From an uncultured Bacilli bacterium (GTDB taxonomy: Bacteria; Bacillota_I; Bacilli_A; RF39; UBA660), in NCBI GenBank assembly GCA_947632735.1, contig CANRQG010000001.1, positions 3,903 through 67,902 of the forward strand: 64,000 nucleotides of DNA, in the 5' to 3' direction. The notes under the pieces are model-generated. The model was not told the DNA's origin. It searched no databases and worked only from the letters and a program-made list of their open reading frames with translations. This document shows, one piece after another, positions 1 to 64,000 of the stretch; the first letter of the stretch is position 1; each line of letters starts with the position of its first letter. The position numbers and the translations under genes are program-made.

Positions 1-16
1 AAAAGAAAAAGATATA

Positions 17-2134
17 ATGATAGTAAAAAGAAATGGCAACTTAGAAAAATTTGACCCTGAAAGAATTAAAAAAGCTATAACCGCATCAGCTGAACGAGTA
101 ATGGTCGACTTAACCGATGAAGCAATAGAAGATGTTGTAGAACGCGTAAGAAAATTACTATTGACACAGACAAGTAACCCAACAGTTGAACAAGTACATA
201 GTTGTTGTGAAGCAGCCCTTGAACAAGTTAATCCACTTGCTGCTAAGAGTTATAGAGAATATAGAGACTATAAAAAAGATATAGTTCATATATTAGATAA
301 AGTTTATAAAAAAGCTCAAGTTATTACTTATATAGGTGATAAAGAATGCGCTAATATGGATAGTGCCTTAGTAACGACACAAAGATGTTTAATTTATAAT
401 AGCTTAAATAAAGAATTATATAAAAAATTCTTCTTAACTCCTGCTGAAATAGAGGCTTGTAAAGATGGTTATATTTATATTCACGATATGAGTGCTAGAC
501 GTGATACAATGAACTGCTGTTTATTTGATATGGCTAATGTTTTAAAAGATGGTTTTGAAATGAGTAATATTTGGTATACGGAACCTAAAACATTGGGAAC
601 GGCTTTTAATGTTATGGGCGATGTTATCAACAATACAACAGCTATGCAATATGGTGGTTTTACTGTACCAGAAGTAGATTCAGTATTAAAAAAATATGCT
701 AAAATGAGTTATGATAAATATTATGAAGAATATTTAGATATAAAGGGAAAAAAATATACTGAAGAAGCAAAAGAATATGCCTTAAAGAAAGTACAAAGAG
801 AATGTGAACAAGGCTACCAAGGTATTGAATATAAACTTAATACTGTAAGTTCTAGTAGAGGAGATTATCCATTTGTTACTTTTACCTTTGGTGTTGATAA
901 AGACCCTTTTGCTGTAATGATTAGTCAAACTATTTTAAATGTCCATAAAGAAGGGCAGGGTAAAAAAGGTTTTAAAAGACCAACATTATTCCCTAAACTA
1001 GTATTCTTATATGATAAAAAACTTCACGGAGAGGGTGGCAAGTTAAGAGATAGCTTCTTATGTGCAATTGAATGTAGTAAGAAAACAATGTATCCAGATT
1101 ATTTATCTTTAACAGGAGAAGGTTATGTTCCAGAAATGTATAAAAAATATGGAAGAATTGTAAGCCCAATGGGATGTCGTGCTTTCCTTTCACCTTGGTA
1201 TGAAAGAGGCGGAATGGAACCAGCCGATAAAGATGATAAGCCTGTTTTTATAGGAAGATTTAATATAGGAGCAATTTCTCTTCATTTACCAATGATACTT
1301 GCTAAAGCCCGTGAAGAGCAAAAAGATTTTTATGAAGTATTAGATTATTATCTAGAAATGATTAGAAAAATCCATATCCGTACTTACCGTTATTTAGCCA
1401 AGAGAAAAGCTTCTACTAATCCACTTTCTTATTGTCAGGGAGGCTTTTATGGTGGACATTTAAAACCAGAAGAAGCAATTGAACCAGTATTAAAATCATC
1501 TACAGCTTCCTTTGGAATTACAGCTTTAAATGAGCTTCAAGTTCTATATAATGGTAAGAGTATTGTTGAAGATGGTGCTTTTGCTTTAGAAGTTTTAAAA
1601 TATATTAATGATAAAACGGCTGAGTTTAAGAAAGAAGATAATATTTTATATGCCATTTACGGAACACCAGCTGAAAATCTATGTGGCTTACAAATAAAGC
1701 AATTTAGAAAGAAATATGGTGTTGTTGAAGGAGTTAGCTCCAGAGAATATGTTTCAAACAGTTTTCATTGTGGTGTTTGGGAAGATATTACAGGAATTGA
1801 AAAGCAAGACTTAGAAGAAAGATTTTGGGAACTTTGTAAAGGCGGCCGGATTCAGTATGTTAGATATAATTTAAACTATAATACTAAAGCCCTACTTACT
1901 TATGTCGAAAGAGCTATGGAAAAAGGTTTCTATGAGGGTGTTAACTTATCACTTGCTTACTGTAATCATTGTGGGCACGAAGAGCTAGATATGGATGTAT
2001 GTCCAAAATGTGGTAGTAGTGATTTAACAAAAATAGATAGAATGAATGGTTATTTATCTTATTCAAGAGTTCACGGCGATACTATGCTAAGTAATGCTAA
2101 GATGGTCGAAATATCCGAAAGGAAGTCTATGTAA
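17..2134 (+). CDS. nrdD: Anaerobic (class III) ribonucleoside-triphosphate reductase NrdD, copy 1. N-terminal ATP-cone, C-terminal Zn ribbon CxxC..CxxC followed by a glycyl-radical-like 'RMNGYL' motif.
   Basis: 705 aa ORF. ATP-cone-like N-terminus (VKRNGNLEKFDPERIKKAI), C-terminal CNHCG...CPKCG ribbon then RMNGYLS, matching the E. coli NrdD RRVCGYLG architecture. An activase gene lies immediately downstream. Confidence 0.85.
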   Translation: MIVKRNGNLEKFDPERIKKAITASAERVMVDLTDEAIEDVVERVRKLLLTQTSNPTVEQVHSCCEAALEQVNPLAAKSYREYRDYKKDIVHILDKVYKKAQVITYIGDKECANMDSALVTTQRCLIYNSLNKELYKKFFLTPAEIEACKDGYIYIHDMSARRDTMNCCLFDMANVLKDGFEMSNIWYTEPKTLGTAFNVMGDVINNTTAMQYGGFTVPEVDSVLKKYAKMSYDKYYEEYLDIKGKKYTEEAKEYALKKVQRECEQGYQGIEYKLNTVSSSRGDYPFVTFTFGVDKDPFAVMISQTILNVHKEGQGKKGFKRPTLFPKLVFLYDKKLHGEGGKLRDSFLCAIECSKKTMYPDYLSLTGEGYVPEMYKKYGRIVSPMGCRAFLSPWYERGGMEPADKDDKPVFIGRFNIGAISLHLPMILAKAREEQKDFYEVLDYYLEMIRKIHIRTYRYLAKRKASTNPLSYCQGGFYGGHLKPEEAIEPVLKSSTASFGITALNELQVLYNGKSIVEDGAFALEVLKYINDKTAEFKKEDNILYAIYGTPAENLCGLQIKQFRKKYGVVEGVSSREYVSNSFHCGVWEDITGIEKQDLEERFWELCKGGRIQYVRYNLNYNTKALLTYVERAMEKGFYEGVNLSLAYCNHCGHEELDMDVCPKCGSSDLTKIDRMNGYLSYSRVHGDTMLSNAKMVEISERKSM

Positions 2135-2135
2135 A

Positions 2136-2681
2136 ATGCGTTATCATAATATTACCAAAGCTGATATGCTTAATGGTGAGGGTCTAAGAGTAGTCCTTTG
2201 GTGTAGTGGTTGCTCTCACCATTGTATGGCTTGTCAAAATGCTATTACTTGGGATAAAAATGATGGCTTAAGCTTTGATGAAGAAGCTAAAAAAGAAATA
2301 TTTAGTGAATTAGAAAAAGAATGGTGTAGTGGTCTTACATTATCAGGTGGTGACCCTCTCTTCCTAGAAAGTAGAGAAGAAATAGCTAAATTAGTTAAAG
2401 AAGTAAGAGCCAAGTTTCCTAATAAAAGTATTTGGTGCTATACAGGCTATACTTGGGAAGAATTATTAAAACAAGCTAAAACTGATAAAAATTTACAAAC
2501 AATTTTAGATAACATCGATGTTTTACTTGATGGAGAATTTGTACTAAAATTAGCTTTAGAAAAACTACATTATGTAGGAAGTACTAATCAGTGTATAATT
2601 GATGTTAAGAAAAGTTTAAAAGAGAAAAAGAAGATTTTATATATAGATAATAGTAAAATTATAAAAGGAGAAGAAGTATGA
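2136..2681 (+). CDS. nrdG: Anaerobic RNR activating protein NrdG (radical SAM), copy 1
   Basis: N-terminus MRYHNITKADMLNGEGLRVVLWCSGCSHHCMACQN is the typical NrdG Cx3Cx2C-type cluster motif. Overlaps the nrdD end. Start chosen at the ATG in frame with the listed ORF (2094), with RBS gaaaggaag upstream. Confidence 0.85.
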   Translation: MRYHNITKADMLNGEGLRVVLWCSGCSHHCMACQNAITWDKNDGLSFDEEAKKEIFSELEKEWCSGLTLSGGDPLFLESREEIAKLVKEVRAKFPNKSIWCYTGYTWEELLKQAKTDKNLQTILDNIDVLLDGEFVLKLALEKLHYVGSTNQCIIDVKKSLKEKKKILYIDNSKIIKGEEV

Positions 2682-3133
2682 GACAAAGAGGTTTTGAAGT
2701 AGTAAAAGGTTATGAAGATAAGAAAATAAATTTACCAGTAAGAAAAACAGCCCATTCAGCAGGCTATGACGTAGAAGCAGCAGAAGATATAGTAATTCCA
2801 AAATATTATCCCGGCATAAAGCCAACCTTAATACCAACAGGTTTAAAAGCTTACTGTTTAGATGATGAATGCTACTTATTGTTAAATAGAAGTAGTGGAC
2901 CTAAAAAAGGCTTTGTTTTAGCTAATAGTGTTGGTTTAATTGATTCAGATTATTATGAAAATGAAGATAATGATGGCCACTTTTATTTCGCCTATTTTAA
3001 TTGTAGCGATAAAGACATTGAAGTTAAAAAAGGTGACGTCATAGGTCAAGTCGTTTTTACAAAATTTTTAGTAGTAGATGAAGACAATGCTACTGGTATT
3101 AGAACTGGTGGTTTTGGTTCAACTGATAAGTAA
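2678..3133 (+). CDS. dut: dUTP diphosphatase (trimeric dUTPase family)
   Basis: 151 aa with dUTPase motifs: ...RSSG..., GLIDSDY, C-terminal RTGGFGSTD. Coupled 4-nt overlap with nrdG. Confidence 0.7.
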   Translation: MRQRGFEVVKGYEDKKINLPVRKTAHSAGYDVEAAEDIVIPKYYPGIKPTLIPTGLKAYCLDDECYLLLNRSSGPKKGFVLANSVGLIDSDYYENEDNDGHFYFAYFNCSDKDIEVKKGDVIGQVVFTKFLVVDEDNATGIRTGGFGSTDK

Positions 3134-3458
3134 TTTTTAACAAAAAAGTAAAAAGTATTTTTTCACTTTTTTAAATTTTTAATAAAAATATTTTTTATAA
3201 AGCATTGAAAAATAAGGAAAATAATAAAAATAAAAAACCAAAAAATCAAAAAAATCAAAAATTTGATTTTTTATTTTTTTAATTTTTGTATAAAAATGTA
3301 AATTGTCGTAAATCGAACAAAAAAATTTTTTAGGCCTTTTCTTTATATATCAACAGATAGAAAAATTTTCTAAAAAAAAGCCAAAAAAACAGTATTGATT
3401 TTTAGAAAAATACCTCTTAAAATTGAATTAGAAAGTGAGAGGAAAGAGGTAAAAAATT

Positions 3459-5777
3459 ATGGCAGAAGTAAGCGAAATTTTAGAAAATTTAGTAGTAATA
3501 AAAAGAAGTGGTAAAAAAGTTGATTTTGATGGTAAAAAAATTGCTTTAGCCATAAAAAAGGGTTTTGATAGTGTTGAAATAGATACTGATGAAGAAGAAA
3601 AAGAAAAAAAATACTCTAGTAAAGACGTTCAAAAAATATATCAAGCTGTTTTAAAAAGACTAGAAAAAGAAGCTAAAAACAAAGATAAAATTCAAATTGA
3701 AGAAATTCAAGATTTAATAGAAGAAGAATTATCTAGTAAAGGTTATGAAGATGTTCATAAAAGCTTCTCAGAATATCGAGATAGAAGAAATGCTTCTCGT
3801 CAATCATTCTTTGCTGATAAGAAAACTCATAAGTTTTTAAAATCACTTGAAAATTTAGGCTTAAAATCAGCTAATGAAGAAGATGCTAAAAGAGAAAATG
3901 CTAACATTGATGGTAACTCACCAATGGGAACTATGCTTCAATATGGAGCAACCGTTTCTAAAGAATTTGCTAAAGCCTATTTAATGAAACCTGAATTTGC
4001 AAAAATGCACGATGAAGGTACTATTCATATTCACGATATGGACTTTCTAGCAATGGGAACAACAACCTGTTGTCAAATAGATTTATCAAGATTATTTAAA
4101 AATGGTTTTGATACAGGACACGGCTTTGTTAGACCTCCACAAGATATTAGCACTTATGGTTCATTAGCCGCTATCGTAATTCAAGCTAATCAAAATGACC
4201 AACACGGTGGTCAAGCAATACCAGCTCTTGATTATTACTTAGCACCAGGAGTTCTAAAAACATTTAAAAAACAATTTAAACAGACAATTTATGATTTTCT
4301 AGATTTAGAAGGTTTTCTAGAATATGTTAACTTTGATAGATTTGTAAGAGAAGTAGATAAATTAGAAAGTATTGAATTCCCTATAGAAACACTTACTGAT
4401 TATCAAAAAGCTTCAAGTAGAGTTCAAGAAGTATTTACTAAAGGTTATGAAAAAGCTTTACAAAAAACTGATAGAGCTACACAACAAGCAATGGAAGCCT
4501 TTATCCATAACTTAAATACTATGCATTCTAGAGCTGGAGCTCAAGTACCATTTTCATCAGTTAACTTTGGAACTGATACTTCACCTGAAGGAAGAATGGT
4601 AATTAAAAACTTCTTATTATCAGCAGATAGAGGTTTAGGAAAAGGTGAAACACCAATATTCCCAGTATCAATATTTAAAGTAAAAGAGGGAGTTAATTAC
4701 AATAAAGAAGATAAGAACTATGACTTATTTAGATTAGCTTGTAAAGTTTCAGCAAAGAGGCTTTTCCCTAACTTTTCATTTATTGATGCTCCATTTAATC
4801 TTCAATATTATAAGCCTGGTAATCCTGCAACAGAAATTGCCTATATGGGTTGCCGTACAAGAGTAATTGGTGATGTAACAGCACCTGATAATGAAGTAGT
4901 TGTAGGTCGTGGAAATCTTTCTTGGACAACAATTAATTTACCTCGACTTGGTATCAAATATGGAATTGCTCTTAAAGAAAGAGAAAAAGCTGATATTAAA
5001 GGCTTTTATGAAGAACTTGATAATTTAATGGAGACAGTAAAAGACCAATTACTTGAAAGATTTGAAGTTCAATGCAATAAACGTTGTTACAACTTCCCAT
5101 TCCTATTAGGACAGGGTGTATGGACTAATGGAGAAAAATTAAAACCTACAGATAGATTAAGAAAAGTTTGGAAACACGGTTCACTTTCTATTGGTTTTAT
5201 CGGCTTAGCTGAATGTTTAAAAGCTTTAACTGGTAAACATCACGGTGAAAGTGAAGAAAGCCAAAAATTAGGTTTAGAAATTATTAAATTTATGCGTAAA
5301 AAATGTGATGAATTTGCAGAAAGATACCATTTAAACTTTGCTTGTCTAGCAACCCCAGCTGAGGGCTTATCTGGTAGATTTACTGCTATAGATAAAGCCA
5401 TATATGGAAAGATTAAAGGTGTTACTGATAGAGAATATTATACTAACTCTTTCCACGTACCAGTATATTATCATATAAGTATTCACGATAAGCTATACAG
5501 AGAAGCTCCATATCACGCTCTAACGAATGGTGGACATATTTCTTACATAGAATTAGATGGTGATGCTGCTTCTAATGTTGATGCTTTTGAAAATGTTATT
5601 CATACAATGAAAAATGCTGGTATTGGCTATGGTGCCGTTAACCATCCAGTAGATAGAGACCCAGTATGTGGTTATGTTGGTGTCATAAATGATGTTTGTC
5701 CAGGATGTGGACGTAAGGAATTCGAAGGGGTTCCACTTGAAAAAGTAACTTCTATTGATAATAAATGTTGTGAATAG
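3459..5777 (+). CDS. nrdD: Anaerobic ribonucleotide reductase NrdD, copy 2. ATP-cone, catalytic core and Zn ribbon are present, but the C-terminal glycyl-radical domain is absent from this ORF.
   Basis: 772 aa. ATP-cone (VVIKRSGKKVDFDGKKIALAIKKGF) with a Glu/Lys-rich insertion. C-terminus ...DPVCGYVGVINDVCPGCGRKEFEG... ends at a TAG stop without an RVxGY glycyl motif. Confidence 0.8.
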   Translation: MAEVSEILENLVVIKRSGKKVDFDGKKIALAIKKGFDSVEIDTDEEEKEKKYSSKDVQKIYQAVLKRLEKEAKNKDKIQIEEIQDLIEEELSSKGYEDVHKSFSEYRDRRNASRQSFFADKKTHKFLKSLENLGLKSANEEDAKRENANIDGNSPMGTMLQYGATVSKEFAKAYLMKPEFAKMHDEGTIHIHDMDFLAMGTTTCCQIDLSRLFKNGFDTGHGFVRPPQDISTYGSLAAIVIQANQNDQHGGQAIPALDYYLAPGVLKTFKKQFKQTIYDFLDLEGFLEYVNFDRFVREVDKLESIEFPIETLTDYQKASSRVQEVFTKGYEKALQKTDRATQQAMEAFIHNLNTMHSRAGAQVPFSSVNFGTDTSPEGRMVIKNFLLSADRGLGKGETPIFPVSIFKVKEGVNYNKEDKNYDLFRLACKVSAKRLFPNFSFIDAPFNLQYYKPGNPATEIAYMGCRTRVIGDVTAPDNEVVVGRGNLSWTTINLPRLGIKYGIALKEREKADIKGFYEELDNLMETVKDQLLERFEVQCNKRCYNFPFLLGQGVWTNGEKLKPTDRLRKVWKHGSLSIGFIGLAECLKALTGKHHGESEESQKLGLEIIKFMRKKCDEFAERYHLNFACLATPAEGLSGRFTAIDKAIYGKIKGVTDREYYTNSFHVPVYYHISIHDKLYREAPYHALTNGGHISYIELDGDAASNVDAFENVIHTMKNAGIGYGAVNHPVDRDPVCGYVGVINDVCPGCGRKEFEGVPLEKVTSIDNKCCE

Positions 5778-5816
5778 TTAATTATAAATAAAAAAAGATT
5801 TAAGGAGGAAATATTT

Positions 5817-5990
5817 ATGGAAAAAATAATTGGAGAAGGACAAGGTTTTGAAAGAATTAGAAGAGTTACAGGTTATTTAGCAGGAGATGTTTCAAGATTC
5901 AATAATGGTAAAAGAGCTGAAGAAAGAGACCGTGTAAAACATAGCGGCTTAAATGAATTAAAAAAAGAAGACAAAAGCTGTGAAAATTAG
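5817..5990 (+). CDS. Stand-alone NrdD-type glycyl-radical domain ORF (57 aa), GrcA-like 'spare part' or split C-terminus of NrdD copy 2
   Basis: Not in the ORF track (under 60 aa). Translation MEKIIGEGQGFERIRRVTGYLAGDVSRFNNGKRAEERDRVKHSGLNELKKEDKSCEN contains RRVTGYL...RFNNGKR...RVKH, near-identical in pattern to the E. coli NrdD C-terminus (RRVCGYLGSPDARPFNAGKQEEVKRRVKH). It has its own RBS (taaggagg at 5801-5808) and overlaps the nrdG2 start by 11 nt. Confidence 0.6.
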   Translation: MEKIIGEGQGFERIRRVTGYLAGDVSRFNNGKRAEERDRVKHSGLNELKKEDKSCEN

Positions 5991-6531
5991 ATTAGCCGCT
6001 CAGTTGCAACCAGACTCAATTGTTGATGGCGAAGGCATAAGGACAGTTGTTTGGACCCAGGGTTGTCCACATAACTGTCCGGGTTGCCATAATCCAGGAA
6101 CACACGACTTCAATGGTGGTGCTTTAGTAGATGTAGAAGATATAATTGCTGAACTTAAAACCATTCAAAATCAAGATGGAATAACTTTATCTGGAGGAGA
6201 CCCAGTATGTCAAAGTGAAGCTTGTTCTGTAATTGCTAAAGCTGCTCATAATATGGGGTTAAACGTTTGGTGCTATACAGGCTACACCTATGAAAAGATG
6301 CTTCAAAATCCCGCACATCGTCAATTACTTGATAATATTGACGTCTTAGTGGATGGAAAGTTTATCTTAGCCGAGAAAAGCTATGATTTATACTTTAAAG
6401 GCTCTAGAAATCAAAGAATTATCGATGTTAAGAAAAGCTTAGAAGAAAATAAAGTAGTCTTAGTTGAAAAATATAAAGAAGAAAAAGATAACTCTAATCA
6501 TTATGAAAAACCAAGTTATTTATTCGTATAG
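5980..6531 (+). CDS. nrdG: Anaerobic RNR activating protein NrdG, copy 2
   Basis: GTG start. VDGEGIRTVVWTQGCPHNCPGCHNP radical-SAM cluster motif. About 45% identical pattern to copy 1. Confidence 0.8.
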   Translation: MKIRLAAQLQPDSIVDGEGIRTVVWTQGCPHNCPGCHNPGTHDFNGGALVDVEDIIAELKTIQNQDGITLSGGDPVCQSEACSVIAKAAHNMGLNVWCYTGYTYEKMLQNPAHRQLLDNIDVLVDGKFILAEKSYDLYFKGSRNQRIIDVKKSLEENKVVLVEKYKEEKDNSNHYEKPSYLFV

Positions 6532-6558
6532 AAGTACTAAAACTTCTTTTTTTTGCTT
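6529..6558 (+). terminator. Rho-independent terminator after nrdG2
   Basis: AGAAGT-ACTAAA-ACTTCT hairpin followed by a T8 run. Confidence 0.55.
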
Positions 6559-6567
6559 ATAAGGAAT

Positions 6568-6595
6568 TTGCTTCATTGAAAAAATGTGTTACAAT
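6568..6595 (+). promoter_or_regulatory. Sigma-A-type promoter for the XRE regulator gene
   Basis: TTGCTT (-35), 16-nt spacer, extended -10 TGtTACAAT. Confidence 0.5.
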
Positions 6596-6618
6596 AGTGC
6601 TAAGAGGTGAGAAAAATT

Positions 6619-6888
6619 ATGAAAAAAGATAAATATCCTATGGAAAAAGCTAAGATACTTCAAGACTTAGAATATGATTTAATTTGTGATTTTATTAGAA
6701 TTAGAAAAGAAAAACATTTATCACAACAAAAACTTGCTGATATGGCTGGTGTAATAAGAGAAAAAATCACTAAAATTGAAAATAGGCTTAATTCTCCACA
6801 AATTAATTCATTAATCGAAATTCTTCAACCAATAGGCTATACTATTAAAATAGCTCCAATTAGAAAGAAAAAAGAAGAAAAAAAATAA
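6619..6888 (+). CDS. XRE-family helix-turn-helix transcriptional regulator
   Basis: HTH_3-like segment LSQQKLADMAGVIREKITKIE. RBS agaggtga before the ATG at 6619. Confidence 0.6.
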   Translation: MKKDKYPMEKAKILQDLEYDLICDFIRIRKEKHLSQQKLADMAGVIREKITKIENRLNSPQINSLIEILQPIGYTIKIAPIRKKKEEKK

Positions 6889-6920
6889 AAAGCAGTTCAA
6901 ACGAATCTGCTTTTTTTTAC
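6889..6920. terminator. Bidirectional terminator between convergent genes
   Basis: AAAGCAG-ttcaaacgaat-CTGCTTTTTTTT; A/T runs on both sides. Confidence 0.5.
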
Positions 6921-9025
6921 TCTGAAATAACGAAGTTATAAGTAACCCCATTGCAACTTGTTACCTCGCTGCCAAATGTTATACAGTTACTAGGCGAATT
7001 ATCGTGACATCCTACAATTGAACCAGTACTCATACCAGTTTCCTTTTCCCCAACAATATTTACCTTAACACCTGGATAATTTTCCTCGAAGAACTTTTGA
7101 TAAATAGACTTTGCTTTTTCAAAAGAAGCGCTACCACCTATCTCATTAAGTACATTATTTAATCTTCTATCAATTTTATCGGTCATTTTTACACAAGGCT
7201 TCTCTTCTTCTTTACTACTACCACTACTGCTACTAGAACCACTAGAACTACTACTAGAGCTACCAGAACTACCAGGATTCTTTCCCTTACTAATAGTAAT
7301 CGTAATTGTCGTATTAGCTGATATTTCACTACCAGCACTAATTGATTGACTAATTACCGCATTCTCTTTAACAGAATTACTATACTTGTAAACAAACGAA
7401 TACTTTAAACCTAACTTATCTAATTTTTCCTCTGCTTGACTCTTCGTAAGACCATCTAAAGCTGGTACCTTAACTGCCTCTCCATCCGAAATAGTAACAA
7501 TAACAACATCATCATTCTTAATGACATCGCCTGTCTTATAAGAATAGCTTATTATTTCACCAATTTTAACAGTGCTACTAAATTCGTGCTTCTCTTCATA
7601 TTTTATTTCATACTTATCAGCCCATTCTCTAAACTCCTCATAAGAATTAAACTTCGGCATTTTTAAATTGCCCTTAGAAATAACTATCTTAATCGTCTCA
7701 CCCTGTTCTACTTTATCTCCCTTTTTGTAGTTAGCACTTATAACACTATTAGCTTTAACCTTTTCATCATACTTATCACTAAATTCTAATTTTAATCTAT
7801 TTTCTATTATCCATTCAGTAATCTCACTTACCTTCATCTTCATTAAATCAGGTACTTCAATCTCCTTACCCTTACTAAAAGTAACCTTAACCTTTTCATC
7901 GTCGATTTTAACACTACTTCCCGGCTTTTTATCCTGCTTCATTGCCAAGTTTCTCTTAATTTTCTCTGAAAAATCTCGGTCAAACTCATAATTAAGATGA
8001 TGCTGTTTCATATAAAACATAACTTCAAATTCCGTTTTATTTGTAAAATCAATTAACTTAACTTCTTCATAACCCAATTCTTCTCCATATGAGAATGTTA
8101 TCTTTAACTCTTCATCCCTTTTCAAATTACCAGCTTTACTTTGCTCAATTACCGTATCAACGGCCTTATCTGATTCCACAAATTCTACAGAAACATTTGA
8201 TAAATAATTTTTATTAACAAAATCTATAACCCTTTCAGTATCCCAAGAAACCATATTCGGAATTATAATCTCCTTACTAGGATTTGGTCCTTCACTAACA
8301 ACAACAGTTAATTCCTTTACTTTCTTAAGACTAGTCCCAGCCTCAACATCTTGAGTAATTATTTCATACTCATCAACCATATCACTATACTCATATTCCT
8401 GCTTTAAAGTTATTTTATTTTTTTCTGCCCATTTCACTACCTCGGTCAAATTTTCATTAGAAAAATCCTTCATTCCCGTCTTAACCGTAGCCTCACTACC
8501 ATTAAGACTTGTATAAATGCCTAAAGTAAAATAAAGACCTAATAATAAAGAAGCAAAAAATACTACTACCTTATTTCTACTCTTAAGTCCGATAGGAACA
8601 AAAAACAACGTAAATAGTATTATCAAAAGTAAACTACCTACATTTATAATATCTAACTCATCCTTATTTAAATATAAATGAAGTAAAAAGAAACCAACCC
8701 CTAAAAGTAAAACAAAACACAAGAAAAAGTTTACAAAAATACGACTTCCTTTTTTAGTCTCCATATGTTTATCCTCTTTAACATTATTTACTTCTTCTTT
8801 TATAACTTTATTCTTACCTGAAGACTTTTTTTCCACAAATTCTGTTGATAATTCATTTTCATCAAAAATATCTTTTTCTTTTTCCACCGGTTTATCTAAC
8901 TCTTTTTCCTTAGAAACATCTTCTAAAGCTGCCTTTTTCTTTTTACCACTATTTTTCTTACTTCTATATTCCGTTTGTCTAACCACATCGGTATTTTTCT
9001 TTTTTGCCAACTTTAACACCTCCAT
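6917..9025 (-). CDS. Membrane-anchored PASTA-repeat protein. Lys-rich cytoplasmic N-terminus, one TM, four to five PASTA-like domains, poly-Ser linker and an unknown Cys-containing C-terminal domain. No kinase or transpeptidase domain.
   Basis: Repeated ~65-aa units ending ...G..V..G..I.IxISKG (e.g. VKANSVISANYKKGDKVEQGETIKIVISKGN) typical of PASTA. TM segment FVNFFLCFVLLLGVGFFLLHLYL. Ser/Gly tract SSGSSSSSSSGSSSSSGSS. Confidence 0.5.
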   Translation of the reverse strand: MEVLKLAKKKNTDVVRQTEYRSKKNSGKKKKAALEDVSKEKELDKPVEKEKDIFDENELSTEFVEKKSSGKNKVIKEEVNNVKEDKHMETKKGSRIFVNFFLCFVLLLGVGFFLLHLYLNKDELDIINVGSLLLIILFTLFFVPIGLKSRNKVVVFFASLLLGLYFTLGIYTSLNGSEATVKTGMKDFSNENLTEVVKWAEKNKITLKQEYEYSDMVDEYEIITQDVEAGTSLKKVKELTVVVSEGPNPSKEIIIPNMVSWDTERVIDFVNKNYLSNVSVEFVESDKAVDTVIEQSKAGNLKRDEELKITFSYGEELGYEEVKLIDFTNKTEFEVMFYMKQHHLNYEFDRDFSEKIKRNLAMKQDKKPGSSVKIDDEKVKVTFSKGKEIEVPDLMKMKVSEITEWIIENRLKLEFSDKYDEKVKANSVISANYKKGDKVEQGETIKIVISKGNLKMPKFNSYEEFREWADKYEIKYEEKHEFSSTVKIGEIISYSYKTGDVIKNDDVVIVTISDGEAVKVPALDGLTKSQAEEKLDKLGLKYSFVYKYSNSVKENAVISQSISAGSEISANTTITITISKGKNPGSSGSSSSSSSGSSSSSGSSKEEEKPCVKMTDKIDRRLNNVLNEIGGSASFEKAKSIYQKFFEENYPGVKVNIVGEKETGMSTGSIVGCHDNSPSNCITFGSEVTSCNGVTYNFVISE

Positions 9026-9248
9026 TATTATTTAATTATATAATAAATAAAGAAAAATATAAATAATTACTCTCTGTGCCATTGTAAAAATATGTCTATT
9101 TACTTCGAAAAAAGCTAAGTATTCGAAAAAATTACTCCTGCTAAGCAAAAAATTAACTTTTCTAAAAATAAAACCCAACTTTATTTTACTAATAGTCTAT
9201 CTTCTGTTATAATTAAATAAGAAAAAGAGAGAAAGAGGAATAGAAAAA

Positions 9249-11552
9249 ATGGAAAATATAAAAAAAAATATAAATATTTTAGTTGCGAGCTTTTTACTTT
9301 TTCAGCCTCTGCTAGATTTAGTAACAGGTCTTAATATTCATATTCTTAATTTTCCTATCACTATAGGAATAATATTAAAATTTTTATTTATGCTTAGCTT
9401 AGCCTTAATTTGCTTAATCGTTTATAAAAAGAAAAAATTACTAATACCTTATACAATTATAGGTCTTTACTTTGTCTTTTTCCTTATTGGTAAAATAATC
9501 TATCCCACTAATTTATTTAAAGAAGCTCAAGAATTAATAAAAATCTTTTACTTTCCTATTATCTTGATTACTCTTTATTCTATAAAAGATGAAATTAAAA
9601 TTAGTAAGATGACACTTTTTACTATGCTAATGACTTACTTAGTTTGCATCTTTATACCAACCATCTTCCACGCCGGTTATAAAACTTATGAAATAACTAA
9701 AGCTGGTACTTTAGGCTTTTACAATTCCGCAAATGAAATAAGTGGCATTATTTCTTTACTTACACCTATAATGTTTATTATTCTTTTAAAAAAGAAAAAT
9801 ATCTTTTCTTTATTAGGTTTAATTCTCTATCTAGCTGTTATTTTAATGATGGGAACCAAAACACCACTTTTAGTTCTTATAATAACGATATTCTTCTCCC
9901 TAATTTACTTATGGGTAAAAAGTATTCGTGAAAAGACTTATAAAATAATTGGTATTTCTCTTATTGTCTTAACCATTTTCTCCTTAGCTTTAGTCTTCAT
10001 AGTTCCTAAAAGCAATTTTTATAAAAATATAAAAACTCACTTAGATTATCTAGAATTAGATAATGTCTTTGAAGTCTTTGAAGAAGAAAAATTTGTTGAC
10101 CACTTTATTTTTAGTGAACGCCTTACTTTCTTAGCTAGAAAAAATAAAGTTTATGACAAAGCTCCATTATATCAAAAAATATTTGGAATAGGTGCTTATC
10201 AAAAAAATAAAAAATTAAAAATGATTGAAATGGATTATTTTGATATTTTATATTCTAATGGTTTAATTGGCTTCATAATCTTTTTCAGTATCTTCTTATA
10301 TGTAATTATTAAAGTCTTAAGAAATAGCCTTAAAATCAATTATCAAAGTTATATGCTATACTTAAGCTTTGCCTTTATTATCCTGTTAAGCTTTTTTACA
10401 GGTCATATTATAACTGGACCATCAGTAAGTCTTTTATCCGCTATAATTATTCTTTCCCTAAATAAAAGAAAGAAAAAAGACCTACTATTTGCGGGTGTTA
10501 ATCTAGAAATAGGGGGTATTGAAAAAGCCCAAATAAATTTATTAGACAATATTAATTATAAAAAATATAACGTTACTTTAGTCTTAGAAGAAAAAAAAGG
10601 CAAGCTCTTAAAAGACCTAAATAAAAATGTTACTCTAAGAGAAGTAAAAGTAAGTACTAATAATCATTTTTTAGTAAGAAAAATAGCCAATTATTTACGT
10701 AAATTAATTTTTGAAATCTATAGTTATCAAAATTATGATTTTAGTTGTTGTTACACAACATATAGCTATAGTTCTAACAAGTTAGCAAAAATATCTTCAT
10801 CTAATAATGCCTTATATGTCCATAGTAATTATAAAGATGTCTATGATACTGATGAAGAAGTACAAGAATTTTTTGACTCAAGAAAAGTTGCCGACTTTAA
10901 CCATATTATTTTTGTTTCCAATGAAGCAGCTACTTACTTTTTAAGTCTATATCCAAGTTTAAAAGATAAAGTAAAAGTCTTTAATAATTTTATTAATACT
11001 AAAAAAATAATCGAAGATAGCTTAAAAGAAATAAATCTTTCTCATCCTAAAGATAAAAAATTATTAGTATTTGTAGGTAGACTTGATGACTCATCAAAAA
11101 AATTAGCTCGAGCAATTAACTTAGTTAAACAATTAAATGATATTGAATTATGGATAATAGGCTCTGGTCCTGATGAAAATATGTATCAAGATTTAGTTAA
11201 AAAATTAAACTTAACAGAAAAAATTGCTTTTCTAGGTCCTAAGTCTAATCCTTATCCTTATATGAATGAAGCCGATTACTTACTTTTAACTTCTGATTAT
11301 GAAGGTTTCCCAGTTGTTTACCTAGAGGGTATTACTTTAAAAAAGCCTTTCATTACTACAATTGATGTTAGTGATGAAGAAATAAATATCGGTAAAGATT
11401 ATGCTTATATTATTCCTAAAGATGAAGACAAAATGGTTAAAGAAGTAAAAAAGATTTTAACTAAAAAGAAAAAAATTAAAGAAATTAATCTTGATAAAAT
11501 TCAAAAGCAAAGAATAAAAAAACTAGAGCACATTTTTGATGAGGTGGTTTAA
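9249..11552 (+). CDS. Fusion protein: multi-TM Wzy/O-antigen-ligase-like polymerase domain (N-terminus) plus a family-4 (GT-B) glycosyltransferase domain (C-terminus)
   Basis: About 400 aa of 10+ hydrophobic helices, then NLEIGGIEKA...EGFPVVYLEGI, typical of the GT4 EX7E region. Confidence 0.5.
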   Translation: MENIKKNINILVASFLLFQPLLDLVTGLNIHILNFPITIGIILKFLFMLSLALICLIVYKKKKLLIPYTIIGLYFVFFLIGKIIYPTNLFKEAQELIKIFYFPIILITLYSIKDEIKISKMTLFTMLMTYLVCIFIPTIFHAGYKTYEITKAGTLGFYNSANEISGIISLLTPIMFIILLKKKNIFSLLGLILYLAVILMMGTKTPLLVLIITIFFSLIYLWVKSIREKTYKIIGISLIVLTIFSLALVFIVPKSNFYKNIKTHLDYLELDNVFEVFEEEKFVDHFIFSERLTFLARKNKVYDKAPLYQKIFGIGAYQKNKKLKMIEMDYFDILYSNGLIGFIIFFSIFLYVIIKVLRNSLKINYQSYMLYLSFAFIILLSFFTGHIITGPSVSLLSAIIILSLNKRKKKDLLFAGVNLEIGGIEKAQINLLDNINYKKYNVTLVLEEKKGKLLKDLNKNVTLREVKVSTNNHFLVRKIANYLRKLIFEIYSYQNYDFSCCYTTYSYSSNKLAKISSSNNALYVHSNYKDVYDTDEEVQEFFDSRKVADFNHIIFVSNEAATYFLSLYPSLKDKVKVFNNFINTKKIIEDSLKEINLSHPKDKKLLVFVGRLDDSSKKLARAINLVKQLNDIELWIIGSGPDENMYQDLVKKLNLTEKIAFLGPKSNPYPYMNEADYLLLTSDYEGFPVVYLEGITLKKPFITTIDVSDEEINIGKDYAYIIPKDEDKMVKEVKKILTKKKKIKEINLDKIQKQRIKKLEHIFDEVV

Positions 11553-12469
11553 TGCCTAAGTTTAGTATTATTATTCCTGTATATAATGTTGAAAAATATT
11601 TAAAAAGATGCCTAGAAAGCGTTAGACAACAAACTTTTTCTGATTTTGAAGTAATAATTATAAATGATGGTTCTACTGATAAAAGCCTTTCGGTAGCGAA
11701 AAAATATCCTTATCAAATAATAACTACGGAAAATAAAGGCTTATCAAGTGCCAGAAACTTAGGCATAAAAAAAGCTAAAGGAGATTATCTTCTATTTTTA
11801 GATAGTGATGATTTTTTAGAAAAAGATTTATTAAAAGAATTAAATAATAATCTTTTTGATAGTCCAGATATAGTAAGATTCCAAGTTCAAACAGTTACGG
11901 ATACCAAAGAAAAAGTTAAGTATGAAGAAAAAGAGTTTCAAACAACTTCCGGAACCAAAGCTTTTAGTTTAATAGTTAGTAGCCACTTTGTAGAAAATGC
12001 TTGGTGTTATGCCTATAAAAGAGCTTACTTTTTAAAAGAAAAATTTAAATTTAAAGAAGGTACCCTTCACGAAGACTACGGTTTAATTCCTCTAGTCATA
12101 ATAAAAGCAAACCGTGTAAAATCAATTTCTTACATCGGCTATAATTATTATGAGCGAACCGGAAGTATAATGAATAATAGTGATTACAAACGAACAAAGA
12201 AAAAAGTAGAAGACTTTTATAATCACTATCTTTATCTAGAAAAAGAAATTAATAAGACTAACTTAGATAGTACTATATTTAAAAGTTTTATCGCTAACAG
12301 CTTAATCTTAAAAATTTGTGAGTTAAAAAAAGAAGACTACCAAATCTATAGAAAAAAGCTTGTGAAAGATAAAGTCTATTCTAATATTTTAAAAGATACA
12401 ATTCCAAGAAAAATTAAATATTTCTTTTTAAAGATTAGTCCAAAGATATATTATAAATTATTTAAATAG
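11552..12469 (+). CDS. Family-2 glycosyltransferase (GT-A)
   Basis: FSIIIPVYNVEKYL...IIINDGSTD...LDSDD motifs. Confidence 0.7.
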   Translation: MPKFSIIIPVYNVEKYLKRCLESVRQQTFSDFEVIIINDGSTDKSLSVAKKYPYQIITTENKGLSSARNLGIKKAKGDYLLFLDSDDFLEKDLLKELNNNLFDSPDIVRFQVQTVTDTKEKVKYEEKEFQTTSGTKAFSLIVSSHFVENAWCYAYKRAYFLKEKFKFKEGTLHEDYGLIPLVIIKANRVKSISYIGYNYYERTGSIMNNSDYKRTKKKVEDFYNHYLYLEKEINKTNLDSTIFKSFIANSLILKICELKKEDYQIYRKKLVKDKVYSNILKDTIPRKIKYFFLKISPKIYYKLFK

Positions 12470-12480
12470 CGGGTGTTGGT

Positions 12481-13431
12481 ATGAAGTTAAAAAAAGAAAA
12501 AATCTCATTAGTTATACCGTGTTATAACGAGGAAGAATCTCTTCCTATTCTTTACAAAGAACTTAATAAGTTAGCAAAAGAAATGAACTATGTCAATTTT
12601 GAATTTTTATTTATTGATGATGGTAGTAAAGATAATACTCTAAAAACTATAAAAAATTTTTCCAAGAAAGATAATAGAGTAGAGTTTATTTCTTTTTCTA
12701 GAAACTTTGGCAAAGAAGCTGGGATATATGCTGGACTTGAAAAGTCAACGGGTGATTTTGTTGCCGTAATAGATGCTGATTTGCAAGACCCACCCCAAAT
12801 GCTTAAAGAAATGTATAAAACAATAAAAGAAGAAAACTATGAATGTGTTGCCTTATATACTAAATCTCATAAGGACTACTCATTATTAAGAAAATTCTTT
12901 ACAAAATGTTGGTATATTTTAATTGGAAAAATGTCTTCTACCAAACAAGTTTCTGGGGCTAGAGATTTTCGTTTAATGAAAAGAAAAATGGTAGAAGCTA
13001 TTTTACAAATGCCAGAATATAATCGTTATTCCAAAGGTATCTTTAGCTTTGTCGGTTTTAATACTAAATGGATAAGCTTTGAAACCGGAAAAAGAGCTGC
13101 TGGTAAATCAAAGTTTAGCTTTTTCAAATTATTTAAATATGCTCTAGAAGGAATTTTAGCCTTCTCAACTAAACCTTTAGTTCTTTCCGCTTTAATAGGT
13201 CTATTTTTCTGTTTCATAGCTTTTATTGCTATTATTGTAATTATTTGTAAGACTTTAATTTATGGTGACCCTGTTAGTGGCTGGCCATCACTTGCCTGTA
13301 TAATTATTTTTGTAAGTGGCATCCAACTTTTCTTCTTTGGAATTATGGGTATGTATTTATCTAAAATTTATTTAGAAGTGAAAAAAAGACCTTTATATAT
13401 AATTAATGAAGAAAGTAAAAAAAGAAGGTAA
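12481..13431 (+). CDS. GtrB/DPM1-like polyprenyl-phosphate sugar synthase (GT2 with C-terminal TM pair)
   Basis: ISLVIPCYNEEESL...DDGSKD...DADLQDPP, and two C-terminal TM helices. Confidence 0.7.
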   Translation: MKLKKEKISLVIPCYNEEESLPILYKELNKLAKEMNYVNFEFLFIDDGSKDNTLKTIKNFSKKDNRVEFISFSRNFGKEAGIYAGLEKSTGDFVAVIDADLQDPPQMLKEMYKTIKEENYECVALYTKSHKDYSLLRKFFTKCWYILIGKMSSTKQVSGARDFRLMKRKMVEAILQMPEYNRYSKGIFSFVGFNTKWISFETGKRAAGKSKFSFFKLFKYALEGILAFSTKPLVLSALIGLFFCFIAFIAIIVIICKTLIYGDPVSGWPSLACIIIFVSGIQLFFFGIMGMYLSKIYLEVKKRPLYIINEESKKRR

Positions 13432-13436
13432 TATTT

Positions 13437-14381
13437 ATGCAAAAAAATGATATAAGTATAATTGTTCCAATTTATAATGCTGAAAAAACTATCGAAAGAT
13501 GTTTAAATTCTTTACTATCTCAAACAAAAAAAGAACTAGAATTTATTCTTATAAATGATGGTTCAACTGATGAAACAGAAAAAATAATTAAAAACTTTTC
13601 TGATAAAAGAATAAAATATTTTAAAAATAAAAATCAGGGAATAGGTAAGAGTAGAAATTTTGGCTTAGCACAAGCAACTGGTAAATATATATTATTCGTT
13701 GATAGTGATGATTATATTGCTAAAGATATGTGTGAAAAATTATTTGAAAAATGTGAAAATAATAATCTAGATATTTGTATATGCGATTATTACAAAGAAT
13801 TTGAAGATGGTTCTAAAGAAAAAGTTTTCTTAGGAGACTTTTCTATTTCTTCTTTAAAAGAAAATCCTGATATTATAACTGAGCATTTAAATCCCTGGGC
13901 TAAACTATATAATAGAAAAATGCTAATAGATAATAAAATTAAGTTTGTTGAAAACTTAAAATACGAAGATGCTCCTTTTGTAATTGAAGCTTTTTGTTGT
14001 GCTAAAAGAATAGGCAAAGTAAATGAATTTTTAAGCTATTATCTGGTTCATAATAATAGTGAAACAACAATAAGAGATGAAAGATGCTTTGATATATTAA
14101 AAATAGTTGCTAAAATAAGAAAGTATACTAAAGATAAAACTTATCTAAAAGAAAAAATAGATAAATTAACAGTTAGAATTATTACTAATTATACTATTCA
14201 ACAAAGAATGCAAACTGATAAAAAATTAGCTCGAAAATTTATTGATGAAGCATTTACTTATTTAAAAAAAGAAATTCCTAACTATAAAAATAATAAATAT
14301 TATGAAAATAGAGGCTTCTTACGAAGAAGTATTGAAAAAAACAAAACATTAACACAAATTTATTGTAGTTTATATAGATAA
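13437..14381 (+). CDS. Family-2 glycosyltransferase
   Basis: ISIIVPIYNAEKTI...INDGSTD...VDSDD. Confidence 0.7.
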   Translation: MQKNDISIIVPIYNAEKTIERCLNSLLSQTKKELEFILINDGSTDETEKIIKNFSDKRIKYFKNKNQGIGKSRNFGLAQATGKYILFVDSDDYIAKDMCEKLFEKCENNNLDICICDYYKEFEDGSKEKVFLGDFSISSLKENPDIITEHLNPWAKLYNRKMLIDNKIKFVENLKYEDAPFVIEAFCCAKRIGKVNEFLSYYLVHNNSETTIRDERCFDILKIVAKIRKYTKDKTYLKEKIDKLTVRIITNYTIQQRMQTDKKLARKFIDEAFTYLKKEIPNYKNNKYYENRGFLRRSIEKNKTLTQIYCSLYR

Positions 14382-14425
14382 AATATGATAAAATAAAAGA
14401 CGATGTAGAATTAATGTAGTATGAG

Positions 14426-15466
14426 GTGAATGATGTGTTTTTAGTCTCAATTGATATAGAATATAGATATAACATAATAAATAAAATAAAAAAATCTAAT
14501 AAAAATATTAAAACATCTATTTTTACAATTGATAATATCAATTACTATAATTATAAAAAATATGATTACGTTATTACTCAGTATAATCCAAAATTAATTG
14601 ACTATTTTCTTAAACTTGGTAAAAAGATAGTTATATGTTCTTTTGATGAAGAATTAATAAAAGAAGAATACAGAAATAATTCTAAAATATTTATATGTAA
14701 CACTAAAAAAGAAGTAATCGATTTTGTTTTAACTGAATACACTGCGAATAATTATCAAAATAATAAAGTATATAAATGTCTAAAAGCCTTTATATATCTA
14801 GCAATATTTCTCGTTTTTGCTTTTTTCCTTTATAAAAGACTCTATGTCTGTAAAGGAGCGCCTACTAGTAAAAAAGTCTCAAATGAAATAGATTTAAAAA
14901 AAGAAAATTATGTCTTTTTGGGTGATTCAATAACTGATTATTATAATTTAGATAAATACTATGGTGACCTACCTGTTGTTAATAGCGGAATAAGTGGTAA
15001 CGAATATCACGATTTATTAGATAACTTGGACCAACGAGTTTTCAAATATAACCCAACTAAAGTCTTCATTTTAATAGGTACAAACGATATTGCTTATACA
15101 GATGTTAGTAATGAAGAATTAACCGATAAGATTATCGAAATTTGTGATAAAATTCAAGAAGAAAGGTCTAAAACAGAAATATATGTTGAGTCAATTTATC
15201 CTGTAAATAAAAATATGGATAATAATGGTATGGTTTCTAAAAGAACTAATTCCCGAATAAGAAAAGTAAACAAACTATTAGAAGAAAAAGTTAAAGAAAA
15301 TAATTATAAATATATAGATATGTATGATATCTTAAAAGATTCTGAAGGTAATCTAAACCCAAGATACACTTATGATGGCTTGCATATTTCAGAAGATGGT
15401 TATAAAGAAATAACTAAAGAAATAAAAAAGATAATATATAATGGTAGCGAAGGAAAGGAATGTTAA
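14426..15466 (+). CDS. Membrane-anchored SGNH/GDSL hydrolase-like protein (possible polysaccharide O-acetyl esterase or transferase partner)
   Basis: TM helix, then FLGDSITD (Ser block), GTNDI, DGLHISEDGY (DxxH block). GTG start. Confidence 0.55.
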   Translation: MNDVFLVSIDIEYRYNIINKIKKSNKNIKTSIFTIDNINYYNYKKYDYVITQYNPKLIDYFLKLGKKIVICSFDEELIKEEYRNNSKIFICNTKKEVIDFVLTEYTANNYQNNKVYKCLKAFIYLAIFLVFAFFLYKRLYVCKGAPTSKKVSNEIDLKKENYVFLGDSITDYYNLDKYYGDLPVVNSGISGNEYHDLLDNLDQRVFKYNPTKVFILIGTNDIAYTDVSNEELTDKIIEICDKIQEERSKTEIYVESIYPVNKNMDNNGMVSKRTNSRIRKVNKLLEEKVKENNYKYIDMYDILKDSEGNLNPRYTYDGLHISEDGYKEITKEIKKIIYNGSEGKEC

Positions 15467-15468
15467 CT

Positions 15469-16431
15469 ATGAAAGAAACAGCTATTTTATATATAGTTAT
15501 TCCCTGCTACAATGAAGAAGAAGTTTTACAAGAAACAACAAAACAATTAAGACAAAAACTTAAGTCCTTAATTGATAAAAAAATAATCTCTTCAAAAAGT
15601 AAAGTTATGTATGTCGATGACGGCTCAAAAGATAATACTTGGAATATTATAAAAACAATTGCTAGAGAAGAAAAAAATTTTACCGGTATCAGCTTATCTA
15701 AAAATAAAGGTCAACAAAATGCTTTACTAGCAGGCCTAATGACAGCAAGAACATATGCTGATGTCGTTATAAGTATGGATGCTGATTTGCAAGATGATAT
15801 TAATACTATCGATGAAATGTTAGAAAAATATAAAGCTGGCAATGACATCGTTTATGCCGTAAGAAATAAAAGAACAAAAGATAGTTTCTTTAAAAGAACT
15901 AGTGCCCAATTTTTCTATAAGTTTATGAATTTTTTAGGTGCTGAATGCATTTATAATCACGCTGATTATCGACTAACTTCTAAAAGAGTCTTAGATGAGT
16001 TATCAAAATTTAAAGAAACTAATCTATTTCTAAGAGGCATATTTCCCTCAATTGGTTTTAAAACCGCTATTGTCTATTATGAAAGAAAAAAAAGATATGC
16101 CGGTAAATCTAAGTATTCTTTAAAGAAAATGTTTAATTTTGCTTGGGAGGGAATAACTTCCTTTAGTATCAAGCCACTAAGATTTATTTGTGTCTTAGGC
16201 TTTCTAATTTTATTTACAAGTCTAGGCATAATAATTTATTCCATTATTAGAAAAATAACTGGTAATACAGTTGATGGCTGGACTTTTTTATCTATATCTA
16301 TCTGGTTTATCGGAAGCTTACAGATGATAAGTATTGGTATTATAGGTGAATATATCGGTAAAATATATAGCGAGACCAAACAAAGACCACGATACATCAT
16401 ATTAGAAAATTTAGAGGATAAAGAAAATTAG
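15469..16431 (+). CDS. GtrB/DPM1-like polyprenyl-phosphate sugar synthase (second paralog)
   Basis: LYIVIPCYNEEE...DDGSKD...DADLQDD, C-terminal TM pair. Paralog of the 12481 gene. Confidence 0.7.
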   Translation: MKETAILYIVIPCYNEEEVLQETTKQLRQKLKSLIDKKIISSKSKVMYVDDGSKDNTWNIIKTIAREEKNFTGISLSKNKGQQNALLAGLMTARTYADVVISMDADLQDDINTIDEMLEKYKAGNDIVYAVRNKRTKDSFFKRTSAQFFYKFMNFLGAECIYNHADYRLTSKRVLDELSKFKETNLFLRGIFPSIGFKTAIVYYERKKRYAGKSKYSLKKMFNFAWEGITSFSIKPLRFICVLGFLILFTSLGIIIYSIIRKITGNTVDGWTFLSISIWFIGSLQMISIGIIGEYIGKIYSETKQRPRYIILENLEDKEN

Positions 16432-16493
16432 TAGCTAAACTATGGAAAAATATTAGAAAATTAGATATAATTAGTAAAGAAAGTAGGTTAACT

Positions 16494-17237
16494 ATGGAAA
16501 AAAATATAGCAATTAAAGTAACAAATGTTTCTAAAACATTTAAGCTTTACTATGATAAAGCTCATACCTTAAAAGAAAAAATCCTTTTTTTCTCCAAAAA
16601 AAATAAAAGTAAAAATGATATTTTAGAAGTCTTAAAAAATATAAATTTAACAATAGAAAAAGGTGAAAGTGTTGCCTTAATAGGAACAAATGGTAGTGGC
16701 AAATCAACACTTTTAAAATTAATGACAAAAATTATCTATCCAAACAAAGGTAAAATTACAACTAATGGTAAATTAACTTCTTTGCTTGAACTTGGAGCTG
16801 GCTTTCACGACGACTTTACAGGAAGAGAAAATATCTATTTTAATGCTTCGATTTTCGGTTTAACCAAAGAAGAAATAGATGCTAAAATCGATGAAATAAT
16901 TAGTTTTTCAGAATTAGGAGAGTTCATTGATAATCCTGTTAGAACTTACTCATCAGGAATGTATATGCGACTTGCTTTTTCTGTTGCGATTAATGTTCAA
17001 GCCGAAATACTTCTTATCGATGAAATATTAGCAGTTGGTGACCAGCACTTCCAAGATAAATGCTTTAATAAATTAAAAGAATTAAAAGCATCAGGCAAAA
17101 CTATCGTAATAGTAACGCATAATATGAATCAAGTTAAAATGTTTTGTGATAGGGCAGTTTGGCTATATAAAGGTGAAATCAGAAAAGATGGCAATGTAGA
17201 AGATGTTTTGAACGAATATTTGAAAGTATGTGGGTGA
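16494..17237 (+). CDS. ABC transporter ATP-binding protein, TagH/Wzt-like polysaccharide or teichoic-acid exporter
   Basis: Walker A GTNGSGKST, signature YSSGMYMRLAF, Walker B LLIDE. Confidence 0.8.
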   Translation: MEKNIAIKVTNVSKTFKLYYDKAHTLKEKILFFSKKNKSKNDILEVLKNINLTIEKGESVALIGTNGSGKSTLLKLMTKIIYPNKGKITTNGKLTSLLELGAGFHDDFTGRENIYFNASIFGLTKEEIDAKIDEIISFSELGEFIDNPVRTYSSGMYMRLAFSVAINVQAEILLIDEILAVGDQHFQDKCFNKLKELKASGKTIVIVTHNMNQVKMFCDRAVWLYKGEIRKDGNVEDVLNEYLKVCG

Positions 17238-17241
17238 TTAG

Positions 17242-18015
17242 ATGAATATTTTTAAAGAATTATACAATTATCGAGAGTTATTAAAAACAAATATCAAAAA
17301 AGAAATACGAGGTAAGTATAAAGGCTCTTGGCTTGGTGTTTTATGGACTTTTCTAAATCCTTTACTAATGCTTGCTGTATATGCCTTTGTTTTTCCCTAT
17401 ATTTTAAGAGTCAATGTTGAAAACTATACCATCTTTATGATTGTCGCCTTAATACCTTGGAACTTTTTCACCGTAGCAATTCAATCGGGTACAGGCTGTG
17501 TTGTTGCTAATGGTAACATTTTAAAGAAAGTTTATTTTCCAAGAGAAATAATACCTATATCTATAACTACTAGTCAATTAATTAACTTTTTAATTACGTG
17601 TATTATTATGTTTATTTTTATCTTATTTAGTGGGGTAGGTTTTTCTATTCATTTATTGTTATTACCTGTCCTTATATTAATACAATATATTATCACCTTA
17701 GCTTTTACTTTCATCCTATCAGCAATAACCGTTTTTGTTCACGATGTTGACCACTTCGTTAGTGTCTTTTTAACACTAGGATTTTATGCTACACCAATTG
17801 TTTATCAAGCTAGTATGTTGCCCCAAAAATTTCAATGGGCTATGAAAGTTAATCCTATGGCAGAATTAGTTGAAGCTTATAGAGATATTCTTTATTATCA
17901 CGAGTTTCCTAACTTCCACTTATTAATTGTATGGGGAATTTTAAGTGTCATTTTCCTAGTATTAGGTTATGCTATATTTAAAAAATTGGAAAAATCATTT
18001 GTCGAAGAACTATAA
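17242..18015 (+). CDS. ABC-2 type permease, TagG/Wzm-like
   Basis: Six-TM ABC-2 permease pattern immediately downstream of the ATPase. Confidence 0.75.
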   Translation: MNIFKELYNYRELLKTNIKKEIRGKYKGSWLGVLWTFLNPLLMLAVYAFVFPYILRVNVENYTIFMIVALIPWNFFTVAIQSGTGCVVANGNILKKVYFPREIIPISITTSQLINFLITCIIMFIFILFSGVGFSIHLLLLPVLILIQYIITLAFTFILSAITVFVHDVDHFVSVFLTLGFYATPIVYQASMLPQKFQWAMKVNPMAELVEAYRDILYYHEFPNFHLLIVWGILSVIFLVLGYAIFKKLEKSFVEEL

Positions 18016-18045
18016 AAAGCAAACAAAGAGATAGCGAGGTAATTT

Positions 18046-19143
18046 ATGCAAAAAAATAATGATATCCTTATTTCAGTAATTATACCAGTATATAATACAG
18101 CTAAGTATTTAAAAAAATGTCTAGATTCAGTATATGCCGCAATAGATGAAAACTGCGAAGTAATTATCATAAATGATGGCTCAACTGATAATTCAGAAAA
18201 AACAATAAAACAATATTTGAAAACTCTATCAAACAAAAAGTATAAAGAAAACACTATTTATTTATATAAAGAAAATAAAGGCTTGTCAGATACTAAAAAC
18301 GTAGGAATAAAAAAGGCTAGAGGAAAATTTATCAGTGTTGTTGATTCCGATGATAGAATAAATAAATATTTTTATAGAGATGCTAGAGAATACTTAAATG
18401 ACTATGATGTAATTATCTATGACTTATATACTGATTATGAAGATGATCCAAAATTTAATCACATTATTAGAGCGGCCAGAGAAGATCTTATTTATTCTGA
18501 AAGATCAAAATTTATTCACGGAGCAATGCAAGGGTCTTCGTGTAACAAAATTATAAAAAAAGATTTATATAAATATGAGTTTCCTGTTGGAAAACAATAT
18601 GAAGATGTAGCTGTAACCCCTTTTATTCTTATGGAAGCAAAAAAGATAAGGTATATTCCTAATCCATATTACATTTATCTACAGCGTAAAAATTCTATTG
18701 TTTCAAGTAATAAACTTGATGAAGCCTATTTTAAAATTTGTGCCAACATAAATGATGTATTTACTACTAATAAATTAAAATATCAAAATTATCAAGAATT
18801 AATCTATGAATTTTACTTACTAAGAATAATTGATATGCTTGACTATTCCTTAAGAAAGAAAAAAGGTAAAGTAAAAGAAATAATTACTGATTATATTAAA
18901 GATAATAAATATGTCATAAATGAAGTTTATAATAGCCTTAAAGATGAAAGTGACTTTCCAGATATTTTGACTAAAAATCAAAAAAGATTTGAATTAGAAT
19001 TATTTAAAGCTTTACATAATGATGACGTAAAAAGAAGTATAAAATTACTAAAAAGAAGAAGATTTGTAAACTACTTTAGAACTGTTTTTGGCTCTTTTAA
19101 AAATCTAATTAAAGTTATATTTGGAGGTGCTTATGGTGAATAA
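18046..19143 (+). CDS. Family-2 glycosyltransferase
   Basis: ISVIIPVYNTAKYL...IINDGSTD...VDSDD. Confidence 0.7.
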   Translation: MQKNNDILISVIIPVYNTAKYLKKCLDSVYAAIDENCEVIIINDGSTDNSEKTIKQYLKTLSNKKYKENTIYLYKENKGLSDTKNVGIKKARGKFISVVDSDDRINKYFYRDAREYLNDYDVIIYDLYTDYEDDPKFNHIIRAAREDLIYSERSKFIHGAMQGSSCNKIIKKDLYKYEFPVGKQYEDVAVTPFILMEAKKIRYIPNPYYIYLQRKNSIVSSNKLDEAYFKICANINDVFTTNKLKYQNYQELIYEFYLLRIIDMLDYSLRKKKGKVKEIITDYIKDNKYVINEVYNSLKDESDFPDILTKNQKRFELELFKALHNDDVKRSIKLLKRRRFVNYFRTVFGSFKNLIKVIFGGAYGE

Positions 19144-19879
19144 TAAGAAATATATCCACTACTGTTGGTTTGGTGGAAATAAAATGCCTAGAAAATTTAA
19201 AAAGTATATAAAAACTTGGAAGAAATATCTACCTGACTATGAAATAATGGAATGGAATGAGAAAAATTTTGATATTAATTTTTGTGACTTTGTAAAAAAA
19301 GCTTATGATAATAAAAAATGGGCTTTCGTTTCTGATGTTACTAGACTTTATGCCTTATATAACTATGGTGGAATATATTTTGATACTGATATTGAAGTTA
19401 CTAAAAAATTTGATGATATTCTAGAAAATGAAATATGGTTAGGTAGAGAAACTAACGAGTATCTAGCAACAGCTATGATAGGAGCTAAGGAAGCTAAAAA
19501 TAAGCACATTAAAAATCTTTTAGATGTTTATAAAAAAGCAAAATTTAATGCCGACGATTTATATAGTATAACTAGTCCAAAAGTTTTAACAAATTATTTT
19601 GCCAAATTAGGTTTAAAAAACTCCTCAGAAAATCAAGTACTAAAAGATGATATTCACATATATGCTAGAGACTATTTTAATCCTAAAAGTTATGATGGAC
19701 TAGATGAACAATTTAGTGAGAATACTTGTATGATTCATCATTTCGATGGTTCTTGGACTTCTCTAGATGAAAAAATTGCCATTTGGTTTGTTAGGCACCA
19801 TTTAGGCTCTTTAGCTAAACCAACTTTTAAAATATTTGCTTTCGCTAGAAAAGTAAAAGCAAAAATAATAAAGAAATAA
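19133..19879 (+). CDS. DXD-motif glycosyltransferase (GT32 / Gly_transf_sug-like)
   Basis: IHYCWFGG...VSDVTRLYALYNYGGIYFDTDIEV; RBS ggagg before the ATG at 19133. Confidence 0.55.
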   Translation: MVNNKKYIHYCWFGGNKMPRKFKKYIKTWKKYLPDYEIMEWNEKNFDINFCDFVKKAYDNKKWAFVSDVTRLYALYNYGGIYFDTDIEVTKKFDDILENEIWLGRETNEYLATAMIGAKEAKNKHIKNLLDVYKKAKFNADDLYSITSPKVLTNYFAKLGLKNSSENQVLKDDIHIYARDYFNPKSYDGLDEQFSENTCMIHHFDGSWTSLDEKIAIWFVRHHLGSLAKPTFKIFAFARKVKAKIIKK

Positions 19880-19900
19880 TTTAAAGACGGGTGATATTAT

Positions 19901-21274
19901 TTGAAAAAATATAATATACTTTTTGCTAGCCATCCAGATTATTCTGGTAATTCCAAAGCTTTATATGAATATATGAAAGCTAATTTTCCTGAGTCCAATT
20001 TGTATTGGGTTATCTATGATGATAGTAACTACGATTTACTAAAGAAAAACAATGTTGAATGCTACGTTTACGGTAGTGCTGAATTTACAAAATTGTTTGA
20101 GACAATTGATATTGTCTTCTTTACTCACGATGAATTAATTGATATGAAAAGACCTAATCAAGTATTTATATTTCTACTCCACGGCTGTGCAGGAAAAAAA
20201 TTCGGCTATCTTTTAGAAAAAGAGCAAAGAGCTCCTCAAGACGAGAAGTTCTTAGAATTAATGAAAAACAATATTGATTATGTTATGAGTCCTTCTGAGC
20301 TATGGAATATTTTATTACACTATGGTTTTGATATAGCTTATGAAAAAATTATTCAAAAAGGTATGCCACGAATTGATTATATTCATTCTACTGATGGTAA
20401 AGCAAATTTAAAAAAATGTGGTATAGATGTTTATTCATACGATAAAGTTTTTATGTATTTACCAACTTTTAGAAATGGTTTAGGAAGAGAAAATGATGGC
20501 TATTTTTCAGATAATATTTTAAATATAGATAAATATGAAGAAGATAAATTAGAACAATTTTTAGAAGATAATAACTATCTTTTCATTGTAAAATATCACC
20601 CTTATGAAACCAATAAAAAAGATATAACTAATTTTAAAAACATCGTTGTTTTAGATGATTCTATTATGACTAAAAACTTAATAACATTAACAGAAATTAT
20701 CAATGGTGTTGATTTAATAGTTACCGATTATTCTTCTGCCTTTAGCGAATTTTTAATTTTAGATAGACCTGTTTGCTTTTTACAAAATGATATTAAGATG
20801 TTTAAGAAAAATAGAGGAATAACTTTTGACAATGTTAAATTTTGGAGTCCTGGACCTTTTATAAAGAATTTTAATGATTTTAAAATAGAAACAAAGAAAT
20901 TAATAGAAGATAAAAGTTATTATCAAGAAGAAAGACAAAACTATGTCAACATTAATTTTTCAACCAACACTAAAAACTGCTCATCAGATATTGTTGATTA
21001 CCTATTTAAGAAAAAAAATATTGATAAGGTAATGACTAAGAAAAGAGATGTTGTTGACTCTAAGTTATTACAGTTATATGATGAAAATTTAAAATTAAAA
21101 AATATCATTGAAAAGAATGAATGGAATAGACTACAGGAAGAAAATAAAATGCTTGATAGTGAATTAAGAGATTTAAAAGATAGAGTATATAAAAGTGAAA
21201 CTAAATTAAAAGAAATATACTCATATAGATTATGGAAAGTATTTGAAAAAATTCAAAAAATTATCCATCGATAA
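19901..21274 (+). CDS. CDP-glycerol glycerophosphotransferase family protein (TagB/TagF-like) with a C-terminal coiled-coil
   Basis: Family pattern ...MYLPTFR... and ...VTDYSSAFSEFLILDRP; TTG start. Confidence 0.6.
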   Translation: MKKYNILFASHPDYSGNSKALYEYMKANFPESNLYWVIYDDSNYDLLKKNNVECYVYGSAEFTKLFETIDIVFFTHDELIDMKRPNQVFIFLLHGCAGKKFGYLLEKEQRAPQDEKFLELMKNNIDYVMSPSELWNILLHYGFDIAYEKIIQKGMPRIDYIHSTDGKANLKKCGIDVYSYDKVFMYLPTFRNGLGRENDGYFSDNILNIDKYEEDKLEQFLEDNNYLFIVKYHPYETNKKDITNFKNIVVLDDSIMTKNLITLTEIINGVDLIVTDYSSAFSEFLILDRPVCFLQNDIKMFKKNRGITFDNVKFWSPGPFIKNFNDFKIETKKLIEDKSYYQEERQNYVNINFSTNTKNCSSDIVDYLFKKKNIDKVMTKKRDVVDSKLLQLYDENLKLKNIIEKNEWNRLQEENKMLDSELRDLKDRVYKSETKLKEIYSYRLWKVFEKIQKIIHR

Positions 21275-21289
21275 TACTTAAAGTAAGTG

Positions 21290-21412
21290 TGGTTAAAAGT
21301 ATTTTTACAAAATCCTAAAGAATATGTTATTTCTTATTTATATACTACAATTGGTTATTGGGATATGAATAAATCTGCTTTTTTCGTCTACACTCAAGGC
21401 CAGGTCTAGAAA
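21290..21412 (+). pseudogene. Remnant of a paralog of the downstream GT-C-like membrane protein gene
   Basis: Translates to ...NPKEYVISYLYTTIGYWDMNKSAFFVYTQGQV*. This resembles residues ...HPSIAVEAYLISTLGYWYPGVSYNSVCFGIVED of the 21459 ORF. Confidence 0.35.
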
Positions 21413-21458
21413 AAAGAGATAAAGGCTATAAGTAAGATAATAATTAATGGGGGATGTT

Positions 21459-23234
21459 ATGAAAAGTTTACAAAAATATCTAAAAAATACAAAAATATTA
21501 AATATCTTAATGGCTCTAATATGCTATATTTCTATATGCTCATTAGGGATACTTAAAGCCTATGATACAATATCTTGGCTCATTTTAGTCATTCTAATTT
21601 TACTATTTTCTAAAACTAATTTAGAAAACAAAGTTATGAAAAAAGAAATTATAATCTTATCTATTATTTTTTCCTTTATAACAGTGTTTGGTAATGTCGT
21701 AAATAATTCAATATATAATATTGATAGCAGTGTCTTTAGAGAGTTTTTTCACCTTACCAATGTTGTCCATTTAATAGGTGCTTTTAATTTAATATTTGTT
21801 GTTTTAACAAATTTATTACCAAAATTATATAATTATTCAGCTACTACTAAGAAAAGTATCTTTAAAAATAATAAAATAATTTTTATTAGTTGTCTTCTCA
21901 TAATGCTTCTTTGCTGGCTTCCATATTTTTTAAGCTTTTATCCTGGCAACTTATCACCTGATTCTATAACTGAGTTAACTACTGTTATAAATAATTTTAC
22001 AAACGCATCAGACCATCATCCAATAATTCATATGATTTTTATTGCCATACCATATAAATTAATGTTTTCACTTACAAAGAATATGATAATAAGTATTGCT
22101 TTTTCAACCATTATCCAAATGCTAGTAATGGCTTCTATCTTTTCCTCATTAATTGTCTTTTTACATAATAGAAAAGTAAAAGATAAGCTACTAATATTTA
22201 TACTTATTTATTATGCTATACTTCCTGTTTTTGGCTATTATAGTGTTGTAATGTGGAAAGATGTAATTTTCTCTGGACTAGTATTATTACTTATAATGGA
22301 ATTAATTAAAATAATAGAAAAAGATAATAAAAATAATCTTCATTTTCATCAGCTAATACCTTTTATTATTGTTTCAATTCTTTGCATCTTTTTTAGAAGT
22401 AACGCTATTTATATGTACTTCTTACTAGTCATTTTTACTTTTATTTTTATGAAAAAACATATAAAGATATTTATAGGAGCTTTTTGTATCGTTTTCTCAG
22501 TATATTATATTATAAAAGGACCAGTATTTAATGCTTTAAATATTACTAAGTCATCCTCATCTGAATATATAGCTATACCAATGCAACAAATTGGTAGAAT
22601 GGCTTATAAAAAAGTTAATTTTACAAATAAAGAGAAGAAAAAATTAGAAAAAATAATGAGCATTGAAGACTTGGCTAAAGCTTATAACCCAATAACATCT
22701 GATGGTATTAAATTCAATAGCAATTATAACGCCAAAGCCTTTGACGAGAATAAAGGAAAATACTTTAAGTTATGGCTAAATCTAGTCAAAAAACATCCAA
22801 GTATTGCGGTTGAAGCTTATCTTATTAGTACACTAGGATATTGGTATCCAGGCGTTTCTTATAATAGTGTCTGCTTTGGTATTGTTGAAGATAATATTTA
22901 TGGTCTAAAAAATCGCCCAAAATTGGGAAATGATGTTTTAAATGTTTTATATAAATTAGAAAGTAGAGATACCCCAATTTTAAATATAGAGTGGAGTATA
23001 GGACTTTGCTTTTGGCTAATTCTCATTTTCTCCCTTTTAGCTTGTAAAAAAATTGATAAGAAATCTTTATACTTATATGTTCCTATTTTTGGTCTATGGT
23101 TAACAATGATGGTTGCGGCTCCAGTATATGCTGAATTTAGATATGTATATAGTGCCTTTATCTGCCTACCACTATTTATGGTAATACCATATCTTAATCT
23201 AAAAAAATATGATATAATGAAAACAAGGAGTTAG
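21459..23234 (+). CDS. Large polytopic membrane protein, possible GT-C-fold polyprenyl-phosphate-sugar-dependent glycosyltransferase (GtrC/YfhO-like partner of the downstream GtrB-like synthase)
   Basis: 590 aa, more than 12 predicted TM helices, no soluble catalytic motif, positioned directly upstream of a GtrB-like gene. Confidence 0.35.
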   Translation: MKSLQKYLKNTKILNILMALICYISICSLGILKAYDTISWLILVILILLFSKTNLENKVMKKEIIILSIIFSFITVFGNVVNNSIYNIDSSVFREFFHLTNVVHLIGAFNLIFVVLTNLLPKLYNYSATTKKSIFKNNKIIFISCLLIMLLCWLPYFLSFYPGNLSPDSITELTTVINNFTNASDHHPIIHMIFIAIPYKLMFSLTKNMIISIAFSTIIQMLVMASIFSSLIVFLHNRKVKDKLLIFILIYYAILPVFGYYSVVMWKDVIFSGLVLLLIMELIKIIEKDNKNNLHFHQLIPFIIVSILCIFFRSNAIYMYFLLVIFTFIFMKKHIKIFIGAFCIVFSVYYIIKGPVFNALNITKSSSSEYIAIPMQQIGRMAYKKVNFTNKEKKKLEKIMSIEDLAKAYNPITSDGIKFNSNYNAKAFDENKGKYFKLWLNLVKKHPSIAVEAYLISTLGYWYPGVSYNSVCFGIVEDNIYGLKNRPKLGNDVLNVLYKLESRDTPILNIEWSIGLCFWLILIFSLLACKKIDKKSLYLYVPIFGLWLTMMVAAPVYAEFRYVYSAFICLPLFMVIPYLNLKKYDIMKTRS

Positions 23235-23237
23235 AAG

Positions 23238-24176
23238 ATGAAAAAAGAAGATAAGAAAATAGCGGTTTTGATACCGTGCTATAATGAAGCAAAGACAATA
23301 GAAAAAGTCGTAAAAGATTATAAAAAGGTTTTACCTGAAGCCGATATTTATGTCTACGATAATAATAGCACAGACGGTACTGATGAAATTGCTAAAAAAG
23401 TCGGTGCAATTGTTAGATATGAGTACAGACAGGGAAAAGGTAATGTAATAAGAAGTATGTTTAAAGACATTGATGCTGATTGTTACCTTATGATAGATGG
23501 TGATGATACTTATCCTAAAGAAAATGCTAGAGAAATGTGTGAGCTTGTTCTAAATAAAGGTGCCGATATGGTAATAGGTGATAGATTATCTTCTACTTAT
23601 TTTACAGAAAATAAAAGACTATTTCATAATATGGGAAATAAAGTTGTTAGAACATTAATCAATTCACTATTTAAAGGTCATATAAATGATATTATGACCG
23701 GCTACAGAGCCTTTAGTTATGAATTTGTTAAAACCTTTCCAATATTATCTAAAGGTTTTGAAATAGAAAATGAAATGACTATCCACGCTCTTGACAAAAA
23801 TATGCATATTGAAGAAATACCTGTTCAGTACAGAGATAGACCGTCAGGGTCAGAGTCAAAATTAAATACTTATAGTGATGGTTTTAAAGTTTTAAAAACT
23901 ATTGCCAGATTATTCAAAGAATATAAACCAATGATATTCTTTGGAATAATAAGTTTATTATTTTTTATAATATCAATATGTTTTGGTGTACCTGTCTTTC
24001 ACGATTATTTTAAAACAGGTATAGTCGAAAGATTTCCTACTTTAATTTTTGCGGGTTTTATGTTAATGGTTTCCCTAATAACTTTATCCTGTGGAATTAT
24101 CCTAGAAGTAGTCGCAAAAAAACATCGTCAATTGTTTGAATTAGTATTAGTTAATACAAAACGAAAAGAAGATTAA
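23238..24176 (+). CDS. GtrB/DPM1-like polyprenyl-phosphate sugar synthase (third paralog)
   Basis: IAVLIPCYNEAKTI...DNNSTDGTDE...IDGDDTYP, C-terminal TM pair. Confidence 0.7.
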   Translation: MKKEDKKIAVLIPCYNEAKTIEKVVKDYKKVLPEADIYVYDNNSTDGTDEIAKKVGAIVRYEYRQGKGNVIRSMFKDIDADCYLMIDGDDTYPKENAREMCELVLNKGADMVIGDRLSSTYFTENKRLFHNMGNKVVRTLINSLFKGHINDIMTGYRAFSYEFVKTFPILSKGFEIENEMTIHALDKNMHIEEIPVQYRDRPSGSESKLNTYSDGFKVLKTIARLFKEYKPMIFFGIISLLFFIISICFGVPVFHDYFKTGIVERFPTLIFAGFMLMVSLITLSCGIILEVVAKKHRQLFELVLVNTKRKED

Positions 24177-24216
24177 AAAAACTTGGTTCATAACTTCCAA
24201 GTTTTTTTTCTCTTCA
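24177..24216. terminator. Bidirectional terminator
   Basis: AACTTGG-ttcataactt-CCAAGTT with a T8 run. Confidence 0.5.
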
Positions 24217-25338
24217 TTAGAAATTAGCGACATAATTAGAAATTCTCTGCGAAAGTTTTTGATATGCTTTTGTTTTGGTAACCACTTTAGCAAGTACTTG
24301 CCTAATATACTCAACAATTGCGGATAATATAAAGACTACTATAGAAAAACAAAACATCTCTGGAATAACACTTATATTCCCAGCAATAGGTAATCTATTA
24401 AATATGTATTGAACTAAAAAGTTGTTTTCGTGAACTAGATATATTCCAAATGTTAAAGAACTAACTTTATTTATAAATTTACTCTTAAAATTAAATGTTT
24501 CAAATAATAGTAGATATAGTATGCTTTCTATTATTATTACTGGTGAAATATAATCAATTAACTTTAAACCGAATAGATACCTTATATAGTCTAATATTTC
24601 TAAATTAGAAGTAGAAAAGTAATCAGATATAATTTTAGGTATAATGGACATAAATAAAGAGAAAATAAATAAGACTATAATAATAAATTGATATTTATTT
24701 TTAGAATAGCGTTTAAAATGATAATTATCTTTTAACTTATATTTACCAAAGTATGCTCCGATAATATAAAGCATAACGAAAGTTTGAATAGTATAACCAT
24801 TATTAACTAACGTTTGATTTAAAGTTACCGTTGGAACAACTGATAACATAATAAATAGTAAAATAGCTAGATACTTATGCTGTTTTTGACTTAAAACTTG
24901 TATTAATTTGTTTAAAAAAGGTGACAGCAAATATAAAAATAAATACATATTTATAAACCAATAAAATTCGCCGTGACCATAATTAAAATTAAAGGGTTGA
25001 AAGAAAAATAACATTTCCGTTATAGAAATTTTTGCCATACCAGTTGCTCCAAAAATAATAGCGTATAATAATTTATAAAACCACGTTATTAATATTAATG
25101 ATATAACTTTTTTAACTTTAAATTTTTTATTGTACTGAAAGTACCCGGATACTAAAACAAACGAGTTTACGTGTATTGACATAATTATATAGATAAAATG
25201 TATAAAAGTATTTAAACTACCCGTTGTTTTATTTAATAAACTACCGTGAAAAATAAAGTGCCACATTATAATCAAAAACATTGACACAATACGCATTAAT
25301 TCAAAATTAGAGTTTCTCTCAAGTTTTTTTTCTTTCAT
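24217..25338 (-). CDS. Acyltransferase family 3 (OatA/WecH-like membrane O-acyltransferase)
   Basis: Begins NFELMRIVSMFLIIMWHF, the canonical Acyl_transf_3 start. Ten TM helices. Confidence 0.7.
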   Translation of the reverse strand: MKEKKLERNSNFELMRIVSMFLIIMWHFIFHGSLLNKTTGSLNTFIHFIYIIMSIHVNSFVLVSGYFQYNKKFKVKKVISLILITWFYKLLYAIIFGATGMAKISITEMLFFFQPFNFNYGHGEFYWFINMYLFLYLLSPFLNKLIQVLSQKQHKYLAILLFIMLSVVPTVTLNQTLVNNGYTIQTFVMLYIIGAYFGKYKLKDNYHFKRYSKNKYQFIIIVLFIFSLFMSIIPKIISDYFSTSNLEILDYIRYLFGLKLIDYISPVIIIESILYLLLFETFNFKSKFINKVSSLTFGIYLVHENNFLVQYIFNRLPIAGNISVIPEMFCFSIVVFILSAIVEYIRQVLAKVVTKTKAYQKLSQRISNYVANF

Positions 25339-25484
25339 AAATATCCCCCTGAATGATTATGACTTTATATAAGTATAACATAATTTTAAAAATTAACAAA
25401 GAAATTATCTTTTTTTCTTGACTAGTATTTTTATAAAAAAATGTTTATAATAGAAATGAAAAGAAAAAACAAGAGGTGATTAAT

Positions 25485-26411
25485 ATGCGCAAATGTGTAA
25501 TAATTATGAACCCAGCTAGTGGCAAAAAAAGAAAAGTTAATAATTATAAAGACTTTTATGACATTTTACGAAAGTATGGCTATGATGCAGAAATAATTTA
25601 TACTAAAGCCAAAAATGACGCTACTAGAATTATTAAAGAACTAGATGATGATATCGATTTAGTAATTAGTGCTGGTGGTGATGGCACACTAAATGAAATA
25701 GTAACAGGTAATTCAAGCCGTCTAAAAAAATTATTATTAGCTGATTTACCTATGGGAACTACAAATGATGTTGGAAAAATGTATGGCTTAAATAAAAGTG
25801 TTTATCAAAATCTAGAAAAAATTTTAAAAGGTCGTCCAAAAGATATTGATGTTTGTTATATAAATAATACACCTTTTATTTATGTTGCTTGTTTAGGTGA
25901 CTACATTGATATGGCTTATAATACCCCACGTGAACTAAAAAAGAAATACGGTAAGGTAGCCTATATTATGTATGGTTTAAAGCAACTACGAAATAAAATT
26001 AATTGCTATGATGTAAGATATAAAGTAGATGGACAAACCTATGAGGGAAAATATTCCTTTATCTTTATAACAAATTCCTCAAGAGTAGCCGGAGTACCAG
26101 ATATTTATTATGACATAAAGCTTGATGATAATATGTTTGAAGTTGCCTTAGCAGATGTTAAGACTAAAAAGGATATGTTAAAAATGCTTGTCCTAGTTAA
26201 TACAATGGATGTTAAAGATATTCCAGGAATTACTTACTACCAAACTGCTAATTTTGAAATTGAATTTTTAACAGGTCCAAAAACCTCTTGGTGTATTGAC
26301 GGTGAAGAGTATAGGACAACAACCAAAAAGTTTCGTTTTAAAGTAAAGCAAAATATGAAAATGCTTATGCCAAAAGAAAGAATAAAAAAATTATTTCGCT
26401 ATGAAGATTAA
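25485..26411 (+). CDS. Diacylglycerol/lipid kinase family protein (DagK/YegS-like)
   Basis: CVIIMNPASGKK...GGDGTLNE catalytic-domain motifs. Confidence 0.7.
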   Translation: MRKCVIIMNPASGKKRKVNNYKDFYDILRKYGYDAEIIYTKAKNDATRIIKELDDDIDLVISAGGDGTLNEIVTGNSSRLKKLLLADLPMGTTNDVGKMYGLNKSVYQNLEKILKGRPKDIDVCYINNTPFIYVACLGDYIDMAYNTPRELKKKYGKVAYIMYGLKQLRNKINCYDVRYKVDGQTYEGKYSFIFITNSSRVAGVPDIYYDIKLDDNMFEVALADVKTKKDMLKMLVLVNTMDVKDIPGITYYQTANFEIEFLTGPKTSWCIDGEEYRTTTKKFRFKVKQNMKMLMPKERIKKLFRYED

Positions 26412-26450
26412 AAATATGAAAATTTTAAAAAATTCATATTTTTTTAATTT
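26411..26450 (+). terminator. Rho-independent terminator
   Basis: AAAAATATGAA-aattttaaaaaa-TTCATATTTTTTT. Confidence 0.5.
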
Positions 26451-26507
26451 AAAAGCAAATTTTTTGATAATAATATAGTAAAGAAAAAAATATTAAGGTG
26501 GTGGTGT

Positions 26508-27359
26508 ATGAATTCACAATTTTTAACTTCTAAATATGATATCGTTTTTAAAACTATTTTTTGTGATGAAGATAATCATTTTTTAATGACGAAGCTTCTT
26601 GAAGATATTTTAAAGATTAAAGTCAAAACAATAACGTTTTTAAATAAAGAGTTAGAAGTAAAGTTTCTTAAAGAAAGGCGTAAGATAGTTGACTCTCTAG
26701 TATTAGTTAATGATAAACTTTATGTTCAATTGGAAGTAAATTCTTCTATGGGAAAAGAAATATATTCAAGAAATTTTTGCTTTTTTTCTAATATAATCTC
26801 AACTAAGACAGTAAAAGCTGAAAATTATAGTTTAGACGAAGAGTTTATTCATATTGATTTAAGTTATCGTCTAGGTAAAAAAAGAAAAGTAATAGAAGAG
26901 TATAAAGTAAGAAATAAAGAAGCTATGAGAAATTATGTAGAGAATGTAAAATTAATAGAAATAAATATGGACAAAATTTTAAACATTTGGTATACTAAAG
27001 ATGAAAAACAAATAGAGAAGTATAAATATTTAATAATGTTATGCTTGAATAGAAAGAATTTAGAAAAACTAAGTAATAAATATAAAGGAGATAAGTATAT
27101 AATGAAATATCAAGAAAAAGTTACAAAATTAAATGAGAATGAACAATTTAGAAGATTAGTAAGTTATGAAGAAGACTTTAAGTTTCGAGAAAATACAGCT
27201 TACATAAATGGCGAGAAAAAGGGCCAGAAAAAGGGCATTAAACAGGGAATAGAAAAAGTTGCCCAAAATATGTTAAAAGATGGCTGTAGTGTTTCCTCAG
27301 TTGCGAAGTATACTAACTTATCAGAAAAAACTATCTCTGAGTTGCAATATTCTAAGTAA
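26508..27359 (+). CDS. Rpn-family recombination-promoting nuclease / putative transposase (PD-(D/E)XK, YhgA-like)
   Basis: N-terminus SKYDIVFKTIFCDEDNHFLMTKLLEDIL matches the characteristic D(I/P)VFK..F family start. C-terminal HTH-like tail. Confidence 0.45.
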   Translation: MNSQFLTSKYDIVFKTIFCDEDNHFLMTKLLEDILKIKVKTITFLNKELEVKFLKERRKIVDSLVLVNDKLYVQLEVNSSMGKEIYSRNFCFFSNIISTKTVKAENYSLDEEFIHIDLSYRLGKKRKVIEEYKVRNKEAMRNYVENVKLIEINMDKILNIWYTKDEKQIEKYKYLIMLCLNRKNLEKLSNKYKGDKYIMKYQEKVTKLNENEQFRRLVSYEEDFKFRENTAYINGEKKGQKKGIKQGIEKVAQNMLKDGCSVSSVAKYTNLSEKTISELQYSK

Positions 27360-27415
27360 TTTGATTTGTTAAAAAGGAAAAAAACACTTATAATAATACT
27401 AGGAGTTGATTTAAA

Positions 27416-28642
27416 GTGAATTTTTTAGAAATTAGTGAAAAAGAGTATCAAGCATTTTGGGAAAATCATCCTCTAAAAACCTTTTTGTCCGCAATAGAAA
27501 TAAGTAAATTGCGTGAAAAAAGTCATTGGGAAACCTACTATGTTGGCGTCAAAAACAAAAATAAACTAATTGCCGCTACAATGCTTTTTGGTAGAAAAAG
27601 TCATTTTAATAGATATGAATTTTACTCACCAAGAGGCTACTTACTTGATTTTAATGATTTAAACTTAGTGACTTTTTTTACTGAAGAATTAAAAAAATAT
27701 CTAAAAAAGAAAAAAGCCTATGTCTTTAGAGTTGACCCCTATCTAATTTATAAAGAAAGAGATATCGACGGTAATATAGTTGAAAATGGCATTGATAATT
27801 CTAAAGTAGTTGACCACCTAGAAAAAATAGGCTTTAAGAAAGTTCCAACTAAAGAAATGGAACAAGTAGGCTGGATGTTTTCTTTAGACTTAGCTGGCAA
27901 AACAGAAGAAGAAATTTTAAAAGAAATGAAACCTAATACTAGAAATACTATCCGTAAAACTGAAAAAATAGGTATTACCATTAAAGAATTAAAATACAAC
28001 GAATTACCTAGATTTCAAAATATTATGGAAGAAACAGGTAAAAGAAAAGACTTTGCAGTAAGAAAGTTAGACTATTTTCAAACAATGTATGAACTTTTTC
28101 ATAAAAAGGGTGAAGTTAAATATTACATAACAGAATTAGATTTAAAAAAATATCAAACTAATTTGCAAAAAGAAAAACAAGAAAAAGAAGAAAAACTACT
28201 TAGTTTAAGTGATGCTAAATACAATGATGGTCAAAAGAAAAACCTGAATCAAGAAATAGCTTCTTTAGAAAAAAGAATAAGAGAAGCTAATGAGATTAGA
28301 AAGAAAACTAACCAAGATGTAATCACTTTATCTGGCTCAATGTTTATGTTGATAAAACCAGAAGTAATTTACTTATCAAGTGGTAACTATGAAGAATATA
28401 TGAATTATAATTCCCAATATTTAATTCAATGGGAATTAATAAAGTATGGTATAAAGAATGGCTTTAAAAAACATAATTTTTATGGAATACCAGCTAATAT
28501 AAATGAACACCCTAAAGATTATGGCATTTATGAATTTAAAAGAGGCTTTAACGGCTATGTAGAAGAATTAATTGGTGAATTTGCTTTACCTATTTCTTGG
28601 CATTACAATTTATTTAAAATAATTCATAAAATAAAAAAATGA
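27416..28642 (+). CDS. FemAB-family peptidoglycan interpeptide-bridge aminoacyltransferase
   Basis: 408 aa with a central coiled-coil insertion. Start FLEISEKEYQAFWENHPLKTF is typical of FemX/FemA. Confidence 0.7.
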   Translation: MNFLEISEKEYQAFWENHPLKTFLSAIEISKLREKSHWETYYVGVKNKNKLIAATMLFGRKSHFNRYEFYSPRGYLLDFNDLNLVTFFTEELKKYLKKKKAYVFRVDPYLIYKERDIDGNIVENGIDNSKVVDHLEKIGFKKVPTKEMEQVGWMFSLDLAGKTEEEILKEMKPNTRNTIRKTEKIGITIKELKYNELPRFQNIMEETGKRKDFAVRKLDYFQTMYELFHKKGEVKYYITELDLKKYQTNLQKEKQEKEEKLLSLSDAKYNDGQKKNLNQEIASLEKRIREANEIRKKTNQDVITLSGSMFMLIKPEVIYLSSGNYEEYMNYNSQYLIQWELIKYGIKNGFKKHNFYGIPANINEHPKDYGIYEFKRGFNGYVEELIGEFALPISWHYNLFKIIHKIKK

Positions 28643-28646
28643 AAAG

Positions 28647-28961
28647 ATGGTAACTATGAAAATAATCACAATATGCGGTAGTATGCGATATACCAAGGAA
28701 ATGCTTTCCGTAGCGGAAAAAATAGAACTCGAAGGAAATGTCGTTTTATTACCTTTATATAATTCTTTTCAAAAGAAAAAAATCTATACTAAAGCTCAAT
28801 ATAAAGTATTAGAAGCCGTTCATAAAGAAAGAATTAAATTAGCCGAAACCATACTTGTCGTAAATATTGATAATTACATTGGTGAAAGTACCAACAAAGA
28901 AATAGAATTTGCTAAAAAATTAGGAAAAGAAATCATTTATTATACAGATTTAGAAAAATAA
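28647..28961 (+). CDS. Small hypothetical protein, possibly nucleoside 2-deoxyribosyltransferase-like
   Basis: ICGSMRY...VVLLP pattern only; weak. Confidence 0.25.
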   Translation: MVTMKIITICGSMRYTKEMLSVAEKIELEGNVVLLPLYNSFQKKKIYTKAQYKVLEAVHKERIKLAETILVVNIDNYIGESTNKEIEFAKKLGKEIIYYTDLEK

Positions 28962-28970
28962 TTTCTTTTT

Positions 28971-29030
28971 TTCTTGACATAAATTCTTCTATAATATAAT
29001 ATGAATATATGAACAATTATTCATATTATA
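28971..29030 (+). promoter_or_regulatory. Promoter plus ArsR/SmtB-type 12-2-12 operator upstream of the arsR-like gene
   Basis: TTGACA -35. ATATATGAACAATTATTCATATTAT fits the aATAxxTGAACAxxTATTCAxxTATt consensus of metal-sensing ArsR/SmtB operators. Confidence 0.5.
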
Positions 29031-29086
29031 TGGATGCTAGTCTGAAAAATTGTTTTTATGACTATAGTACCTAAAGAGAGGAAAGT

Positions 29087-29392
29087 GTGATTATAATGAA
29101 AATGCATAGTAAAGAACTGCTATATGGTTTAAGTGAATTTTATAAAATATTTGGTGACGAAACAAGATTACGTATCTTAGATGTTTTACTTAATAAGCCC
29201 TTATGTGTAAATGAAATAAGTGAAGCCCTAGATGTTTCCCAATCAGCTATTTCCCATCAATTAAAGAATTTGCGTTCATCAAACCTAGTTAAAACCGAAA
29301 AAATAGGTAAAAATGTTTATTATGCAATAAGTGATGAACATATAAAAGTAATTTTAAAGTATGGATTAGAACATATTTCTGAGGTGATGTAG
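29087..29392 (+). CDS. ArsR/SmtB-family metalloregulatory repressor (CadC/CzrA-like)
   Basis: LSEFYKIFGDETRLRILDVL...CVNEISEALDVSQSAISHQLKNLR. Confidence 0.8.
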   Translation: MIIMKMHSKELLYGLSEFYKIFGDETRLRILDVLLNKPLCVNEISEALDVSQSAISHQLKNLRSSNLVKTEKIGKNVYYAISDEHIKVILKYGLEHISEVM

Positions 29393-29393
29393 G

Positions 29394-31208
29394 ATGTTAA
29401 GAATATTTAATTTTACTTTTTATAAAATTTTATTAAGTCTAACACTATTTATCATATCTTTCTTTTTACCTAGTTATCTAAAAATAATTAGTTTAGTTTT
29501 ATCATACATAATAATTAGTTATGAAATATATATAGAAGCTTATTCAAATTTAAAAAAGAAAGAATTATTTGATGAAAACTTTTTAATGATAATCGCAACG
29601 CTTGGAGCCTTTATAATAAAAAGCTATGAAGAAGCTGTTATGGTAATGTTTCTCTTCGAAGTAGGTGAGTACTTAGCTGATTTAGCAATTAGTAAGAGTA
29701 AAAAATCACTCCTTAATTTACTAAATTTAAAAAAAGATACAATTACTAGAATAAATAATGGTAAAGAAGAAGTAATTCCTTTAAAAGAAGCTCAGATAAA
29801 AGATATCTTTATCGTAAAACCCGGAGAAAGAATAGCTCTAGATGGCAAAGTAGTAGAAGGAAACAGCTTCATCGATACATCTAGCTTAACCGGAGAGACA
29901 ACCCCTAAAAGAGTTGCCGAAAATGACTTTGTCCTAAGTGGCTCTATCAATGAAACATCCCTTCTTAAAATAGAGGCAACCACCACCTCCCAAACCTCAA
30001 CCGCAGCTAGAATAATGAAACTATTAGAAGAAGTAGACGAAACCAAAAGTAAAACAGAAACATTGCTGACAAAGTTTTCTAAAATTTATACACCTGTAAT
30101 AGTTTCCTTAGCCTTAATAATTGGCCTTGTTTTCTCCGTTATAACTCACGACTATAATACTTGGATATATCGTGCCCTAGTCTTTTTAGTCACAGCTTGT
30201 CCATGTGCCTTAGTTATCTCAATACCATTAGCTTATTTTTGTGGTATCGGAACTGCTAGTAGGAAAGGCATTATCATTAAAGGTAGTAAAGAGCTCGATA
30301 ATTTGAATGCCATTTCTTATTTATTTCTTGATAAAACAGGTACCCTTACTAAAGGAAATTTTCAAGTAACCAAAGTAAAAACCAAAGACCTTTCCAAACA
30401 AGAACTATTAGAGTATGCTGCCTCAGCCGAAAAAAATTCTATCCACCCCATCGCGGTAGCCATAAAAAATTATAATAAAGAAAAAACCTTTTCCATAAAG
30501 AACTTTACAGAAATAAGCGGTGAAGGTATCTCTTGTACTATTAAAAATAAAAGTATTTTAGTAGGTAATAAAAAGCTAATGGAAAGTAGAAAAATAAAAG
30601 TAGAAGATATAAATGAAGTAGGAACCATTATCTATGTAGCTATTGATAATAAATATGAAGGCTATATCATTATCTCTGATGAAATAAAAAAATCAGCTTT
30701 ACATATTGCCGAATTAAAGAACTACTTTAAAGATATAATCATCTTATCTGGTGATAAAAAAGAGTCAGTTAAAAGTGTTGCTGAAAAACTCCAAATAACT
30801 ACTTACTATGGCGAATTACTTCCCGAAGATAAACTAAATTATCTTAAAAAATATCAGAAAAAAGCTCCCTGTATGTTTGTTGGTGACGGTATTAACGATG
30901 CTCTAGTTATGAAAGCAAGCACCGTCAGTGTCTCTATGGGGATTAAGGGAAGTGATGCTTCCATTGAAACAAGTGATATTGTCCTTATGAATGATGATTT
31001 AAGAACCCTACAAGTAGCGCTCAATATTGCTAAAAACACTAAGAAAAAAGTTATTCAAAATATCATTTTTTCTCTAAGTGTAAAATTCATTGTTCTATTA
31101 TTAGCCTTTTTAGGAATAAGCACAATTTGGATGGCTGTTTTTGCTGATGTCGGTGTAACATTCTTAGTTATAATTAATGTGCTATTTCTATTTATAAAGA
31201 ATTATTAA
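29394..31208 (+). CDS. Heavy-metal (Cd/Zn/Co-type) translocating P1B-type ATPase lacking an N-terminal metal-binding domain
   Basis: CPC motif (ACPCALV), DKTGTLT, GDGINDA. Confidence 0.8.
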   Translation: MLRIFNFTFYKILLSLTLFIISFFLPSYLKIISLVLSYIIISYEIYIEAYSNLKKKELFDENFLMIIATLGAFIIKSYEEAVMVMFLFEVGEYLADLAISKSKKSLLNLLNLKKDTITRINNGKEEVIPLKEAQIKDIFIVKPGERIALDGKVVEGNSFIDTSSLTGETTPKRVAENDFVLSGSINETSLLKIEATTTSQTSTAARIMKLLEEVDETKSKTETLLTKFSKIYTPVIVSLALIIGLVFSVITHDYNTWIYRALVFLVTACPCALVISIPLAYFCGIGTASRKGIIIKGSKELDNLNAISYLFLDKTGTLTKGNFQVTKVKTKDLSKQELLEYAASAEKNSIHPIAVAIKNYNKEKTFSIKNFTEISGEGISCTIKNKSILVGNKKLMESRKIKVEDINEVGTIIYVAIDNKYEGYIIISDEIKKSALHIAELKNYFKDIIILSGDKKESVKSVAEKLQITTYYGELLPEDKLNYLKKYQKKAPCMFVGDGINDALVMKASTVSVSMGIKGSDASIETSDIVLMNDDLRTLQVALNIAKNTKKKVIQNIIFSLSVKFIVLLLAFLGISTIWMAVFADVGVTFLVIINVLFLFIKNY

Positions 31209-31237
31209 TTGTTATATACTATAAATAGGAGGTATTT

Positions 31238-32443
31238 ATGAAGAAAAAGATTTTCCTTACTTTACTAATAATACTCATTATACTATTAGTTATTTTCACG
31301 GGCTTTAAACTTTTTAAAAATTGGCAAATAAAAAATGCCGTTATCAAAGTAGACCTCCAAGATAATCTAAATATTGAAGTTTATTCAAAAATAAAACTTT
31401 CAGACTTAATAAAAAATATCAATGGTAAACTAGAAAAAAATATTACTATTCCAACAACTAAACTAGGAGACCAAGAAATAACCTTTAATTATACCAATGA
31501 AGATAATATAAAAGTTCCTTACACTTTTAGTATCAAAGTAGTAGATACAACTAAACCAATTATTAGTATGCCAAGCTCTTTAACTTTAACAGTTGGGGAT
31601 GATACTGACTTAGCTAAAGAACTCTTTTGTGGTGATAACTACGATGATAATCCCAAGTGCACTATTGAAGGAGAATATAATACTGAAATTGCTGGAAGTT
31701 ATCCCGTTACCTTTAAAGCCGAAGATAGTAGCGCCAATATAACTTCTTACGACTTTACAGTATATGTAAAAGAAAAAGAACAAAACACCACTCCTAGTGA
31801 ACCACAAGAACCAGCGACAACTTCCTTTCAAGACATAATTAATGAATATAAAACTGCAAAAACAAAAATAGGTATCGACGTTTCTCATTGGCAGGGAGAT
31901 ATCGACTTTTCTGCCGTAAAAGAGGCCGGAGTAGAATTTGCCTTCATTCGCGTAGGAACAGCTAAAGGCATTAAAGGAAAATACTATCTAGATGACAAAT
32001 TTAAAAGAAATATCACAGGTTTTAATAAAGAAAAAATCCCTGTAGGTGTCTACTTTTATTCTTATGCTGACAGTAAAGAAGCCGCTATAAAAGAGGCTAA
32101 ATGGGTAATTAAACAAATAAAAAAATATGATATAGACCTTCCTGTAGTCTTTGATTGGGAAAACTGGAGCATCTACCAAGAATTTAATTTAAGCTTTTAT
32201 CATCTAACAGAAATGGCTAACGCCTTTATCAAAACAATTGAAGCATCTGGCTATAATGCCACCCTCTATAGCAGCAAAAACTATCTAGAAAACATTTGGT
32301 ATGATATAAATCATCCTGTGTGGTTGGCACATTACACCAAAGAAACTAATTATGCCGGTAGTTACAAGTATTGGCAAATGTGTAATAACGGAAAAGTCTC
32401 AGGAATTGCCGATAACTTAGTAGATATAGATATAATGTACTAA
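31238..32443 (+). CDS. GH25 muramidase (lysozyme) with N-terminal Ig-like domain(s)
   Basis: IGIDVSHWQGDIDFSAVKEAGVEFAFIRVG GH25 signature. N-terminal TM/signal. Confidence 0.7.
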   Translation: MKKKIFLTLLIILIILLVIFTGFKLFKNWQIKNAVIKVDLQDNLNIEVYSKIKLSDLIKNINGKLEKNITIPTTKLGDQEITFNYTNEDNIKVPYTFSIKVVDTTKPIISMPSSLTLTVGDDTDLAKELFCGDNYDDNPKCTIEGEYNTEIAGSYPVTFKAEDSSANITSYDFTVYVKEKEQNTTPSEPQEPATTSFQDIINEYKTAKTKIGIDVSHWQGDIDFSAVKEAGVEFAFIRVGTAKGIKGKYYLDDKFKRNITGFNKEKIPVGVYFYSYADSKEAAIKEAKWVIKQIKKYDIDLPVVFDWENWSIYQEFNLSFYHLTEMANAFIKTIEASGYNATLYSSKNYLENIWYDINHPVWLAHYTKETNYAGSYKYWQMCNNGKVSGIADNLVDIDIMY

Positions 32444-33117
32444 TACTTTAAAACCTTTACTACCAAATTCCCGCTCTTGGTCCTTTTCAAAATACCACTA
32501 TACTTAAATTTACCATATCCTTTTATACTGAAAACATCATTTTCCTTAAGCCTATATGCTGAAATTTTGCATAAATCATAATTTACAAGAACTTCCTTAT
32601 TCTTAAATAGTTTCTCAATTTGGCTACGACTAGTATGTATAATACTAGAAATTACCGTATCAATTCTTTCACTAGAGACAATAACTTCTAAAGGAATAAA
32701 ATCTCTCTCATAATCTTTTAATAAAGCTAAGTCTCTTTCAACTAGTTTGATAGATACATTGCCCACTCTTAAGAAATTACTCTCAAAATAATTTTGCATT
32801 AATTTTAACAAATACACATAATACTTATCATTTATAATTAAAATATCTCCAAACATCTCTTTAGAAATATTAAGCGCAAAAATACTTCCTAAAATTGCCT
32901 GATGCCTAAGAGGTGTTTTTGAAACTATCTCGTAGAGAACAACCTCTGGTTCCTTATCCACGTAAAAAATATTTTTTTCACTATCTTTATACGGATAATA
33001 GACTTTATAATTATCCTTTTTTAGCTTACCTCTTAAAATTCTTTGCTCCCTCTCATCAAGAAAATAAGTACTTAGGCCTCTTCTAAGTCTCTCGAGATAT
33101 TTTTCCATTACAAACAT
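32440..33117 (-). CDS. YlmH-like RNA-binding protein (S4-like domain; division/ribosome-associated)
   Basis: Length and C-terminal S4-like segment; weak similarity. Confidence 0.4.
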   Translation of the reverse strand: MFVMEKYLERLRRGLSTYFLDEREQRILRGKLKKDNYKVYYPYKDSEKNIFYVDKEPEVVLYEIVSKTPLRHQAILGSIFALNISKEMFGDILIINDKYYVYLLKLMQNYFESNFLRVGNVSIKLVERDLALLKDYERDFIPLEVIVSSERIDTVISSIIHTSRSQIEKLFKNKEVLVNYDLCKISAYRLKENDVFSIKGYGKFKYSGILKRTKSGNLVVKVLKY

Positions 33118-33179
33118 AACTATTCCTCTTTCACATAATAGTATAACTAAATTTAACCAAAAGAAAAAGACTAATGTCT

Positions 33180-33614
33180 CTATAAAAACTTTTTTAGTTT
33201 CTCAACAGCCTTCTCCTGCATTCCAATATATTCCTCTATTAAAGCAACAATTCTTTTATCAGCTTCCTTATTATTAAGAAGTTTTCTACCTTCAATTATG
33301 CCCATATTTGTTCCCTGTAATAATAATTCCGCTAACTTCGATGTTGAACTATCTGTAATCGTCTTCATTTGTACCGTATACCAGGTCATAACTTTATTAG
33401 CTTTTGAAGTCTCGTGCGGCTCCTTAGAACTATAATCAGGATAAATCTCCTCAATTTTCTCAGAAATTTTCCTATACTCATCATATTGCTTTTCCAAAAT
33501 ATCTCGAAATACCTTTTCATCAACCTTTTCAGTAACACATTTAATAGCGTCCATTCCCATAAAACAGCCCTTACTTAGTTCATCCAAGACATCAGCATTT
33601 TTTGTAATTTTCAT
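33180..33614 (-). CDS. Hypothetical protein (144 aa)
   Basis: ORF with coding-like composition, no recognised motif. Confidence 0.3.
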   Translation of the reverse strand: MKITKNADVLDELSKGCFMGMDAIKCVTEKVDEKVFRDILEKQYDEYRKISEKIEEIYPDYSSKEPHETSKANKVMTWYTVQMKTITDSSTSKLAELLLQGTNMGIIEGRKLLNNKEADKRIVALIEEYIGMQEKAVEKLKKFL

Positions 33615-33701
33615 AAAATTCCTCCCTTAATAGTCTTTGTCAAATAAAGAAAACTATACCAACTTTTTCAAATAAAAAACACTAACTAAATTAGTGCCAC
33701 T

Positions 33702-33992
33702 TTATAATTCTTTTCTAATAATATTCTCAATATTTAAAACTTCATTGTCTTTATTTACAAAGTTTATTTCAAAGCCACATTCTTTAGCGATATTAACTAA
33801 AGTCTTAAAATCAGGTTCTCTATATCCTGTCTCATAACCACTTATCGTTGTATTAGAAATATTACATCTCTTAGCTAATTCCAGTTGTGAAAGACCAGCC
33901 ATTTTTCTCATCGTTTTAATAAACTTACTTATCATATCATCACCTGAAAACATTTTCGCATAATGCGTAATATTTTTCTTGACTTTTCGCAA
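33702..33992 (-). CDS. XRE-family HTH transcriptional regulator
   Basis: LSQLELAKRCNISNTTISGYETG HTH. Confidence 0.6.
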   Translation of the reverse strand: MRKVKKNITHYAKMFSGDDMISKFIKTMRKMAGLSQLELAKRCNISNTTISGYETGYREPDFKTLVNIAKECGFEINFVNKDNEVLNIENIIRKEL

Positions 33993-34035
33993 ATCGCGTA
34001 TTAATATCTAATTAGGTATGCTAAACGCGTAATAG
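33950..34035. promoter_or_regulatory. Divergent promoter region with three (A/C)GCGTA(A/T)TA repeats overlapping a consensus promoter
   Basis: TTGACT at 33979-33984, 17-nt spacer, TAATAT at 34002-34007. gcgtaata at 33965-33972, cgcgtatta at 33995-34003, cgcgtaata at 34026-34034. CGCAT-a-ATGCG palindrome. Confidence 0.45.
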
Positions 34036-34053
34036 CAGTGATGGGGTGGTCTA

Positions 34054-34734
34054 ATGAAAAATAGTAAGATATATCTAATAATTTTTGTTAGTATGCTTTT
34101 GGGTATATTAATATCCATAAACTTTTCCTATGCTTTAGCTGAAAGTCTTATTGATAGTAAAAATGTTTATTATGAAGATAACTCTAGTTTAGGCTTTACC
34201 AATGTCCAAGATGCGATAGACGGTACTTGTCTAAAGTTTGACAATGCGCTTTCTAATTTAAAACAAGAACTAATAAACCAAACATATCCTATTGGAAGTA
34301 TTTATATCAGTACAACGCTTAAAACTATAGAAGAAGTGAACAGTAAAATAGGAGGCGAATGGGAGGTTTATGCCAAAGGACAAACTTTGGTTGGAATAGA
34401 TACAAATCAAAAGGAGTTTAATAGCGTTGAAAAAATAGGAGGAGAAAAGACTCATACCCTAACAATAGAAGAGATGCCAAGCCATACTCATATTCAAAAT
34501 GCTCATAGTCATATTGTTATGCAAGACTTAACAGGTGGAGCTGTAGGTTTATATCCTGGCAGTATGCAAGAAGATAGCTTGATTATTAAGCCTGAATCTT
34601 GGCAAATTGGTCTACGTTCTCAGACTCTAATCACAGGAAACACAACCGCCACCAACCAAACAACCGGTGGCAGTAAAGAACATAATAACCTTCAACCCTA
34701 CATTGTTGTTTATATGTATAAAAGAATAAAATAA
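34054..34734 (+). CDS. Phage tail-collar domain protein (MdpB / 'microcystin-dependent protein' family), signal-anchored
   Basis: GGEKTHTLTIEEMPSHTH plus NLQPYIVVYMYKRI are hallmark tail-collar motifs. Confidence 0.55.
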   Translation: MKNSKIYLIIFVSMLLGILISINFSYALAESLIDSKNVYYEDNSSLGFTNVQDAIDGTCLKFDNALSNLKQELINQTYPIGSIYISTTLKTIEEVNSKIGGEWEVYAKGQTLVGIDTNQKEFNSVEKIGGEKTHTLTIEEMPSHTHIQNAHSHIVMQDLTGGAVGLYPGSMQEDSLIIKPESWQIGLRSQTLITGNTTATNQTTGGSKEHNNLQPYIVVYMYKRIK

Positions 34735-34744
34735 CTAGAAAGTA

Positions 34745-34775
34745 GCTAACACTTTCTTTTTTTTTAAAATATGTT
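34745..34775 (+). terminator. Rho-independent terminator
   Basis: GAAAGT-agctaaca-CTTTC with a T9 run. Confidence 0.5.
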
Positions 34776-34808
34776 ATAATTTAATTGATAAAAGAGGGTG
34801 TTTAAAAA

Positions 34809-35987
34809 ATGCTAAAGTTTGATTTTTTCACTTATACCAAAAATTACATTACTAAGAATGATTTAGCTGACTTACTTGATAAAAAAACAGAGATTTTACA
34901 AAAGTTTAATACTAGTAATATGATAGGGTGGACTAAATATCCTAGTAATGAAACAATTGAAAAATTAATTGAAACTAGTAATAAAATAAAAGCTAGCTCC
35001 AATTGTCTAGTCGTACTAGGAATTGGCGGCTCCTTTCTAGGAAGTTATGCTTTTCATAATGCCTTTAAAAAATATTTTAATGACTCTAGTTTTGAAATAA
35101 TATATGCAGGGACTAATCTTTCAAGTAATTATTTAAATGATTTAATAGACTATATAAAAAATAAAGAAATTACTCTAAATGTCATTAGTAAAAGTGGTAC
35201 CACCTTAGAAGTGATGTTAGCGTATAAAGTCTTAAAAAATCTTTTAGAAGAAAAATATTCTAAAGAAGAAGCTCAAAAAAGAATTTTCATAACTACTAGT
35301 GAAGATAATGACTTATCTAAAGAAGTAGAAGAAGAAAATCTCTTTCTAATACCTGATGATATTGGAGGTCGTTATTCTTTTATAACTCCAGCTCATCTTT
35401 TACCATTATCTCTAAATTACGATATAAGAAACATCCTCGATGCTTACTTTGAAGGACTAACCTTAATTGATGAAGCTTATACTTATGCCTGCATTAGACA
35501 TCTTCTCTTTAAAAAAGGCTTTTATGTTGAAAATTTTTCAATTTATGAAGAAAGTCTTTCTGCTTTTACTGAATGGCTAAAACAATTATTTGCGGAAACT
35601 GAAGGTAAAAACTCTAAAGGCATTTTACCAATATCCACTATAAATACTAGAGATTTACATTCTCTAGGCCAATTCATTCAAGATGGAAATAAAATTCTCT
35701 TTGAAACCTTTATCAAAATAGCTAAATCTTCTTCCTTAACCATAAATAATAAAGAGTTACATATAATTAATAACATAGTAGAAGATTCTGTTATAAAAGC
35801 TCATAGTAAAGGTAATGTTGCCTGTAACATTATTGAATTAGATTACCTATCTCAAGAAAACATTGCTAAATTATTAGCTTTCTTTGAACTAAGCGCTGCC
35901 TATAGTGCTTACTTATTTGAAGTAGAGCCCTTTAATCAACCAGGTGTTGAAATCTATAAAAAAGAAGTTAAAGAAAATCTAAACTAA
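34809..35987 (+). CDS. pgi: Glucose-6-phosphate isomerase (short bacterial/archaeal-type)
   Basis: VVLGIGGSFLGS and DIGGRYSFITPAHLLP sugar-isomerase motifs. Confidence 0.55.
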   Translation: MLKFDFFTYTKNYITKNDLADLLDKKTEILQKFNTSNMIGWTKYPSNETIEKLIETSNKIKASSNCLVVLGIGGSFLGSYAFHNAFKKYFNDSSFEIIYAGTNLSSNYLNDLIDYIKNKEITLNVISKSGTTLEVMLAYKVLKNLLEEKYSKEEAQKRIFITTSEDNDLSKEVEEENLFLIPDDIGGRYSFITPAHLLPLSLNYDIRNILDAYFEGLTLIDEAYTYACIRHLLFKKGFYVENFSIYEESLSAFTEWLKQLFAETEGKNSKGILPISTINTRDLHSLGQFIQDGNKILFETFIKIAKSSSLTINNKELHIINNIVEDSVIKAHSKGNVACNIIELDYLSQENIAKLLAFFELSAAYSAYLFEVEPFNQPGVEIYKKEVKENLN

Positions 35988-36015
35988 TTACTTCTAAAAA
36001 TTATCTAAAAAGGAA

Positions 36016-36648
36016 ATGCTTATGAAAAAAAATCTTAAAATAACTATTAGTATCTTTATATTTTGCTTTATTTTAATCCTTATTTTTGTTATGTCTAATA
36101 AAAGTAAAAATTTTGATAATATGATTTATAACTTTATAATCTCTTTTCGTTCTCCTTTTTTAGATAACTACTTTAAATTTATTACTCGTTTTGGTAATAC
36201 CAATACCATAATAATTATCCTTCTTCTTTTTATCCTTCTTTTTAGAGATAAAAAAAGCTTTCTTTTAACTATAAGTACTACTTCTTGTGTAATAGTAAAC
36301 TCCCTAGTAAAACAGCTTATTAGAAGAAAGCGCCCTAATATTTTACGCTTAATAAAACAGGGTGGTTATTCCTTTCCAAGCGGTCACGCTATGATATCTA
36401 TTTGTCTGTATGGTTACTTACTATACTTAGTTAATAAAAATATTAAAAACAAAATAGTTCGTCTTCTTTCAAATATCTTCTTAATAATACTCATCTTTTC
36501 TTTAGGAATTAGTAGAATTTATGTCGGTGTCCATTTCGCGACCGATGTAATTGCCGGCTATTTACTAGGCCTAGTTATATTACTAGTAGTAATTAATTAT
36601 CCTAATAAATCTAAGGAGCTAAGATATGTTAAAAATAATAGTAACTAA
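36016..36648 (+). CDS. PAP2-family phosphatase (undecaprenyl-pyrophosphate / PgpB-like)
   Basis: KRPN...PSGHA...SRIYVGVHFATDV tripartite PAP2 motif. Confidence 0.7.
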   Translation: MLMKKNLKITISIFIFCFILILIFVMSNKSKNFDNMIYNFIISFRSPFLDNYFKFITRFGNTNTIIIILLLFILLFRDKKSFLLTISTTSCVIVNSLVKQLIRRKRPNILRLIKQGGYSFPSGHAMISICLYGYLLYLVNKNIKNKIVRLLSNIFLIILIFSLGISRIYVGVHFATDVIAGYLLGLVILLVVINYPNKSKELRYVKNNSN

Positions 36649-37264
36649 TTTTGAAAATCTAATTAATGAAGAAGAAGCTATTTCTACTAATACGATGCTT
36701 TTAATAGATAACTTAAGAAGAAAAAACTACCATCTTTTAGTCACAACCCATCGTGATTTTAGAGATGTCCTTTCCTATAATAAATCATATCCATTTATAG
36801 ATTATATTATTTCCTTATCAGGCTCCATTATTTTTGATGTCAATAAAAATAAAATTATTAGTAAGAAAAATATCTCTTCTAAAGAGCTAAAACAAATAGA
36901 AAAATTATTTCCTAAAAAAGACTTAGAACTATCTTCTTATGAAGACAAAATCTATCAAATAAAAATAAAAAACACTTCTCTTTTAGCTAATCTAGAAACT
37001 CTTACTGCCATCAATATTGATAGAGATTTATTTCTTACTTCTAATAAAATAAATATGAGGCAAGCTTTAGAAAAGATAATTCAAAATAAAAAATATTCTC
37101 TATCCGTAATTGCTTATGACATAGCTGACTATAGTTTATTTCCCCTTAGCTCTGAAAATTATATTTTAAAAAAAGCTGATAAAAATCTAAAAAAATTGCT
37201 AAAAAGAGAAAAAAATTATATTATAGAAGAAAATATTGAAGAAATTCTTTCTAAGTTTCTTTAA
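36626..37264 (+). CDS. Hypothetical protein, HAD/Cof-like topology but with a degenerate motif I
   Basis: Weak; VTNFENL appears in place of DxDGTL. Confidence 0.2.
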   Translation: MLKIIVTNFENLINEEEAISTNTMLLIDNLRRKNYHLLVTTHRDFRDVLSYNKSYPFIDYIISLSGSIIFDVNKNKIISKKNISSKELKQIEKLFPKKDLELSSYEDKIYQIKIKNTSLLANLETLTAINIDRDLFLTSNKINMRQALEKIIQNKKYSLSVIAYDIADYSLFPLSSENYILKKADKNLKKLLKREKNYIIEENIEEILSKFL

Positions 37265-37282
37265 TCAACTAGGAGGCCTTTT

Positions 37283-38905
37283 ATGGGTGATAAGAAAAAA
37301 ATATTCATAATCATAATCTCAATACTAATAATCATTCTAATTACTTATTTTAGTTACACAAATAAGAAAGAATTAGCTAAAGGTACTAAAGATATTGATT
37401 GGATAAGTGAAAACGTTGAATTAGTTAAAGATAAATCATTAGGAAAAAATATCTACAAAGTCTATAAAAATAGTGATATATCTATTTATAATTTAAAATA
37501 TCAAAAAGTTATTACTAAAAAAATTAAAGCTTTATTTCAAAATAGTAAAGATGAAATTTTAATTATTTATAACCCATATGGGACTAATTCCTTAAGTGTT
37601 AATGTCTTATTTAAAGATAACTCTTTTGAACAACTAAAGTATGAAATAACTTCTAAAAGTCAAACTTTTTCTAGAAAAATAACTTCTAAGAATAAAAATA
37701 ATATGTATGAGCTTATCGGTCTATATCCTGGCGAAAGTAATAAAATAAAATTAACTATTAAAGAAGATTCTAAAACCAAAGCATATGACTTTAAAATAGA
37801 TTTAGAAGATATTGAAATAAACGCAACTAAGAAATTACAAGTAGAAAATGGAAGTAGTACTACTAAACAAAATTCTGACTTTTTCATTATGCTAGGTAAT
37901 GAAACAGACTATCAAAATTACATAGCTTTATACGATAATAACGGTATTATTAGAAGTGAAATTCCTATCAAAGAAAAAACTGCTAAAGACTTAATAATAA
38001 AAGATAAATATATGTACTTTAATATATCTAAAACCGAAATAATCAAATTAAGTAATACGGGAGAAATAACTAATATCTATAAAACTTCTAAATATCGAAT
38101 AGAAAGTAATTATCAAATTTATAATGATGACTTATACTTTTTCGCAACAGATATAACTAAAAATACCGAGAAAAATATTTTATTAAAAATTAATACAAAT
38201 ACTAACGAAGTAACTGAAGTTTTATCCTTAGATAAAATCTTTGAAGAATACATTCCACTATGTGCTAAAGAAGAAAATAAACCCCTTGATTACTTAAATA
38301 TTAATTCCTTTACCATAATAGATAATAACCTTTTTATAAGTAGTAAAGAAACATCTTCAATTATAAAAATAAATAACATTTTTGAAGAACCACAAATAGA
38401 GTATATTATTAGTAATGACTTATTTTGGCAAGAAACACCTTTTAATAACTTAGTCTTAACGAAAAAAAATGACTTTAAAATTCACGTTGGTCAAAATAGT
38501 TTTCAAATTCTAAAAAGTGATGAGAAAAGTATTTATTACGTAGTCCTTTTAGATAGTAATTATGGTAATTCACCTACTAGAAAAGACTTTGATTATAGTA
38601 CTATTGATATTAAAAATACTAATTCTTATCAAGGTGATAATTCTTACTACTATGTTTATAAAGTTGATGAAACAAATAAAGACTTTGAACTAATTGATAG
38701 TATGCCTTTAGAATATTCTCCACTTTATGGTAATTGTCAAAAACTATCAAACTATAATATCTTAGTAAATAATGCCTCTAAAGGAATATTCTCAGAATAC
38801 GATAAAGACCATAACTTAATTAGAAAATATACTGCTAAAGTAAATAAAAACTATATTGAAAAAATAATCAAACTATCTTTTGAAAACTATTGGTTTTCTT
38901 CTTAA
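37283..38905 (+). CDS. Membrane-anchored extracellular hypothetical protein (540 aa)
   Basis: N-terminal TM, then a beta-rich Asn/Tyr-rich domain. No motif recognised. Confidence 0.3.
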   Translation: MGDKKKIFIIIISILIIILITYFSYTNKKELAKGTKDIDWISENVELVKDKSLGKNIYKVYKNSDISIYNLKYQKVITKKIKALFQNSKDEILIIYNPYGTNSLSVNVLFKDNSFEQLKYEITSKSQTFSRKITSKNKNNMYELIGLYPGESNKIKLTIKEDSKTKAYDFKIDLEDIEINATKKLQVENGSSTTKQNSDFFIMLGNETDYQNYIALYDNNGIIRSEIPIKEKTAKDLIIKDKYMYFNISKTEIIKLSNTGEITNIYKTSKYRIESNYQIYNDDLYFFATDITKNTEKNILLKINTNTNEVTEVLSLDKIFEEYIPLCAKEENKPLDYLNINSFTIIDNNLFISSKETSSIIKINNIFEEPQIEYIISNDLFWQETPFNNLVLTKKNDFKIHVGQNSFQILKSDEKSIYYVVLLDSNYGNSPTRKDFDYSTIDIKNTNSYQGDNSYYYVYKVDETNKDFELIDSMPLEYSPLYGNCQKLSNYNILVNNASKGIFSEYDKDHNLIRKYTAKVNKNYIEKIIKLSFENYWFSS

Positions 38906-38916
38906 ATGGTGATTTT

Positions 38917-39765
38917 ATGAAATTAATTGTAAAAAATGAAGCAACTCTCTTAGCCTATCTATATGAAAATCTCCCTATGTCAAAGAAAAAAATAAAAAAG
39001 TATTTAACTCTAGGCTCTATTTTCATTAATAATACTAAAGTCCAAAAATATGATTATAAGCTATATCCTGGTATGACTATTTTTATAGATACCAAAGCTA
39101 AAAAGAAACATACTCTTCCTTTTGATATTATCTATGAAGATAATCATATTATAGTTATTAATAAACCTAGTGGTCTTTTAACTATCGCAACAGCTAAAGA
39201 AAAAGAAAAAACACTTTATCATATTCTAAGAGAATACCTAATTCAAAATAAAATATCTAAAAATCTTTTTATTGTCCATCGTCTTGATAAAGATACAAGT
39301 GGCCTAGTAATTTTTGCGAAAGATGAAAAAACTAAAAATCTGCTTCAAGATAACTGGAATGAATTAGTCCTGCTCCGGGAATATTGTGCGGTGATTTATG
39401 GCAACCTCCAAGAGAAAAAAGGCCGTATAGAACAAAATTTACTAGAAACAAAAACAAATCTTGTTTACATTTCTAAAAATAAAGATGGAAAAAAAGCTAT
39501 TACTGACTATGAAGTTCTAAAAGAAAATGCTAATTACACACTTTTAGATATAAAAATTCATACCGGTCGAAAAAATCAAATCCGTGTAGCTTTCAGTAGC
39601 TTAAATCATCCTATTGTTGGAGATAAAAAATATGGTCTAAAAGAAAAAAATATTCCTAGACTCTATCTTCACGCTAATAGATTAAAACTATATTACCCTT
39701 ATCTAAAAAAAGAACTTCTTTTTGAAATACCTATTCCTAAAGAATTTAAAAATCTAGTTAAATAA
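38917..39765 (+). CDS. RluA-family pseudouridine synthase
   Basis: HRLDKDTSGLVIFAKD catalytic-Asp motif; N-terminal S4-like region. Confidence 0.75.
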   Translation: MKLIVKNEATLLAYLYENLPMSKKKIKKYLTLGSIFINNTKVQKYDYKLYPGMTIFIDTKAKKKHTLPFDIIYEDNHIIVINKPSGLLTIATAKEKEKTLYHILREYLIQNKISKNLFIVHRLDKDTSGLVIFAKDEKTKNLLQDNWNELVLLREYCAVIYGNLQEKKGRIEQNLLETKTNLVYISKNKDGKKAITDYEVLKENANYTLLDIKIHTGRKNQIRVAFSSLNHPIVGDKKYGLKEKNIPRLYLHANRLKLYYPYLKKELLFEIPIPKEFKNLVK

Positions 39766-39776
39766 AGGAGAAATAA

Positions 39777-40955
39777 ATGAAAAAGAAACTTATCATTTTA
39801 TTAGTAATAATACTCTTAGGCTTTCTTGGCTTTGCCATTTATAAAAGTTATTTTCTAAGAGAAAAACCAAAAAGTACCGCTAAAAAGAAAACTGAAGAAA
39901 AAATTCCTGATGATGTCTTAGAAAAATATAAATCACTACTTTTTGAAGATTATTATGAAGATGCTTTAAAAGTAGTAAATAAAATGTCTTTAGAAGAAAA
40001 AGTAGGCCAAATCTTCCTAGTAAGATATGACGTTAATAAAGTAGTTGAAGAAAAGTCTTATTATCCAGGAGGTTACATTTTATTTGCTAAAGACTTTGAA
40101 AATCATACTAAAGAAAGTATTAAAGAAGAAATAGATAATGACCAAAATCTAAGTAAATACCCACTGATAATTGCGGTTGACGAAGAGGGAGGAACCGTTA
40201 CTAGAGTTAGTCGCTATGAAGAACTTCGTGAATCAAAATTTCCATCACCTCAAGAAATATATAACGAAGGTGGTTATGAATTACTAAAAGAAATTGAAAA
40301 AGAAAAAGCTAATTTATTATTAAGTTTAGGCATCAATACTAATTTAGCTCCTGTAGCGGATGTTTCTACTGACCCAAATGACTTTATTTATGAAAGAAGC
40401 TTTGGTAAAAATGCTGAAGAAACAGCTGAATATATAAAGAAAATGGTTGAATATAGTAATGAAAATCATATTAATTCAACTCTAAAACACTTCCCAGGTT
40501 ATGGAAATAATGTTGATACCCATACTGGAGTAGCGATAGATGAAAGATCTTATGAAAACTTTGTAGAAAACGACTTTCTCCCATTCAAAGCTGGAATAGA
40601 AGCTAAAGTTCCTAGCATTCTTGTAAGTCATAACATTGTCGAACAAATAGACCAGGACTATCCATCATCTTTAAGTGCTAAAGTTATAGGTGAATTAAGA
40701 AATACCTTAGGCTTTAGTGGAATTATTATGACAGATGACCTAGCTATGGATGCCGTAAAATCTTATGTTGAAGATTCATCTGCTGCCACTCTTGCTTTAC
40801 AAGCCGGAAATGATATGATAATTACTAGTGACTTTATAACAATGTATAATGAAGTGCTAAATGCTGTAAAAGATGGTATAATAGATGAAAATATTTTAAA
40901 TGAAGCCGTAATAAGAGTAACTGCTTGGAAATACTATTCACATCTTTATTACTAA
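39777..40955 (+). CDS. GH3 beta-N-acetylhexosaminidase-like (NagZ-like), membrane-anchored
   Basis: KHFPGYG...VDTHTG and ...MTDDLAMDAV motifs of the GH3 N-terminal domain. Confidence 0.7.
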   Translation: MKKKLIILLVIILLGFLGFAIYKSYFLREKPKSTAKKKTEEKIPDDVLEKYKSLLFEDYYEDALKVVNKMSLEEKVGQIFLVRYDVNKVVEEKSYYPGGYILFAKDFENHTKESIKEEIDNDQNLSKYPLIIAVDEEGGTVTRVSRYEELRESKFPSPQEIYNEGGYELLKEIEKEKANLLLSLGINTNLAPVADVSTDPNDFIYERSFGKNAEETAEYIKKMVEYSNENHINSTLKHFPGYGNNVDTHTGVAIDERSYENFVENDFLPFKAGIEAKVPSILVSHNIVEQIDQDYPSSLSAKVIGELRNTLGFSGIIMTDDLAMDAVKSYVEDSSAATLALQAGNDMIITSDFITMYNEVLNAVKDGIIDENILNEAVIRVTAWKYYSHLYY

Positions 40956-40981
40956 AAATAAAAAAGAAAAGGAATGATACA

Positions 40982-42364
40982 ATGAATGATAAAAATTTAT
41001 TTACAAATTATCAAAAATACTTAAACAAAGAAGTAACCCTAGAAGGCTGGATAAAGAACCATCGTAAACAAAAAGAATTTGGTTTTATATCTTTCTCTGA
41101 CGGTACTTACTTTACTCAAATTCAAATAGTTTATGACAATAACTTAGATAACTTTGAAGAAATTACCAAGTTTCATATCGGAAGTTCTATCCAAGTAACA
41201 GGAACGGTTGTCAAGTCACCAAAAGAAAATCAACCATTTGAAATACAAGCTAGTAGTATATGCCTACTTGGTGATTGTCCTGAAGATTATCCAATTCAAC
41301 CTAAAAAACATAGTCGTGAATTTTTAAGAGAACAAGCCTATCTTCGTCCAAGAACAAATCTTTTTCAAGCTGTTTTCCAAATACGTAGCAAAGCTGCCTT
41401 CGCTATTCACGAATACTTTCAAAAAAGAGATTATGTTTACTTCCACGCTCCATTAATTACCGCAAGTGATTGTGAAGGAGCAGGGGAGATGTTCCACGTA
41501 ACAACCTTCGATTTAGAAAATGTTCCCAAAAATAAAGATGGTTCAGTTGACTATTCCAAAGACTTCTTTACTAAAGCCGCTTCTTTAACTGTTTCAGGAC
41601 AACTACAAGCAGAAACATTTGCTTTAGCTTATAAAAATGTCTATACCTTTGGACCTACCTTTAGAGCAGAAAATTCTAATACTAAGACACACGCTTCAGA
41701 ATTTTGGATGATAGAACCTGAAATAGCCTTTTGTGATTTAGAAAAAGATATGGATATTATGGAAGATATGCTTAAATACGTTGTAAAATATGTCCTAGAT
41801 AATTGCCGAGTAGAACTCGAATTTTTAGATAGTTTTGTAGAAAAAGGTCTTATTGAAAAATTGCAAAATCTAGTTAAAAAGAAAGCTATTCGTATAACCC
41901 ATTATCAAGCTATTAAAGAGTTAAAAGAATCAGGCAAAAACTTCGAATTTACTCCTGAATATGGTGAAGACTTAGCTCGAGAACACGAAAAATATTTAAC
42001 TGAAGAAAAATATAATGCTCCTGTTTTTGTCTATAACTGGCCTAAAGATATCAAAGCCTTTTATATGCGTTTGAATGATGACAACAAAACTGTCGCAGCC
42101 GTTGACTTACTAGTCCCAGGTTCCGGTGAATTGATGGGTGGTTCTCAAAGAGAAGAAAGATATGATATTCTTTTAAATCGTATGCAAGAAATGAATACAG
42201 GAGTTGAAGAACTAGATTGGTACTTAAAACTAAGAATATATGGAGGTTGCGTTCATTCCGGCTTTGGTATGGGCTTTGAAAGACTAATTATGTATTTAAC
42301 TGGTGTAGAAAATATAAGAGATGTTATTCCATATCCAAGAACACCAGGTAATTGCGAATTTTAA
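40982..42364 (+). CDS. asnS: Asparagine--tRNA ligase
   Basis: N-terminal OB-fold segment, class II motifs (FRAE..., GGSQREER, GFGMGFERL). Confidence 0.85.
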   Translation: MNDKNLFTNYQKYLNKEVTLEGWIKNHRKQKEFGFISFSDGTYFTQIQIVYDNNLDNFEEITKFHIGSSIQVTGTVVKSPKENQPFEIQASSICLLGDCPEDYPIQPKKHSREFLREQAYLRPRTNLFQAVFQIRSKAAFAIHEYFQKRDYVYFHAPLITASDCEGAGEMFHVTTFDLENVPKNKDGSVDYSKDFFTKAASLTVSGQLQAETFALAYKNVYTFGPTFRAENSNTKTHASEFWMIEPEIAFCDLEKDMDIMEDMLKYVVKYVLDNCRVELEFLDSFVEKGLIEKLQNLVKKKAIRITHYQAIKELKESGKNFEFTPEYGEDLAREHEKYLTEEKYNAPVFVYNWPKDIKAFYMRLNDDNKTVAAVDLLVPGSGELMGGSQREERYDILLNRMQEMNTGVEELDWYLKLRIYGGCVHSGFGMGFERLIMYLTGVENIRDVIPYPRTPGNCEF

Positions 42365-42390
42365 GAGAGGAAACTCTCTTTTTTTTGCTA
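42364..42390 (+). terminator. Rho-independent terminator after asnS
   Basis: AGAGAG-gaaa-CTCTCT with a T8 run. Confidence 0.55.
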
Positions 42391-42466
42391 GCAAAATGAA
42401 AATAGTATGCGAGCACATAGATTATAAAAAATGGTATATGCTAATTATATGTAAGGTGATAGCACT

Positions 42467-42628
42467 ATGAAAGATATAATTTATATACGAATAGATAAAG
42501 AGATAAAGCAAAAATTAGATATGCTAGCTTTAAAAGATAATAGAAGCTTAAATAATTATATTGTTACACTTTTAACAAAATTTGTTGAGAATAAAGAAAA
42601 AGATTTAAAAGAATTATTAGAAAATTAG
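42467..42628 (+). CDS. Small ribbon-helix-helix (CopG/Arc-like) protein, 53 aa
   Basis: Not in the ORF track. MKDIIYIRIDKEIKQKLDMLALKDNRSLNNYIVTLLTKFVENKEKDLKELLEN has the beta-strand/helix/helix pattern and the RSLN motif of RHH antitoxin/repressors. Confidence 0.45.
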   Translation: MKDIIYIRIDKEIKQKLDMLALKDNRSLNNYIVTLLTKFVENKEKDLKELLEN

Positions 42629-42646
42629 TAATAGAAGGCTGATAAA

Positions 42647-44158
42647 ATGAAAAAGAAAATTAAAGATTTTCATAAATATATGGTTGGATGCATTATTGAA
42701 ATAATCATAGTAGGAAGTATCTCTGTTTATGCAGTGACTACTATAATTGATAGTAAAGAAGTTAGTTATGATAAGAAAAATAGTAGTGGTAGTTATGATA
42801 ATGTCCAGGATTCAATAGATGAGCTATATCAAAGATATAAAGATTTATCAGGTGAACAAGATACTATTTATACTGAAGAGATTTTAAATGGGGCAGACCC
42901 AGTATTAGGAGATGAAATGATACCAGTAACACTCGACAGTAAAGGAAATGTAAAGTACGCTAGTCTTTACACACCGTGGTATTCTTACGAAGAAAAGAAG
43001 TGGGCGAATGCTGTTATATTGGTAAAGAATCCAAGTAAACAATATAAAACAGGCGATACTATTTTAGAAAAAGACATAGAAAGCTACTTTGTGTGGATAC
43101 CTAGATATAAATACAGGATATGGGATTTAGGAAATTATACAAGTTTGTTTAGTTTAGATGGTAGAAGTGGTACAACTAAATTAACTGATAATTCAACAGG
43201 AAAAACTGATTTATCAAGTTTAAGAAATATTGCAGGAAATGCTCGATTAATTGATATAGTATTTGAAAATAAAAACACTACGCCATCTACTACATTAGCA
43301 GTTGGTTCATATTATACGCATCCCGCCTTTACCAATTTTGGGGTAAGTGGTTTATGGGTAGGAAAATTTGAAACTGGTGGAGATTCTAACAAAATTATTG
43401 TAAAGCCAGAAACTGAACCCTGGAAAAATGAAACAGTAGGAACATATTGGAACACTTTATTCAATTATAAAAATATATTAGGTGCACATAATGACAATTT
43501 AGATCCTCATATGATGAAAAATACAGAATGGGGGGCAGTGACTTATCTTTCACATTCTATATATGGACTAGGCGGTGAGATAAATATTAATAATAATTCT
43601 GATTGTAAAACGGGTTATTCCGCAACAGGAAAAACAAATCAAAATACTTTTAGAGGAGAATTGGGAAACACTGAGGATACAACACAACCCTATAACACGC
43701 CAACAGGATATTTAGCAAGTTCAACAGGAAATATAACCGGTGTGTATGATATGAGTGGTGGAAGTAATGAGTATATGGCAGCTTATATAGAAGAATATGG
43801 TGTTTTGAGTAAAAATTCAGTATCTAGTGGCTTAACGACAACTGATTTAGCTAAGACAAAATATTTTGATAAATATTCAAAAAACAGTACTACAACTTCA
43901 TATAATTTAAGGATTATAGGAGATGCAACAGGAGAACTAGGACCTTTTTATCTCTACTATGCTACAGATAGTGATCAGCGTCAATTTAATGGCTGGTATT
44001 CTGATTTTTCGTTTTTTATAGATCCTAGTAATCCCTGGTTTGTCAGAGGTGGTGGATGGATGAGCGATGGTTTTGCAGCTGGACAGTTCTATTTCTATTC
44101 AAGTACTGGTGGAAAATCATCAATAACTGGTGTACGGTTATGCTTGTCAGTATCATAA
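42647..44158 (+). CDS. Signal-anchored surface protein with a C-terminal FGE-sulfatase (formylglycine-generating-enzyme-like / DUF323) domain
   Basis: C-terminus ...WFVRGGGWMSDGFAAGQFYFY...ITGVRLCL resembles the RGGSW...GFR end of FGE-sulfatase domains. The N-terminal ~60 aa are paralogous to the tail-collar protein at 34054. Confidence 0.45.
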   Translation: MKKKIKDFHKYMVGCIIEIIIVGSISVYAVTTIIDSKEVSYDKKNSSGSYDNVQDSIDELYQRYKDLSGEQDTIYTEEILNGADPVLGDEMIPVTLDSKGNVKYASLYTPWYSYEEKKWANAVILVKNPSKQYKTGDTILEKDIESYFVWIPRYKYRIWDLGNYTSLFSLDGRSGTTKLTDNSTGKTDLSSLRNIAGNARLIDIVFENKNTTPSTTLAVGSYYTHPAFTNFGVSGLWVGKFETGGDSNKIIVKPETEPWKNETVGTYWNTLFNYKNILGAHNDNLDPHMMKNTEWGAVTYLSHSIYGLGGEININNNSDCKTGYSATGKTNQNTFRGELGNTEDTTQPYNTPTGYLASSTGNITGVYDMSGGSNEYMAAYIEEYGVLSKNSVSSGLTTTDLAKTKYFDKYSKNSTTTSYNLRIIGDATGELGPFYLYYATDSDQRQFNGWYSDFSFFIDPSNPWFVRGGGWMSDGFAAGQFYFYSSTGGKSSITGVRLCLSVS

Positions 44159-44273
44159 ATTTATGCTTTTTAAAATTAATATCAAAATAACTAGACACCA
44201 ACTTTACAGTAAATAGTTTTACATATCAAGATAATTCTGCTATAATAACTTACTAGTTAGGAGTTAGTCTGTT

Positions 44274-45071
44274 ATGGAAGTACTTGATAAAATTAGTGAA
44301 ATAGGAGCAGTTAGACCAACTAATGAAGATGCTTGCCTTTACATTACTCATCCTAAAAATAAAAAATATAAATTACTTGCTGTAGCTGATGGTATGGGTG
44401 GTAAAAAATATGGAGAACTTGCCTCTAATTATACAATTGAAAGTATAAAAAAATGGTTTTTACGCAAAAATATTTCTAGTTTAAATGATGATAAGAAGTT
44501 AATCTCGTCAACTACTAGACTAATTAAAAAAATTAATAAAGAACTAATAGAAAAATATGGAGAAAACGTTCTAGGAACTACTTTAACACTAGCTATTATA
44601 AATAAAGAAAATACTCATATATTTAATGTAGGTGACTCTAGATGCTACTCCTATAAAGAAAATAAACTTCTTCAAATAACAGAAGATGACTCCGACGTTT
44701 GGATGTACTACAAATATGGAAATGTATTAAAAGAAGATTTACGTTACTTTGCTATGAGTAACTTAATTAATGCCTGTATTGGCTTAAACAATACTCTTTG
44801 TAATATCACAACTATAACTATTTCTAACGATTACGAATTACTTCTATTATTAACTGATGGAGTGACCGATTTACTTACTGATAAAAAAATAACAAAAATT
44901 ATTAAAAAAACTTCCTCTAAAGATATTTTAAAAAAGATTATTTATGAAGCCGTTTACGTAAATCAAAAATTGTCTATTCCAACAAGATTAAAAAGAAAAT
45001 ACTTAGCTAATTTTATTGTCCCCTTTACAGGAAGAGACAATGCTAGTGGCGTAATTTATATTAAAAAATAA
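44274..45071 (+). CDS. PP2C-family Ser/Thr phosphatase (Stp/PrpC-like) with no adjacent kinase
   Basis: RPTNEDA, ADGMGG, GDSR, TEDDS and LLLTDGVTD motifs. Confidence 0.7.
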   Translation: MEVLDKISEIGAVRPTNEDACLYITHPKNKKYKLLAVADGMGGKKYGELASNYTIESIKKWFLRKNISSLNDDKKLISSTTRLIKKINKELIEKYGENVLGTTLTLAIINKENTHIFNVGDSRCYSYKENKLLQITEDDSDVWMYYKYGNVLKEDLRYFAMSNLINACIGLNNTLCNITTITISNDYELLLLLTDGVTDLLTDKKITKIIKKTSSKDILKKIIYEAVYVNQKLSIPTRLKRKYLANFIVPFTGRDNASGVIYIKK

Positions 45072-45124
45072 TTTTTAGTATAAATTACTTTTTTTATTCC
45101 ATTATAATAATGGGAGGCAAAAGA

Positions 45125-45772
45125 ATGAAAAAAATATTATTAGTATTATTATGTCTATTTACTTTAACAGCTTGTGGCACTAAAATGAATACCCCGACAG
45201 CAAAAGTAGAAGAGTTCCTAAGTAAATATCAAAAAATGGATACAGAAGTATTAAATCAATTAGATACCATTATACAAGAAGAAAGTAGTATGTCTGAAAG
45301 TCAAAAAAAAGACTATCAAGCTCTTTTAGAAAAACAATATCAAAATTTGTCTTATAAAATTAAAGATGAAAAAATAAAAGACTCAACCGCAACCGTCGAT
45401 GTTGAAATAGAAGTTTACGACTATGCAACTTCCATTAGAAAATCAAGAGAATATTATAAAGACCATCGTGACGAGTTTGAAAAGACAAAAGATACTATCA
45501 ATGAAGAAGGCATTCTTGACAATGATGGTAACAATACTACTGATAAAGAAGAAAATAATACTGATGCCAGTACAACTAATGATTCTTCTGAGAATGGACT
45601 AATAGATACTATAAGTGAATTTATTGATTATAAAATAAAACAATTACAAAATGTCACAGAAAAAGTTAAATATGACTTAACCTTTAATCTTACTAAAGAA
45701 AACGGTAAATGGGAACTTGATGATATAAGTGATATTGATATTGAAAAAATTCACGGACTTTACGAAGAATAA
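45125..45772 (+). CDS. Lipoprotein (hypothetical)
   Basis: Lipobox LTLTAC after an MKKILLVLLCLF signal. Confidence 0.4.
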   Translation: MKKILLVLLCLFTLTACGTKMNTPTAKVEEFLSKYQKMDTEVLNQLDTIIQEESSMSESQKKDYQALLEKQYQNLSYKIKDEKIKDSTATVDVEIEVYDYATSIRKSREYYKDHRDEFEKTKDTINEEGILDNDGNNTTDKEENNTDASTTNDSSENGLIDTISEFIDYKIKQLQNVTEKVKYDLTFNLTKENGKWELDDISDIDIEKIHGLYEE

Positions 45773-45852
45773 AAAATTATTAAAAATATGGAAAAGTAAC
45801 TTTTATTTTCCATATTTTTTTGATATAATTTACTAGAATAGAGGGTGATTGT

Positions 45853-47799
45853 ATGCTAGGAACAATAAAAGAAATTATCGATAATAGCGTTATAATTAAA
45901 CTTAATATTGATATTAATGAACAGCCAAACCTTATTAATATTCACGTTGTCTTTGATGATGGCTCATCTAGAAAAGTAGTAGGTGAGATAGCTAACGTTA
46001 ACCAAAATGAAATGGTTGTTAATATTGTAGGTGAAATTGATAATAATAGCTTTATCCCAGGGTCTAGTTCCAAGCCATCTTTTAAATCATCCATTCGAAT
46101 AATTGATGCCAGCGAGTTAGAACTTCTCCTTGGCCCTCAAGAAGTAGCTCCAGGAAAAACTAATTTTGGTACCAGTAATGTTTATTCAGGTTATAAAATA
46201 AATGTTGAAGTAAATGAATTTTTCAATACTCACTTTGCCATTTTAGGAAATAGTGGTGCCGGAAAAAGCTGTACCGTTGCATCCATCTTGCAAAAATTGT
46301 TCACTAGTAGTAAAACTCCACCAATAAATTCCAATCTTTTCTTCTTTGATGCTTATGGTGAATATACCAATGCCTTTAGTAAGCTCCACGAAGTAAACCC
46401 TCTTTTAAACTACAAATCATATACAACCAACACTATTGAACCAGAATGTGAAATACTTCGCATTCCACCTTGGCTACTTGATGTAGATGATTTAGCTTTA
46501 CTTTTAGATGTAACAACTCCAACTCAAATACCAATGATCGAAAAAACACTTAAATTAGTACCTATCTTAACAGGTAGTAGTGAAAATGTTATAAAAAGAA
46601 AAAATGATATAATTGCTAGAGCTCTACAAGACATTCTATTATCTGGAAATGATTCAACTAAAATACGTGACCAAGTAATAGGTGTATTAACAAAATTTAA
46701 TACTCCAACATTAAATCTAGAAACACAAATTGTTCAACCAGGTTATACTAGAACTTTTAAACAATGCTTATTCGTTGATAAAAGTGGAAAAATGCAAGAA
46801 ATGGAATTAGTCGTAGAATTTGTTCGTGGCTATATTCTTGAAGTAGCTGAAGAAATTCCTAAAGAAGAGCTAAATCCATACTATACTTTATCAGATTTAG
46901 AGTTAGCAATGGAATTTGCTTTAATTAGTGAAGGTATTTTAAAAAGTGATAAAGTCTTTGATTATGCTAATATTATTAGTGTTAGACTTCATTCCCTAGC
47001 AACGGGTGATTATAAATCATATTTTGAATATCCAACCTTTGTAAATAAAGACCAGTATATTGAAGACTTAATGACTAATGAAAATAATCAAAAATGTCAA
47101 ATAATAAACTTTAATATTAACTATGTTGATGACCGTCTAGCTAAAGTTTTTACTAAAATCTTATCAAGAATGCTTTTCTTAAAATCAAGTACTACAAAAC
47201 CACGTGGTAGTAGAGCTTTCCATATAATTATTGAAGAGGCCCATCGTTATGTTCAACACGATAGTGATGTTGAAATTTTAGGTTATAATATCTTTGAAAG
47301 AATCACAAAAGAGGGTCGTAAATATGGAACTTTCTTAGCCTTAATCACTCAAAGGCCAAGTGAATTATCTGATACTTGTATTTCTCAATGTGCAAACTTT
47401 GTCGTATTAAGAACTCTTCACCCCGTTGATTTAAAATATATTAAAGAAATGGTTCCTAACGTTTCTTCAGAAATTGTTTTACAATTAAAAAATCTTAAAC
47501 CAGGTAACTGCATAGCCTTTGGTTCAGCCTTTAAAGTTCCTATTCCTATGTATATAGATTTACCAAACCCTCGTCCTTTAAGTAATAATGTTAACTTAAA
47601 TGACATTTGGTATCGCCAAATCTCTTCTCCTGGTGCTAAAGAAATTCAACCTGGTATAAATCCTGGCATAAATCCCGGTATAAATCAAAGCATAACCCCA
47701 GGTATAAATGGTATGGTAAACCCCGTTGCTTATCAGCAAGTCCCTCAAGCTCCAGTAGCTAGTACTCCTCAAGTACCAAATGGACAACCAATTAGTTAG
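45853..47799 (+). CDS. HerA/DUF87-like P-loop ATPase with an N-terminal barrel domain and a C-terminal Pro/Gly-rich (PGIN)n low-complexity tail
   Basis: Walker A ILGNSGAGKSCT, Walker B-like FHIIIEEAHRY, N-terminal HAS-barrel-like segment. Tail PGINPGINPGINQSITPGINGMVNP. Confidence 0.5.
   Translation: MLGTIKEIIDNSVIIKLNIDINEQPNLINIHVVFDDGSSRKVVGEIANVNQNEMVVNIVGEIDNNSFIPGSSSKPSFKSSIRIIDASELELLLGPQEVAPGKTNFGTSNVYSGYKINVEVNEFFNTHFAILGNSGAGKSCTVASILQKLFTSSKTPPINSNLFFFDAYGEYTNAFSKLHEVNPLLNYKSYTTNTIEPECEILRIPPWLLDVDDLALLLDVTTPTQIPMIEKTLKLVPILTGSSENVIKRKNDIIARALQDILLSGNDSTKIRDQVIGVLTKFNTPTLNLETQIVQPGYTRTFKQCLFVDKSGKMQEMELVVEFVRGYILEVAEEIPKEELNPYYTLSDLELAMEFALISEGILKSDKVFDYANIISVRLHSLATGDYKSYFEYPTFVNKDQYIEDLMTNENNQKCQIINFNINYVDDRLAKVFTKILSRMLFLKSSTTKPRGSRAFHIIIEEAHRYVQHDSDVEILGYNIFERITKEGRKYGTFLALITQRPSELSDTCISQCANFVVLRTLHPVDLKYIKEMVPNVSSEIVLQLKNLKPGNCIAFGSAFKVPIPMYIDLPNPRPLSNNVNLNDIWYRQISSPGAKEIQPGINPGINPGINQSITPGINGMVNPVAYQQVPQAPVASTPQVPNGQPIS
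47650..47709 (+). repeat. Five imperfect 12-bp tandem repeats (cctggtataaat) encoding (PGIN)n
   Basis: Read directly: cctggtataaat / cctggcataaat / cccggtataaat / caaagcataacc / ccaggtataaat. Confidence 0.7.
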
Positions 47800-48052
47800 T
47801 AAAAGCTAAAAAAATCATTTTGCTCTATTGATTAAAATAAATAGATATATTATAATGTAATTGTAGTGAAATGATTTAATAGAACAAATATAAGTAAAAA
47901 AAAATAGTAAATGCGGTAGACTACCGTAAATTGGTTTTTAGTTAATAAAACTTTATCTGAAATAAAATACACAAATATAAATACTTGAACAATGTTTTAT
48001 CTATAAAACGTTTTGTTCAAATAAATAGATAATAATTTGGAGGTAATTAATT

Positions 48053-48493
48053 ATGGCTTTAGATAAATTAAAAGGTTTATTCGGTGGCGATGATACAGAA
48101 GAAAAAGATGTTTCACCTGATGAAGAATACTACACAACTACAAGAGAAGAGTTTCATACCGCTAATGGTGATGCTGAAAGTAAGATGATGCTTTTAGAAC
48201 CAAGAGCTTATTCTGAAAGTCAACAAATCGCTGATTATTTAAAAAATCGTAGTGCTGTCGTTGTAAACTTAAAAAGAGTAACACCTGATGTTGCCAAAAG
48301 AATTGTTGATTTTTTATATGGCTGCATTTATGCTATTGGTGGTGATTTGCAAAAACTAGGTGGTGGAATTTTCCTATGTACACCAAATAATGTCAATGTA
48401 GAAGGTAAAATAAGTGAAGATGCCACTACTCAAAGTAAACAAAACCGTAGTAAAAAAGAAAAAGTAGAAGAAGATGAAGAAGATTTCTTTTAA
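48053..48493 (+). CDS. sepF: Cell division protein SepF
   Basis: [30 protein letters not shown]...[25 protein letters not shown] matches the SepF core. Confidence 0.8.
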
Positions 48494-48520
48494 AATTTAG
48501 CCTATTTCTGAGGTGATTAT

Positions 48521-48958
48521 ATGGAAAAATTTAGTTATGAAGCTAATGGATATAATCGTTCTGAAGTTAATCAATTTGTAAGTGATGTTATAAAACAAAC
48601 AGAAGGTATAGTCGCAAGATGTAAAGAACAAAGAAGTGATATAGAAAAATTAAAGTCTGAATTAGAACATTATAAAAATCTTGAACGAACTTTAAACTTA
48701 GCTCTTATTAAAGCAGAAGAAACAGCTGATAGTATTAAAAGAGTTGCGAGAGAAGAATCAGAAATGATTGTTACTGATGCTAAACATAATGCTTCACGTA
48801 TAGTTAATGAAGCCTTACTTAAGGCTGAAAAAATTCAGGCTAAAAATGATACCTTAGAACAGAATATGAAAATATTTAAAAGAAAACTAAAACTTATTAT
48901 AGAACAGCAACTAGCTGTTGTAGATGAAATAGAAGTATTAGAACTAGACCCTAAATAG
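48521..48958 (+). CDS. DivIVA-domain protein
   Basis: FSYEANGYNRSEVNQFVSDV matches the DivIVA N-terminal motif; coiled-coil remainder. Confidence 0.65.
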   Translation: MEKFSYEANGYNRSEVNQFVSDVIKQTEGIVARCKEQRSDIEKLKSELEHYKNLERTLNLALIKAEETADSIKRVAREESEMIVTDAKHNASRIVNEALLKAEKIQAKNDTLEQNMKIFKRKLKLIIEQQLAVVDEIEVLELDPK

Positions 48959-49034
48959 GTCTTTTCTTCTCTTATAAGCATATATTTAAATAAAAAATAA
49001 TTGTCAAATAAGTAATAATATGATATATTACTAA

Positions 49035-49257
49035 CGAAAGCAAGTGCGAAAGACGGAATATTTTGGAATTTAAAGAGAGCTTGTGTTTGGTGTAAACAAG
49101 TAAGGAAGAAATATTTAGATCACTTTCAAGTTGCGATTTATGGATAAGATAAATACGATTAAACACGTTATAGTTTACAAAAGATAAGTTATTACTTATG
49201 AATTAAGGTGGTACCACGAACTATTCGTCCTTACTAGGATGAATGGTTTTTATTTTT
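49035..49257 (+). promoter_or_regulatory. T-box riboswitch leader (probable Ile specifier AUC) with terminator and antiterminator
   Basis: AATTAAGGTGGTACCACG at 49201-49218 matches the T-box consensus AATTAGGGTGGTACCGCG 16/18. Terminator AUUCGUCC-uuacua-GGAUGAAU plus a U-run at 49223-49257. AGAGAG distal motif and a ...uagAUCAc... candidate specifier upstream. Promoter TTGTCA at 49001. Confidence 0.6.
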
Positions 49258-49271
49258 TGAAAGGAGAATTT

Positions 49272-50222
49272 ATGTTAATAAATATAATTTTATTGATATT
49301 GGGGTTCGTAATTTTAATAAAAGGTGCCGACTTCTTTGTTGATGGAGCTAGCTCAGTTGCCCAAAACTTTAAAGTGTCAAAGATGTTAATAGGTTTAACT
49401 ATTGTAGCTTTTGGTACCTCTCTTCCTGAGTTCGCTGTTAGTGTAAAATCCATACTCTTAAAAAGCGGCGATTTAGTTTTAGGCAATGTAATAGGTAGTA
49501 ATATCTTAAATATTTTACTTATTTTAGGCTTATCAGCAATGTTTCATCCACTTACTGTAAAAAATAATACTGTAAAAAAAGAACTTCCGATAGCAATGCT
49601 AATTACTGTTCTTTTCGCTATTTTATTATCTGATAATATTTTTAATACAAAGGTTTTTAATGAATTCACAAGAAGTGATGGCCTTATTTTACTCTTATTC
49701 TTTACCGTATTTATCTATTATCTTATAAGTATGCTTCGTAATAAAGTTGCAAACTCTGAAAGTAAATCACCTTTGTCTTTACAAAAAGCCATTGCTTTTA
49801 CAGTTCTAGGTATCATTGCTATTATGTTTGGTAGTAGTATGGTCGTTAATCATTCTACACAACTAGCCCGTCTTTTAGGCGTAAGTGAAAGAATGATAGC
49901 TTTAACTATCGTTGCCCTAGGAACTTCTTTACCAGAGTTAGTAACATCCTTGACGGCTACAAAAAAAGGCGAATATGATATCGCTATCGGAAACGTTGTT
50001 GGAAGTAACATTTTCAATATTGGTATTGTTATTGGACTACCGATAGCCTTATTTGGTGGAGTCTCAAACATAACCTTTAGCTATATTGATATTGTTACTA
50101 TGATTTTATCAGCTATACTTTTATTTATGTTTTCCTTTAATGATTATAAAATATCTAAAAAAGAGGGACTCATCTTTCTTTTACTATTCATTAGCTACTA
50201 TGGCTATGTAATTTTCGCTTAG
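49272..50222 (+). CDS. Ca2+/cation antiporter (CaCA/YrbG family), copy 1
   Basis: Two alpha-repeat motifs GTSLPEL and GNVIGSNIFNI. RBS aaggag. Confidence 0.75.
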   Translation: MLINIILLILGFVILIKGADFFVDGASSVAQNFKVSKMLIGLTIVAFGTSLPEFAVSVKSILLKSGDLVLGNVIGSNILNILLILGLSAMFHPLTVKNNTVKKELPIAMLITVLFAILLSDNIFNTKVFNEFTRSDGLILLLFFTVFIYYLISMLRNKVANSESKSPLSLQKAIAFTVLGIIAIMFGSSMVVNHSTQLARLLGVSERMIALTIVALGTSLPELVTSLTATKKGEYDIAIGNVVGSNIFNIGIVIGLPIALFGGVSNITFSYIDIVTMILSAILLFMFSFNDYKISKKEGLIFLLLFISYYGYVIFA

Positions 50223-50230
50223 GAGGAATT

Positions 50231-51184
50231 ATGCTTTTAAAAACAACACTCCTTATTATAGGATTTATTATTTTAATAAAAGGTGCTGACATTTTAATTG
50301 ATGGAGCAAGTTCCATTGCGACCAAATTCAAAGTATCCAAACTCTTAATAGGACTTACCATAGTCAATTTAGGAACAGGGGCTCCTGAGTTAGCCATAGG
50401 TTTTAAAGCCATTCTCTCCGGAAATGGCGATATCGTCTTAGGTAATGTAATAGGCAGTAATATCTTAAATATTCTCCTGATAGTTGGTGTATCATCATTA
50501 TTTAGAAGTATCACCGTTAGAAGTAGTACCGTAAAAAAAGAATTACCAATTGCCCTTTTAATAACTCTCCTTTTTTCACTTCTTATTTCTGATAATCTTT
50601 TTGATTCAAGTATGGTAAATAGTTTTACTAGACGTGAGGGAATAATCCTTATTCTCTTCTTCTCGATATTTATTTATTATTTATTTACGATGTATCATAA
50701 TAAAATTGATGAAGACCAAGAAACTATATCTGTTTTTTCCAATAAAAGAAGTATCATTTATATAATATTAGGAATAATTTGTGTTATTTTAGGTAGTAAC
50801 TTAGTAGTAGATAACGCTGTTAGTCTAGCTCAAAAAATAGGTATTTCTGAAAGAATAATTGCTCTAACCATCATAGCTTTAGGCACATCTCTTCCAGAAT
50901 TAGTAACGTCAATAACTGCTACTAAAAAAGGTGAATTTGATATAGCCATAGGTAATATTGTAGGAAGTAATATCTATAACATCGGACTTGTCCTAGGTTT
51001 ACCAGTTGCATTGTTTGGAACTATCACAAACATAACTGTTAATTATATTGACGTTGCTACAATGATTTTATCAGCTATATTACTTTATATGTTTTCTTTT
51101 AATGATTACAAAATTACTAAAAAAGAAGGTATTGTCTTTCTCTTCTTATTCGCAATTTACTATGCATATATAATTTTTTTCTAA
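50231..51184 (+). CDS. Ca2+/cation antiporter (CaCA/YrbG family), copy 2 (tandem paralog)
   Basis: Same architecture; about 55% identical pattern to copy 1. Confidence 0.75.
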   Translation: MLLKTTLLIIGFIILIKGADILIDGASSIATKFKVSKLLIGLTIVNLGTGAPELAIGFKAILSGNGDIVLGNVIGSNILNILLIVGVSSLFRSITVRSSTVKKELPIALLITLLFSLLISDNLFDSSMVNSFTRREGIILILFFSIFIYYLFTMYHNKIDEDQETISVFSNKRSIIYIILGIICVILGSNLVVDNAVSLAQKIGISERIIALTIIALGTSLPELVTSITATKKGEFDIAIGNIVGSNIYNIGLVLGLPVALFGTITNITVNYIDVATMILSAILLYMFSFNDYKITKKEGIVFLFLFAIYYAYIIFF

Positions 51185-51203
51185 ATGAAAGTAGGTGTAT
51201 TTT

Positions 51204-54200
51204 ATGAAATTTAAAAAATTAGAACAAGGAAAAATCAATGAAATTGAAGAAAAATTTACTAAAGAATGGGATAAAGTAGATATTTACACAAAAACTGTGG
51301 AAAACAGAAAAAATAATGATACTTTTGTCTTTTATGATGGTCCAGCAACCGCTAACGGTATGCCAGGAATTCATCACACTTTAGCTAAACTTTTAAAAGA
51401 CACTATCTGTAAATATAAAACTATGCAGGGTTATAAAGTTATTAGAAAAGTAGGGTGGGATACCCACGGTTTACCAGTAGAAGTTCAAGTCGAAAAAGAA
51501 TTGAATTTTACTAGTAAAAATGATATTGAAGAGTACGGCATAAAAGAATTTAACCAAAAATGTCGTGAAAGTGTTTGGAAAAATGAAGAATACTTTACTA
51601 AATTTACCAAGCAAATGGGCCAGTTCATTGACCTAGAACATCCTTATATTACTTATAATAATGACTATATCGAAACAGAATGGTGGATTTTAAAGAAAAT
51701 CTTTGATGATGGCTATATTTATAATGGTCTAAAAATAGTTCCTTGGTGCCCAAGATGCGGTACCGGTCTTGCTTCCCACGAAGTAGCTCAAGGCTATAAA
51801 GAAATATCCGTTAATACCGTTTATGTCCCATTCAAATTAAAAAACGAAGAAAATACTTACTTCCTAGTTTGGACAACTACTCCCTGGACACTAATCTCTA
51901 ATGTCGCTTTATGTGTAAACCCTAATGAGACATATGTCAAATGTGCGTCAAAACGTTATAACTTCATTGTTGTAAAAGCCTTAGCTGACTCTATTCTAGG
52001 AACCGACTATGAAGTAGTAGAAGAGTATAAAGGTAAAGATTTAGAATTTGTTGAGTATGAACAATTAATGCCTTTTCTAAAGACCGACAAAAAAGGCTTC
52101 TATGTAACTTGTGACAATTACGTAACAACAGAAGATGGTACTGGTATTGTTCATATAGCTCCAGCTTTTGGTCAAGATGACTATGAAGTGGGCTTAAAAT
52201 ATAATTTACCTGTTTTAAACCCTGTAGGTGAAGATGGCTGCTACACAGAAGGTCCGTGGAAAGGTCGTTTAGTTGTTGACCCTGAATTAGAACTTGACAT
52301 AATTAAATACTTAGCCAGTGAAGATAAACTCTTTAAAAAACAAAAGATAAATCACGATTATCCACATTGTTGGAGATGTAAAACACCACTAGTTTATTAT
52401 TCAAAACCATCTCTATATATAAAAACTACAGCTAAAAAAGATGAAATTATCGCTGAAAATAAAAAAATCGCTTGGCATCCCGATTATGTCGGTGAAAAAA
52501 GATTTGAAAACTGGCTTCAAAATATGAATGATTGGGCTATTTCTCGTAACCGTTATTGGGGTTGTCCAATTCCTCTTTGGAAATGTGAATGTGGCAATGA
52601 AATAATGATAGGCTCTCGTGAAGAATTAAAGAACTTAGCCATAGAAGAAGTAAAAGATGACTTAGATTTACATCGCCCATATGTAGATGATATTCATATT
52701 GAATGTCCAAAATGTCATAAGAAAATGACTAGAATTCCTGATGTCATTGATTGCTGGTTTGACTCTGGTTCAATGCCTTTTGCACAGTATCATTACCCAT
52801 TTGAAAATAAAGAACTTTTTGAAAGCCAATTCCCAGCTGATTTTATAGCCGAGGGAATAGACCAAACAAGAGGTTGGTTCTATGCTCTTTTAGTAATCTC
52901 TACCTTTATTACCGGCCAAACACCATATAAAAATGTTTTAGTAAACGATTTATTACTAGATAAATATGGTCAAAAAATGCATAAGTCTCGTGGTAATACC
53001 GTAAGTCCCTTTGAAATTATGGAAAAATATGGCGCTGATACCGTAAGATTTTATATGCTATACGCATCTCCTGTTTGGACTCCTTTAAAATTTGATGAAG
53101 ACGGTGTCAAAGAAATTTATTCAAAATATATCTCCACTTTTAAAAATGCCTATTCATTCTTCGAAATGTATGCTAATGCCGATGATATAGACCCAAGAAC
53201 CTATAATATTCCTGTAAAAAACCGTCCTTTAATTGACCGTTGGCTAATTTCTAAATTAAATAAATTAATAAAAGAAGTAAATAATGCTTTCTTAGAATAT
53301 GATTTAAATAAAGTTGCCAAATTAATAGTGCCATTTTTAAATGATGACTTATCTAATTGGTATATTAGAAGTAATAGAAGACGTTTTTGGGATAGTGAAT
53401 TAACTGAATCTAAAAAATGTGTTTATCTAACTACCTATGAAGTATTAATTGAATTATGCAAATTATGTGCTCCATTAACGCCATTCTTAACTGAAGAAAT
53501 ATATCAAAAATTAACAAATGAAAAATCCGTTCATCTAGCTAATTATCCAATTGAAAATGACGATTTAATCGATGAGGCAACTGAAGAAAAAATGGACTTA
53601 GTAAGAGACATTTGCTCCCTAGGACGTTTTGCTAGAGAAGAAGCTAATATCAAAGTACGTCAACCAATAAGTAGCCTAATCTTACCAAAAAGTGATGAAC
53701 TTATCATCGGTAATTTACTACCAATTATCAAAGAAGAATTAAACGTCAAAGAAATCGTCTTCAAAGAAGATATGAGTGATTATCTAGAATATGTTGTAAA
53801 ACCAAACTTTAAAGTACTAGGAAAAACACTAGGTCCAAGAATTAAACTACTTCAAGAAGTATTAAATAATTTATCCAGCAAAGATGTTGCCAAAATATCT
53901 GAAGATGGTTTAACAATTAGTCTTGGTGGTGATGATTACACAATTACCGAAGATATGGTACTTATAACTCTAAAACAAAAAGAAGGCTATGCTTCAACAT
54001 CTAATAACAAAACTTGCGTTGTTCTAGATACAGAATTAACAGAAGATTTAATATTAGAAGGCTTAGCCCGTGAATTTGTTCGTAAAGTTCAATCCCTTCG
54101 TAAAGAAGCTGACTTCGTAATAACTGACCATATCAAAGTTTACTATAATGGCTCTGATAAAATAAAAAAGATGCTAGAAAAATATCAAGATTATGTTATG

Positions 54201-54299
54201 AATGAAGTCCTAGGTGATGAACTAATAGAAGATAAAAAACTAGACAATATGGAATCTTTAAATGATGAAAAAGCTTCTATTAAAGTCGAAAAAATCTAA
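51204..54299 (+). CDS. ileS: Isoleucine--tRNA ligase, type 2 (eukaryote-like, ~1030 aa form)
   Basis: HIGH-region variant (PGIHH), CP1 editing domain, KMSKS-equivalent KMHKSRGN, long C-terminal extension without the type-1 Zn finger. Confidence 0.85.
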   Translation: MKFKKLEQGKINEIEEKFTKEWDKVDIYTKTVENRKNNDTFVFYDGPATANGMPGIHHTLAKLLKDTICKYKTMQGYKVIRKVGWDTHGLPVEVQVEKELNFTSKNDIEEYGIKEFNQKCRESVWKNEEYFTKFTKQMGQFIDLEHPYITYNNDYIETEWWILKKIFDDGYIYNGLKIVPWCPRCGTGLASHEVAQGYKEISVNTVYVPFKLKNEENTYFLVWTTTPWTLISNVALCVNPNETYVKCASKRYNFIVVKALADSILGTDYEVVEEYKGKDLEFVEYEQLMPFLKTDKKGFYVTCDNYVTTEDGTGIVHIAPAFGQDDYEVGLKYNLPVLNPVGEDGCYTEGPWKGRLVVDPELELDIIKYLASEDKLFKKQKINHDYPHCWRCKTPLVYYSKPSLYIKTTAKKDEIIAENKKIAWHPDYVGEKRFENWLQNMNDWAISRNRYWGCPIPLWKCECGNEIMIGSREELKNLAIEEVKDDLDLHRPYVDDIHIECPKCHKKMTRIPDVIDCWFDSGSMPFAQYHYPFENKELFESQFPADFIAEGIDQTRGWFYALLVISTFITGQTPYKNVLVNDLLLDKYGQKMHKSRGNTVSPFEIMEKYGADTVRFYMLYASPVWTPLKFDEDGVKEIYSKYISTFKNAYSFFEMYANADDIDPRTYNIPVKNRPLIDRWLISKLNKLIKEVNNAFLEYDLNKVAKLIVPFLNDDLSNWYIRSNRRRFWDSELTESKKCVYLTTYEVLIELCKLCAPLTPFLTEEIYQKLTNEKSVHLANYPIENDDLIDEATEEKMDLVRDICSLGRFAREEANIKVRQPISSLILPKSDELIIGNLLPIIKEELNVKEIVFKEDMSDYLEYVVKPNFKVLGKTLGPRIKLLQEVLNNLSSKDVAKISEDGLTISLGGDDYTITEDMVLITLKQKEGYASTSNNKTCVVLDTELTEDLILEGLAREFVRKVQSLRKEADFVITDHIKVYYNGSDKIKKMLEKYQDYVMNEVLGDELIEDKKLDNMESLNDEKASIKVEKI

Positions 54300-54317
54300 A
54301 AAAATGTAACTGTCAAG

Positions 54318-54350
54318 AAAAGAAAGAATATCCTAAATTCTTTCTTTTCT
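54318..54350 (+). terminator. Rho-independent terminator after ileS
   Basis: GAAAGAA-tatcctaaa-TTCTTTC with a T-run. Confidence 0.5.
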
Positions 54351-54391
54351 AGCTTAAATATAGTAAAATAAAAGAGAAAAGAGTGTTGTCT

Positions 54392-54664
54392 ATGGATATT
54401 GATTTTTCAAAAATAAATGATATATATGGAAAAGATATTTTATATTCCTGTGGAGAAAACTTTGATGATTTAGTAGAAAATATCACTATATTAAAAAAAC
54501 TAGGTATTGAAAATATCTATGAAGTAGTAGAACGCTATCCCTTACTATTTTTAGACGATTCCAAAGATTTTAGCTCTAAAATAAATAATTTTTTCCTACA
54601 CCTTGGTACAAACTATAAAGAAATACTTGAAAATAATATGACTTTATGGGAGGAACTATTATGA
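54392..54664 (+). CDS. Small mTERF-like repeat protein
   Basis: LKKLGIENIYEVVERYPLLFLDDSKDF resembles an mTERF repeat unit (...LG.s...i..iv.r.P.ll..s.e...). Confidence 0.3.
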   Translation: MDIDFSKINDIYGKDILYSCGENFDDLVENITILKKLGIENIYEVVERYPLLFLDDSKDFSSKINNFFLHLGTNYKEILENNMTLWEELL

Positions 54665-56376
54665 ATGAATATGACCTAGTAAAACTTTTTTTAAAATATC
54701 ATATTGACTATGAAAGTCTAAAAGAAATAACTATTACTAATGATATTAACAATTTAGAAGAAATATTAAGATATCTAATTAATGAAAAAAAGATAAGTCC
54801 CAAAAATTTAGCCAAATCTCCCAGCATTTTTAATACCAAAAGTATCACAATAAAAGATAACTTTTCCTTCTTAGAAGAAGTAAATTTAAAAAAAGCCCTA
54901 AGTAATTGTCTCCACGTTTTAAATACCAATAATGACAAATTAAAAGAAACCTATTACTATGTCCTAGAAAATTACGGTCCAAGTTATCTTGAAAAAATAA
55001 CTTCTATTTTAAGTGTTCCTGTTGAAAGAATTAAATTAATCGAATTATCTTTTAGTGATACTTTATCTAAAGAAAACATCCTAAGTGCCGCTACTAGTAA
55101 ATTTGATATATTCGATTTAACCAAAATAATTAATACCTGCATAAATGAAAAAATAAAAATACTACCAACTGTTTTTCTAAGAAATTCCGATGAAATAAAA
55201 GCTCTTTCAACCATCTGTCATCAGAAAAAAGTATCTCTAAATACTACTATGTTTCATCGTAGTCCTGATGAAGTAGAACAAATTATAAACTTTTGCCAAG
55301 AAAATTCTCTTGCTATACTAGGAGCTTACTTCTTAAGAAAACCTGATGAAGTAGAAGAAATAATTAATATTACCAAAAATATTTCCGACAAGCCTCTTAG
55401 TCTAGCTTTCAATAGAACTCCTAGTGAAGTAAAAGATATTATCAAAATCTGCCAAGAAGAACAAACACCTCTTACTTCCAATATGTTTTTACGTACTCCC
55501 GACGAAGTCAAAAAAATAATTAAACTATGTCAAAAAGAAAATATTCCCCTAACAGGTAGCCATTTCCAACAACCTTACCAAGACTTTGAAGATATCCTTG
55601 GCTATTGTCAAGAAAATAATCTTAATCTAACAGCGTCAATGCTTTTTCGTAAAAAAGACGAAATATCTTCCATTAGAAGTTTTTGCAACGAAAAAAATCT
55701 TCCTATCTATGAAACTATGTATAAAAGAACACCTAGTGAAGTAGAAGAAATTTTTAATTACTGTTCAAAAAATAATCTTTCCATAACACCAAATCTCTTT
55801 AGAAAAAAGCCCCACGAAACCACAACCATCATAACTACTTGTAAAAATTTAAAACTACCACCATCATCAGTAGTATTTAAAAGAACCCCTGATGAAATAA
55901 TTGATATAACTAGTATCTTTTTAAAATATTTTAAAACCCTTCCGATAAAAAATGCCTTTAATCAAAAACCAAAAGAAGTAGAAGATATAATAAAACTTTG
56001 CCTTAGCAAAAATATCGCAATAACAGGTACTCTTTTTCAAAAAAAAGCCCCAAGTATCAAAGATTCTATTGATTACTTAGAAAAAAATTACGGAGAAAAA
56101 TATTTAAAACCACTAATTATTATCAAAGACAAAAACCATCTAGCTAAAGTTTTTCCTCTCCTTGATAGCTTAGGCGTTCTAGATATCGTCATAAATAGTC
56201 CCAGTATTTTAACATTAACCGAAGAAGAAATAAAAGATAGAATTGCTTTTTTAGATAGAATAAATGAAAATATCGTTGTAGGAGAAACCTTTAATTCCCT
56301 TTTTGGCTTATCTAGAAAAAATTATCTTCTCCGAGTAGAAAAAGAAAATAATAAAGAAGGAGCCTTAACACTATGA
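54661..56376 (+). CDS. Tandem-repeat protein built of ~36-aa units (F.R.PDEV..II..C.....L.), mTERF-like
   Basis: At least 10 consecutive units, e.g. FLRNSDEIKALSTICHQKKVSLNTTM / FHRSPDEVEQIINFCQENSLAILGAY / FLRKPDEVEEIINITKN... / FNRTPSEVKDIIKICQEEQTPLTSNM / FLRTPDEVKKIIKLCQKENIPLTGSH. Confidence 0.35.
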   Translation: MNEYDLVKLFLKYHIDYESLKEITITNDINNLEEILRYLINEKKISPKNLAKSPSIFNTKSITIKDNFSFLEEVNLKKALSNCLHVLNTNNDKLKETYYYVLENYGPSYLEKITSILSVPVERIKLIELSFSDTLSKENILSAATSKFDIFDLTKIINTCINEKIKILPTVFLRNSDEIKALSTICHQKKVSLNTTMFHRSPDEVEQIINFCQENSLAILGAYFLRKPDEVEEIINITKNISDKPLSLAFNRTPSEVKDIIKICQEEQTPLTSNMFLRTPDEVKKIIKLCQKENIPLTGSHFQQPYQDFEDILGYCQENNLNLTASMLFRKKDEISSIRSFCNEKNLPIYETMYKRTPSEVEEIFNYCSKNNLSITPNLFRKKPHETTTIITTCKNLKLPPSSVVFKRTPDEIIDITSIFLKYFKTLPIKNAFNQKPKEVEDIIKLCLSKNIAITGTLFQKKAPSIKDSIDYLEKNYGEKYLKPLIIIKDKNHLAKVFPLLDSLGVLDIVINSPSILTLTEEEIKDRIAFLDRINENIVVGETFNSLFGLSRKNYLLRVEKENNKEGALTL

Positions 56377-56804
56377 AAGATCCGGAGTTTATTGCCTTAA
56401 GAAATAAATTCTTCTTAAATGTCCTAATCGCAACTATTTTCATAATACCTATAACTATCCTTATCTTTAATAAATTTTCAAATCCCAAACCAGAACTTTT
56501 AAAAAACATTGAACAAGAAAAGAACTTAATCATATTTCTAACTGAAAACAATTGTCAAAAATGCCATTCACTTAAAAATACCCTAAATAATAATAACATT
56601 TCTTACTTTGAACTAAACAAAGATAAAGATTCTTATTTTGAAGAAATTATGTTGAAAATAGAAATGCCTTCTAATTATGCCTTAGCTCCTGGTATTATTT
56701 ATATCGAAAAAGGTAAAATGCTCGCTAACAAAGTTGAACTAAAAAACAGTAATGACCTTGAGACCTTTCTTTCTAGCCTCAATTTAATAAAAGGAAGTGA
56801 TTAA
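56373..56804 (+). CDS. Membrane-anchored thioredoxin-fold-like protein (CxxC)
   Basis: N-terminal TM, CQKC motif; weak. Confidence 0.3.
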   Translation: MKDPEFIALRNKFFLNVLIATIFIIPITILIFNKFSNPKPELLKNIEQEKNLIIFLTENNCQKCHSLKNTLNNNNISYFELNKDKDSYFEEIMLKIEMPSNYALAPGIIYIEKGKMLANKVELKNSNDLETFLSSLNLIKGSD

Positions 56805-56806
56805 TT

Positions 56807-57547
56807 ATGTCTAAAGTAGCCTTAGTAACAGGAAGTAATAGAGGAATTGGTAAAAGCTGTATAATTGAATTTGCTAAAAAAGGAGTAGATGTCGTTATAA
56901 ACTATTGCCATCATCAAGAAGAATCTTTAGAATTAGAAAAATATCTTAACGAAAATTATGATGTTAAAACCCTAGTTATAAAATGTGATGTCTCCAAAGA
57001 AGATGAAGTAGAAGATATGTTTAGTAAAATTCTTGATACCTTCGGTGGACTAGATATTCTAGTTAATAATGCCGCTATTTGTCGTGATAATTTACTATTT
57101 GATAAATCAGTAAAAGATTTTAAAAGAATACTAGATGTCAACTTAGTTGGCACCTTTCTTTGCAGTAAATATGCCTCTAAAATTATGCTAGCTAAAAAAA
57201 GTGGTAAAATAATAAATATCTCTTCAACTAATGCCCTAGATACCTACTACCCAGAAAGTGCAGATTATGATGCGTCCAAAGCTGGAATTATTTCCTTAAC
57301 CCATAACTTTGCTTTAGAGTTAGCGCCATTTATAAACGTCAATTGCGTCTGTCCAGGCTGGGTAAAAACAGCAATGAATAAAAATTTAACCTATGAACAA
57401 ATAAATAAAGAAAAGAAAAAAATCTTACTAAATAGGTTTGCTGAAGTTGAAGACATTAGTAAAGTTGTTATTTTCCTAGCTAGCTCCAAAGCTAATTATA
57501 TCAATGATACTATAATTAGAGTCGACGGTGGTAAATACAATGATTAA
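56807..57547 (+). CDS. SDR-family oxidoreductase (FabG-like)
   Basis: ALVTGSNRGIGK Rossmann motif, NNAA, YxxxK (YDASKAG). Confidence 0.75.
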   Translation: MSKVALVTGSNRGIGKSCIIEFAKKGVDVVINYCHHQEESLELEKYLNENYDVKTLVIKCDVSKEDEVEDMFSKILDTFGGLDILVNNAAICRDNLLFDKSVKDFKRILDVNLVGTFLCSKYASKIMLAKKSGKIINISSTNALDTYYPESADYDASKAGIISLTHNFALELAPFINVNCVCPGWVKTAMNKNLTYEQINKEKKKILLNRFAEVEDISKVVIFLASSKANYINDTIIRVDGGKYND

Positions 57548-57574
57548 TAATTTATAATGAAAGAAGATGACTAA

Positions 57575-58804
57575 ATGAAAGATATAGAAAAACTAGTAAA
57601 TGACAGTGAAAAAATGTGTTTAGAGCAATTTCAAAAAATCGATGATATATGCTTTTATAATAGTAAAAAAGTTCTTGCTAGTTTTAAGAAAAATAATGTT
57701 ACCGAAAGTGCCTTTAATGAAACAACTGGATATGGCTATAACGATTTAGGAAGAGATATAATAGAAAAAGTTTTTAAAGATGTTTTGGGTGCCGAAGATG
57801 CTTTAGTAAGAAATCAATTTATCTCTGGAAGTCACGCTCTTAACGTCTGCTTTTTCGCTCTTTTGCGTCCTAATGACTTACTACTAAGTATTACTGGTAA
57901 GCCCTACGATACACTCGATGAAGTAATTGGTATAAGAGAAAATGCTAGTTCCTTAAAAAGTTTTGGTGTCAAATACAAAGAAATAGATTTAATAAATGAT
58001 GACTTTAACTATGAAGAAATAAAAAAAGTTTTAACTACTGAAAAAGTAAAAGTAATAGAAATACAACGTAGTAAAGGATATTCCACTAGAAAAAGTATTT
58101 CCCTAACCAAGCTAGAAAAAGTTATATCCTTTATCAAAAATATTTCTCCAGATGTTATTATTATGGTTGACAACTGTTACTGTGAATTTGTTACTACTAA
58201 AGAACCTACCGAAGTAGGAGCTGATATTATGGTTGGCTCATTAATTAAAAACCTAGGTGGTGGCATAGCTTCAAATGGAGCCTATATAGCTGGTAAAACT
58301 GACTTAATCACCCTTTGTGCCGAACGTTTAACCTTACCAGGTGAGGGTAGAGAAGTTGGTCCATCACTTGGTGCTAACAAACAAATTTTACAGGGCTTAT
58401 ATTTTGCTCCATCCGTAGTCGCCGCTGCCTTAAAAACAGCCGTTTTAACATCTAAAGTAATGGAAGAATTAAATTACGAAGTTGAACCTAAATTTTCTGA
58501 GGATAGAATCGATATCGTCCAAAATATCATTTTTAAAGATAAAGATAAATTAATAGAATTTACAAGAGGCATTCAAAATGGTTCTGCCATTGATTCAAAT
58601 GCCCTTGTCGAAGCATCAGCTATGCCCGGTTATGATGACGATATTATAATGGCCAGTGGCTCATTTACCCAGGGCTCATCTATCGAATTATCCTGTGATG
58701 GCCCTATAAGAGAACCATATATTGCCTATATGCAAGGTTCCTTGACCTATCCGTATGGCAAGTTAGGTCTAATAACGGCCTTAAAAAGATTACTAACTAA
58801 ATAA
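57575..58804 (+). CDS. Methionine gamma-lyase family protein (YnbB / 'aluminium-resistance' PLP-dependent family)
   Basis: N-terminal ...CFYNSKKVL...NETTGYGYNDLGRD... is characteristic of the Met_gamma_lyase family. Confidence 0.65.
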   Translation: MKDIEKLVNDSEKMCLEQFQKIDDICFYNSKKVLASFKKNNVTESAFNETTGYGYNDLGRDIIEKVFKDVLGAEDALVRNQFISGSHALNVCFFALLRPNDLLLSITGKPYDTLDEVIGIRENASSLKSFGVKYKEIDLINDDFNYEEIKKVLTTEKVKVIEIQRSKGYSTRKSISLTKLEKVISFIKNISPDVIIMVDNCYCEFVTTKEPTEVGADIMVGSLIKNLGGGIASNGAYIAGKTDLITLCAERLTLPGEGREVGPSLGANKQILQGLYFAPSVVAAALKTAVLTSKVMEELNYEVEPKFSEDRIDIVQNIIFKDKDKLIEFTRGIQNGSAIDSNALVEASAMPGYDDDIIMASGSFTQGSSIELSCDGPIREPYIAYMQGSLTYPYGKLGLITALKRLLTK

Positions 58805-58858
58805 TAAATGTAATATATCAAAAACTTCTTCATATAATTAAATGAATGGAGGAGTCGT

Positions 58859-59365
58859 ATGATAAATAAACAAAATTTATGGTTTTTAACATTATTTACA
58901 TTAATATTAGTCCTTAGTATTTACTATGTAACAATGCCCAATGATTTATTAGTAGAAGCCATAAAAAAAGAACCAAAAACAGAAACTAAAGCCGAAGCCA
59001 AAGATACTATTGAAGAAGTATCCAGTTTAGTCGCAATGCGAGTTAGCCTAGAAGAAGAAAGACAAACCGTAATGGACGAGCTACAAGAAAAGTTAACAAA
59101 TGATGAAACAACTAGTGAAGAAAAAAATAACGCTTATGAACAACTAAAATACCTAAATGAAGTTCAGGGAAAAGAAGAAGCAATTGAAAAGAAAATAAAA
59201 AAAGAATATAATCTTGATTGCTTTGTCAAAATAGACAATAATAATGCCAATTGTGTTTGTGTATCATCAAAGCACGACAATACCTTAGCAAATAACATCA
59301 TGCGTCTTATACAAGAAAATTATAAAAATAAAATGTACACAACCGTTAAATTCCAAAAATCTTAA
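58859..59365 (+). CDS. SpoIIIAH-like protein
   Basis: N-terminus MINKQNLWFLTLFTLILVLSIYYV resembles B. subtilis SpoIIIAH MLKKQTVWLLTML...LSVYYI. Acidic linker and C-terminal domain. Confidence 0.45.
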   Translation: MINKQNLWFLTLFTLILVLSIYYVTMPNDLLVEAIKKEPKTETKAEAKDTIEEVSSLVAMRVSLEEERQTVMDELQEKLTNDETTSEEKNNAYEQLKYLNEVQGKEEAIEKKIKKEYNLDCFVKIDNNNANCVCVSSKHDNTLANNIMRLIQENYKNKMYTTVKFQKS

Positions 59366-59427
59366 AATAGGTAAAAACATACAACTAATTTTTAACTTTT
59401 CATACAATACTTTAGGTGATAAGAAAA

Positions 59428-59634
59428 ATGGCAAATAATATATTAACGCCTCGTGAACGAAAAATCTTTGAGCTTTTAATAGATAATATGAGTACAAAAC
59501 AAATAGCTTTAGAACTAGGTATTAGTGAAAAGACGGTTCGTAATCATATATCAAACGTTATGCAAAAACTTGGAGTTAATGGTCGAGCAGGAGCTGTTGT
59601 TGAATTGTTAAAACTTAAAGAATTATCCATCTAA
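59428..59634 (+). CDS. gerE: GerE-like LuxR-type HTH transcriptional regulator
   Basis: LTPRERKIFELL...TKQIALELGISEKTVRNHISNVMQKLGVNGRAGAVVELLKL; near-identical motif string to B. subtilis GerE (ISEKTVRNHISNAMQKLGV). Confidence 0.75.
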   Translation: MANNILTPRERKIFELLIDNMSTKQIALELGISEKTVRNHISNVMQKLGVNGRAGAVVELLKLKELSI

Positions 59635-59662
59635 AACGTACTAAAAAAGTGCGTTTTTTCAT
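59635..59662 (+). terminator. Rho-independent terminator after gerE
   Basis: AACGTAC-taaaaaa-GTGCGTT with a T6 run. Confidence 0.45.
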
Positions 59663-59682
59663 ATACTTTTTTAGGTGATAAA

Positions 59683-60627
59683 ATGCTTAGAACAAGAGCC
59701 TTAAAAAAAATATTCATAACAACACTTTCAATGTTTATTTTATTAACTGTTTTTTCTTTACCAACATTTAAAAAAGAAACTGTTTTAAGGACAAATCTTG
59801 AAGTAGAAGAAAAAACTACTCTAAAAACCAATAGTATCTATCTATTAAATAAAGATAATTATTTAGTAAAAACCAAAATATTTATAGAAGCAACTGATAA
59901 AGAAGATAAGATTAGAGAAATCCTTAATAATTTAATTATAAAAAAAAATAATAAATTACCAACTGGCTTAAGTGGCACTATTCCAAGTGAAACTACTGTT
60001 CAAGAAGTAATTGTTAATAAGGATATAGTTACTATTGATTTTTCTAAAGAAATATTAAAAGTACAAGAATCTTTAGAAAAGCAAATGATTACTTCAATAG
60101 TTTATAGTCTTTTAGAATTAAAAGACCTAAAAGGTGTAATTGTTCTAGTTAATGGTAATACATTACTAGAATATCCTAATTCTAAAGAAAAGCTTCCATC
60201 TATCTTAGATAAGAAAATTGGTATTAATAATAAATATTTATTAACATCCCGGGATAATATCTCTAAAGTTGTTATCTATTACTTAGAAGATATAGAAGAA
60301 AATCTTTACTACGTGCCTGTTACAAAATACATAAATGATAACCGTGACAAGATAAAAATTATAATTGAAGAGTTAACTACCAATTATATTTATGAGCCTA
60401 ATCTTATGAGTTTTTTAGATAATAAAGTTGAACTACTTGATTATCACGAAGAAAATGATGTCTTATTTCTAAACTTCAATGATTATTTATATAATAGTAA
60501 AGATAAAATTTTAGAAGAAGTTTTATATAGTATTGCTTATTCTGTCTTTGACAATTATAACGTTAATATGGTTATGTTTGAAGTTAATGAAAAAGAAGTA
60601 AAATATATTTCAAAAAAAGACATTTAA
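59683..60627 (+). CDS. GerM-like protein with two GerMN domains (sporulation/germination)
   Basis: Signal/lipoprotein-like N-terminus. Segment ...IREILNNLI...LPTGLSGTIPSETTVQEVIVNKDIVTIDFSKE fits the GerMN pattern. Confidence 0.45.
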   Translation: MLRTRALKKIFITTLSMFILLTVFSLPTFKKETVLRTNLEVEEKTTLKTNSIYLLNKDNYLVKTKIFIEATDKEDKIREILNNLIIKKNNKLPTGLSGTIPSETTVQEVIVNKDIVTIDFSKEILKVQESLEKQMITSIVYSLLELKDLKGVIVLVNGNTLLEYPNSKEKLPSILDKKIGINNKYLLTSRDNISKVVIYYLEDIEENLYYVPVTKYINDNRDKIKIIIEELTTNYIYEPNLMSFLDNKVELLDYHEENDVLFLNFNDYLYNSKDKILEEVLYSIAYSVFDNYNVNMVMFEVNEKEVKYISKKDI

Positions 60628-60668
60628 AAAACGTACTCTATCGTGAAGTACGTTTCTATTTTTTACTT
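60628..60668 (+). terminator. Rho-independent terminator
   Basis: AAACGTACT-ctatcgtga-AGTACGTTT then ctatttttt. Confidence 0.55.
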
Positions 60669-60692
60669 GAATTTTTTCAAGTATAAATCATA

Positions 60693-60769
60693 TGGTGTCC
60701 GCGAGGCGACTCGAACGCCTGACCGATCGCTTAGAAGGCGATTGCTCTATCCAGCTGAGCTACGCAGAC
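60693..60769 (-). tRNA. tRNA-Arg (anticodon UCU)
   Basis: The reverse complement GTCTGCGTAGCTCAGCTGGATAGAGCAATCGCCTTCTAAGCGATCGGTCAGGCGTTCGAGTCGCCTCGCGGACACCA folds as a cloverleaf. Acceptor stem GUCUGCG/CGCGGAC, anticodon loop CUUCUAA, encoded CCA. A consensus promoter TTGAAA-17-TATAAT lies on the minus strand at about 60792-60820. Confidence 0.85.
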
Positions 60770-60871
60770 ATATTTCAACTGACAACTAGAATTATACAAT
60801 AAAAAAGCTTATATTTCAAGTGCTTTCAAACAAATAAAGCATTTTTCTTGTAAAAAATGCTTTATCCTAAG

Positions 60872-60929
60872 TATTATTTTGTTTGTGTTTTTTCTTAGTC
60901 TTTATCAATATCACGCAATTATTGATTTA
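60872..60929. repeat. Copy A of a ~55-bp imperfect direct repeat (ttattttgtttg ... agtctttatca ... tatcacgc ... ttgatt)
   Basis: Directly comparable with copy B at 63243-63306; blocks of 12, 11, 8 and 6 identical nt in the same order. Confidence 0.6.
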
Positions 60930-60937
60930 TGTCTATT

Positions 60938-61627
60938 TTAAACTTCAATGTCAACGCCATTCATAGCGTCATATATTTCAGCAGATTTCTCACTAAATTT
61001 GAAAACTCTACCATAACCATAGTAAGAGAAAGTGTAATCTTGACTATCTACTAACCAAGCTGTTTTCATAGCGTGTTGGTAGCTAGCGTAAACGTGACCA
61101 CCCATTGCTACTCTATAAGTTTGTGTCAATTTCATATCACTCGCATCGTGTAATTTAAAGGAACAGCCAAGTCCATTACTTTCTTTTTTGTATTCATCAA
61201 TTAAAGAAGATTCAACACTTGATTCTATGACTGTAAAAGGAGAGTTTTTTAAAGTAGTATTTTCAAAATAAGCGCCCATAACATCATAAGATCTAACAGT
61301 TGGAAGACCTTTCCACTCATAGTAAACATTTATCAAACAGTTTGATGAACAAGATTTAGCAATACTAAGTATTCTACCAGAATCTTCAATAAAGTCGCCT
61401 CTTGTAAGATTTGGTTTGAATTCCACAACTTTCTTTTCAACTGGATGAGAGAAAATATCATCACTTTTTAAATCATCATATAACTCTTTAGTGACATATT
61501 TTTGAAAGCCTTCATAGTACATTTCTGAGATAAAATCATATTCTTTTTTAGTTAAACTTACACCATTTTCATTTGTGTAATATTTTTCTTCTGCCAAGAC
61601 AAATGTTGGAATAATTAAAATAGACAT
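60938..61627 (-). CDS. Secreted hypothetical protein (229 aa)
   Basis: Short N-terminal signal-like segment, several Cys, no recognised motif. Co-oriented with and downstream of the HTH-membrane gene. Confidence 0.35.
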   Translation of the reverse strand: MSILIIPTFVLAEEKYYTNENGVSLTKKEYDFISEMYYEGFQKYVTKELYDDLKSDDIFSHPVEKKVVEFKPNLTRGDFIEDSGRILSIAKSCSSNCLINVYYEWKGLPTVRSYDVMGAYFENTTLKNSPFTVIESSVESSLIDEYKKESNGLGCSFKLHDASDMKLTQTYRVAMGGHVYASYQHAMKTAWLVDSQDYTFSYYGYGRVFKFSEKSAEIYDAMNGVDIEV

Positions 61628-61733
61628 TAAAATTAAAAAACATAAATTTCTCTTTTTTATCTAAAATCCCTCCTTTCTATTATAATTGTATCAAACTTTT
61701 AAAAATTAAAGGTAGAACTTAACAAGTTCTACC

Positions 61734-63077
61734 TCACTCAATAAAGATTTCTAGGTATTTAAATATTATGTCAGCTAAGATTTGATAGTTTTCACTTTTA
61801 TTAGCAAAATCGCTATCACTTATAATAATTTCATTTTTTAAATCATCGTTTTCATAAATATTTAACAAGATTATATTTGAATTTAGTTTCCAATTGCATT
61901 CATAAACAAATTCATTTTGAATTGCATAAATATTTAATGTATTATTTTTCTCAAAGAAACTTATATTTACCTCAGCACCATTACTTAAATAATTTTTTGT
62001 ATAAACTTTAATAAAGCTATTATCCTCCAAAGTAAAATTCTTCTTAATCATCTTTATTAATAAATCTTTATTTTCTAAATAACCTAAAATTTTCTCATAA
62101 TTGTCTTTCGTTTTTGAATCATCTTTTTTATTTGTAACTTCTACATTGTCTTCACTTTCATTTTTATTAGCATTCTCATTATCAGTAATAATATTACTAT
62201 CTTTTATTGTTGATTTTTCTTTTGACTTTTCTTCCTTCTCTTCCTTTTCACTACTTTTCTCCTCAGAATTATCGCTTTTTTCTTTAATTTTTCCAACAGC
62301 ATTCCCTAAATGATTATTATCCATAAGGAATTTTAACTTTGAAGAGAAAATAGAATTGTTTGAAAAATAATTAGTTACTTTTAAGTGTAATTTTTCTTTT
62401 TCGTCATCATTATATATTATCTCTAAATAAAGACTATCTTTTAATTTATCTACTTCATTAAATTTAAAATACAAATTATAACCGTAATAATCAATAAGTA
62501 AAAAGTCACTATCTTTAGTAGAATAAATTAAATTACTTTTGCCATTTTTTGAATAATACAAATTTAACTTTTTAATTTTCACATTTTTGTCATCATAAAC
62601 TAGTTTACCAGATTGAAAATAAATTTTTTGCTTAGTTACAATCAAAATACCATTAGATTGTGAGAAAATTTTTCCTTTACTATTAACATTATAAAACTTT
62701 ATTGAATTATATGAATTTATAAAATAGTATATAAAGAAAAATAAAATTAATAAAACTGCAACAACAATATTTATCAAAATCATATTTCTTATTTTTTTGC
62801 TTTTCGAAATATTTTCATCAACCATTTTCAAAGTAACTTCTTTTAATTTTTCAGGTGTCTTTTCATTTTTTCTTTCACCAGTTAAAAGTTCATCAACAGT
62901 AACATCAAATATTTTGCTAAGAATTACTAAAGTAGAAGAATCTGGTATAGAAATTGCACATTCCCATTTACTAACTGCTTGTCTAGAAATAGGAATCATT
63001 TTTGCTAGTTGATATTGACTTAAATTTTTCTCAGTTCTTAATTGCTTTATAAATTGACCTGTTTTACCTGCATCCAT
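61734..63077 (-). CDS. Membrane-tethered XRE-family HTH regulator: cytoplasmic HTH, one TM, large extracellular domain with an acidic/Lys-rich low-complexity linker
   Basis: N-terminal FIKQLRTEKNLSQYQLAKMIPISRQAVSKWE HTH_3, then the IVVAVLLILFFFIYYFI TM, then ~330 aa extracytoplasmic. Confidence 0.55.
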   Translation of the reverse strand: MDAGKTGQFIKQLRTEKNLSQYQLAKMIPISRQAVSKWECAISIPDSSTLVILSKIFDVTVDELLTGERKNEKTPEKLKEVTLKMVDENISKSKKIRNMILINIVVAVLLILFFFIYYFINSYNSIKFYNVNSKGKIFSQSNGILIVTKQKIYFQSGKLVYDDKNVKIKKLNLYYSKNGKSNLIYSTKDSDFLLIDYYGYNLYFKFNEVDKLKDSLYLEIIYNDDEKEKLHLKVTNYFSNNSIFSSKLKFLMDNNHLGNAVGKIKEKSDNSEEKSSEKEEKEEKSKEKSTIKDSNIITDNENANKNESEDNVEVTNKKDDSKTKDNYEKILGYLENKDLLIKMIKKNFTLEDNSFIKVYTKNYLSNGAEVNISFFEKNNTLNIYAIQNEFVYECNWKLNSNIILLNIYENDDLKNEIIISDSDFANKSENYQILADIIFKYLEIFIE

Positions 63078-63203
63078 AATATTTTTTCACCTCCTTCTTA
63101 TTCTTAAATAATTATAACATTTTTTGTTAATTTATAGAATACAAATATAAACATATTTTAGCTCTAAAACAACAAAAAAACCGAAAAAAGTTTTCAGTTT
63201 TCA

Positions 63204-63361
63204 TTGTTCTTTATGGCAAAATATGGTAATATGTAATTGGGATTTATTTTGTTTGAAAATTTGTTTTTTTCAATAAGTCTTTATCATATATCACGCGTTT
63301 GATTAAGAATTAAAAAATAAAATAAAATCCTAAAGGGAAGACACAAATCTTCCTTTTTTTT
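63204..63361 (+). ncRNA. Candidate short transcript or leader: promoter (TTGTTC, 18-nt spacer, TGgTAATAT), repeat copy B, intrinsic terminator (GGGAAGA-cacaaa-TCTTCC-T9)
   Basis: Promoter and terminator are both readable on the + strand about 130 nt apart with no ORF between them. Could be an sRNA or a terminator/attenuator in the leader of the exporter gene. Confidence 0.3.
63243..63306. repeat. Copy B of the ~55-bp direct repeat
   Basis: See copy A. Confidence 0.6.
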
Positions 63362-63444
63362 GCAATTTTTTACAATTTTTTGCAAAAAAAATAAAAATTT
63401 GTCAAAATAATGGAAATAATATAAATGGAGGTGAGAGAAACAGC

Positions 63445-64000
63445 TTGGCGATAAAAATAGTTTTGCAAGATGGTATTAAAGATTGTGGCATCTGTTGTTT
63501 ACTATCTATCATTAGATACTATGGGGGAGATGTATCTAAAGAATATTTAAGAGAAATAACAGACACTACCAAGGATGGAGTTTCATTATATCAACTGTTA
63601 AATGGTGCTTCAAAATTAGGCTTTACTGCTACTGGCGTGAAAGGTGAAATAACAAAAATAAATGCAAATAACTTACCCTGCATTGCCCACGTAATAGTAA
63701 ATAAAAATTATAAACACTTTGTAGTGATATATAAAATTGACTCAAAAAATAAGCAAGTTACTTTAATGGACCCTGCAAAGGGTAAAAAAATAATCTCTTT
63801 TTCTGAATTTAATCTATTATCGAGTGGTCATTTCCTTTTCCTAACACCAACCAAAAAACTACCGATAATAAAAAGAAAAAGAATTTTATTAAAAATAATC
63901 ATAAATGCTTTGAAGACAAGTCATATTAAAGCAATAATATTTATAAATTTAACTATAATATACTTTATTTTAGTTATAGTCACTTCTTTCCACTTCAAAT
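63445..64000 (+). CDS. ABC-type bacteriocin/peptide exporter, N-terminal C39 peptidase domain (partial, continues beyond the window)
   Basis: TTG start after RBS ggaggtga. QDGIKDCGICCLLSIIRYYG...ITKINANNLPCIAHV is the double-glycine-leader peptidase C39 signature with catalytic Cys. Confidence 0.75.
   Translation, partial: MAIKIVLQDGIKDCGICCLLSIIRYYGGDVSKEYLREITDTTKDGVSLYQLLNGASKLGFTATGVKGEITKINANNLPCIAHVIVNKNYKHFVVIYKIDSKNKQVTLMDPAKGKKIISFSEFNLLSSGHFLFLTPTKKLPIIKRKRILLKIIINALKTSHIKAIIFINLTIIYFILVIVTSFHFK

Follow-up and report, generated by a model that had tools for sequence, protein, structure and literature searches.

A non-catalytic PASTA-array membrane protein family of RF39-type gut Bacilli, encoded beside glycopolymer genes

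The PASTA gene at 6917..9010 (minus strand) of the window, i.e., of the whole 64,000-nucleotide stretch of DNA analysed here, is a complete member of a lineage-specific, non-catalytic PASTA-array family of RF39-type gut Bacilli. An initial annotation of this DNA had described a PASTA membrane protein with neither a kinase nor a PBP domain, and that description holds. Pfam and NCBIfam searches of the whole protein found no kinase or transpeptidase domain, the class B PBP transpeptidase and PBP-dimer domains gave no match in either collection even at E values up to 10, and tblastn with the PrkC and PknB kinase domains as queries found nothing anywhere in the window. PASTA domains have so far been studied almost solely as Ser/Thr kinase sensors or PBP appendages; here a family found across a major uncultured gut order carries a long conserved PASTA array without enzymatic or signalling output. 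The results also correct a tempting misreading of the gene as a broken kinase or as half of a split sensor. A literature search found no characterised PASTA protein lacking catalytic domains and no paper characterising the RF39 PASTA-only family.

Gene structure and domain architecture

The segment 6917..9025 (minus strand) is a real ORF of 702 aa, with its stop codon at 6917-6919. Codons 1-3 of this long ORF, ATG GAG GTG (ATG at 9025), are part of a Shine-Dalgarno sequence, GGAGGTG, at 9016-9022. Because this sequence lies 6 nt upstream of a TTG codon at 9010, and because homolog N-termini begin 'MAKKK' at that same codon, the start was corrected to TTG 9010, which is probably the true start and would give a 697-aa protein. 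Upstream, a divergent intergenic region of 223 bp (9026..9248) separates the PASTA gene from an O-antigen-ligase-like gene. A promoter-like site for the PASTA gene (-35 at 9063-9058, -10 TATAAT at 9040-9035; a consensus match only) lies within a TTATTATATAAT box conserved across loci, and a further promoter-like site, likewise a consensus match only, was found for the O-antigen-ligase-like gene at 9185-9213; the number of promoter-like sites in 9026..9248 was no greater than the shuffle expectation. No RNA element was found near the PASTA gene with Rfam. On the gene's other side in the window are nrdG and an XRE regulator.

All of the following protein segments are encoded on the minus strand. 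The Lys-rich cytoplasmic tail of the initial annotation was recovered as aa 6-92 (8750..9010), a Lys/Glu-rich segment (23 K, 14 E) that is predicted to be disordered and is not conserved, its length in homologs ranging from nearly zero to several hundred residues. The annotation had a single TM segment; hydropathy and AF2 instead give three helices, aa 93-119, 126-148 and 152-174 (8504..8749; pLDDT 75-91). From charge counts, which place the basic tail inside and the acidic loop NKDELD outside, the topology appears to be N-in/C-out.

Rather than the four to five PASTA-like repeats proposed, six confident folds follow the anchor. Repeats 1 (aa 185-247, 8285..8473), 3 (aa 321-386, 7868..8065) and 5 (aa 455-516, 7478..7663) were found both by sequence and by AF2; repeat 2 (aa 252-317, 8075..8272) is a weak sequence match with a confident AF2 PASTA fold; the top match of repeat 4 (aa 388-452, 7670..7864) is the S. 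aureus Stk1 PASTA (PDB 3py9, 3m9g); and repeat 6 (aa 518-581, 7283..7474) gave the best of the Pfam stretches, spanning the whole profile (positions 1-64 of 64). A failure to match PASTA profiles had been named in advance as grounds for abandoning the assignment; the Pfam PASTA profile (PF03793) matched in six stretches with E 1.2e-44, scoring 150.5 bits where the cutoff is 23.2. The full-length AF2 model (mean pLDDT 80.8) contains the three TM helices and six PASTA folds (pLDDT 85-96), each the compact alpha-helix on a small three- or four-stranded beta-sheet, serially repeated, with the tail and linker disordered. The repeats are of the kinase type, Stk1/PknB ectodomains being the best PDB and NCBIfam matches. 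The NCBIfam PknB_PASTA_kin profile (NF033483) was matched only at positions 376-500, the ectodomain, with a score of 168.7 against a cutoff of 450, and the N-terminal Hanks kinase, single TM and rlmN-prpC-prkC-rsgA context of Stk1/PknB kinases are all absent. By analogy with the extended PknB ectodomain, PASTA1-6 may form an extended rod of roughly 20 nm outside the cell.

Beyond the rod is a Ser/Gly low-complexity linker ending in KEEEK (aa 584-608, 7202..7276) that is predicted to be disordered. As the initial annotation had it, the Ser/Gly part (aa 584-604, nt 7214-7276) is encoded by imperfect triplet repeats, the DNA showing imperfect period-3/12/21 repeats at 7213-7275. The extreme C-terminus is formed by a distal domain, or tip (aa 609-702, 6920..7201). 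A C-terminal domain with four Cys had been noted, and the tip of about 94 aa does carry Cys at 611, 673, 681 and 691; its supposed novelty did not survive, as the domain is divergent PASTA-like, with no new fold. Its best structural match is StkP PASTA4; a Foldseek search against the PDB with the distal domain returned no significant match. Only Cys611 and Cys691 are conserved throughout the subfamily, Cys673 and Cys681 lying in an insertion loop common to the closest homologs. Given even Cys counts in 117 of 121 sequences, the tip Cys residues probably form disulfides.

Family conservation and genomic context

Homolog searches gave 794 matches (E <= 1e-5). The best 120 of the 794 are all PASTA-only proteins of 605-727 aa with 46-74% identity to the query, and the closest cover 98-99% of it. 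Several hundred full-length homologs with the same ends were found in RF39-type gut MAGs, and the alignments are colinear from end to end: variable tail, three TM helices, six conserved PASTAs and C-terminal distal domain. The database names of the homologs, 'PASTA domain-containing protein [Bacilli bacterium]' and, in IMG, 'beta-lactam-binding protein with PASTA domain', are automatic annotations. From 110 confirmed genome loci 80 were kept, and all 80 are from uncultured gut Bacilli or 'Mollicutes' MAGs, including CAG-877, which is RF39. Scored against a divergent member, family proteins gave at least 205 bits, the next-best non-kinase matches 78-101 and PASTA kinases about 65; by these scores the family has sharp boundaries.

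Pairwise identity averaged 0.57-0.68 in PASTA1-6 and 0.36 in the TM helices; means for the tip (0.25), linker (0.17) and tail (0.14) were lower still. This pattern indicates that the PASTA repeats are under strong purifying selection. The membrane anchor is interchangeable within the family: in the member P0315 a lipobox replaces the three TM helices. The linker is rich in S/N/T, with an S+T content across members of 0.06-0.71, and divergent members lack the linker and any Cys. Ser/Thr richness of the linker was accordingly rejected as a universal glycosylation signal. The distal-domain profile matches only the RF39 PASTA-only family, and the tip is always C-terminal. There are two tip super-types, distributed almost independently of the PASTA-block phylogeny; when two members are 50-80% identical in their PASTA blocks, their tips are of one type in only about half of the cases.

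The divergent neighbour (9249..11552, plus strand) encodes a membrane protein in which an O-antigen-ligase-like (PF13425/Wzy_C) part is joined to a GT4/GT1 glycosyltransferase domain, the GT4 matches being generic and far under their cutoffs. Candidate activities for this protein are polymerase, ligase or protein O-glycosyltransferase. Its gene opens a teichoic-acid-like glycopolymer cluster, which extends to about 24.2 kb and includes GT2s, an SGNH esterase, TagH/TagG-like ABC transporter genes and a TarF-like transferase. The O-antigen-ligase-like gene was linked to the PASTA gene in 66 of 69 loci: in 52 it is the adjacent gene, divergent and no more than 1.5 kb away, and in the other 14 it has a different position within the locus; the opposite flank is conserved in 2-4 loci only. 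Branches merely about 33% identical still lie beside TarI/TarJ/LicD, TagF/TagGH or BacA genes. Conserved gene order within one bacterial order could stem partly from shared ancestry, not function. Tip type did not co-vary with the GT4-fused or unfused state of the ligase (p = 0.42).

The window also encodes FemAB, a GH25 muramidase and a GH3 NagZ-like enzyme, gene content from which we conclude that the organism makes peptidoglycan. For most RF39 the prediction is of a cell wall, few PBPs or autolysins and no standard WTA/LTA pathway (PMC10868615); that paper and its supplement contain no prkC or PASTA data.

The initial annotation also pointed to Ser/Thr-signalling parts without a kinase, citing the PP2C at 44274. 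The window does contain a PP2C and no kinase, but the implied signalling remnant is not borne out, since relatives encode a full PASTA kinase. In two loci, L044 and L047, the PASTA-only gene occurs together with a complete rlmN-PP2C-PrkC-rsgA-rpe operon, the standard PrkC context in the lineage (L044, L047, L081-L097). The co-occurrence of PrkC with the PASTA-only gene rests on these two loci, in which PrkC, encoded about 6 kb from the PASTA-only gene, has its own TM and three PASTAs. Overall a kinase was seen in 2 of the 80 loci, each viewed up to 10 kb to either side and less on short contigs. Compared with the PrkC PASTAs from their own genomes, the PASTA-only repeats show only 28-38% identity, and lineage PrkC homologs are all 580-609 aa with PASTA domains. 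Because the window PP2C shares just 31% identity with the operon phosphatase and falls under the Stp1 cutoff, it is a paralog and not an orphaned prpC. It lies next to a lipoprotein-like ORF and a HerA-like ATPase; no hidden kinase was found in the 503-aa and 220-aa ORFs beside it (Pfam at E up to 10; no PADLOC match).

Proposed role and alternative explanations

We infer, giving the idea about an even chance of being right, that the PASTA-only protein binds the wall as a scaffold, has no signalling function and is coupled to the assembly of wall glycopolymers. The disordered, variable tail and the three-helix anchor would hold the PASTA rod outside the cell, and the flexible Ser/Gly linker would lead from the rod to the fast-evolving, hypervariable PASTA-like tip, which would be the end exposed at the surface. 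The rod would bind peptidoglycan or lipid II/muropeptide precursors, as do the PASTAs of PknB, PrkC and StkP, and thereby the protein would act as a scaffold or adaptor, with no transduction of a signal across the membrane. The family lacks conserved cytoplasmic output, and some members swap the anchor for a lipoprotein signal. Some PASTA domains, e.g., those of PBPs, do not bind muropeptides. Binding of muropeptides or lipid II by PASTA ectodomains has been described (PMC6428115, PMC5786024). The protein would work with the adjacent O-antigen-ligase-like/glycosyltransferase gene and the teichoic-acid-like cluster, for example by positioning glycopolymer polymerisation or ligation at nascent peptidoglycan or, alternatively, as a membrane-to-wall tether in a lineage whose standard WTA/LTA pathways are predicted to be missing. 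If so, PASTA arrays would gain a second function, as wall-binding modules for structure or targeting, and there would be a lead on how reduced-genome RF39 build their envelope with few PBPs and autolysins and without a standard teichoic-acid pathway. A more elaborate version, which we consider decidedly improbable, is an RF39-specific two-part machine. In it the PASTA rod would recognise nascent peptidoglycan or lipid II and guide a non-LCP enzyme of the WaaL/Wzy type, which would attach a teichoic-acid-like glycopolymer to the wall or polymerise it there, with the cassette-swapped Cys tip under diversifying pressure from phage or host. Were this true, it would be both a new non-signalling PASTA job and a new route of wall-glycopolymer attachment in Gram-positives.

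An unlikely alternative is that the protein is a surface-display stalk or glycoprotein. The rod would merely span and anchor in the wall, the tip would be an adhesin, variable antigen or phage receptor, and the Ser-rich linker would carry O-glycans added by the Wzy_C/GT4 enzyme encoded next door. A hypervariable tip whose super-types are nearly independent of the PASTA block, which is restricted to this family and always C-terminal, fits such a stalk, as does an S/N/T-rich linker; moreover, protein O-oligosaccharyltransferases are among the members of the Wzy_C family, and Ser-rich repeats in Firmicutes are glycosylated by GT4 enzymes. Yet the six PASTAs are conserved far beyond the needs of a passive spacer, the linker's S+T content varies widely, divergent members have neither linker nor Cys, and the GT4 assignments are generic and below cutoff. 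It is unlikely, too, that the protein is a co-receptor or decoy, its array heterodimerising with the PrkC ectodomain or competing for lipid II or muropeptide and so tuning Ser/Thr signalling. The kinase-type repeats, with Stk1/PknB ectodomains as best matches, and the nearby PrkC of L044 and L047 are what such a model expects; however, the conserved linkage is to glycopolymer genes and not to prkC, the repeats differ considerably from same-genome PrkC PASTAs, and the cytoplasmic part is not conserved.

Two readings derive the gene from a kinase. PASTA-less PrkC homologs exist in Mycoplasma, and with a PP2C but no kinase in the window the protein might, as the initial annotation suggested, be a separate extracellular sensor serving a Hanks kinase now devoid of PASTA domains. 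This split arrangement is very improbable given that the kinase in L044 and L047 retains its TM and three PASTAs, that PrkC homologs throughout the lineage bear PASTAs, and that the window PP2C is a paralog lying beside the lipoprotein-like ORF and the HerA-like ATPase. That the gene is a pseudogene or 3' remnant of a disrupted pknB/prkC, which the initial annotation had raised as a possible refutation, finds an echo in the kinase-like repeats, but its probability is next to nil. We consider it refuted by the full-length conserved family, the gene's own three-TM anchor, promoter-like box and Shine-Dalgarno sequence, an upstream region of 223 bp without kinase remnant, and purifying selection on the repeats.

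Comparison with known systems

The PASTA-only protein resembles the PASTA Ser/Thr kinases (PknB, PrkC, StkP, Stk1, IreK; NF033483) in its outward linear array of kinase-type PASTAs on what appears to be an N-in/C-out anchor, in having a distinct distal repeat, the tip's nearest structure being StkP PASTA4, and, by analogy, in a presumed recognition of peptidoglycan or lipid II. Unlike them, it has no kinase domain or any conserved cytoplasmic domain, three TM helices (or a lipid anchor) rather than one, six PASTAs plus one PASTA-like domain rather than 3-5, and a low-complexity linker with a hypervariable Cys-bearing tip. Its gene adjoins glycopolymer genes, not the rlmN-prpC-prkC operon, and coexists with a true PrkC in relatives. 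With the class B PBPs that have C-terminal PASTAs (PBP2x, PBP2B, SpoVD, S. aureus PBP1) it shares extracellular PASTAs and the character of a membrane-anchored wall protein, but it lacks the transpeptidase and dimerisation domains. A functional analogy may be drawn with the SPOR proteins (FtsN, DedD, DamX), which are non-enzymatic, membrane-anchored and peptidoglycan-binding and act by localisation or scaffolding. PASTA is not the SPOR fold, and the phylum is different; what the two would have in common is a short cytoplasmic tail, an anchor, a linker and one or more wall-binding domains, with no catalytic domain.

Architecture and family of the PASTA-only protein

The minus-strand ORF at 6917–9025 is present and encodes 702 aa. 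Its opening three codons, ATG GAG GTG, constitute a Shine-Dalgarno sequence 6 nt 5' of a TTG codon, and the MAKKK starts of homologs coincide exactly with this TTG. Because related loci repeat the SD/spacer/start layout, along with a conserved TTATTATATAAT box, the true start is probably at 9010, giving a protein of 697 aa. Pfam matched PASTA in six stretches (E 1.2e-44) and no other credible domain, and the NCBIfam PASTA-kinase model matched through its ectodomain part alone (profile 376–500; 168.7 bits, cutoff 450). The initial annotation's view of a PASTA protein without kinase or PBP domain is thus upheld, and the doubt whether its repeats would match PASTA profiles is settled in their favor. 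No Hanks kinase was found in the whole 64-kb window by tblastn with PrkC and PknB kinase-domain probes.

According to hydropathy and a full-length AlphaFold2 model (77 aligned sequences, mean pLDDT 80.8), the N-terminal tail (residues 1–91) is disordered and is followed by three TM helices (93–119, 126–148 and 152–174) where a single TM had been proposed. An N-in/C-out topology is predicted from the basic tail (25 K+R) together with the acidic first loop (NKDELD). The modelled extracellular part has six PASTA folds (pLDDT 85–96), a disordered linker (587–608) and a folded C-terminal domain, so that the earlier count of four to five PASTA-like repeats becomes six PASTAs plus one probable PASTA-like domain. 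The reported Ser/Gly linker was found at aa 584–604 (nt 7214–7276), encoded by imperfect period-3/12/21 repeats.

A protein search gave 794 matches, the best 120 of which are all 605–727 aa with PASTA as sole Pfam domain; one of these is named 'PASTA domain-containing protein [Bacilli bacterium]', and the family is uncharacterised yet already catalogued. A genome scan confirmed 110 loci. The 80 retained all come from uncultured gut MAGs bearing the labels Bacilli, Mollicutes, Tenericutes, Mycoplasma sp. CAG:877 or Ca. Faecimonas; rabbit-gut MAGs matched best (66–67% identity). Ca. Faecimonas is GTDB genus CAG-877 of order RF39, with 28% GC and 1.4 Mb (PMC8035907), and the window's composition agrees with these figures. 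The family is sharply bounded: against a divergent member, its bit scores are at least 205, versus 78–101 for the next-best non-kinase proteins and ~65 for PASTA kinases. Mean pairwise identity is 0.57–0.68 for PASTA1–6, 0.36 for the TM helices, 0.25 for the distal domain, 0.17 for the linker and 0.14 for the tail.

The distal domain

Modelled alone from 54 homologous segments, the distal domain (6920–7201) reached pLDDT 84.7, in the order beta-alpha-alpha-beta-loop-beta-beta. Foldseek against the PDB returned nothing significant, with StkP PASTA4 at rank 2 (E ~1). Among 121 family members there are two super-types of this domain, T0 and T1, which are mutually homologous (hhalign probability 92%, E 7e-7). 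T1 aligns with PASTA6 over its full length (E 8.8e-5), equalling the internal control of PASTA2 versus PASTA6, and T0, the type of the window's protein, aligns colinearly (E 0.034). Given these alignments, the C-terminal Cys domain, initially annotated as novel, is quite likely no new fold but a seventh PASTA-like repeat that has diverged strongly. Its first and last Cys are invariant within the subfamily, and the even number of Cys (2, 4 or 6) in 117/121 sequences suggests disulfides. In divergent branches both Cys and linker are missing and the domain directly follows PASTA6.

An exhaustive profile search found the domain in just 80 of 1.84 billion representatives, each time at the extreme C-terminus, and all outliers inspected were PASTA-only family members. 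Only about half of the pairs with PASTA blocks 50–80% identical have a common super-type, and P0002, the homolog third closest to the window's protein (80% in the PASTA block), has the other type; the domain therefore appears to behave as an exchangeable cassette. Family-wide (alignment A3), super-types are nearly independent of PASTA-block phylogeny, which suggests recombinational exchange at the linker.

PrkC and PP2C in the lineage

Two related loci, L044 and L047, contain both the PASTA-only gene and, ~6 kb off, a complete fmt-x-rlmN-PP2C-PrkC-rsgA-rpe set, x being one uncharacterised ORF. Their PrkC (589–603 aa) combines a kinase domain and one TM with three PASTAs, which are just 28–38% identical to the PASTA-only repeats. 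The idea that the PASTA-only protein is a split sensor is essentially excluded, since this PrkC has PASTAs and a TM itself; a pseudogene is likewise essentially excluded. A pknB or kinase fragment was rejected because both loci carry the gene as well as the complete PrkC locus. A rival reading takes the protein for a PrkC co-receptor or decoy; the two coexist in these relatives. In both loci (L044 2419–4230, L047 1188–2957) PrkC has a Thr/Ser/Pro-rich low-complexity tail after its third PASTA, recalling the PASTA-only linker. Lineage PrkC homologs, named 'Stk1 family PASTA domain-containing Ser/Thr kinase [Bacilli bacterium]', are abundant, 76–100% identical, and invariably found as rlmN-PP2C(246–248 aa)-PrkC-rsgA-rpe.

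The window's PP2C (44274–45071) shares only 31% identity with the operon phosphatase and scores 154.9 against an Stp1 cutoff of 230. Its neighbours are an unannotated 503-aa ORF, a 220-aa lipoprotein-like ORF and a HerA-like ATPase (PADLOC HerA 1e-109); on these grounds it is a paralog. With PrkC complete in the relatives, we found no evidence for the suggestion of Ser/Thr-signalling parts without a kinase. The PP2C group (42647–47799) lies immediately upstream of sepF and divIVA and could be a defence-type or division-linked module.

Glycopolymer genes and a possible role

The PASTA-only gene is divergent from an O-antigen-ligase-like (PF13425/Wzy_C) membrane protein gene fused to a GT4 domain (9249–11552). 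This fusion heads a teichoic-acid-like, ABC-transporter-dependent glycopolymer cluster (9249–24176) that continues with genes for four GT2s, an SGNH esterase, TagH-like and Wzm/TagG-like ABC transporter components, a DXD glycosyltransferase, a TarF-like glycerophosphotransferase, a DUF6020 membrane protein, another GT2 and an acyltransferase. The fusion is found in 43/63 scorable related loci. Of the 69 loci with sufficient upstream sequence, 52 have the ligase-like gene in divergent orientation no more than 1.5 kb away, and another 14 have it at some other place in the locus; genes of the opposite flank (nrdD, nrdG, XRE) recur in just 2–4 loci. Branches ~33% identical still adjoin TarI/TarJ/LicD, TagF/TagGH/LicD or BacA genes.

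In the window, the nrd genes form two tandem anaerobic ribonucleotide reductase–activase pairs (17–6531): NrdD at 17–2134 with a radical-SAM activase at 2094–2681, and NrdD at 3459–5777 with an activase at 5980–6531. A PD-(D/E)XK transposase-like gene (26508–27359) sits past the glycopolymer cluster and before femAB, and may be a border at which clusters are exchanged. Pfam assigns a phage baseplate Gp10 C-terminal domain (1e-23) to a 226-aa protein (34054–34734), in whose surroundings no further phage genes were recognised. SpoIIIAH-like and GerM (Germane) genes (58859–60627) agree with the published sporulation prediction for RF39. In a divergent branch (L101 1468–6851) the PASTA-only gene directly follows a gerAA-gerAC-gerAB germinant-receptor operon on the same strand, which hints at a possible tie to spore germination in that lineage.

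Since the window also has FemAB, GH25 muramidase and GH3 NagZ-like enzyme genes, the host organism evidently makes peptidoglycan. In a published survey most RF39 members are predicted to be walled, with most PBPs and autolysins lost, and to be without standard WTA/LTA pathways (PMC10868615). In one homolog, P0315, a lipoprotein signal replaces the three-TM anchor. Because the anchor is interchangeable and the cytoplasmic part unconserved, we infer that the PASTA-only protein works outside the cell. There it would act as a scaffold or adaptor that binds the wall and cooperates with the adjacent glycopolymer machinery; one rival reading is a surface-display stalk or glycoprotein. In the scaffold or adaptor reading, the variable distal domain would be the exposed end, and the conserved PASTA rod would bind peptidoglycan or lipid II, as is described for the PASTAs of kinases in PMC6428115 and PMC5786024.

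Follow-up and report, generated by a model that had tools for sequence, protein, structure and literature searches.

Two exported proteins with unrelated heads, here called A and B, share a homologous segment of about 30 residues that lies directly behind a conserved cleavage-type site. They are encoded in the window, the whole 64,000-nucleotide stretch of DNA analysed from an uncultured Bacilli bacterium. The same segment occurs in tandem in viral tail-fibre proteins, the two heads have folds known from phage proteins, and leaders and cargos are swapped as modules in related loci. We propose, with a probability of roughly 0.55, that exported heads resembling phage receptor-binding domains are oligomerised through a neck made of a single fibre repeat; leader cleavage, trimerisation and an adhesive role would be parts of this reading. 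One repeat copy behind a Sec signal peptide, together with a short amphipathic helix, would make up a portable module at the N-terminus, ahead of ligand-binding heads. The heads would also be of the phage receptor-binding type, namely T4 gp10-type in A and, in B, of the C-type-lectin/FGE type seen in Mtd and the variable proteins of DGR systems.

The two genes and their motif copies are as follows.
34054..34734, + strand: gene A, exported gp10-head protein of 226 aa (ORF, Pfam Gp10_C, 2120 homologues)
34141..34224, + strand: fibre-repeat motif of A, residues 30-57, ESLIDSKNVYYEDNSSLGFTNVQDAIDG (BLASTP, hhalign, profile search)
42647..44158, + strand: gene B, exported C-type-lectin/FGE-fold protein of 503 aa (ORF, homologues)
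42734..42829, + strand: fibre-repeat motif of B, residues 30-61, VTTIIDSKEVSYDKKNSSGSYDNVQDSIDELY (BLASTP, hhalign, profile search)

Homology of the shared segment

BLASTP of A against B gave a single significant segment (A 26-56, B 28-58) with 17 of 32 positions identical and 23 of 32 positive, at an E value of 2e-4 for this single comparison. When the 56 ORFs of 100 aa or more in the window were all compared with one another, the pair scored E 0.008, and the higher-ranking pairs were all obvious paralogues. An earlier note, made from the letters of the sequence alone, had counted about 15 of 27 identical positions in a common segment of ~30 aa and had regarded the C-terminal domains as unrelated. 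Both statements agree with our results: the BLASTP match lies after the hydrophobic start, no significant similarity was detected by BLASTP outside the motif, and the folds differ. The only motif copies found by a six-frame scan of the window were these two.

Comparison of an A-only with a B-only motif alignment by hhalign gave a probability of 97.5% and an E value of 6.9e-12. On these sequence comparisons, the similarity is homology and not chance. The view that two ordinary signal peptides look alike by chance or composition can draw on the shortness of the pairwise match (32 aa) and on its window-only E value, but it is refuted by the position of the matched residues after the hydrophobic core, by the profile-profile alignment, and by the thousands of proteins found with the motif profile, most of which have no leader. 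The motif is kept throughout the A homologues (n = 2120) and the at least 4950 B homologues obtained by homologue search, in addition to the profile-matched clusters described below. Hence the case that the earlier note had named as its refutation, an ordinary signal peptide conserved in two genes only, is ruled out.

Occurrence of the motif in phage tail fibres

A 36-column motif profile was built from the N-termini of A and B alone. Searched against 1.84 billion representatives, it matched 4278 clusters (50% identity) at E<=1e-3, including tandem-repeat proteins at E values down to 1.7e-293. The top 150 matches contain 3-52 motif copies each at a spacing of 31-40 aa, and are long proteins without signal peptides; among these 150, an early motif combined with a hydrophobic N-terminus occurs only once, and that N-terminus does not resemble a signal peptide. 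The repeat spans ~25-35 residues with the consensus A-x-x-[VI]-x-Y-D-N-T-x-S-G-L-x-A-T-[DN]-V-Q-x-A-I-D-E-L, and the consensus from 711 units coincides with the conserved positions of A and B.

Tandem-motif proteins are encoded on more than 100 stretches of IMG/VR viral contigs. Where viral-contig proteins were compared with PHROGs, the matches were to tail-fibre or tail families (phrog_2137, 24210, 7760, 13892, 1101 and 6942), which bears out the link to phage tail fibres made by the earlier note. A and B keep the V-x-Y ... S-G-L ... [DN]-V-Q-x-A-I-D-E-L positions of these tandem-repeat tail fibres of uncultured phages (PHROG 2137 and others). The phage fibres lack a leader and have 3-52 copies, whereas A and B have a single copy each, directly behind the leader, and the tandem arrangement is absent. 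A search of A and B against phrog_2137 gave nothing at E<=0.01, because a single unit of ~30 aa is too short to score; the link to phage tail fibres therefore rests on the profile built in this analysis.

Pfam and NCBIfam returned no family for the motif in the N-terminal segments, and Pfam gave only spurious sub-threshold matches, such as TBPIP and DUF2922, for multi-repeat proteins. A PDB sequence search with the motif profile and with a five-repeat protein yielded nothing meaningful. When repeat proteins were compared with the cultured-phage collection by tblastn, one had no match, probably owing to the low-complexity filter, and another had two weak ones, among them a putative tail fibre of Yersinia phage fEV-1. 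A viral-contig scan with a 36-aa alignment identified 71 stretches that fit the pattern, and 0 passed tblastn, owing to the very short query. The motif is thus widespread and has no Pfam model or solved structure matched by sequence, so that defining it would allow both phage tail fibres and these bacterial proteins to be annotated better.

Hydrophobic leaders

The leaders of both proteins are predicted from the family logos, with the slash marking the predicted cut.
34054..34140, + strand: predicted Sec signal peptide of A, residues 1-29, ending ...SYALA/E
42647..42733, + strand: predicted Sec signal peptide of B, residues 1-29, ending ...SVYA/V

In both families, a net positive n-region is followed by an uncharged run with a median of 20-21 residues and by small residues at -3 and -1, as in substrates of Sec and signal peptidase I. 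The A-family logo reads S-Y-[VAC]-[LIV]-A/E, with Ala at -1 in 89 of 97 sequences, and the B-family logo reads S-V-Y-A/V, with Val at -3 in 85 and Ala at -1 in 87 of 98 sequences. The earlier note had described both proteins as starting with a signal-anchor. The hydrophobic start was recovered, with its charged n-region and ~20 uncharged residues, but the anchor is at odds with the conserved cleavage-type site. As a signal peptidase I site is kept directly before the motif in both families, an anchor role is unlikely, and judging from sequence the hydrophobic segment is probably a cleaved signal peptide. Cleavage would turn the motif into the mature N-terminus.

An uncleaved type II signal-anchor is an unlikely alternative that has several points in its favour. 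In that case the motif and helix would be the juxtamembrane stalk of a fibre tethered in the membrane, with the head exposed at the cell surface. An uncharged stretch of the median length observed could span a bilayer, and residues 3-32 of A form one continuous helix in the AF2 model. No other recognisable anchor is present: A and B have neither a lipobox Cys at the leader end, nor a C-terminal LPXTG, nor an N-terminal GFxxxE, and across the A family a Cys close to the end of the leader is not a conserved feature. Sortases or, within some families, peptidoglycan are also reportedly absent from related uncultured Bacilli orders (PMC10868615). However, conservation reaches ~90% for Ala at -1 and for V/A/C at -3, precisely at the boundary, and the hydrophobic core is free to vary; this pattern is the signature of a cleavage site and not of an anchor.

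Head domains of A and B

The two heads behind the module occupy the following positions.
34273..34728, + strand: Gp10_C head domain of A, residues 74-225 (Pfam, Foldseek, tblastn)
42854..44155, + strand: globular C-type-lectin/FGE-fold domain of B, residues 70-503

The head of A resembles the C-terminal domain of T4 baseplate gp10 (PF21939; 2FKK, 5IV5) by both Pfam and Foldseek. A scored 85.2 bits against Gp10_C (cut-off 27), covering model positions 2-139 of 139, and its model matched the T4 gp10 structures 2fl8, 5iv5 and 2fkk at E values of 5e-4 to 8e-4 with a probability of 0.99. The TM-scores against the gp10 structures are low (about 0.2), because the head of the model is only moderately confident. 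The A head also matched structural or tail proteins in 640 phage records by tblastn. Alignments of A to T4 gp10 (phmmer, PHROG) begin within the motif, with A residue 37 against gp10 residue 419-422, which makes the motif, helix and head of A look like a single inherited fibre-tip unit. A differs from gp10 by its signal peptide, by housekeeping neighbours without phage genes, and by the lack of the baseplate-binding N-terminal part.

B has the C-type-lectin/FGE-type fold, with matches to TaqVP (5VF4), Treponema TvpA (2Y3C) and Bordetella phage Mtd (1YU0), and is nearest to these DGR variable proteins rather than to FGE enzymes. The labels used earlier, tail-collar for A and FGE-like for B, are therefore acceptable as fold names, but the second does not describe the closest relatives of B. 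Pfam gave zero matches on B at E<=1, few B homologues carry a weak precomputed PF03781 match, and homologue P0061 scored 14.4 bits against PF03781, below the cut-off of 23.3. In FGE, the catalytic cysteine pair lies in the C-terminal part. B has three cysteines, namely C15 in the leader, one in ...NNSDCKTG... and one in ...VRLCLSVS, which are far apart. B thus does not fit a formylglycine-generating enzyme (PF03781), as it has no Pfam match and no closely spaced Cys pair.

DGR diversification of the window copy of B was rejected. The 64-kb window contains no direct repeat involving the B 3' end, hence no TR/VR repeat, and no ORF with RT motifs; the B 3' end is rich in AT, and the GC-rich segment common to VR/TR pairs is missing from it. 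An RT may be encoded elsewhere in the genome, remote from the window. A VR with its cognate TR and RT is present in two relatives (L015 and L006). A fibre-repeat leader is not mentioned in the abstracts of the DGR papers from our literature search.

The helix behind the motif as a putative neck

34204..34284, + strand: helix of A starting inside the motif, residues 51-77, putative coiled-coil neck (AF2, pLDDT about 80-88)

In the A family, hydrophobic residues with 3-4 spacing are conserved along this helix (V51, I55, C59, F62, L66, L69, L73/74 and I77). The AF2 monomer model of B has its helix at residues 53-68, with low confidence for residues 1-43 and a pLDDT below 50 in the motif. Structure prediction of the shared segment, which the earlier note had suggested, thus gave the same arrangement in both monomers: a beta-bridged loop and then a helix beginning at V-Q. 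In most B-family members, the post-motif helix has only ~9-12 residues, a small number for a stable coiled coil. Both Mtd and gp10 form trimers, and TvpA is described as monomeric; hence the C-type-lectin fold itself would not require trimerisation.

Among the roles previously considered for the module, oligomerisation fits best. Nothing points to targeting or wall/membrane anchoring, and the motif is abundant in proteins that are never exported. We envisage that the protein would be exported and its leader cut at A-L-A/E (A) or V-Y-A/V (B). The loop and helix at the new N-terminus would then nucleate a short coiled-coil neck, parallel and probably three-stranded like that of the parent fibres, and the heads would be gathered into a multivalent lectin-like or adhesin particle. 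Collectins and tetranectin, trimers with a coiled-coil neck and C-type lectin domains, have no sequence kinship to B; the domain of B is much larger and its trimerisation is putative.

Modularity in related loci

The module of leader, motif and short helix also heads a third cargo family (C). The earlier idea of unrelated cargos on a common module therefore holds for more than two cargos, and leaders are swapped in relatives. Where B-type relatives have other leaders, these are joined to the cargo with no motif in between. The alternative leaders, found in front of A- and C-type cargos as well, comprise type IV pilin N-termini (TIGR02532, PF07963), other leaders that come with a beta-rich domain, and plain hydrophobic starts. 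A SipW/TasA-type label for the signal peptides of the other leader classes was dropped, since NCBIfam did not confirm it. Modular type IV pilins with adhesin modules are known, for example Streptococcus sanguinis PilB and PilC. As A, B and C cargos of relatives are likewise fused behind prepilin-type N-termini, the cargos behave as display modules; unlike the pilins, A and B of the window lack the GFxxxE prepilin motif.

Many related loci have a small gene of 136-203 aa immediately before the B-type gene or overlapping it. Its product consists of a leader, a beta-rich domain and a C-terminal motif copy (...YDN..S..C.DVQCALDELY), and fused versions exist in which the domain of the small protein is joined straight to the B domain and the motif is absent. 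This adjacency would suit a docking tag, with the motif recognising a motif-bearing partner so that exported cargos form hetero-oligomers or attach to a base protein. We consider this quite improbable, as the motif stacks in cis as tandem repeats in phage proteins and the motif-less fusions point to gene fusion or fission, not to an obligate complex. Moreover, no motif-bearing small gene precedes B in the window, only this ORF:
42467..42628, + strand: 53-aa ribbon-helix-helix-like ORF, 19 bp upstream of B (sequence reading, Pfam)

Families of the A and B type occur as multi-paralogue arrays. At locus L057, a stretch of ~230 nt comprising promoter, RBS, leader and motif is ~94% identical in DNA between two neighbouring genes with unrelated cargos, which diverge abruptly right after ...NELYNN. 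Both observations could indicate that the 5' module is kept mainly as a recombination handle for cassette exchange or gene conversion among paralogues and antigenic variation, with little structural role for the peptide. Such an explanation is very unlikely, however. The two window copies are 74% identical in DNA over 39 nt, too little for homologous recombination, and as a DNA-level repeat they are no better than chance repeats elsewhere in the AT-rich window. Conservation is at the amino-acid level, with codons differing across families, and the peptide is kept in phage fibres, where the handle explanation does not apply.

In related loci, the promoter spacers of these genes (between -35 and -10) contain G8-G11 tracts. 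Phase-variable surface proteins with homopolymer promoter-spacer tracts include Mycoplasma hyorhinis vlp and Neisseria opc/porA. The tracts found here are alike and are known from assemblies only, and the window A and B genes have no such tract. Together, DGR cassettes, poly-G promoter tracts and module shuffling in related loci suggest a rapidly varying surface repertoire.

If the oligomerisation-neck reading is true, uncultured low-GC gut Bacilli would have domesticated a phage fibre building block for the general purpose of presenting exported binding domains, and the families would be natural candidate adhesins for host, glycan or cell. A wider and rather doubtful extension, offered tentatively, is that proteins with this module make up a large, so far undescribed superfamily: exported receptor-binding proteins derived from phages, present in uncultured gut Bacilli with reduced genomes and numbering thousands in three or more cargo families. 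These might act as cellular variable surface receptors, varied by shuffling at the motif boundary, by poly-G promoter-spacer switching, and by DGR mutagenesis of some C-type-lectin heads.

Genomic context in the window

Apart from the 53-aa ORF, three features adjoin the two genes.
33702..33992, - strand: small XRE-type HTH gene, divergent from A with a 62-bp gap (Pfam HTH_3, E 4e-16)
33979..34007, + strand: candidate promoter-like site upstream of A, TTGACT-17-TAATAT (consensus scan)
42363-42380: terminator-like hairpin between asnS and the 53-aa ORF

No phage tail or baseplate gene set surrounds A, whose neighbours are housekeeping genes and the small HTH gene. The housekeeping neighbours in the window are pgi, a PAP2 phosphatase, an rluA-type pseudouridine synthase, GH3, asnS and PP2C. 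A prophage origin of A and B was ruled out by the gene context and the leaders. The promoter consensus count upstream of A is not above the shuffled expectation, and the 53-aa ORF has weak Pfam HicB/RHH matches (E 1.3e-4). Linkage of a small HTH regulator to all family genes was rejected, as it is seen at A-type and few B-type loci only, most upstream neighbours of B-type genes being unrelated. A small divergent ORF precedes the A-type genes of loci L002 and L005 too, and that of L002 is an HTH gene by precomputed Pfam.

A shared N-terminal segment in two different proteins

The two genes compared here both encode proteins with a hydrophobic N-terminal leader, and each is an intact open reading frame with a Shine-Dalgarno-like sequence upstream:

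34054..34734, + strand: gene A, 226 aa (gp10-type head)
42647..44158, + strand: gene B, 503 aa (C-type-lectin/FGE-type fold)

When the two proteins were aligned as a pair by BLASTP, residues 26-56 of A and 28-58 of B formed the sole significant segment (17/32 identities, E = 2e-4), and no significant similarity was found beyond it. In an all-against-all comparison of the 56 larger ORFs of the window the pair reached E = 0.008, all better pairs being evident paralogues. The six-frame pattern scan of the 64 kb detected two copies of the motif, those of A and B alone, and their DNA identity (74% over 39 nt) was unremarkable against the chance repeats of the window. From the window alone, the resemblance was only moderately significant.

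At the family level, database homologues numbered 2120 for A and at least 4950 for B, and the N-terminal arrangement was common to most listed members of each. The A-family pattern reads ...S-Y-x-L-A-E-T-L-I-x-S-K-D-V-Y-Y-x-D-N-S-x-L-x-x-N-N-V-Q-x-A-I-D-G-T-C-T-K-F, and that of the B family ...S-V-Y-A-V-x-x-I-I-E-S-K-E-V-x-Y-D-N-x-x-S-x-G-x-x-x-N-V-Q-x-S-I-D-E-L-Y. The motif alignments of the two families, made separately, were matched by hhalign with a probability of 97.5% (E = 6.9e-12), so that the A and B segments are homologous. The pairwise search, the scan and the family alignments thus bear out the observation of the earlier note that A and B share an N-terminal segment, and the lack of any further BLASTP alignment agrees with its statement that their C-terminal domains are unrelated.

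The GC content of the window is about 28%. Around and between A and B lie chromosomal genes for a GH25 muramidase, a YlmH-like protein, phosphoglucose isomerase, a PAP2 phosphatase, an arylsulfotransferase-like protein, an RluA-type pseudouridine synthase, a GH3 hydrolase, asparaginyl-tRNA synthetase and a PP2C phosphatase. As no phage genes were found among these ordinary neighbours, A and B were ruled out as prophage tail genes.

Several small features accompany the two genes. A small XRE-type HTH ORF (33702-33992, - strand) is divergent from gene A, and each of the three independent A-type loci seen has a small ORF divergent from its A-type gene: the window, L002 (766-1035, again of XRE type) and L005 (3189-3440). 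A 53-aa ORF with weak ribbon-helix-helix/HicB-type matches (42467-42628, + strand) lies 19 bp upstream of B, and ahead of it is the terminator-like hairpin of asnS (42363-42380).

The motif as a phage tail-fibre repeat

A 36-column profile built only from the N-termini of the A and B families was searched against 1.84 billion representative proteins. At E<=1e-3 the profile matched 4278 clusters, and at E<=1e-10 it still matched 628. The best 150 matches were long proteins of up to 5298 aa, each with 3-52 matched stretches mostly spaced 31-40 residues apart; in examples of them, ...A-E-D-V-T-Y-D-N-T-x-S-G-L-x-A-T-D-V-Q-x-A-I-D-E-L... returns over and over. In just one of the 150 did an early motif occur together with a hydrophobic N-terminus, and that protein does not begin like a signal peptide.

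Via the repeat, six tandem-repeat proteins matched PHROGs of tails or baseplates, among them PHROG 2137 'tail fiber protein'. With one tandem-repeat protein as the query, 104 stretches were retrieved from IMG/VR viral contigs, the ORFs of which carried up to 10 repeat copies, and 6/8 tested ORFs matched tail-fibre or tail PHROGs via domains other than the repeat. Taken over 711 distinct units, the consensus is A-x-x-[VI]-x-Y-D-N-T-x-S-G-L-x-A-T-[DN]-V-Q-x-A-I-D-E-[LVI] and agrees with the conserved positions in A and B. Neither Pfam nor NCBIfam has a model covering the motif, and it has no match among PDB sequences. The tail-fibre and viral-contig matches bear out the link to phage tail fibres made in the earlier note, and the motif is a widespread repeat with neither a curated model nor a solved structure.

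Cargo domains of A and B

Protein A matched Pfam Gp10_C with 85 bits, its model matched solved structures of T4 gp10 in Foldseek, and its head also matched structural or tail proteins of 640 phage records. Since the alignments of A to gp10 (phmmer) and to PHROG 958 begin at residue 37, within the motif (facing gp10 positions 419 and 422), motif, helix and head of A resemble a single fibre-tip unit that was inherited together.

Protein B had no Pfam match. By its AF2 model, which has good confidence from residue 70 onward, B is a C-type-lectin/FGE-fold protein, closest to the ligand-binding variable proteins of diversity-generating retroelements (DGRs). The catalytic cysteines of FGE form a closely spaced pair; because B has three cysteines only, widely separated, it carries no such pair. 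Both cargos are of known kinds.

The leader as a probable cleaved signal peptide

Leaders were surveyed in 97 A-type and 98 B-type sequences. Their n-region carries a net positive charge, and the median length of the uncharged run is 20-21 residues. In both families the boundary before the motif is far better conserved than the hydrophobic core. It reads S-Y-[V/A/C]-[L/I/V]-A followed by E in the A family, with Ala at -1 in 89/97, and S-V-Y-A followed by V in the B family, where position -3 is Val in 85/98 sequences and position -1 is Ala in 87/98. Because these residues follow the signal peptidase I pattern, we infer a cleaved Sec signal peptide that would leave the motif at the mature N-terminus. 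The main rival reading, held by the earlier note, is that the hydrophobic start is an uncleaved anchor; the conserved pattern directly before the motif makes this improbable. Inspection of A and B revealed no lipobox, LPXTG or prepilin motif.

A Glu stands at residue 18 of B (42698-42700), in the middle of the hydrophobic core (CIIEIIIVG), and might impair export. The database protein P0001, which is 99% identical to B, has Gly at this position.

A swappable N-terminal module

Species-representative genomes contain the B family at more than 570 places. The 80 records listed of these all bear titles of uncultured Bacilli, Tenericutes or Firmicutes, and their MAGs stem from the gut (rabbit 'Lapin', mouse 'MGBC', human 'Hadza'/'UMGS') or have an unstated source; several B-family loci derive from one and the same MAG. 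In 1.1 Mb of loci, the motif reached the HMM threshold in 64 of 111 B-type ORFs, and a few more contained a diverged version. Some motif-less B-type ORFs open with a prepilin-type N-terminus (GFTLIELL; TIGR02532, E = 5e-8), and the remainder with another leader plus a beta-rich domain or a plain hydrophobic segment. Whatever their leader, the cargo begins straight at ...L-N-G-A-D-P-V-L....

Heads of the A type, too, are found behind the module of signal peptide, motif and short helix, behind pilin N-termini (PF07963; proteins P0233 and P0234), or in leaderless phage-type proteins. A third cargo family, represented by L057:8907-9812, has 538 homologues and no Pfam match; among its 120 best members 82 carry the module and three have pilin N-termini. 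In the L079 protein, the motif is N-terminal and an extra domain is inserted between motif and B domain. Other proteins bear the motif at the extreme C-terminus, including a recurrent small gene directly upstream of or overlapping B-type genes, absent from the window, whose product of 136-203 aa has a leader followed by a beta-rich domain and, at the C-terminus, a motif copy containing two cysteines (YDN..S..C.DVQCALDELY). Examples are:

L004 9341-9931
L007 3-443
L016 2910-3353
L023 8000-8410

These varied pairings of leader and cargo show that the module is a swappable N-terminal unit. Module swapping across three cargo families also lends support to the idea of different cargos displayed on a common scaffold, but none to that of an anchor. 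The architecture of a Sec leader, one fibre repeat, a short helix and a phage-type head, which was not covered in any library searched, recurs in cellular genomes with three cargos or more.

A proposed oligomerisation neck

In the model of A, the leader helix (residues 3-32) runs into a loop that a beta-bridge closes (V38 to N50), from which a helix (V51 to T77) leads to the head. Almost every A-family member has hydrophobic residues at positions V51, I55, C59, F62, L66, L69, L73/74 and I77, a 3-4 spacing that is typical of a coiled coil. The helix of B spans residues 53-68, but only about 9-12 residues in most relatives, and the monomer model gives the motif before it low confidence. Both gp10 and Mtd are trimers, as phage fibres generally are. 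Based on the loop and helix models, the spacing and these trimers, the unit may form an oligomerisation neck. The most likely role of the module, with a probability of roughly 0.55, is a neck for exported, phage-derived binding heads.

Residue C59 of A (34228-34230), which occupies a core position in the helix that follows the motif, is present in 39/40 A-family members.

Variation systems in related loci

In the related loci L015 and L006, the B-family gene has a 148-150-nt 3' variable repeat (VR) and a downstream template repeat (TR) of 89% identity, with all internal mismatches at template adenines, and an RVT_1 reverse transcriptase with IGNFTSQ...YMDD motifs follows. By this anatomy both genes are DGR targets. 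As judged from the alignments, VR and TR look far more GC-rich than the loci (~27.5% GC). No VR/TR pair or reverse transcriptase was found for B within the 64-kb window.

L015 DGR cassette: VR/TR pair 1867-2016 and 2226-2375; RVT_1 reverse transcriptase 3392-4432
L006 DGR cassette: VR/TR pair 1795-1942 and 2160-2307; RVT_1 reverse transcriptase 3264-4358

Poly-G tracts (G8-G11) numbered 46 in 1.02 Mb of related loci versus 0.5 expected, all on the coding strand of family genes and none as poly-C. Thirty-nine of them lie between TTGAC/TTGAA-type -35 and TATAAT-type -10 hexamers, for the most part ahead of motif-bearing genes or of other putative surface-protein genes. About 35 are located 27-115 nt upstream of family genes, and some of the remainder lie ahead of genes encoding Big_13 or ConA-like-lectin proteins. 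Slipped-strand phase variation is expected to show this arrangement. The window contained no poly-G tract, and the upstream regions of A and B are ordinary. Examples are:

L002 1955-1964
L057 8867-8876 and 9900-9909
L040 8324-8331

Two adjacent L057 genes with unrelated cargos have about 230 nt in common at ~94% DNA identity (regions 8850-9110 and 9881-10141), covering a promoter with its G10 tract, the RBS, the leader and the motif. Directly behind the motif this near-identical 5' part breaks off abruptly, which suggests recent shuffling of modules, or gene conversion. Uncultured gut Bacilli could possibly possess a large, phase-variable and partly DGR-diversified repertoire of surface receptors, a view based on the related loci rather than on the window.

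Other features

In L001, a DUF87 (HerA-like) gene lies a few kb from a B-type array. The window further contains the following:

45853-47799, + strand: 648-aa ORF, proline-rich tail with PGINPGINPGIN repeats
49239-51184: two tandem paralogous genes, 64% protein identity
55264-55775, inside ORF 54646-56376: four imperfect 44-nt repeats, of which three are spaced by 78 nt
11552-19143: cluster of paralogous ORFs with a common repeated ...INDGSTD... segment, which we take to be glycosyltransferase-like from this motif alone

Follow-up and report, generated by a model that had tools for sequence, protein, structure and literature searches.

CaCA antiporter genes between an isoleucine T-box leader and ileS in a clade of uncultured gut Bacilli

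In the window, the whole 64,000-nucleotide stretch of DNA analysed here, two antiporter genes stand between an Ile T-box leader and ileS (Table 1). A sequence-only reading of this DNA had offered two explanations: either an insertion placed the antiporters between the ileS leader and its gene, bringing them under tRNA-Ile-sensing control, or the T-box governs the transporters. The locus raises the question of how the antiporters came to lie there and whether they belong to an isoleucine regulon. The arrangement is a known T-box system with unusual cargo between leader and synthetase. We consider it rather likely that the Ile T-box drives caca1-caca2-ileS as one operon, and that the antiporters are old, mostly vertically inherited, entrenched passengers in it.

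Table 1. Features of the T-box locus and its upstream neighbours (positions in the window)
Feature	Position	Strand	Evidence
sepF	48053-48493	+	Pfam SepF
divIVA	48521-48958	+	Pfam DivIVA
Predicted operon promoter (-35 TTGTCA at 49001-49006, 17-nt spacer, extended -10 TGaTATATT)	49001-49029	+	Consensus scan
Ile-specific T-box leader, transcription-attenuation type (Stem I, Stem II, IIA/B region, Stem III, antiterminator/terminator)	49035-49259	+	Rfam RF00230, leader HMM, RNAalifold
Stem I	49040-49134	+	MFE fold of 49035-49135, Rfam alignment, covariation in alignment A1
Stem I AG bulge AGAGA	49074-49078	+	
Stem I distal loop UUUGGUGUAAA	49086-49096	+	
Specifier codon AUC (Ile); conserved 3' purine A	49119-49121; 49122	+	
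T-box sequence and antiterminator	49201-49232	+	Sequence, RNAalifold
Intrinsic terminator (14-pair hairpin 49218-49249 and U-run)	49218-49258	+	Terminator scan, fold
caca1 RBS AAAGGAGAA	49260-49268	+	
caca1, NCX_Mj/YrbG-type Ca2+/Na+ antiporter, 316 aa	49272-50222	+	Pfam, NCBIfam, NCX_Mj match
caca2, tandem paralogue of caca1, 317 aa	50231-51184	+	BLASTP, Pfam, NCBIfam
caca2-ileS junction, 19 nt, only RBS (GTAGGTG)	51185-51203	+	Sequence, fold, terminator scan
ileS, type-2 isoleucyl-tRNA synthetase, 1031 aa, C-terminal DUF5915	51204-54299	+	NCBIfam, Pfam

The T-box leader and its promoter

The sequence-only reading had placed a clear T-box with terminator and antiterminator at 49035-49257, and this was borne out. 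In a local scan, Rfam RF00230 matched 49035-49235 over its full length (model positions 1-219; 86.7 bits, E = 1.4e-19). The curated gathering score of RF00230 is 93, and because the leader scores slightly below it, the whole-window gathering scan returned no match here. Against a leader HMM made from 62 orthologues, 49021-49259 scored 180 bits. RNAalifold on the orthologous leaders recovered Stem I and the antiterminator, with compensatory changes in 21 of 28 pairs.

The AUC specifier had been a candidate only, and aligning the leader with the Rfam model and with 61 orthologues placed it directly 5' of the stem-closing CUUU. The specifier columns (A, T, C, and A) were invariant in 62/62 leaders. 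The T-box sequence itself is AATTAAGGTGGTACCACG (49201-49218). In the antiterminator, AAGG (49205-49208) pairs with CCUU (49229-49232) and ACGA with UCGU, and the pairs of this helix were invariant or compensated in the RNAalifold structure. The UGGU bulge (49209-49212), whose predicted partner is the tRNA 3' ACCA, was present in all 56 leaders examined. The terminator hairpin folds at -20.8 kcal/mol (z = -5.3; none of 200 shuffles was equally stable) and is directly followed by TTATTTTTTG; it and the antiterminator are mutually exclusive structures. No tRNA-Ile gene was found in the sequences examined for comparing anticodon and discriminator with the leader. The anatomy and Ile specificity are those of a canonical, complete Ile T-box.

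Upstream of the leader, 49001-49029 probably acts as the promoter. It has 10/12 consensus matches, with the -10 hexamer at 49024-49029 and TG before it, and most related loci, whether CaCA is present or absent, have TTGTCA/TTGTAA-17-TGnTATATTA equally far 5' of their leader. Further upstream are sepF and divIVA, the classical Firmicute surroundings of ileS. They are outside the T-box unit, and a weak terminator-like hairpin was detected around the 3' end of divIVA (48946-48962).

The antiporter genes

The first genes behind the leader had been read as two tandem Ca2+/cation antiporter paralogs, and the domain searches agreed. CaCA1 carries Pfam PF01699 (Na_Ca_ex) twice (219.9 bits, E = 1.9e-65) and scored 239.5 bits against TIGR00367, the curated calcium/sodium antiporter model (cut-off 179.65). 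CaCA2 is 64% identical to CaCA1, also has two Na_Ca_ex domains (Pfam E = 1.3e-63), and also has an NCBIfam match. CaCA1 resembles bacterial YrbG-family proteins and the Methanocaldococcus jannaschii exchanger NCX_Mj (PDB 3V5U/5HWY) in length and in its two alpha-repeats (GTSLPE). It aligns with NCX_Mj end to end (E = 1.7e-41) and keeps the ion-coordinating residues A47, T50, S51, E54, S77, N81, A206, T209, S210, E213, and S236. Unlike in NCX_Mj, D240 is Asn in both copies, a eukaryote-like change that is the only ion-site change in CaCA1. CaCA2 in addition has A47N and S51G, so that its alpha-1 repeat reads GTGAPE. Na+/Ca2+ exchange is a prediction from sequence, and both proteins are most likely ordinary housekeeping exchangers. 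The dN/dS between caca2 and copy 2 of genome L027, with which it groups in the CaCA tree, was about 0.20, and both caca genes are under purifying selection.

T-box specifiers have reassigned transporter substrates before, including those of NhaC-family "antiporters" (Wels et al. 2008), and CaCA-like proteins that were really isoleucine or branched-chain amino-acid carriers would be under T-box control for the usual reason. We regard this as very improbable, given the TIGR00367 score, the match to a crystallised Na+/Ca2+ exchanger, orthologues elsewhere in the genome that have no T-box, and a leader that is the ileS leader and not a duplicated copy.

Junctions and transcription of ileS

The ileS product scored 960.9 bits against TIGR00392 (cut-off 621.4) and has the Pfam domains tRNA-synt_1, Anticodon_1, and DUF5915. 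The gene was claimed to start 19 nt after the caca2 stop (51184, ATG 51204) with no terminator between, and we found the same: neither the terminator scan nor folding revealed a terminator-like site or stable hairpin between 49260 and 51204, and the junction folds no more stably than shuffled sequences (z = +0.55). The caca1-caca2 junction is 8 nt (stop, RBS, ATG), and the caca2 RBS AGGAGG overlaps the caca1 stop codon. In 27 related loci with ileS directly after CaCA, the junctions are 10-38 nt and have the same stop-RBS-ATG make-up, often with an overlap between stop codon and RBS. Loci without cargo have the same leader 10-50 nt from the ileS ATG.

If ileS were transcribed mainly from its own promoter in the 3' part of caca2, or if the T-box transcript ended before ileS, the Ile T-box would in effect govern only the antiporters. 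The AT-rich sequence does contain many -10-like hexamers and one promoter-like site inside caca2 (51054-51081, + strand, 9/12), and 18/27 loci have extended -10 motifs no more than 150 nt from ileS. However, control regions inside CaCA had such motifs in 15/27 loci, and 33 promoter-like hexamers were found against 34.5 expected from shuffling, as AT-rich DNA yields them everywhere. The mean best promoter match was 8.67 of 12 in CaCA 3' ends and 8.41 in internal controls; across the 27 loci the 3' ends showed no excess of promoter-like motifs. The short junctions and the lack of a terminator also speak against separate transcription, as does the leader HMM search, in which no further T-box turned up between CaCA and ileS at any locus. 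Moreover, ileS would lose a control that is near-universal in Firmicutes (Wels et al. 2008). Uncoupled transcription is therefore quite unlikely. caca1, caca2, and ileS are probably co-transcribed through 51184/51204, and ileS probably has no internal promoter.

Distribution and history of the insertion

We compared synteny in 77 informative related species-level genomes of uncultured gut bacteria. Each has one Ile leader 5' of ileS; the leaders before CaCA and those directly before ileS all belong to a single orthologous family, in which AUC is invariant. The leader is directly before ileS in 27 genomes, and an intact CaCA lies between them in 32; only the window and L027 have two copies. A truncated CaCA remnant occupies the slot in one genome (L007), another has a probable deletion scar (L005), and 16 have other inserts, namely CYTH (PF01928), small basic ORFs, and unknown families of ~200 aa and ~135 aa. 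A parallel operon in the same clade has the order Ser T-box, (p)ppApp-hydrolase-like gene, (GNAT), serS. The T-box-CaCA-ileS order was also present in 38 of 80 CaCA-anchored metagenome loci, and it persists down to 65% IleRS identity, where synonymous sites are saturated. These data indicate an architecture that is conserved throughout the clade, as a rule with a single CaCA gene, and is not peculiar to the window genome.

Because the source organism is uncultured and all of its relatives are metagenome assemblies, a chimeric contig could in principle have joined T-box, antiporters, and ileS. The order recurs in 32 species-level genomes that are independent of one another and stem from several studies and hosts, in the 38 metagenome contigs as well, and further contigs from separate samples encode an identical CaCA1 with the neighbours sepF-divIVA-CaCA-CaCA-ileS. 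We reject a chimeric assembly, which has almost no probability left, on the basis of this independent recurrence.

Direct T-box-ileS linkage is the general, near-universal state in Firmicutes (Wels et al. 2008). Together with the single leader family, the lack of a second T-box, and the remnants in L007 and L005, this supports the first explanation of the sequence-only reading: the comparison shows that CaCA was inserted between a pre-existing ileS leader and ileS and that the direct arrangement is ancestral. The insertion behind the ileS leader held up in that reading; the co-transcription on which tRNA-Ile-sensing control of the antiporters depends is deduced from sequence features. CaCA and IleRS distances co-vary (Mantel r = 0.68; reached by none of 2000 permutations), and therefore the insertion is probably old and mostly vertically inherited. 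The deep-branch CaCAs of L046, L052, and L080 are more divergent than predicted from their IleRS, so CaCA may have been captured repeatedly and independently, which would argue for selection. Close CaCA orthologues also occur outside the operon (about 27). They have differing neighbourhoods, are nested within the ileS-linked clade, and lack a T-box or other Rfam RNA 5' of them. We propose that an early ancestor of this small-genome clade of uncultured gut Bacilli acquired a CaCA gene between leader and ileS, and that the gene descended mostly vertically, with a tandem duplication in the window/L027 lineage and several losses or moves elsewhere.

Passengers or members of a regulon

In the proposed mechanism, a transcript from the single conserved promoter would begin with the leader. 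With charged tRNA-Ile, the hairpin and U-run would end transcription. Uncharged tRNA-Ile would pair through its anticodon with AUC and through its free ACCA end with UGGU, stabilising the antiterminator, and RNA polymerase would continue into a polycistronic caca1-caca2-ileS mRNA. Through this read-through the antiporters would be expressed in step with IleRS, increasing when tRNA-Ile charging falls. Such a response to tRNA is what the structure of the leader predicts.

Co-regulation could be adaptive, with the antiporters as selected members of a tRNA-Ile-responsive regulon. The ileS T-box might then serve as a general starvation sensor in regulator-poor, amino-acid-dependent bacteria, and more Na+/Ca2+ exchange might tune cation gradients for Na+-coupled branched-chain amino-acid uptake. 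The wide and deep conservation of the order and the purifying selection on both copies are consistent with this. Other cargo of the clade could plausibly be signalling enzymes (CYTH, and the (p)ppApp-hydrolase-like protein behind the Ser T-box). The latter is connected to tRNA charging by an obvious logic, and this, like the retention of the order down to 65% IleRS identity, keeps the adaptive explanation alive. To our knowledge, however, Na+/Ca2+ exchange has no biochemical link to isoleucine. CaCA has also been repeatedly lost or deleted, its orthologues outside the operon have no leader, miscellaneous orphan ORFs occupy the same slot, and entrenchment beside an essential gene accounts for the conservation without selection on regulation. 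We therefore hold adaptive co-regulation to be a doubtful, minority possibility.

The antiporters are most likely passengers, entrenched between essential ileS and its only promoter and leader, since stand-alone CaCA orthologues lack a T-box and unrelated genes fill the slot in other lineages. Separating ileS from its sole promoter and leader would be harmful, so the cargo could be removed only by precise deletion. The antiporters themselves probably have no need for isoleucine-dependent control.

Comparison with known T-box systems

Here, as in the Cys and Asn T-box operons, the synthetase gene does not come first after the leader. In operons with the synthetase second, the gene ahead of it generally serves the metabolism of that amino acid, as cysE does before cysS, whereas the genes ahead of ileS encode ion exchangers, which are not known to be linked to isoleucine. 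The second position has been noted for Cys and Asn tRNA ligase genes (Wels et al. 2008).

As in Bacillus subtilis and Staphylococcus aureus (divIVA, leader, ileS), the leader lies downstream of sepF and divIVA, has an Ile specifier, a UGGN bulge, and a terminator/antiterminator, acts by transcription attenuation, and targets ileS (the B. subtilis/S. aureus type as covered in Wels et al. 2008, and in Grundy 1997 as cited there). Unlike in those systems, 1.9 kb with two membrane antiporters lie between leader and ileS, the leader is under the Rfam gathering threshold, and the synthetase is a DUF5915-bearing type-2 IleRS.

A cation antiporter-family gene under an amino-acid-sensing RNA is also seen in the T-box-regulated NhaC family and behind lysine riboswitches, the latter a published analogue for adaptive co-regulation; whether these NhaC proteins are amino-acid carriers or genuine antiporters is debated (Wels et al. 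2008; C. difficile review). Their leaders are dedicated to the transporter, while here the transporter is inside a synthetase operon, and the family is CaCA, with ion-site residues that argue for a genuine Na+/Ca2+ exchanger. The T-box-regulated transporter families are ABC, APC, DAACS, LIVCS, MFS, NhaC, and NSS (Wels et al. 2008), and the C. difficile targets are synthetases, amino-acid metabolism, amino-acid transport, and an ACT protein (C. difficile review). CaCA is absent from both lists, in line with the earlier view of the locus as atypical for T-box regulons. In this clade, T-box-to-synthetase junctions repeatedly gather unrelated "cargo" genes.

The Ile T-box leader

A T-box had been proposed at 49035-49257 of the window from its sequence alone, and the canonical elements of such a leader that the Table lists, including the terminator, were identified there. 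In a permissive Rfam scan of 48900-49350 (451 nt), RF00230 matched over its full length (model positions 1-219) at 49035-49235, with 86.7 bits and an E value of 1.4e-19. This falls short of the curated gathering score of 93 bits, and a whole-window scan at the gathering threshold gave a tRNA as its sole match and did not report the T-box. The sequence-only reading had a candidate AUC specifier and asked for a formal fold. The fold, the Rfam alignment and 62 orthologues all place AUC followed by A at 49119-49122, and the codon is that of Ile. At the base of Stem I, at the K-turn (GA motif) position, the window has GUGCGAAAGA against gaUGAaagGGA in the model; the classical GA motif AUGAUGGAGA was seen at this position in the leaders of more distant relatives. 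The UGGU bulge was present in 56 of 56 leaders examined. The terminator folds with -20.8 kcal/mol (z = -5.3; none of 200 shuffles was as stable), and it is mutually exclusive with the antiterminator, as 49218-49232 is common to both. The cognate tRNA would carry the anticodon GAU and the discriminator A73; a search of the window and of 48 related loci gave no tRNA-Ile gene. The switch of the window is itself an ordinary ileS T-box, and no new mechanism is involved.

Following the established T-box mechanism (published literature, including a C. difficile review), AUC and UGGU would both be bound by uncharged tRNA-Ile, which would stabilise the antiterminator and permit read-through into caca1-caca2-ileS. 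Charged tRNA-Ile would let the terminator form.

The specifier columns A, T, C, A and the T-box GGUGGUACC are invariant in an alignment of 62 orthologous ileS leaders. From the aligned leaders, RNAalifold recovered Stem I as well as the antiterminator, and 21 of the 28 pairs show compensatory changes. Since the specifier is invariant and the fold covaries, the leaders that precede CaCA genes and those that precede ileS are the same Ile T-box. In each IleRS-anchored relative locus that extends far enough upstream, there is a single orthologue of the window's leader, and the leader profile HMM found no second T-box between CaCA and ileS in any relative locus. The HMM also recovered all of the 12 leaders missed by a T-box-core regular expression. 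Two matches of this expression, one each in L028 and L057 (loci of related genomes), were dropped as T-boxes because Rfam gave no confirmation. The orthologous ileS leaders of relatives scored 77.8-99.4 bits against RF00230, and that of L028 (99.4 bits) is above the gathering score. Most ileS leaders of the clade are below it and so escape standard annotation, which has left the operon structure unnoticed. A simple terminator energy calculation was not used to compare classes of loci: weak values at some loci where the leader immediately precedes ileS are a segmenting artefact, as the pairing partner of these terminators is the Stem III region.

Features of the window and of loci in related genomes (L-numbers; coordinates after them are those of the locus)
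Feature	Location	Description
Promoter-like site	49001-49029	TTGTCA-17-TATATT with TG extension, directly upstream of leader
Stem I	49040-49134	Rfam alignment and fold; pairs covary
Stem I AG bulge AGAGA	49074-49078	Aligns to conserved AGAGA of model; nearly invariant in leader alignment
Stem I distal loop UUUGGUGUAAA	49086-49096	Contains GGUG; aligns to GGUG motif of model; nearly invariant in leader alignment
Specifier AUC	49119-49121	Followed by purine A (49122), then closing CUUU helix directly 3'
Stem II, IIA/B region, Stem III		Present
T-box sequence AAUUAAGGUGGUACCACG	49201-49218	Bulge UGGU at 49209-49212; antiterminator helix recovered by RNAalifold
Intrinsic terminator	49218-49249	14-pair hairpin, then U-tract TTATTTTTTG, also given as UUAUUUUUUG
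caca1	49272-50222	316 aa; PF01699 twice, 219.9 bits; TIGR00367 239.5 bits
caca2	50231-51184	317 aa; PF01699 twice, 213.9 bits; TIGR00367 224.9 bits
ileS	51204-54299	Type-2 IleRS with DUF5915 C-terminal domain; TIGR00392 960.9 bits (cut-off 621.4)
Class II aminoacyl-tRNA synthetase	40925-42364	Asp/Lys/Asn type; PF00152 and OB fold; TTG start overlapping preceding gene, no leader
HerA/DUF87-type ATPase	45853-47799	Upstream of sepF; proline-rich PGIN repeat tail
PGIN tail repeat	47650-47709	12/24-nt tandem repeat
93-aa ORF and overlapping 576-aa protein	54383-56376	Directly 3' of ileS
SpoIIIAH-like and Germane domain proteins	58859-60627	Sporulation/germination
ileS leader	L050:9767-9966	85.1 bits, RF00230
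ileS leader	L053:9765-9965	79.4 bits, RF00230
ileS leader	L055:9767-9964	77.8 bits, RF00230
ileS leader	L057:9708-9903	81.0 bits, RF00230
CaCA	L033:9024-9977; L034:9023-9973	Nested in window's clade
Leader-ileS spacer	L042:1951-2324	372 nt, non-coding
CYTH-domain protein	L065:9423-9995; L074:1143-1721; L038:1892-2437	Three species; PF01928, 48 bits
Decayed CYTH remnant	L078:9492-9560	Only N-terminus left (MNTEIEVRVLNID...stop)
~200-aa family	L063; L073; L080	After CaCA in L073 and L080
~135-aa family	L072; L078	
Small basic ORFs after leader	L049:9797-9976; L062:8577-8762; L068:7836-8006; L076:9802-9987	56-77 aa
Related small basic ORFs in slot	L058:9810-9989; L071:4093-4431	
Small basic ORFs after CaCA	L052:6984-7214; L017:9772-9957; L018:9807-9989; L002:9828-9989	
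Array of segments of the 93-/576-aa type	L025:13510-22223	Tandem, ~7 weakly similar segments
Ser T-box operons	L036:16581-19132; L039:19585-22105; L045:7468-9410; L055:17730-19731; L053:16468-18463; L050:16478-18366	

The antiporters and IleRS

Two tandem antiporter paralogs had been read ahead of ileS, and the stretch indeed holds two intact CaCA genes followed by ileS. Both proteins passed the cut-off (179.65) of the NCBI calcium/sodium antiporter model TIGR00367, and neither reached that of the E. coli-type equivalog NF008005 (432; CaCA1 227.6, CaCA2 221.8). CaCA1 aligns over its full length with the crystallised exchanger NCX_Mj (E value 1.7e-41), and 11 of 12 ion-site residues are identical (A47, T50, S51, E54, S77, N81, A206, T209, S210, E213, and S236). 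The sole change is D240N, a position at which eukaryotic NCX presumably also has Asn. CaCA2 is 64% identical to CaCA1 and additionally carries A47N and S51G (GTGAPE), and thus the NCX_Mj ion site is only partly kept in the second copy. On the CaCA tree, copy 2 of the window groups with copy 2 of L027; both are on longer branches and have the same derived alpha-1 motif, GTG[A/T]PE. With synonymous sites saturated, dN/dS was ~0.20 for copy 2 versus ~0.13 for copy 1, indicating purifying selection. Both proteins are predicted Na+/Ca2+ exchangers, and nothing suggests that they are amino-acid carriers. The IleRS of the window reached neither the MupA nor the MupB resistance model (927 and 893 against a cut-off of 1900).

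Promoters, gene junctions, and neighbouring genes

The promoter-like site upstream of the leader is conserved in relatives as TTGTCA/TTGTAA-17-TGnTATATTA. In L043, L046, L056, L070, L072, and L077, the leader begins right after the apparent end of divIVA (...DIEKVDF stop), and no recognisable -35/-10 of the window-clade kind was found in the 62 nt before it. In these six loci, transcription of the leader may come from divIVA, either as read-through or from an internal promoter.

The gap between caca1 and caca2 is 8 nt, with the ribosome-binding site (RBS) overlapping the caca1 stop, and an RBS is the sole content of the gap between caca2 and ileS. The latter had been described as 19 bp without a terminator; we counted 19 nt and found no terminator-like site and no stable fold. 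No terminator-like site was found in 49260-51204 as a whole, and predicted folding at both junctions did not exceed the chance level. The last 140 nt ahead of ileS were no richer in promoter-like motifs than controls taken from within CaCA or ileS, and strong promoter matches were commoner upstream of the leader. No conserved promoter was found between CaCA and ileS across related loci. An internal ileS promoter, conceivable in AT-rich DNA, gets no support from this motif comparison. We infer promoter use, co-transcription, and the response to tRNA from such sequence features.

The leader is preceded by sepF and divIVA, which are classical neighbours of ileS in Firmicutes. An ATPase of the HerA/DUF87 type adjoins sepF-divIVA in most relatives; in the window, its PGIN tail is encoded by a short tandem repeat. 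The 93-aa and 576-aa proteins after ileS had no convincing Pfam or NCBIfam family, and the larger one appears by eye to be made of repeats of ~35-40 aa. The pair also follows ileS in L014, L016, L029, and L031, and arrays of such segments occur in L025 and L030. Within the window, ileS alone carries a T-box. Sporulation/germination domain proteins are encoded further downstream, despite the small-genome, Mollicutes-like look of the organism.

Contents of the interval between leader and ileS

An IleRS scan with one genome per species gave 80 loci that were 64-89% identical. The relatives come from rabbit, ruminant, mouse, and human samples; all are uncultured gut Bacilli or "Tenericutes" MAGs, and one of them is a closed chromosome of 1.31 Mb. 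The synteny comparison called for by the sequence-only reading covered 77 informative loci, including the window. The interval between the Ile leader and ileS (the slot) held an intact CaCA in 32 of the 77 loci, and a second copy in just two of them, the window and L027. In 27, the leader stands directly before ileS, 10-50 nt from its ATG. One locus (L007) has a truncated CaCA remnant and a leader almost identical to that of the CaCA-bearing L004, one (L005) has a short spacer resembling a deletion scar, and the slots of the remaining 16 have other contents.

The other genes in the slot, or cargo, include CYTH-domain proteins, one of which has decayed, and several small families (Table). The small ORFs (56-77 aa) are very basic, are located directly upstream of ileS, and have the motifs DLR[IV]GAFxxWP, YVGxxILGY[KR]F or INIGYKGIINRNQD; neither they nor the ~200-aa and ~135-aa proteins matched a Pfam or NCBIfam family. 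In L078, a 140-aa orphan comes after the CYTH remnant; it looks similar to the ORF of L072 by eye, and tblastn gave no match. The spacer of L042 contains no + strand ORF of at least 25 aa, and carries a promoter-like TTGACT...TACATT and G+C-rich segments that form hairpins.

Origin and inheritance of the CaCA cargo

In Firmicutes, a T-box directly before ileS is near-universal, and this layout has been suggested to be the archetypal T-box (Wels et al. 2008); cargo in the slot is therefore a derived state. Together with the shared leader family, this agrees with the first of two scenarios raised earlier, namely that the antiporters were inserted between the ileS leader and ileS.

On the IleRS tree, T-box-CaCA-ileS is dominant in the clade of the window, with scattered losses, and it is also found on several deep branches. 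Pairwise distances of CaCA and IleRS are correlated (Mantel r 0.68, reached by 0 of 2000 permutations), which fits mostly vertical co-inheritance. The CaCAs of L033 and L034 nest inside the window's clade on the CaCA tree, at distances of 0.22-0.25 from the window-clade CaCAs versus 0.32-0.34 for IleRS, and lateral exchange or recombination of this cargo is possible. The deep-branch CaCAs diverge more than expected from IleRS; they may have evolved faster or been captured separately. The depth of conservation is one point in favour of an adaptive alternative, in which the antiporters would be co-regulated with tRNA-Ile charging.

A metagenome scan anchored on CaCA1 gave 80 loci (64-74% identity). 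The complete T-box-CaCA-ileS order was found in 38 of them, and ~27 lack the T-box and ileS with both flanks present. The stand-alone CaCAs form at least two or three groups nested within the ileS-linked clade and have varied neighbourhoods. The leader HMM found no T-box upstream of a stand-alone CaCA across the 80 loci, and no Rfam RNA was found upstream of these genes in the 7 loci scanned. Thus, the antiporter functions in the absence of T-box control, and it moved out of the operon on several occasions. In L154, a CaCA is 3.7 kb upstream of an IleRS-like fragment, with no T-box.

Because relocated orthologues are free of the T-box, decay and loss are repeated, and unrelated cargo occupies the same slot, we favour the reading that the antiporters are probably passenger genes in the ileS operon. 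Parting ileS from its sole promoter and leader would be harmful, and only precise deletions would then remove the cargo, which would explain the long conservation. Adaptive co-regulation with tRNA-Ile charging seems rather unlikely.

A parallel Ser T-box operon

Six loci of the same clade have a Ser T-box operon (Table), and they belong to a sub-clade in which the ileS leader is direct. The Ser T-box has the specifier UCA and the bulge UGGC, and in Rfam it scored 97.3 bits in L036 and 94.7-99.9 bits in L050, L053, and L055. It is followed by an HD protein of 165 aa; among solved structures, a (p)ppApp hydrolase (PDB 7smg, E value 2.9e-22) is closest to it. In L036 and L039, a GNAT acetyltransferase gene is between the HD protein gene and serS, which is last. 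L050 has a 416-nt gap before serS where the hydrolase stands elsewhere.

The putative placement of an alarmone hydrolase-like gene under tRNA-charging control is not obviously accidental, and this parallel operon is the second point in favour of adaptive co-regulation of the antiporters. A broader proposal is that the synthetase T-boxes of this clade were co-opted as general tRNA-charging sensors that drive non-translation genes, forming a meaningful regulon and not a neutral accident. The Ile leader would then drive Na+/Ca2+ antiporters, a CYTH enzyme or small basic proteins, and the Ser leader a (p)ppApp/(p)ppGpp-hydrolase-like enzyme and a GNAT acetyltransferase. We regard this as quite improbable. 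If true, caca-caca-ileS would be part of an expanded T-box regulon in which ion homeostasis and alarmone turnover are coupled to amino-acid starvation.

Comparison with known T-box regulons

In the textbook view, T-box riboswitches control only aminoacyl-tRNA synthetases and the genes by which amino acids are made or taken up, and on this assumption the specifier codon is used to annotate unknown transporters. In the window, ileS acts on the amino acid of the specifier, while caca1 and caca2, which match Na+/Ca2+ exchangers, do not. The published T-box transporter families are ABC, APC, DAACS, LIVCS, MFS, NhaC, and NSS (Wels et al. 2008), and a C. difficile review lists synthetases, amino-acid metabolism and transport genes, and an ACT protein. 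CaCA is absent from these contents, and the arrangement is thus atypical for T-box regulons, as first supposed. Targeted literature searches gave no published report of a T-box with a CaCA or calcium antiporter, or of extra genes before ileS. Compared with published regulons, the switch of the window is ordinary but the content of its operon is unusual, and the comparative sequence evidence points to a conserved, previously unannotated expansion of T-box-controlled operons.

Since a whole clade keeps ion antiporters in the slot, and other lineages keep other unrelated genes there, annotation guided by the specifier can mislead. Operon architecture beside an essential gene can trap passengers over very long periods. 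Moreover, a possible control of ion transport and alarmone hydrolysis by tRNA charging in regulator-poor gut bacteria becomes directly testable.
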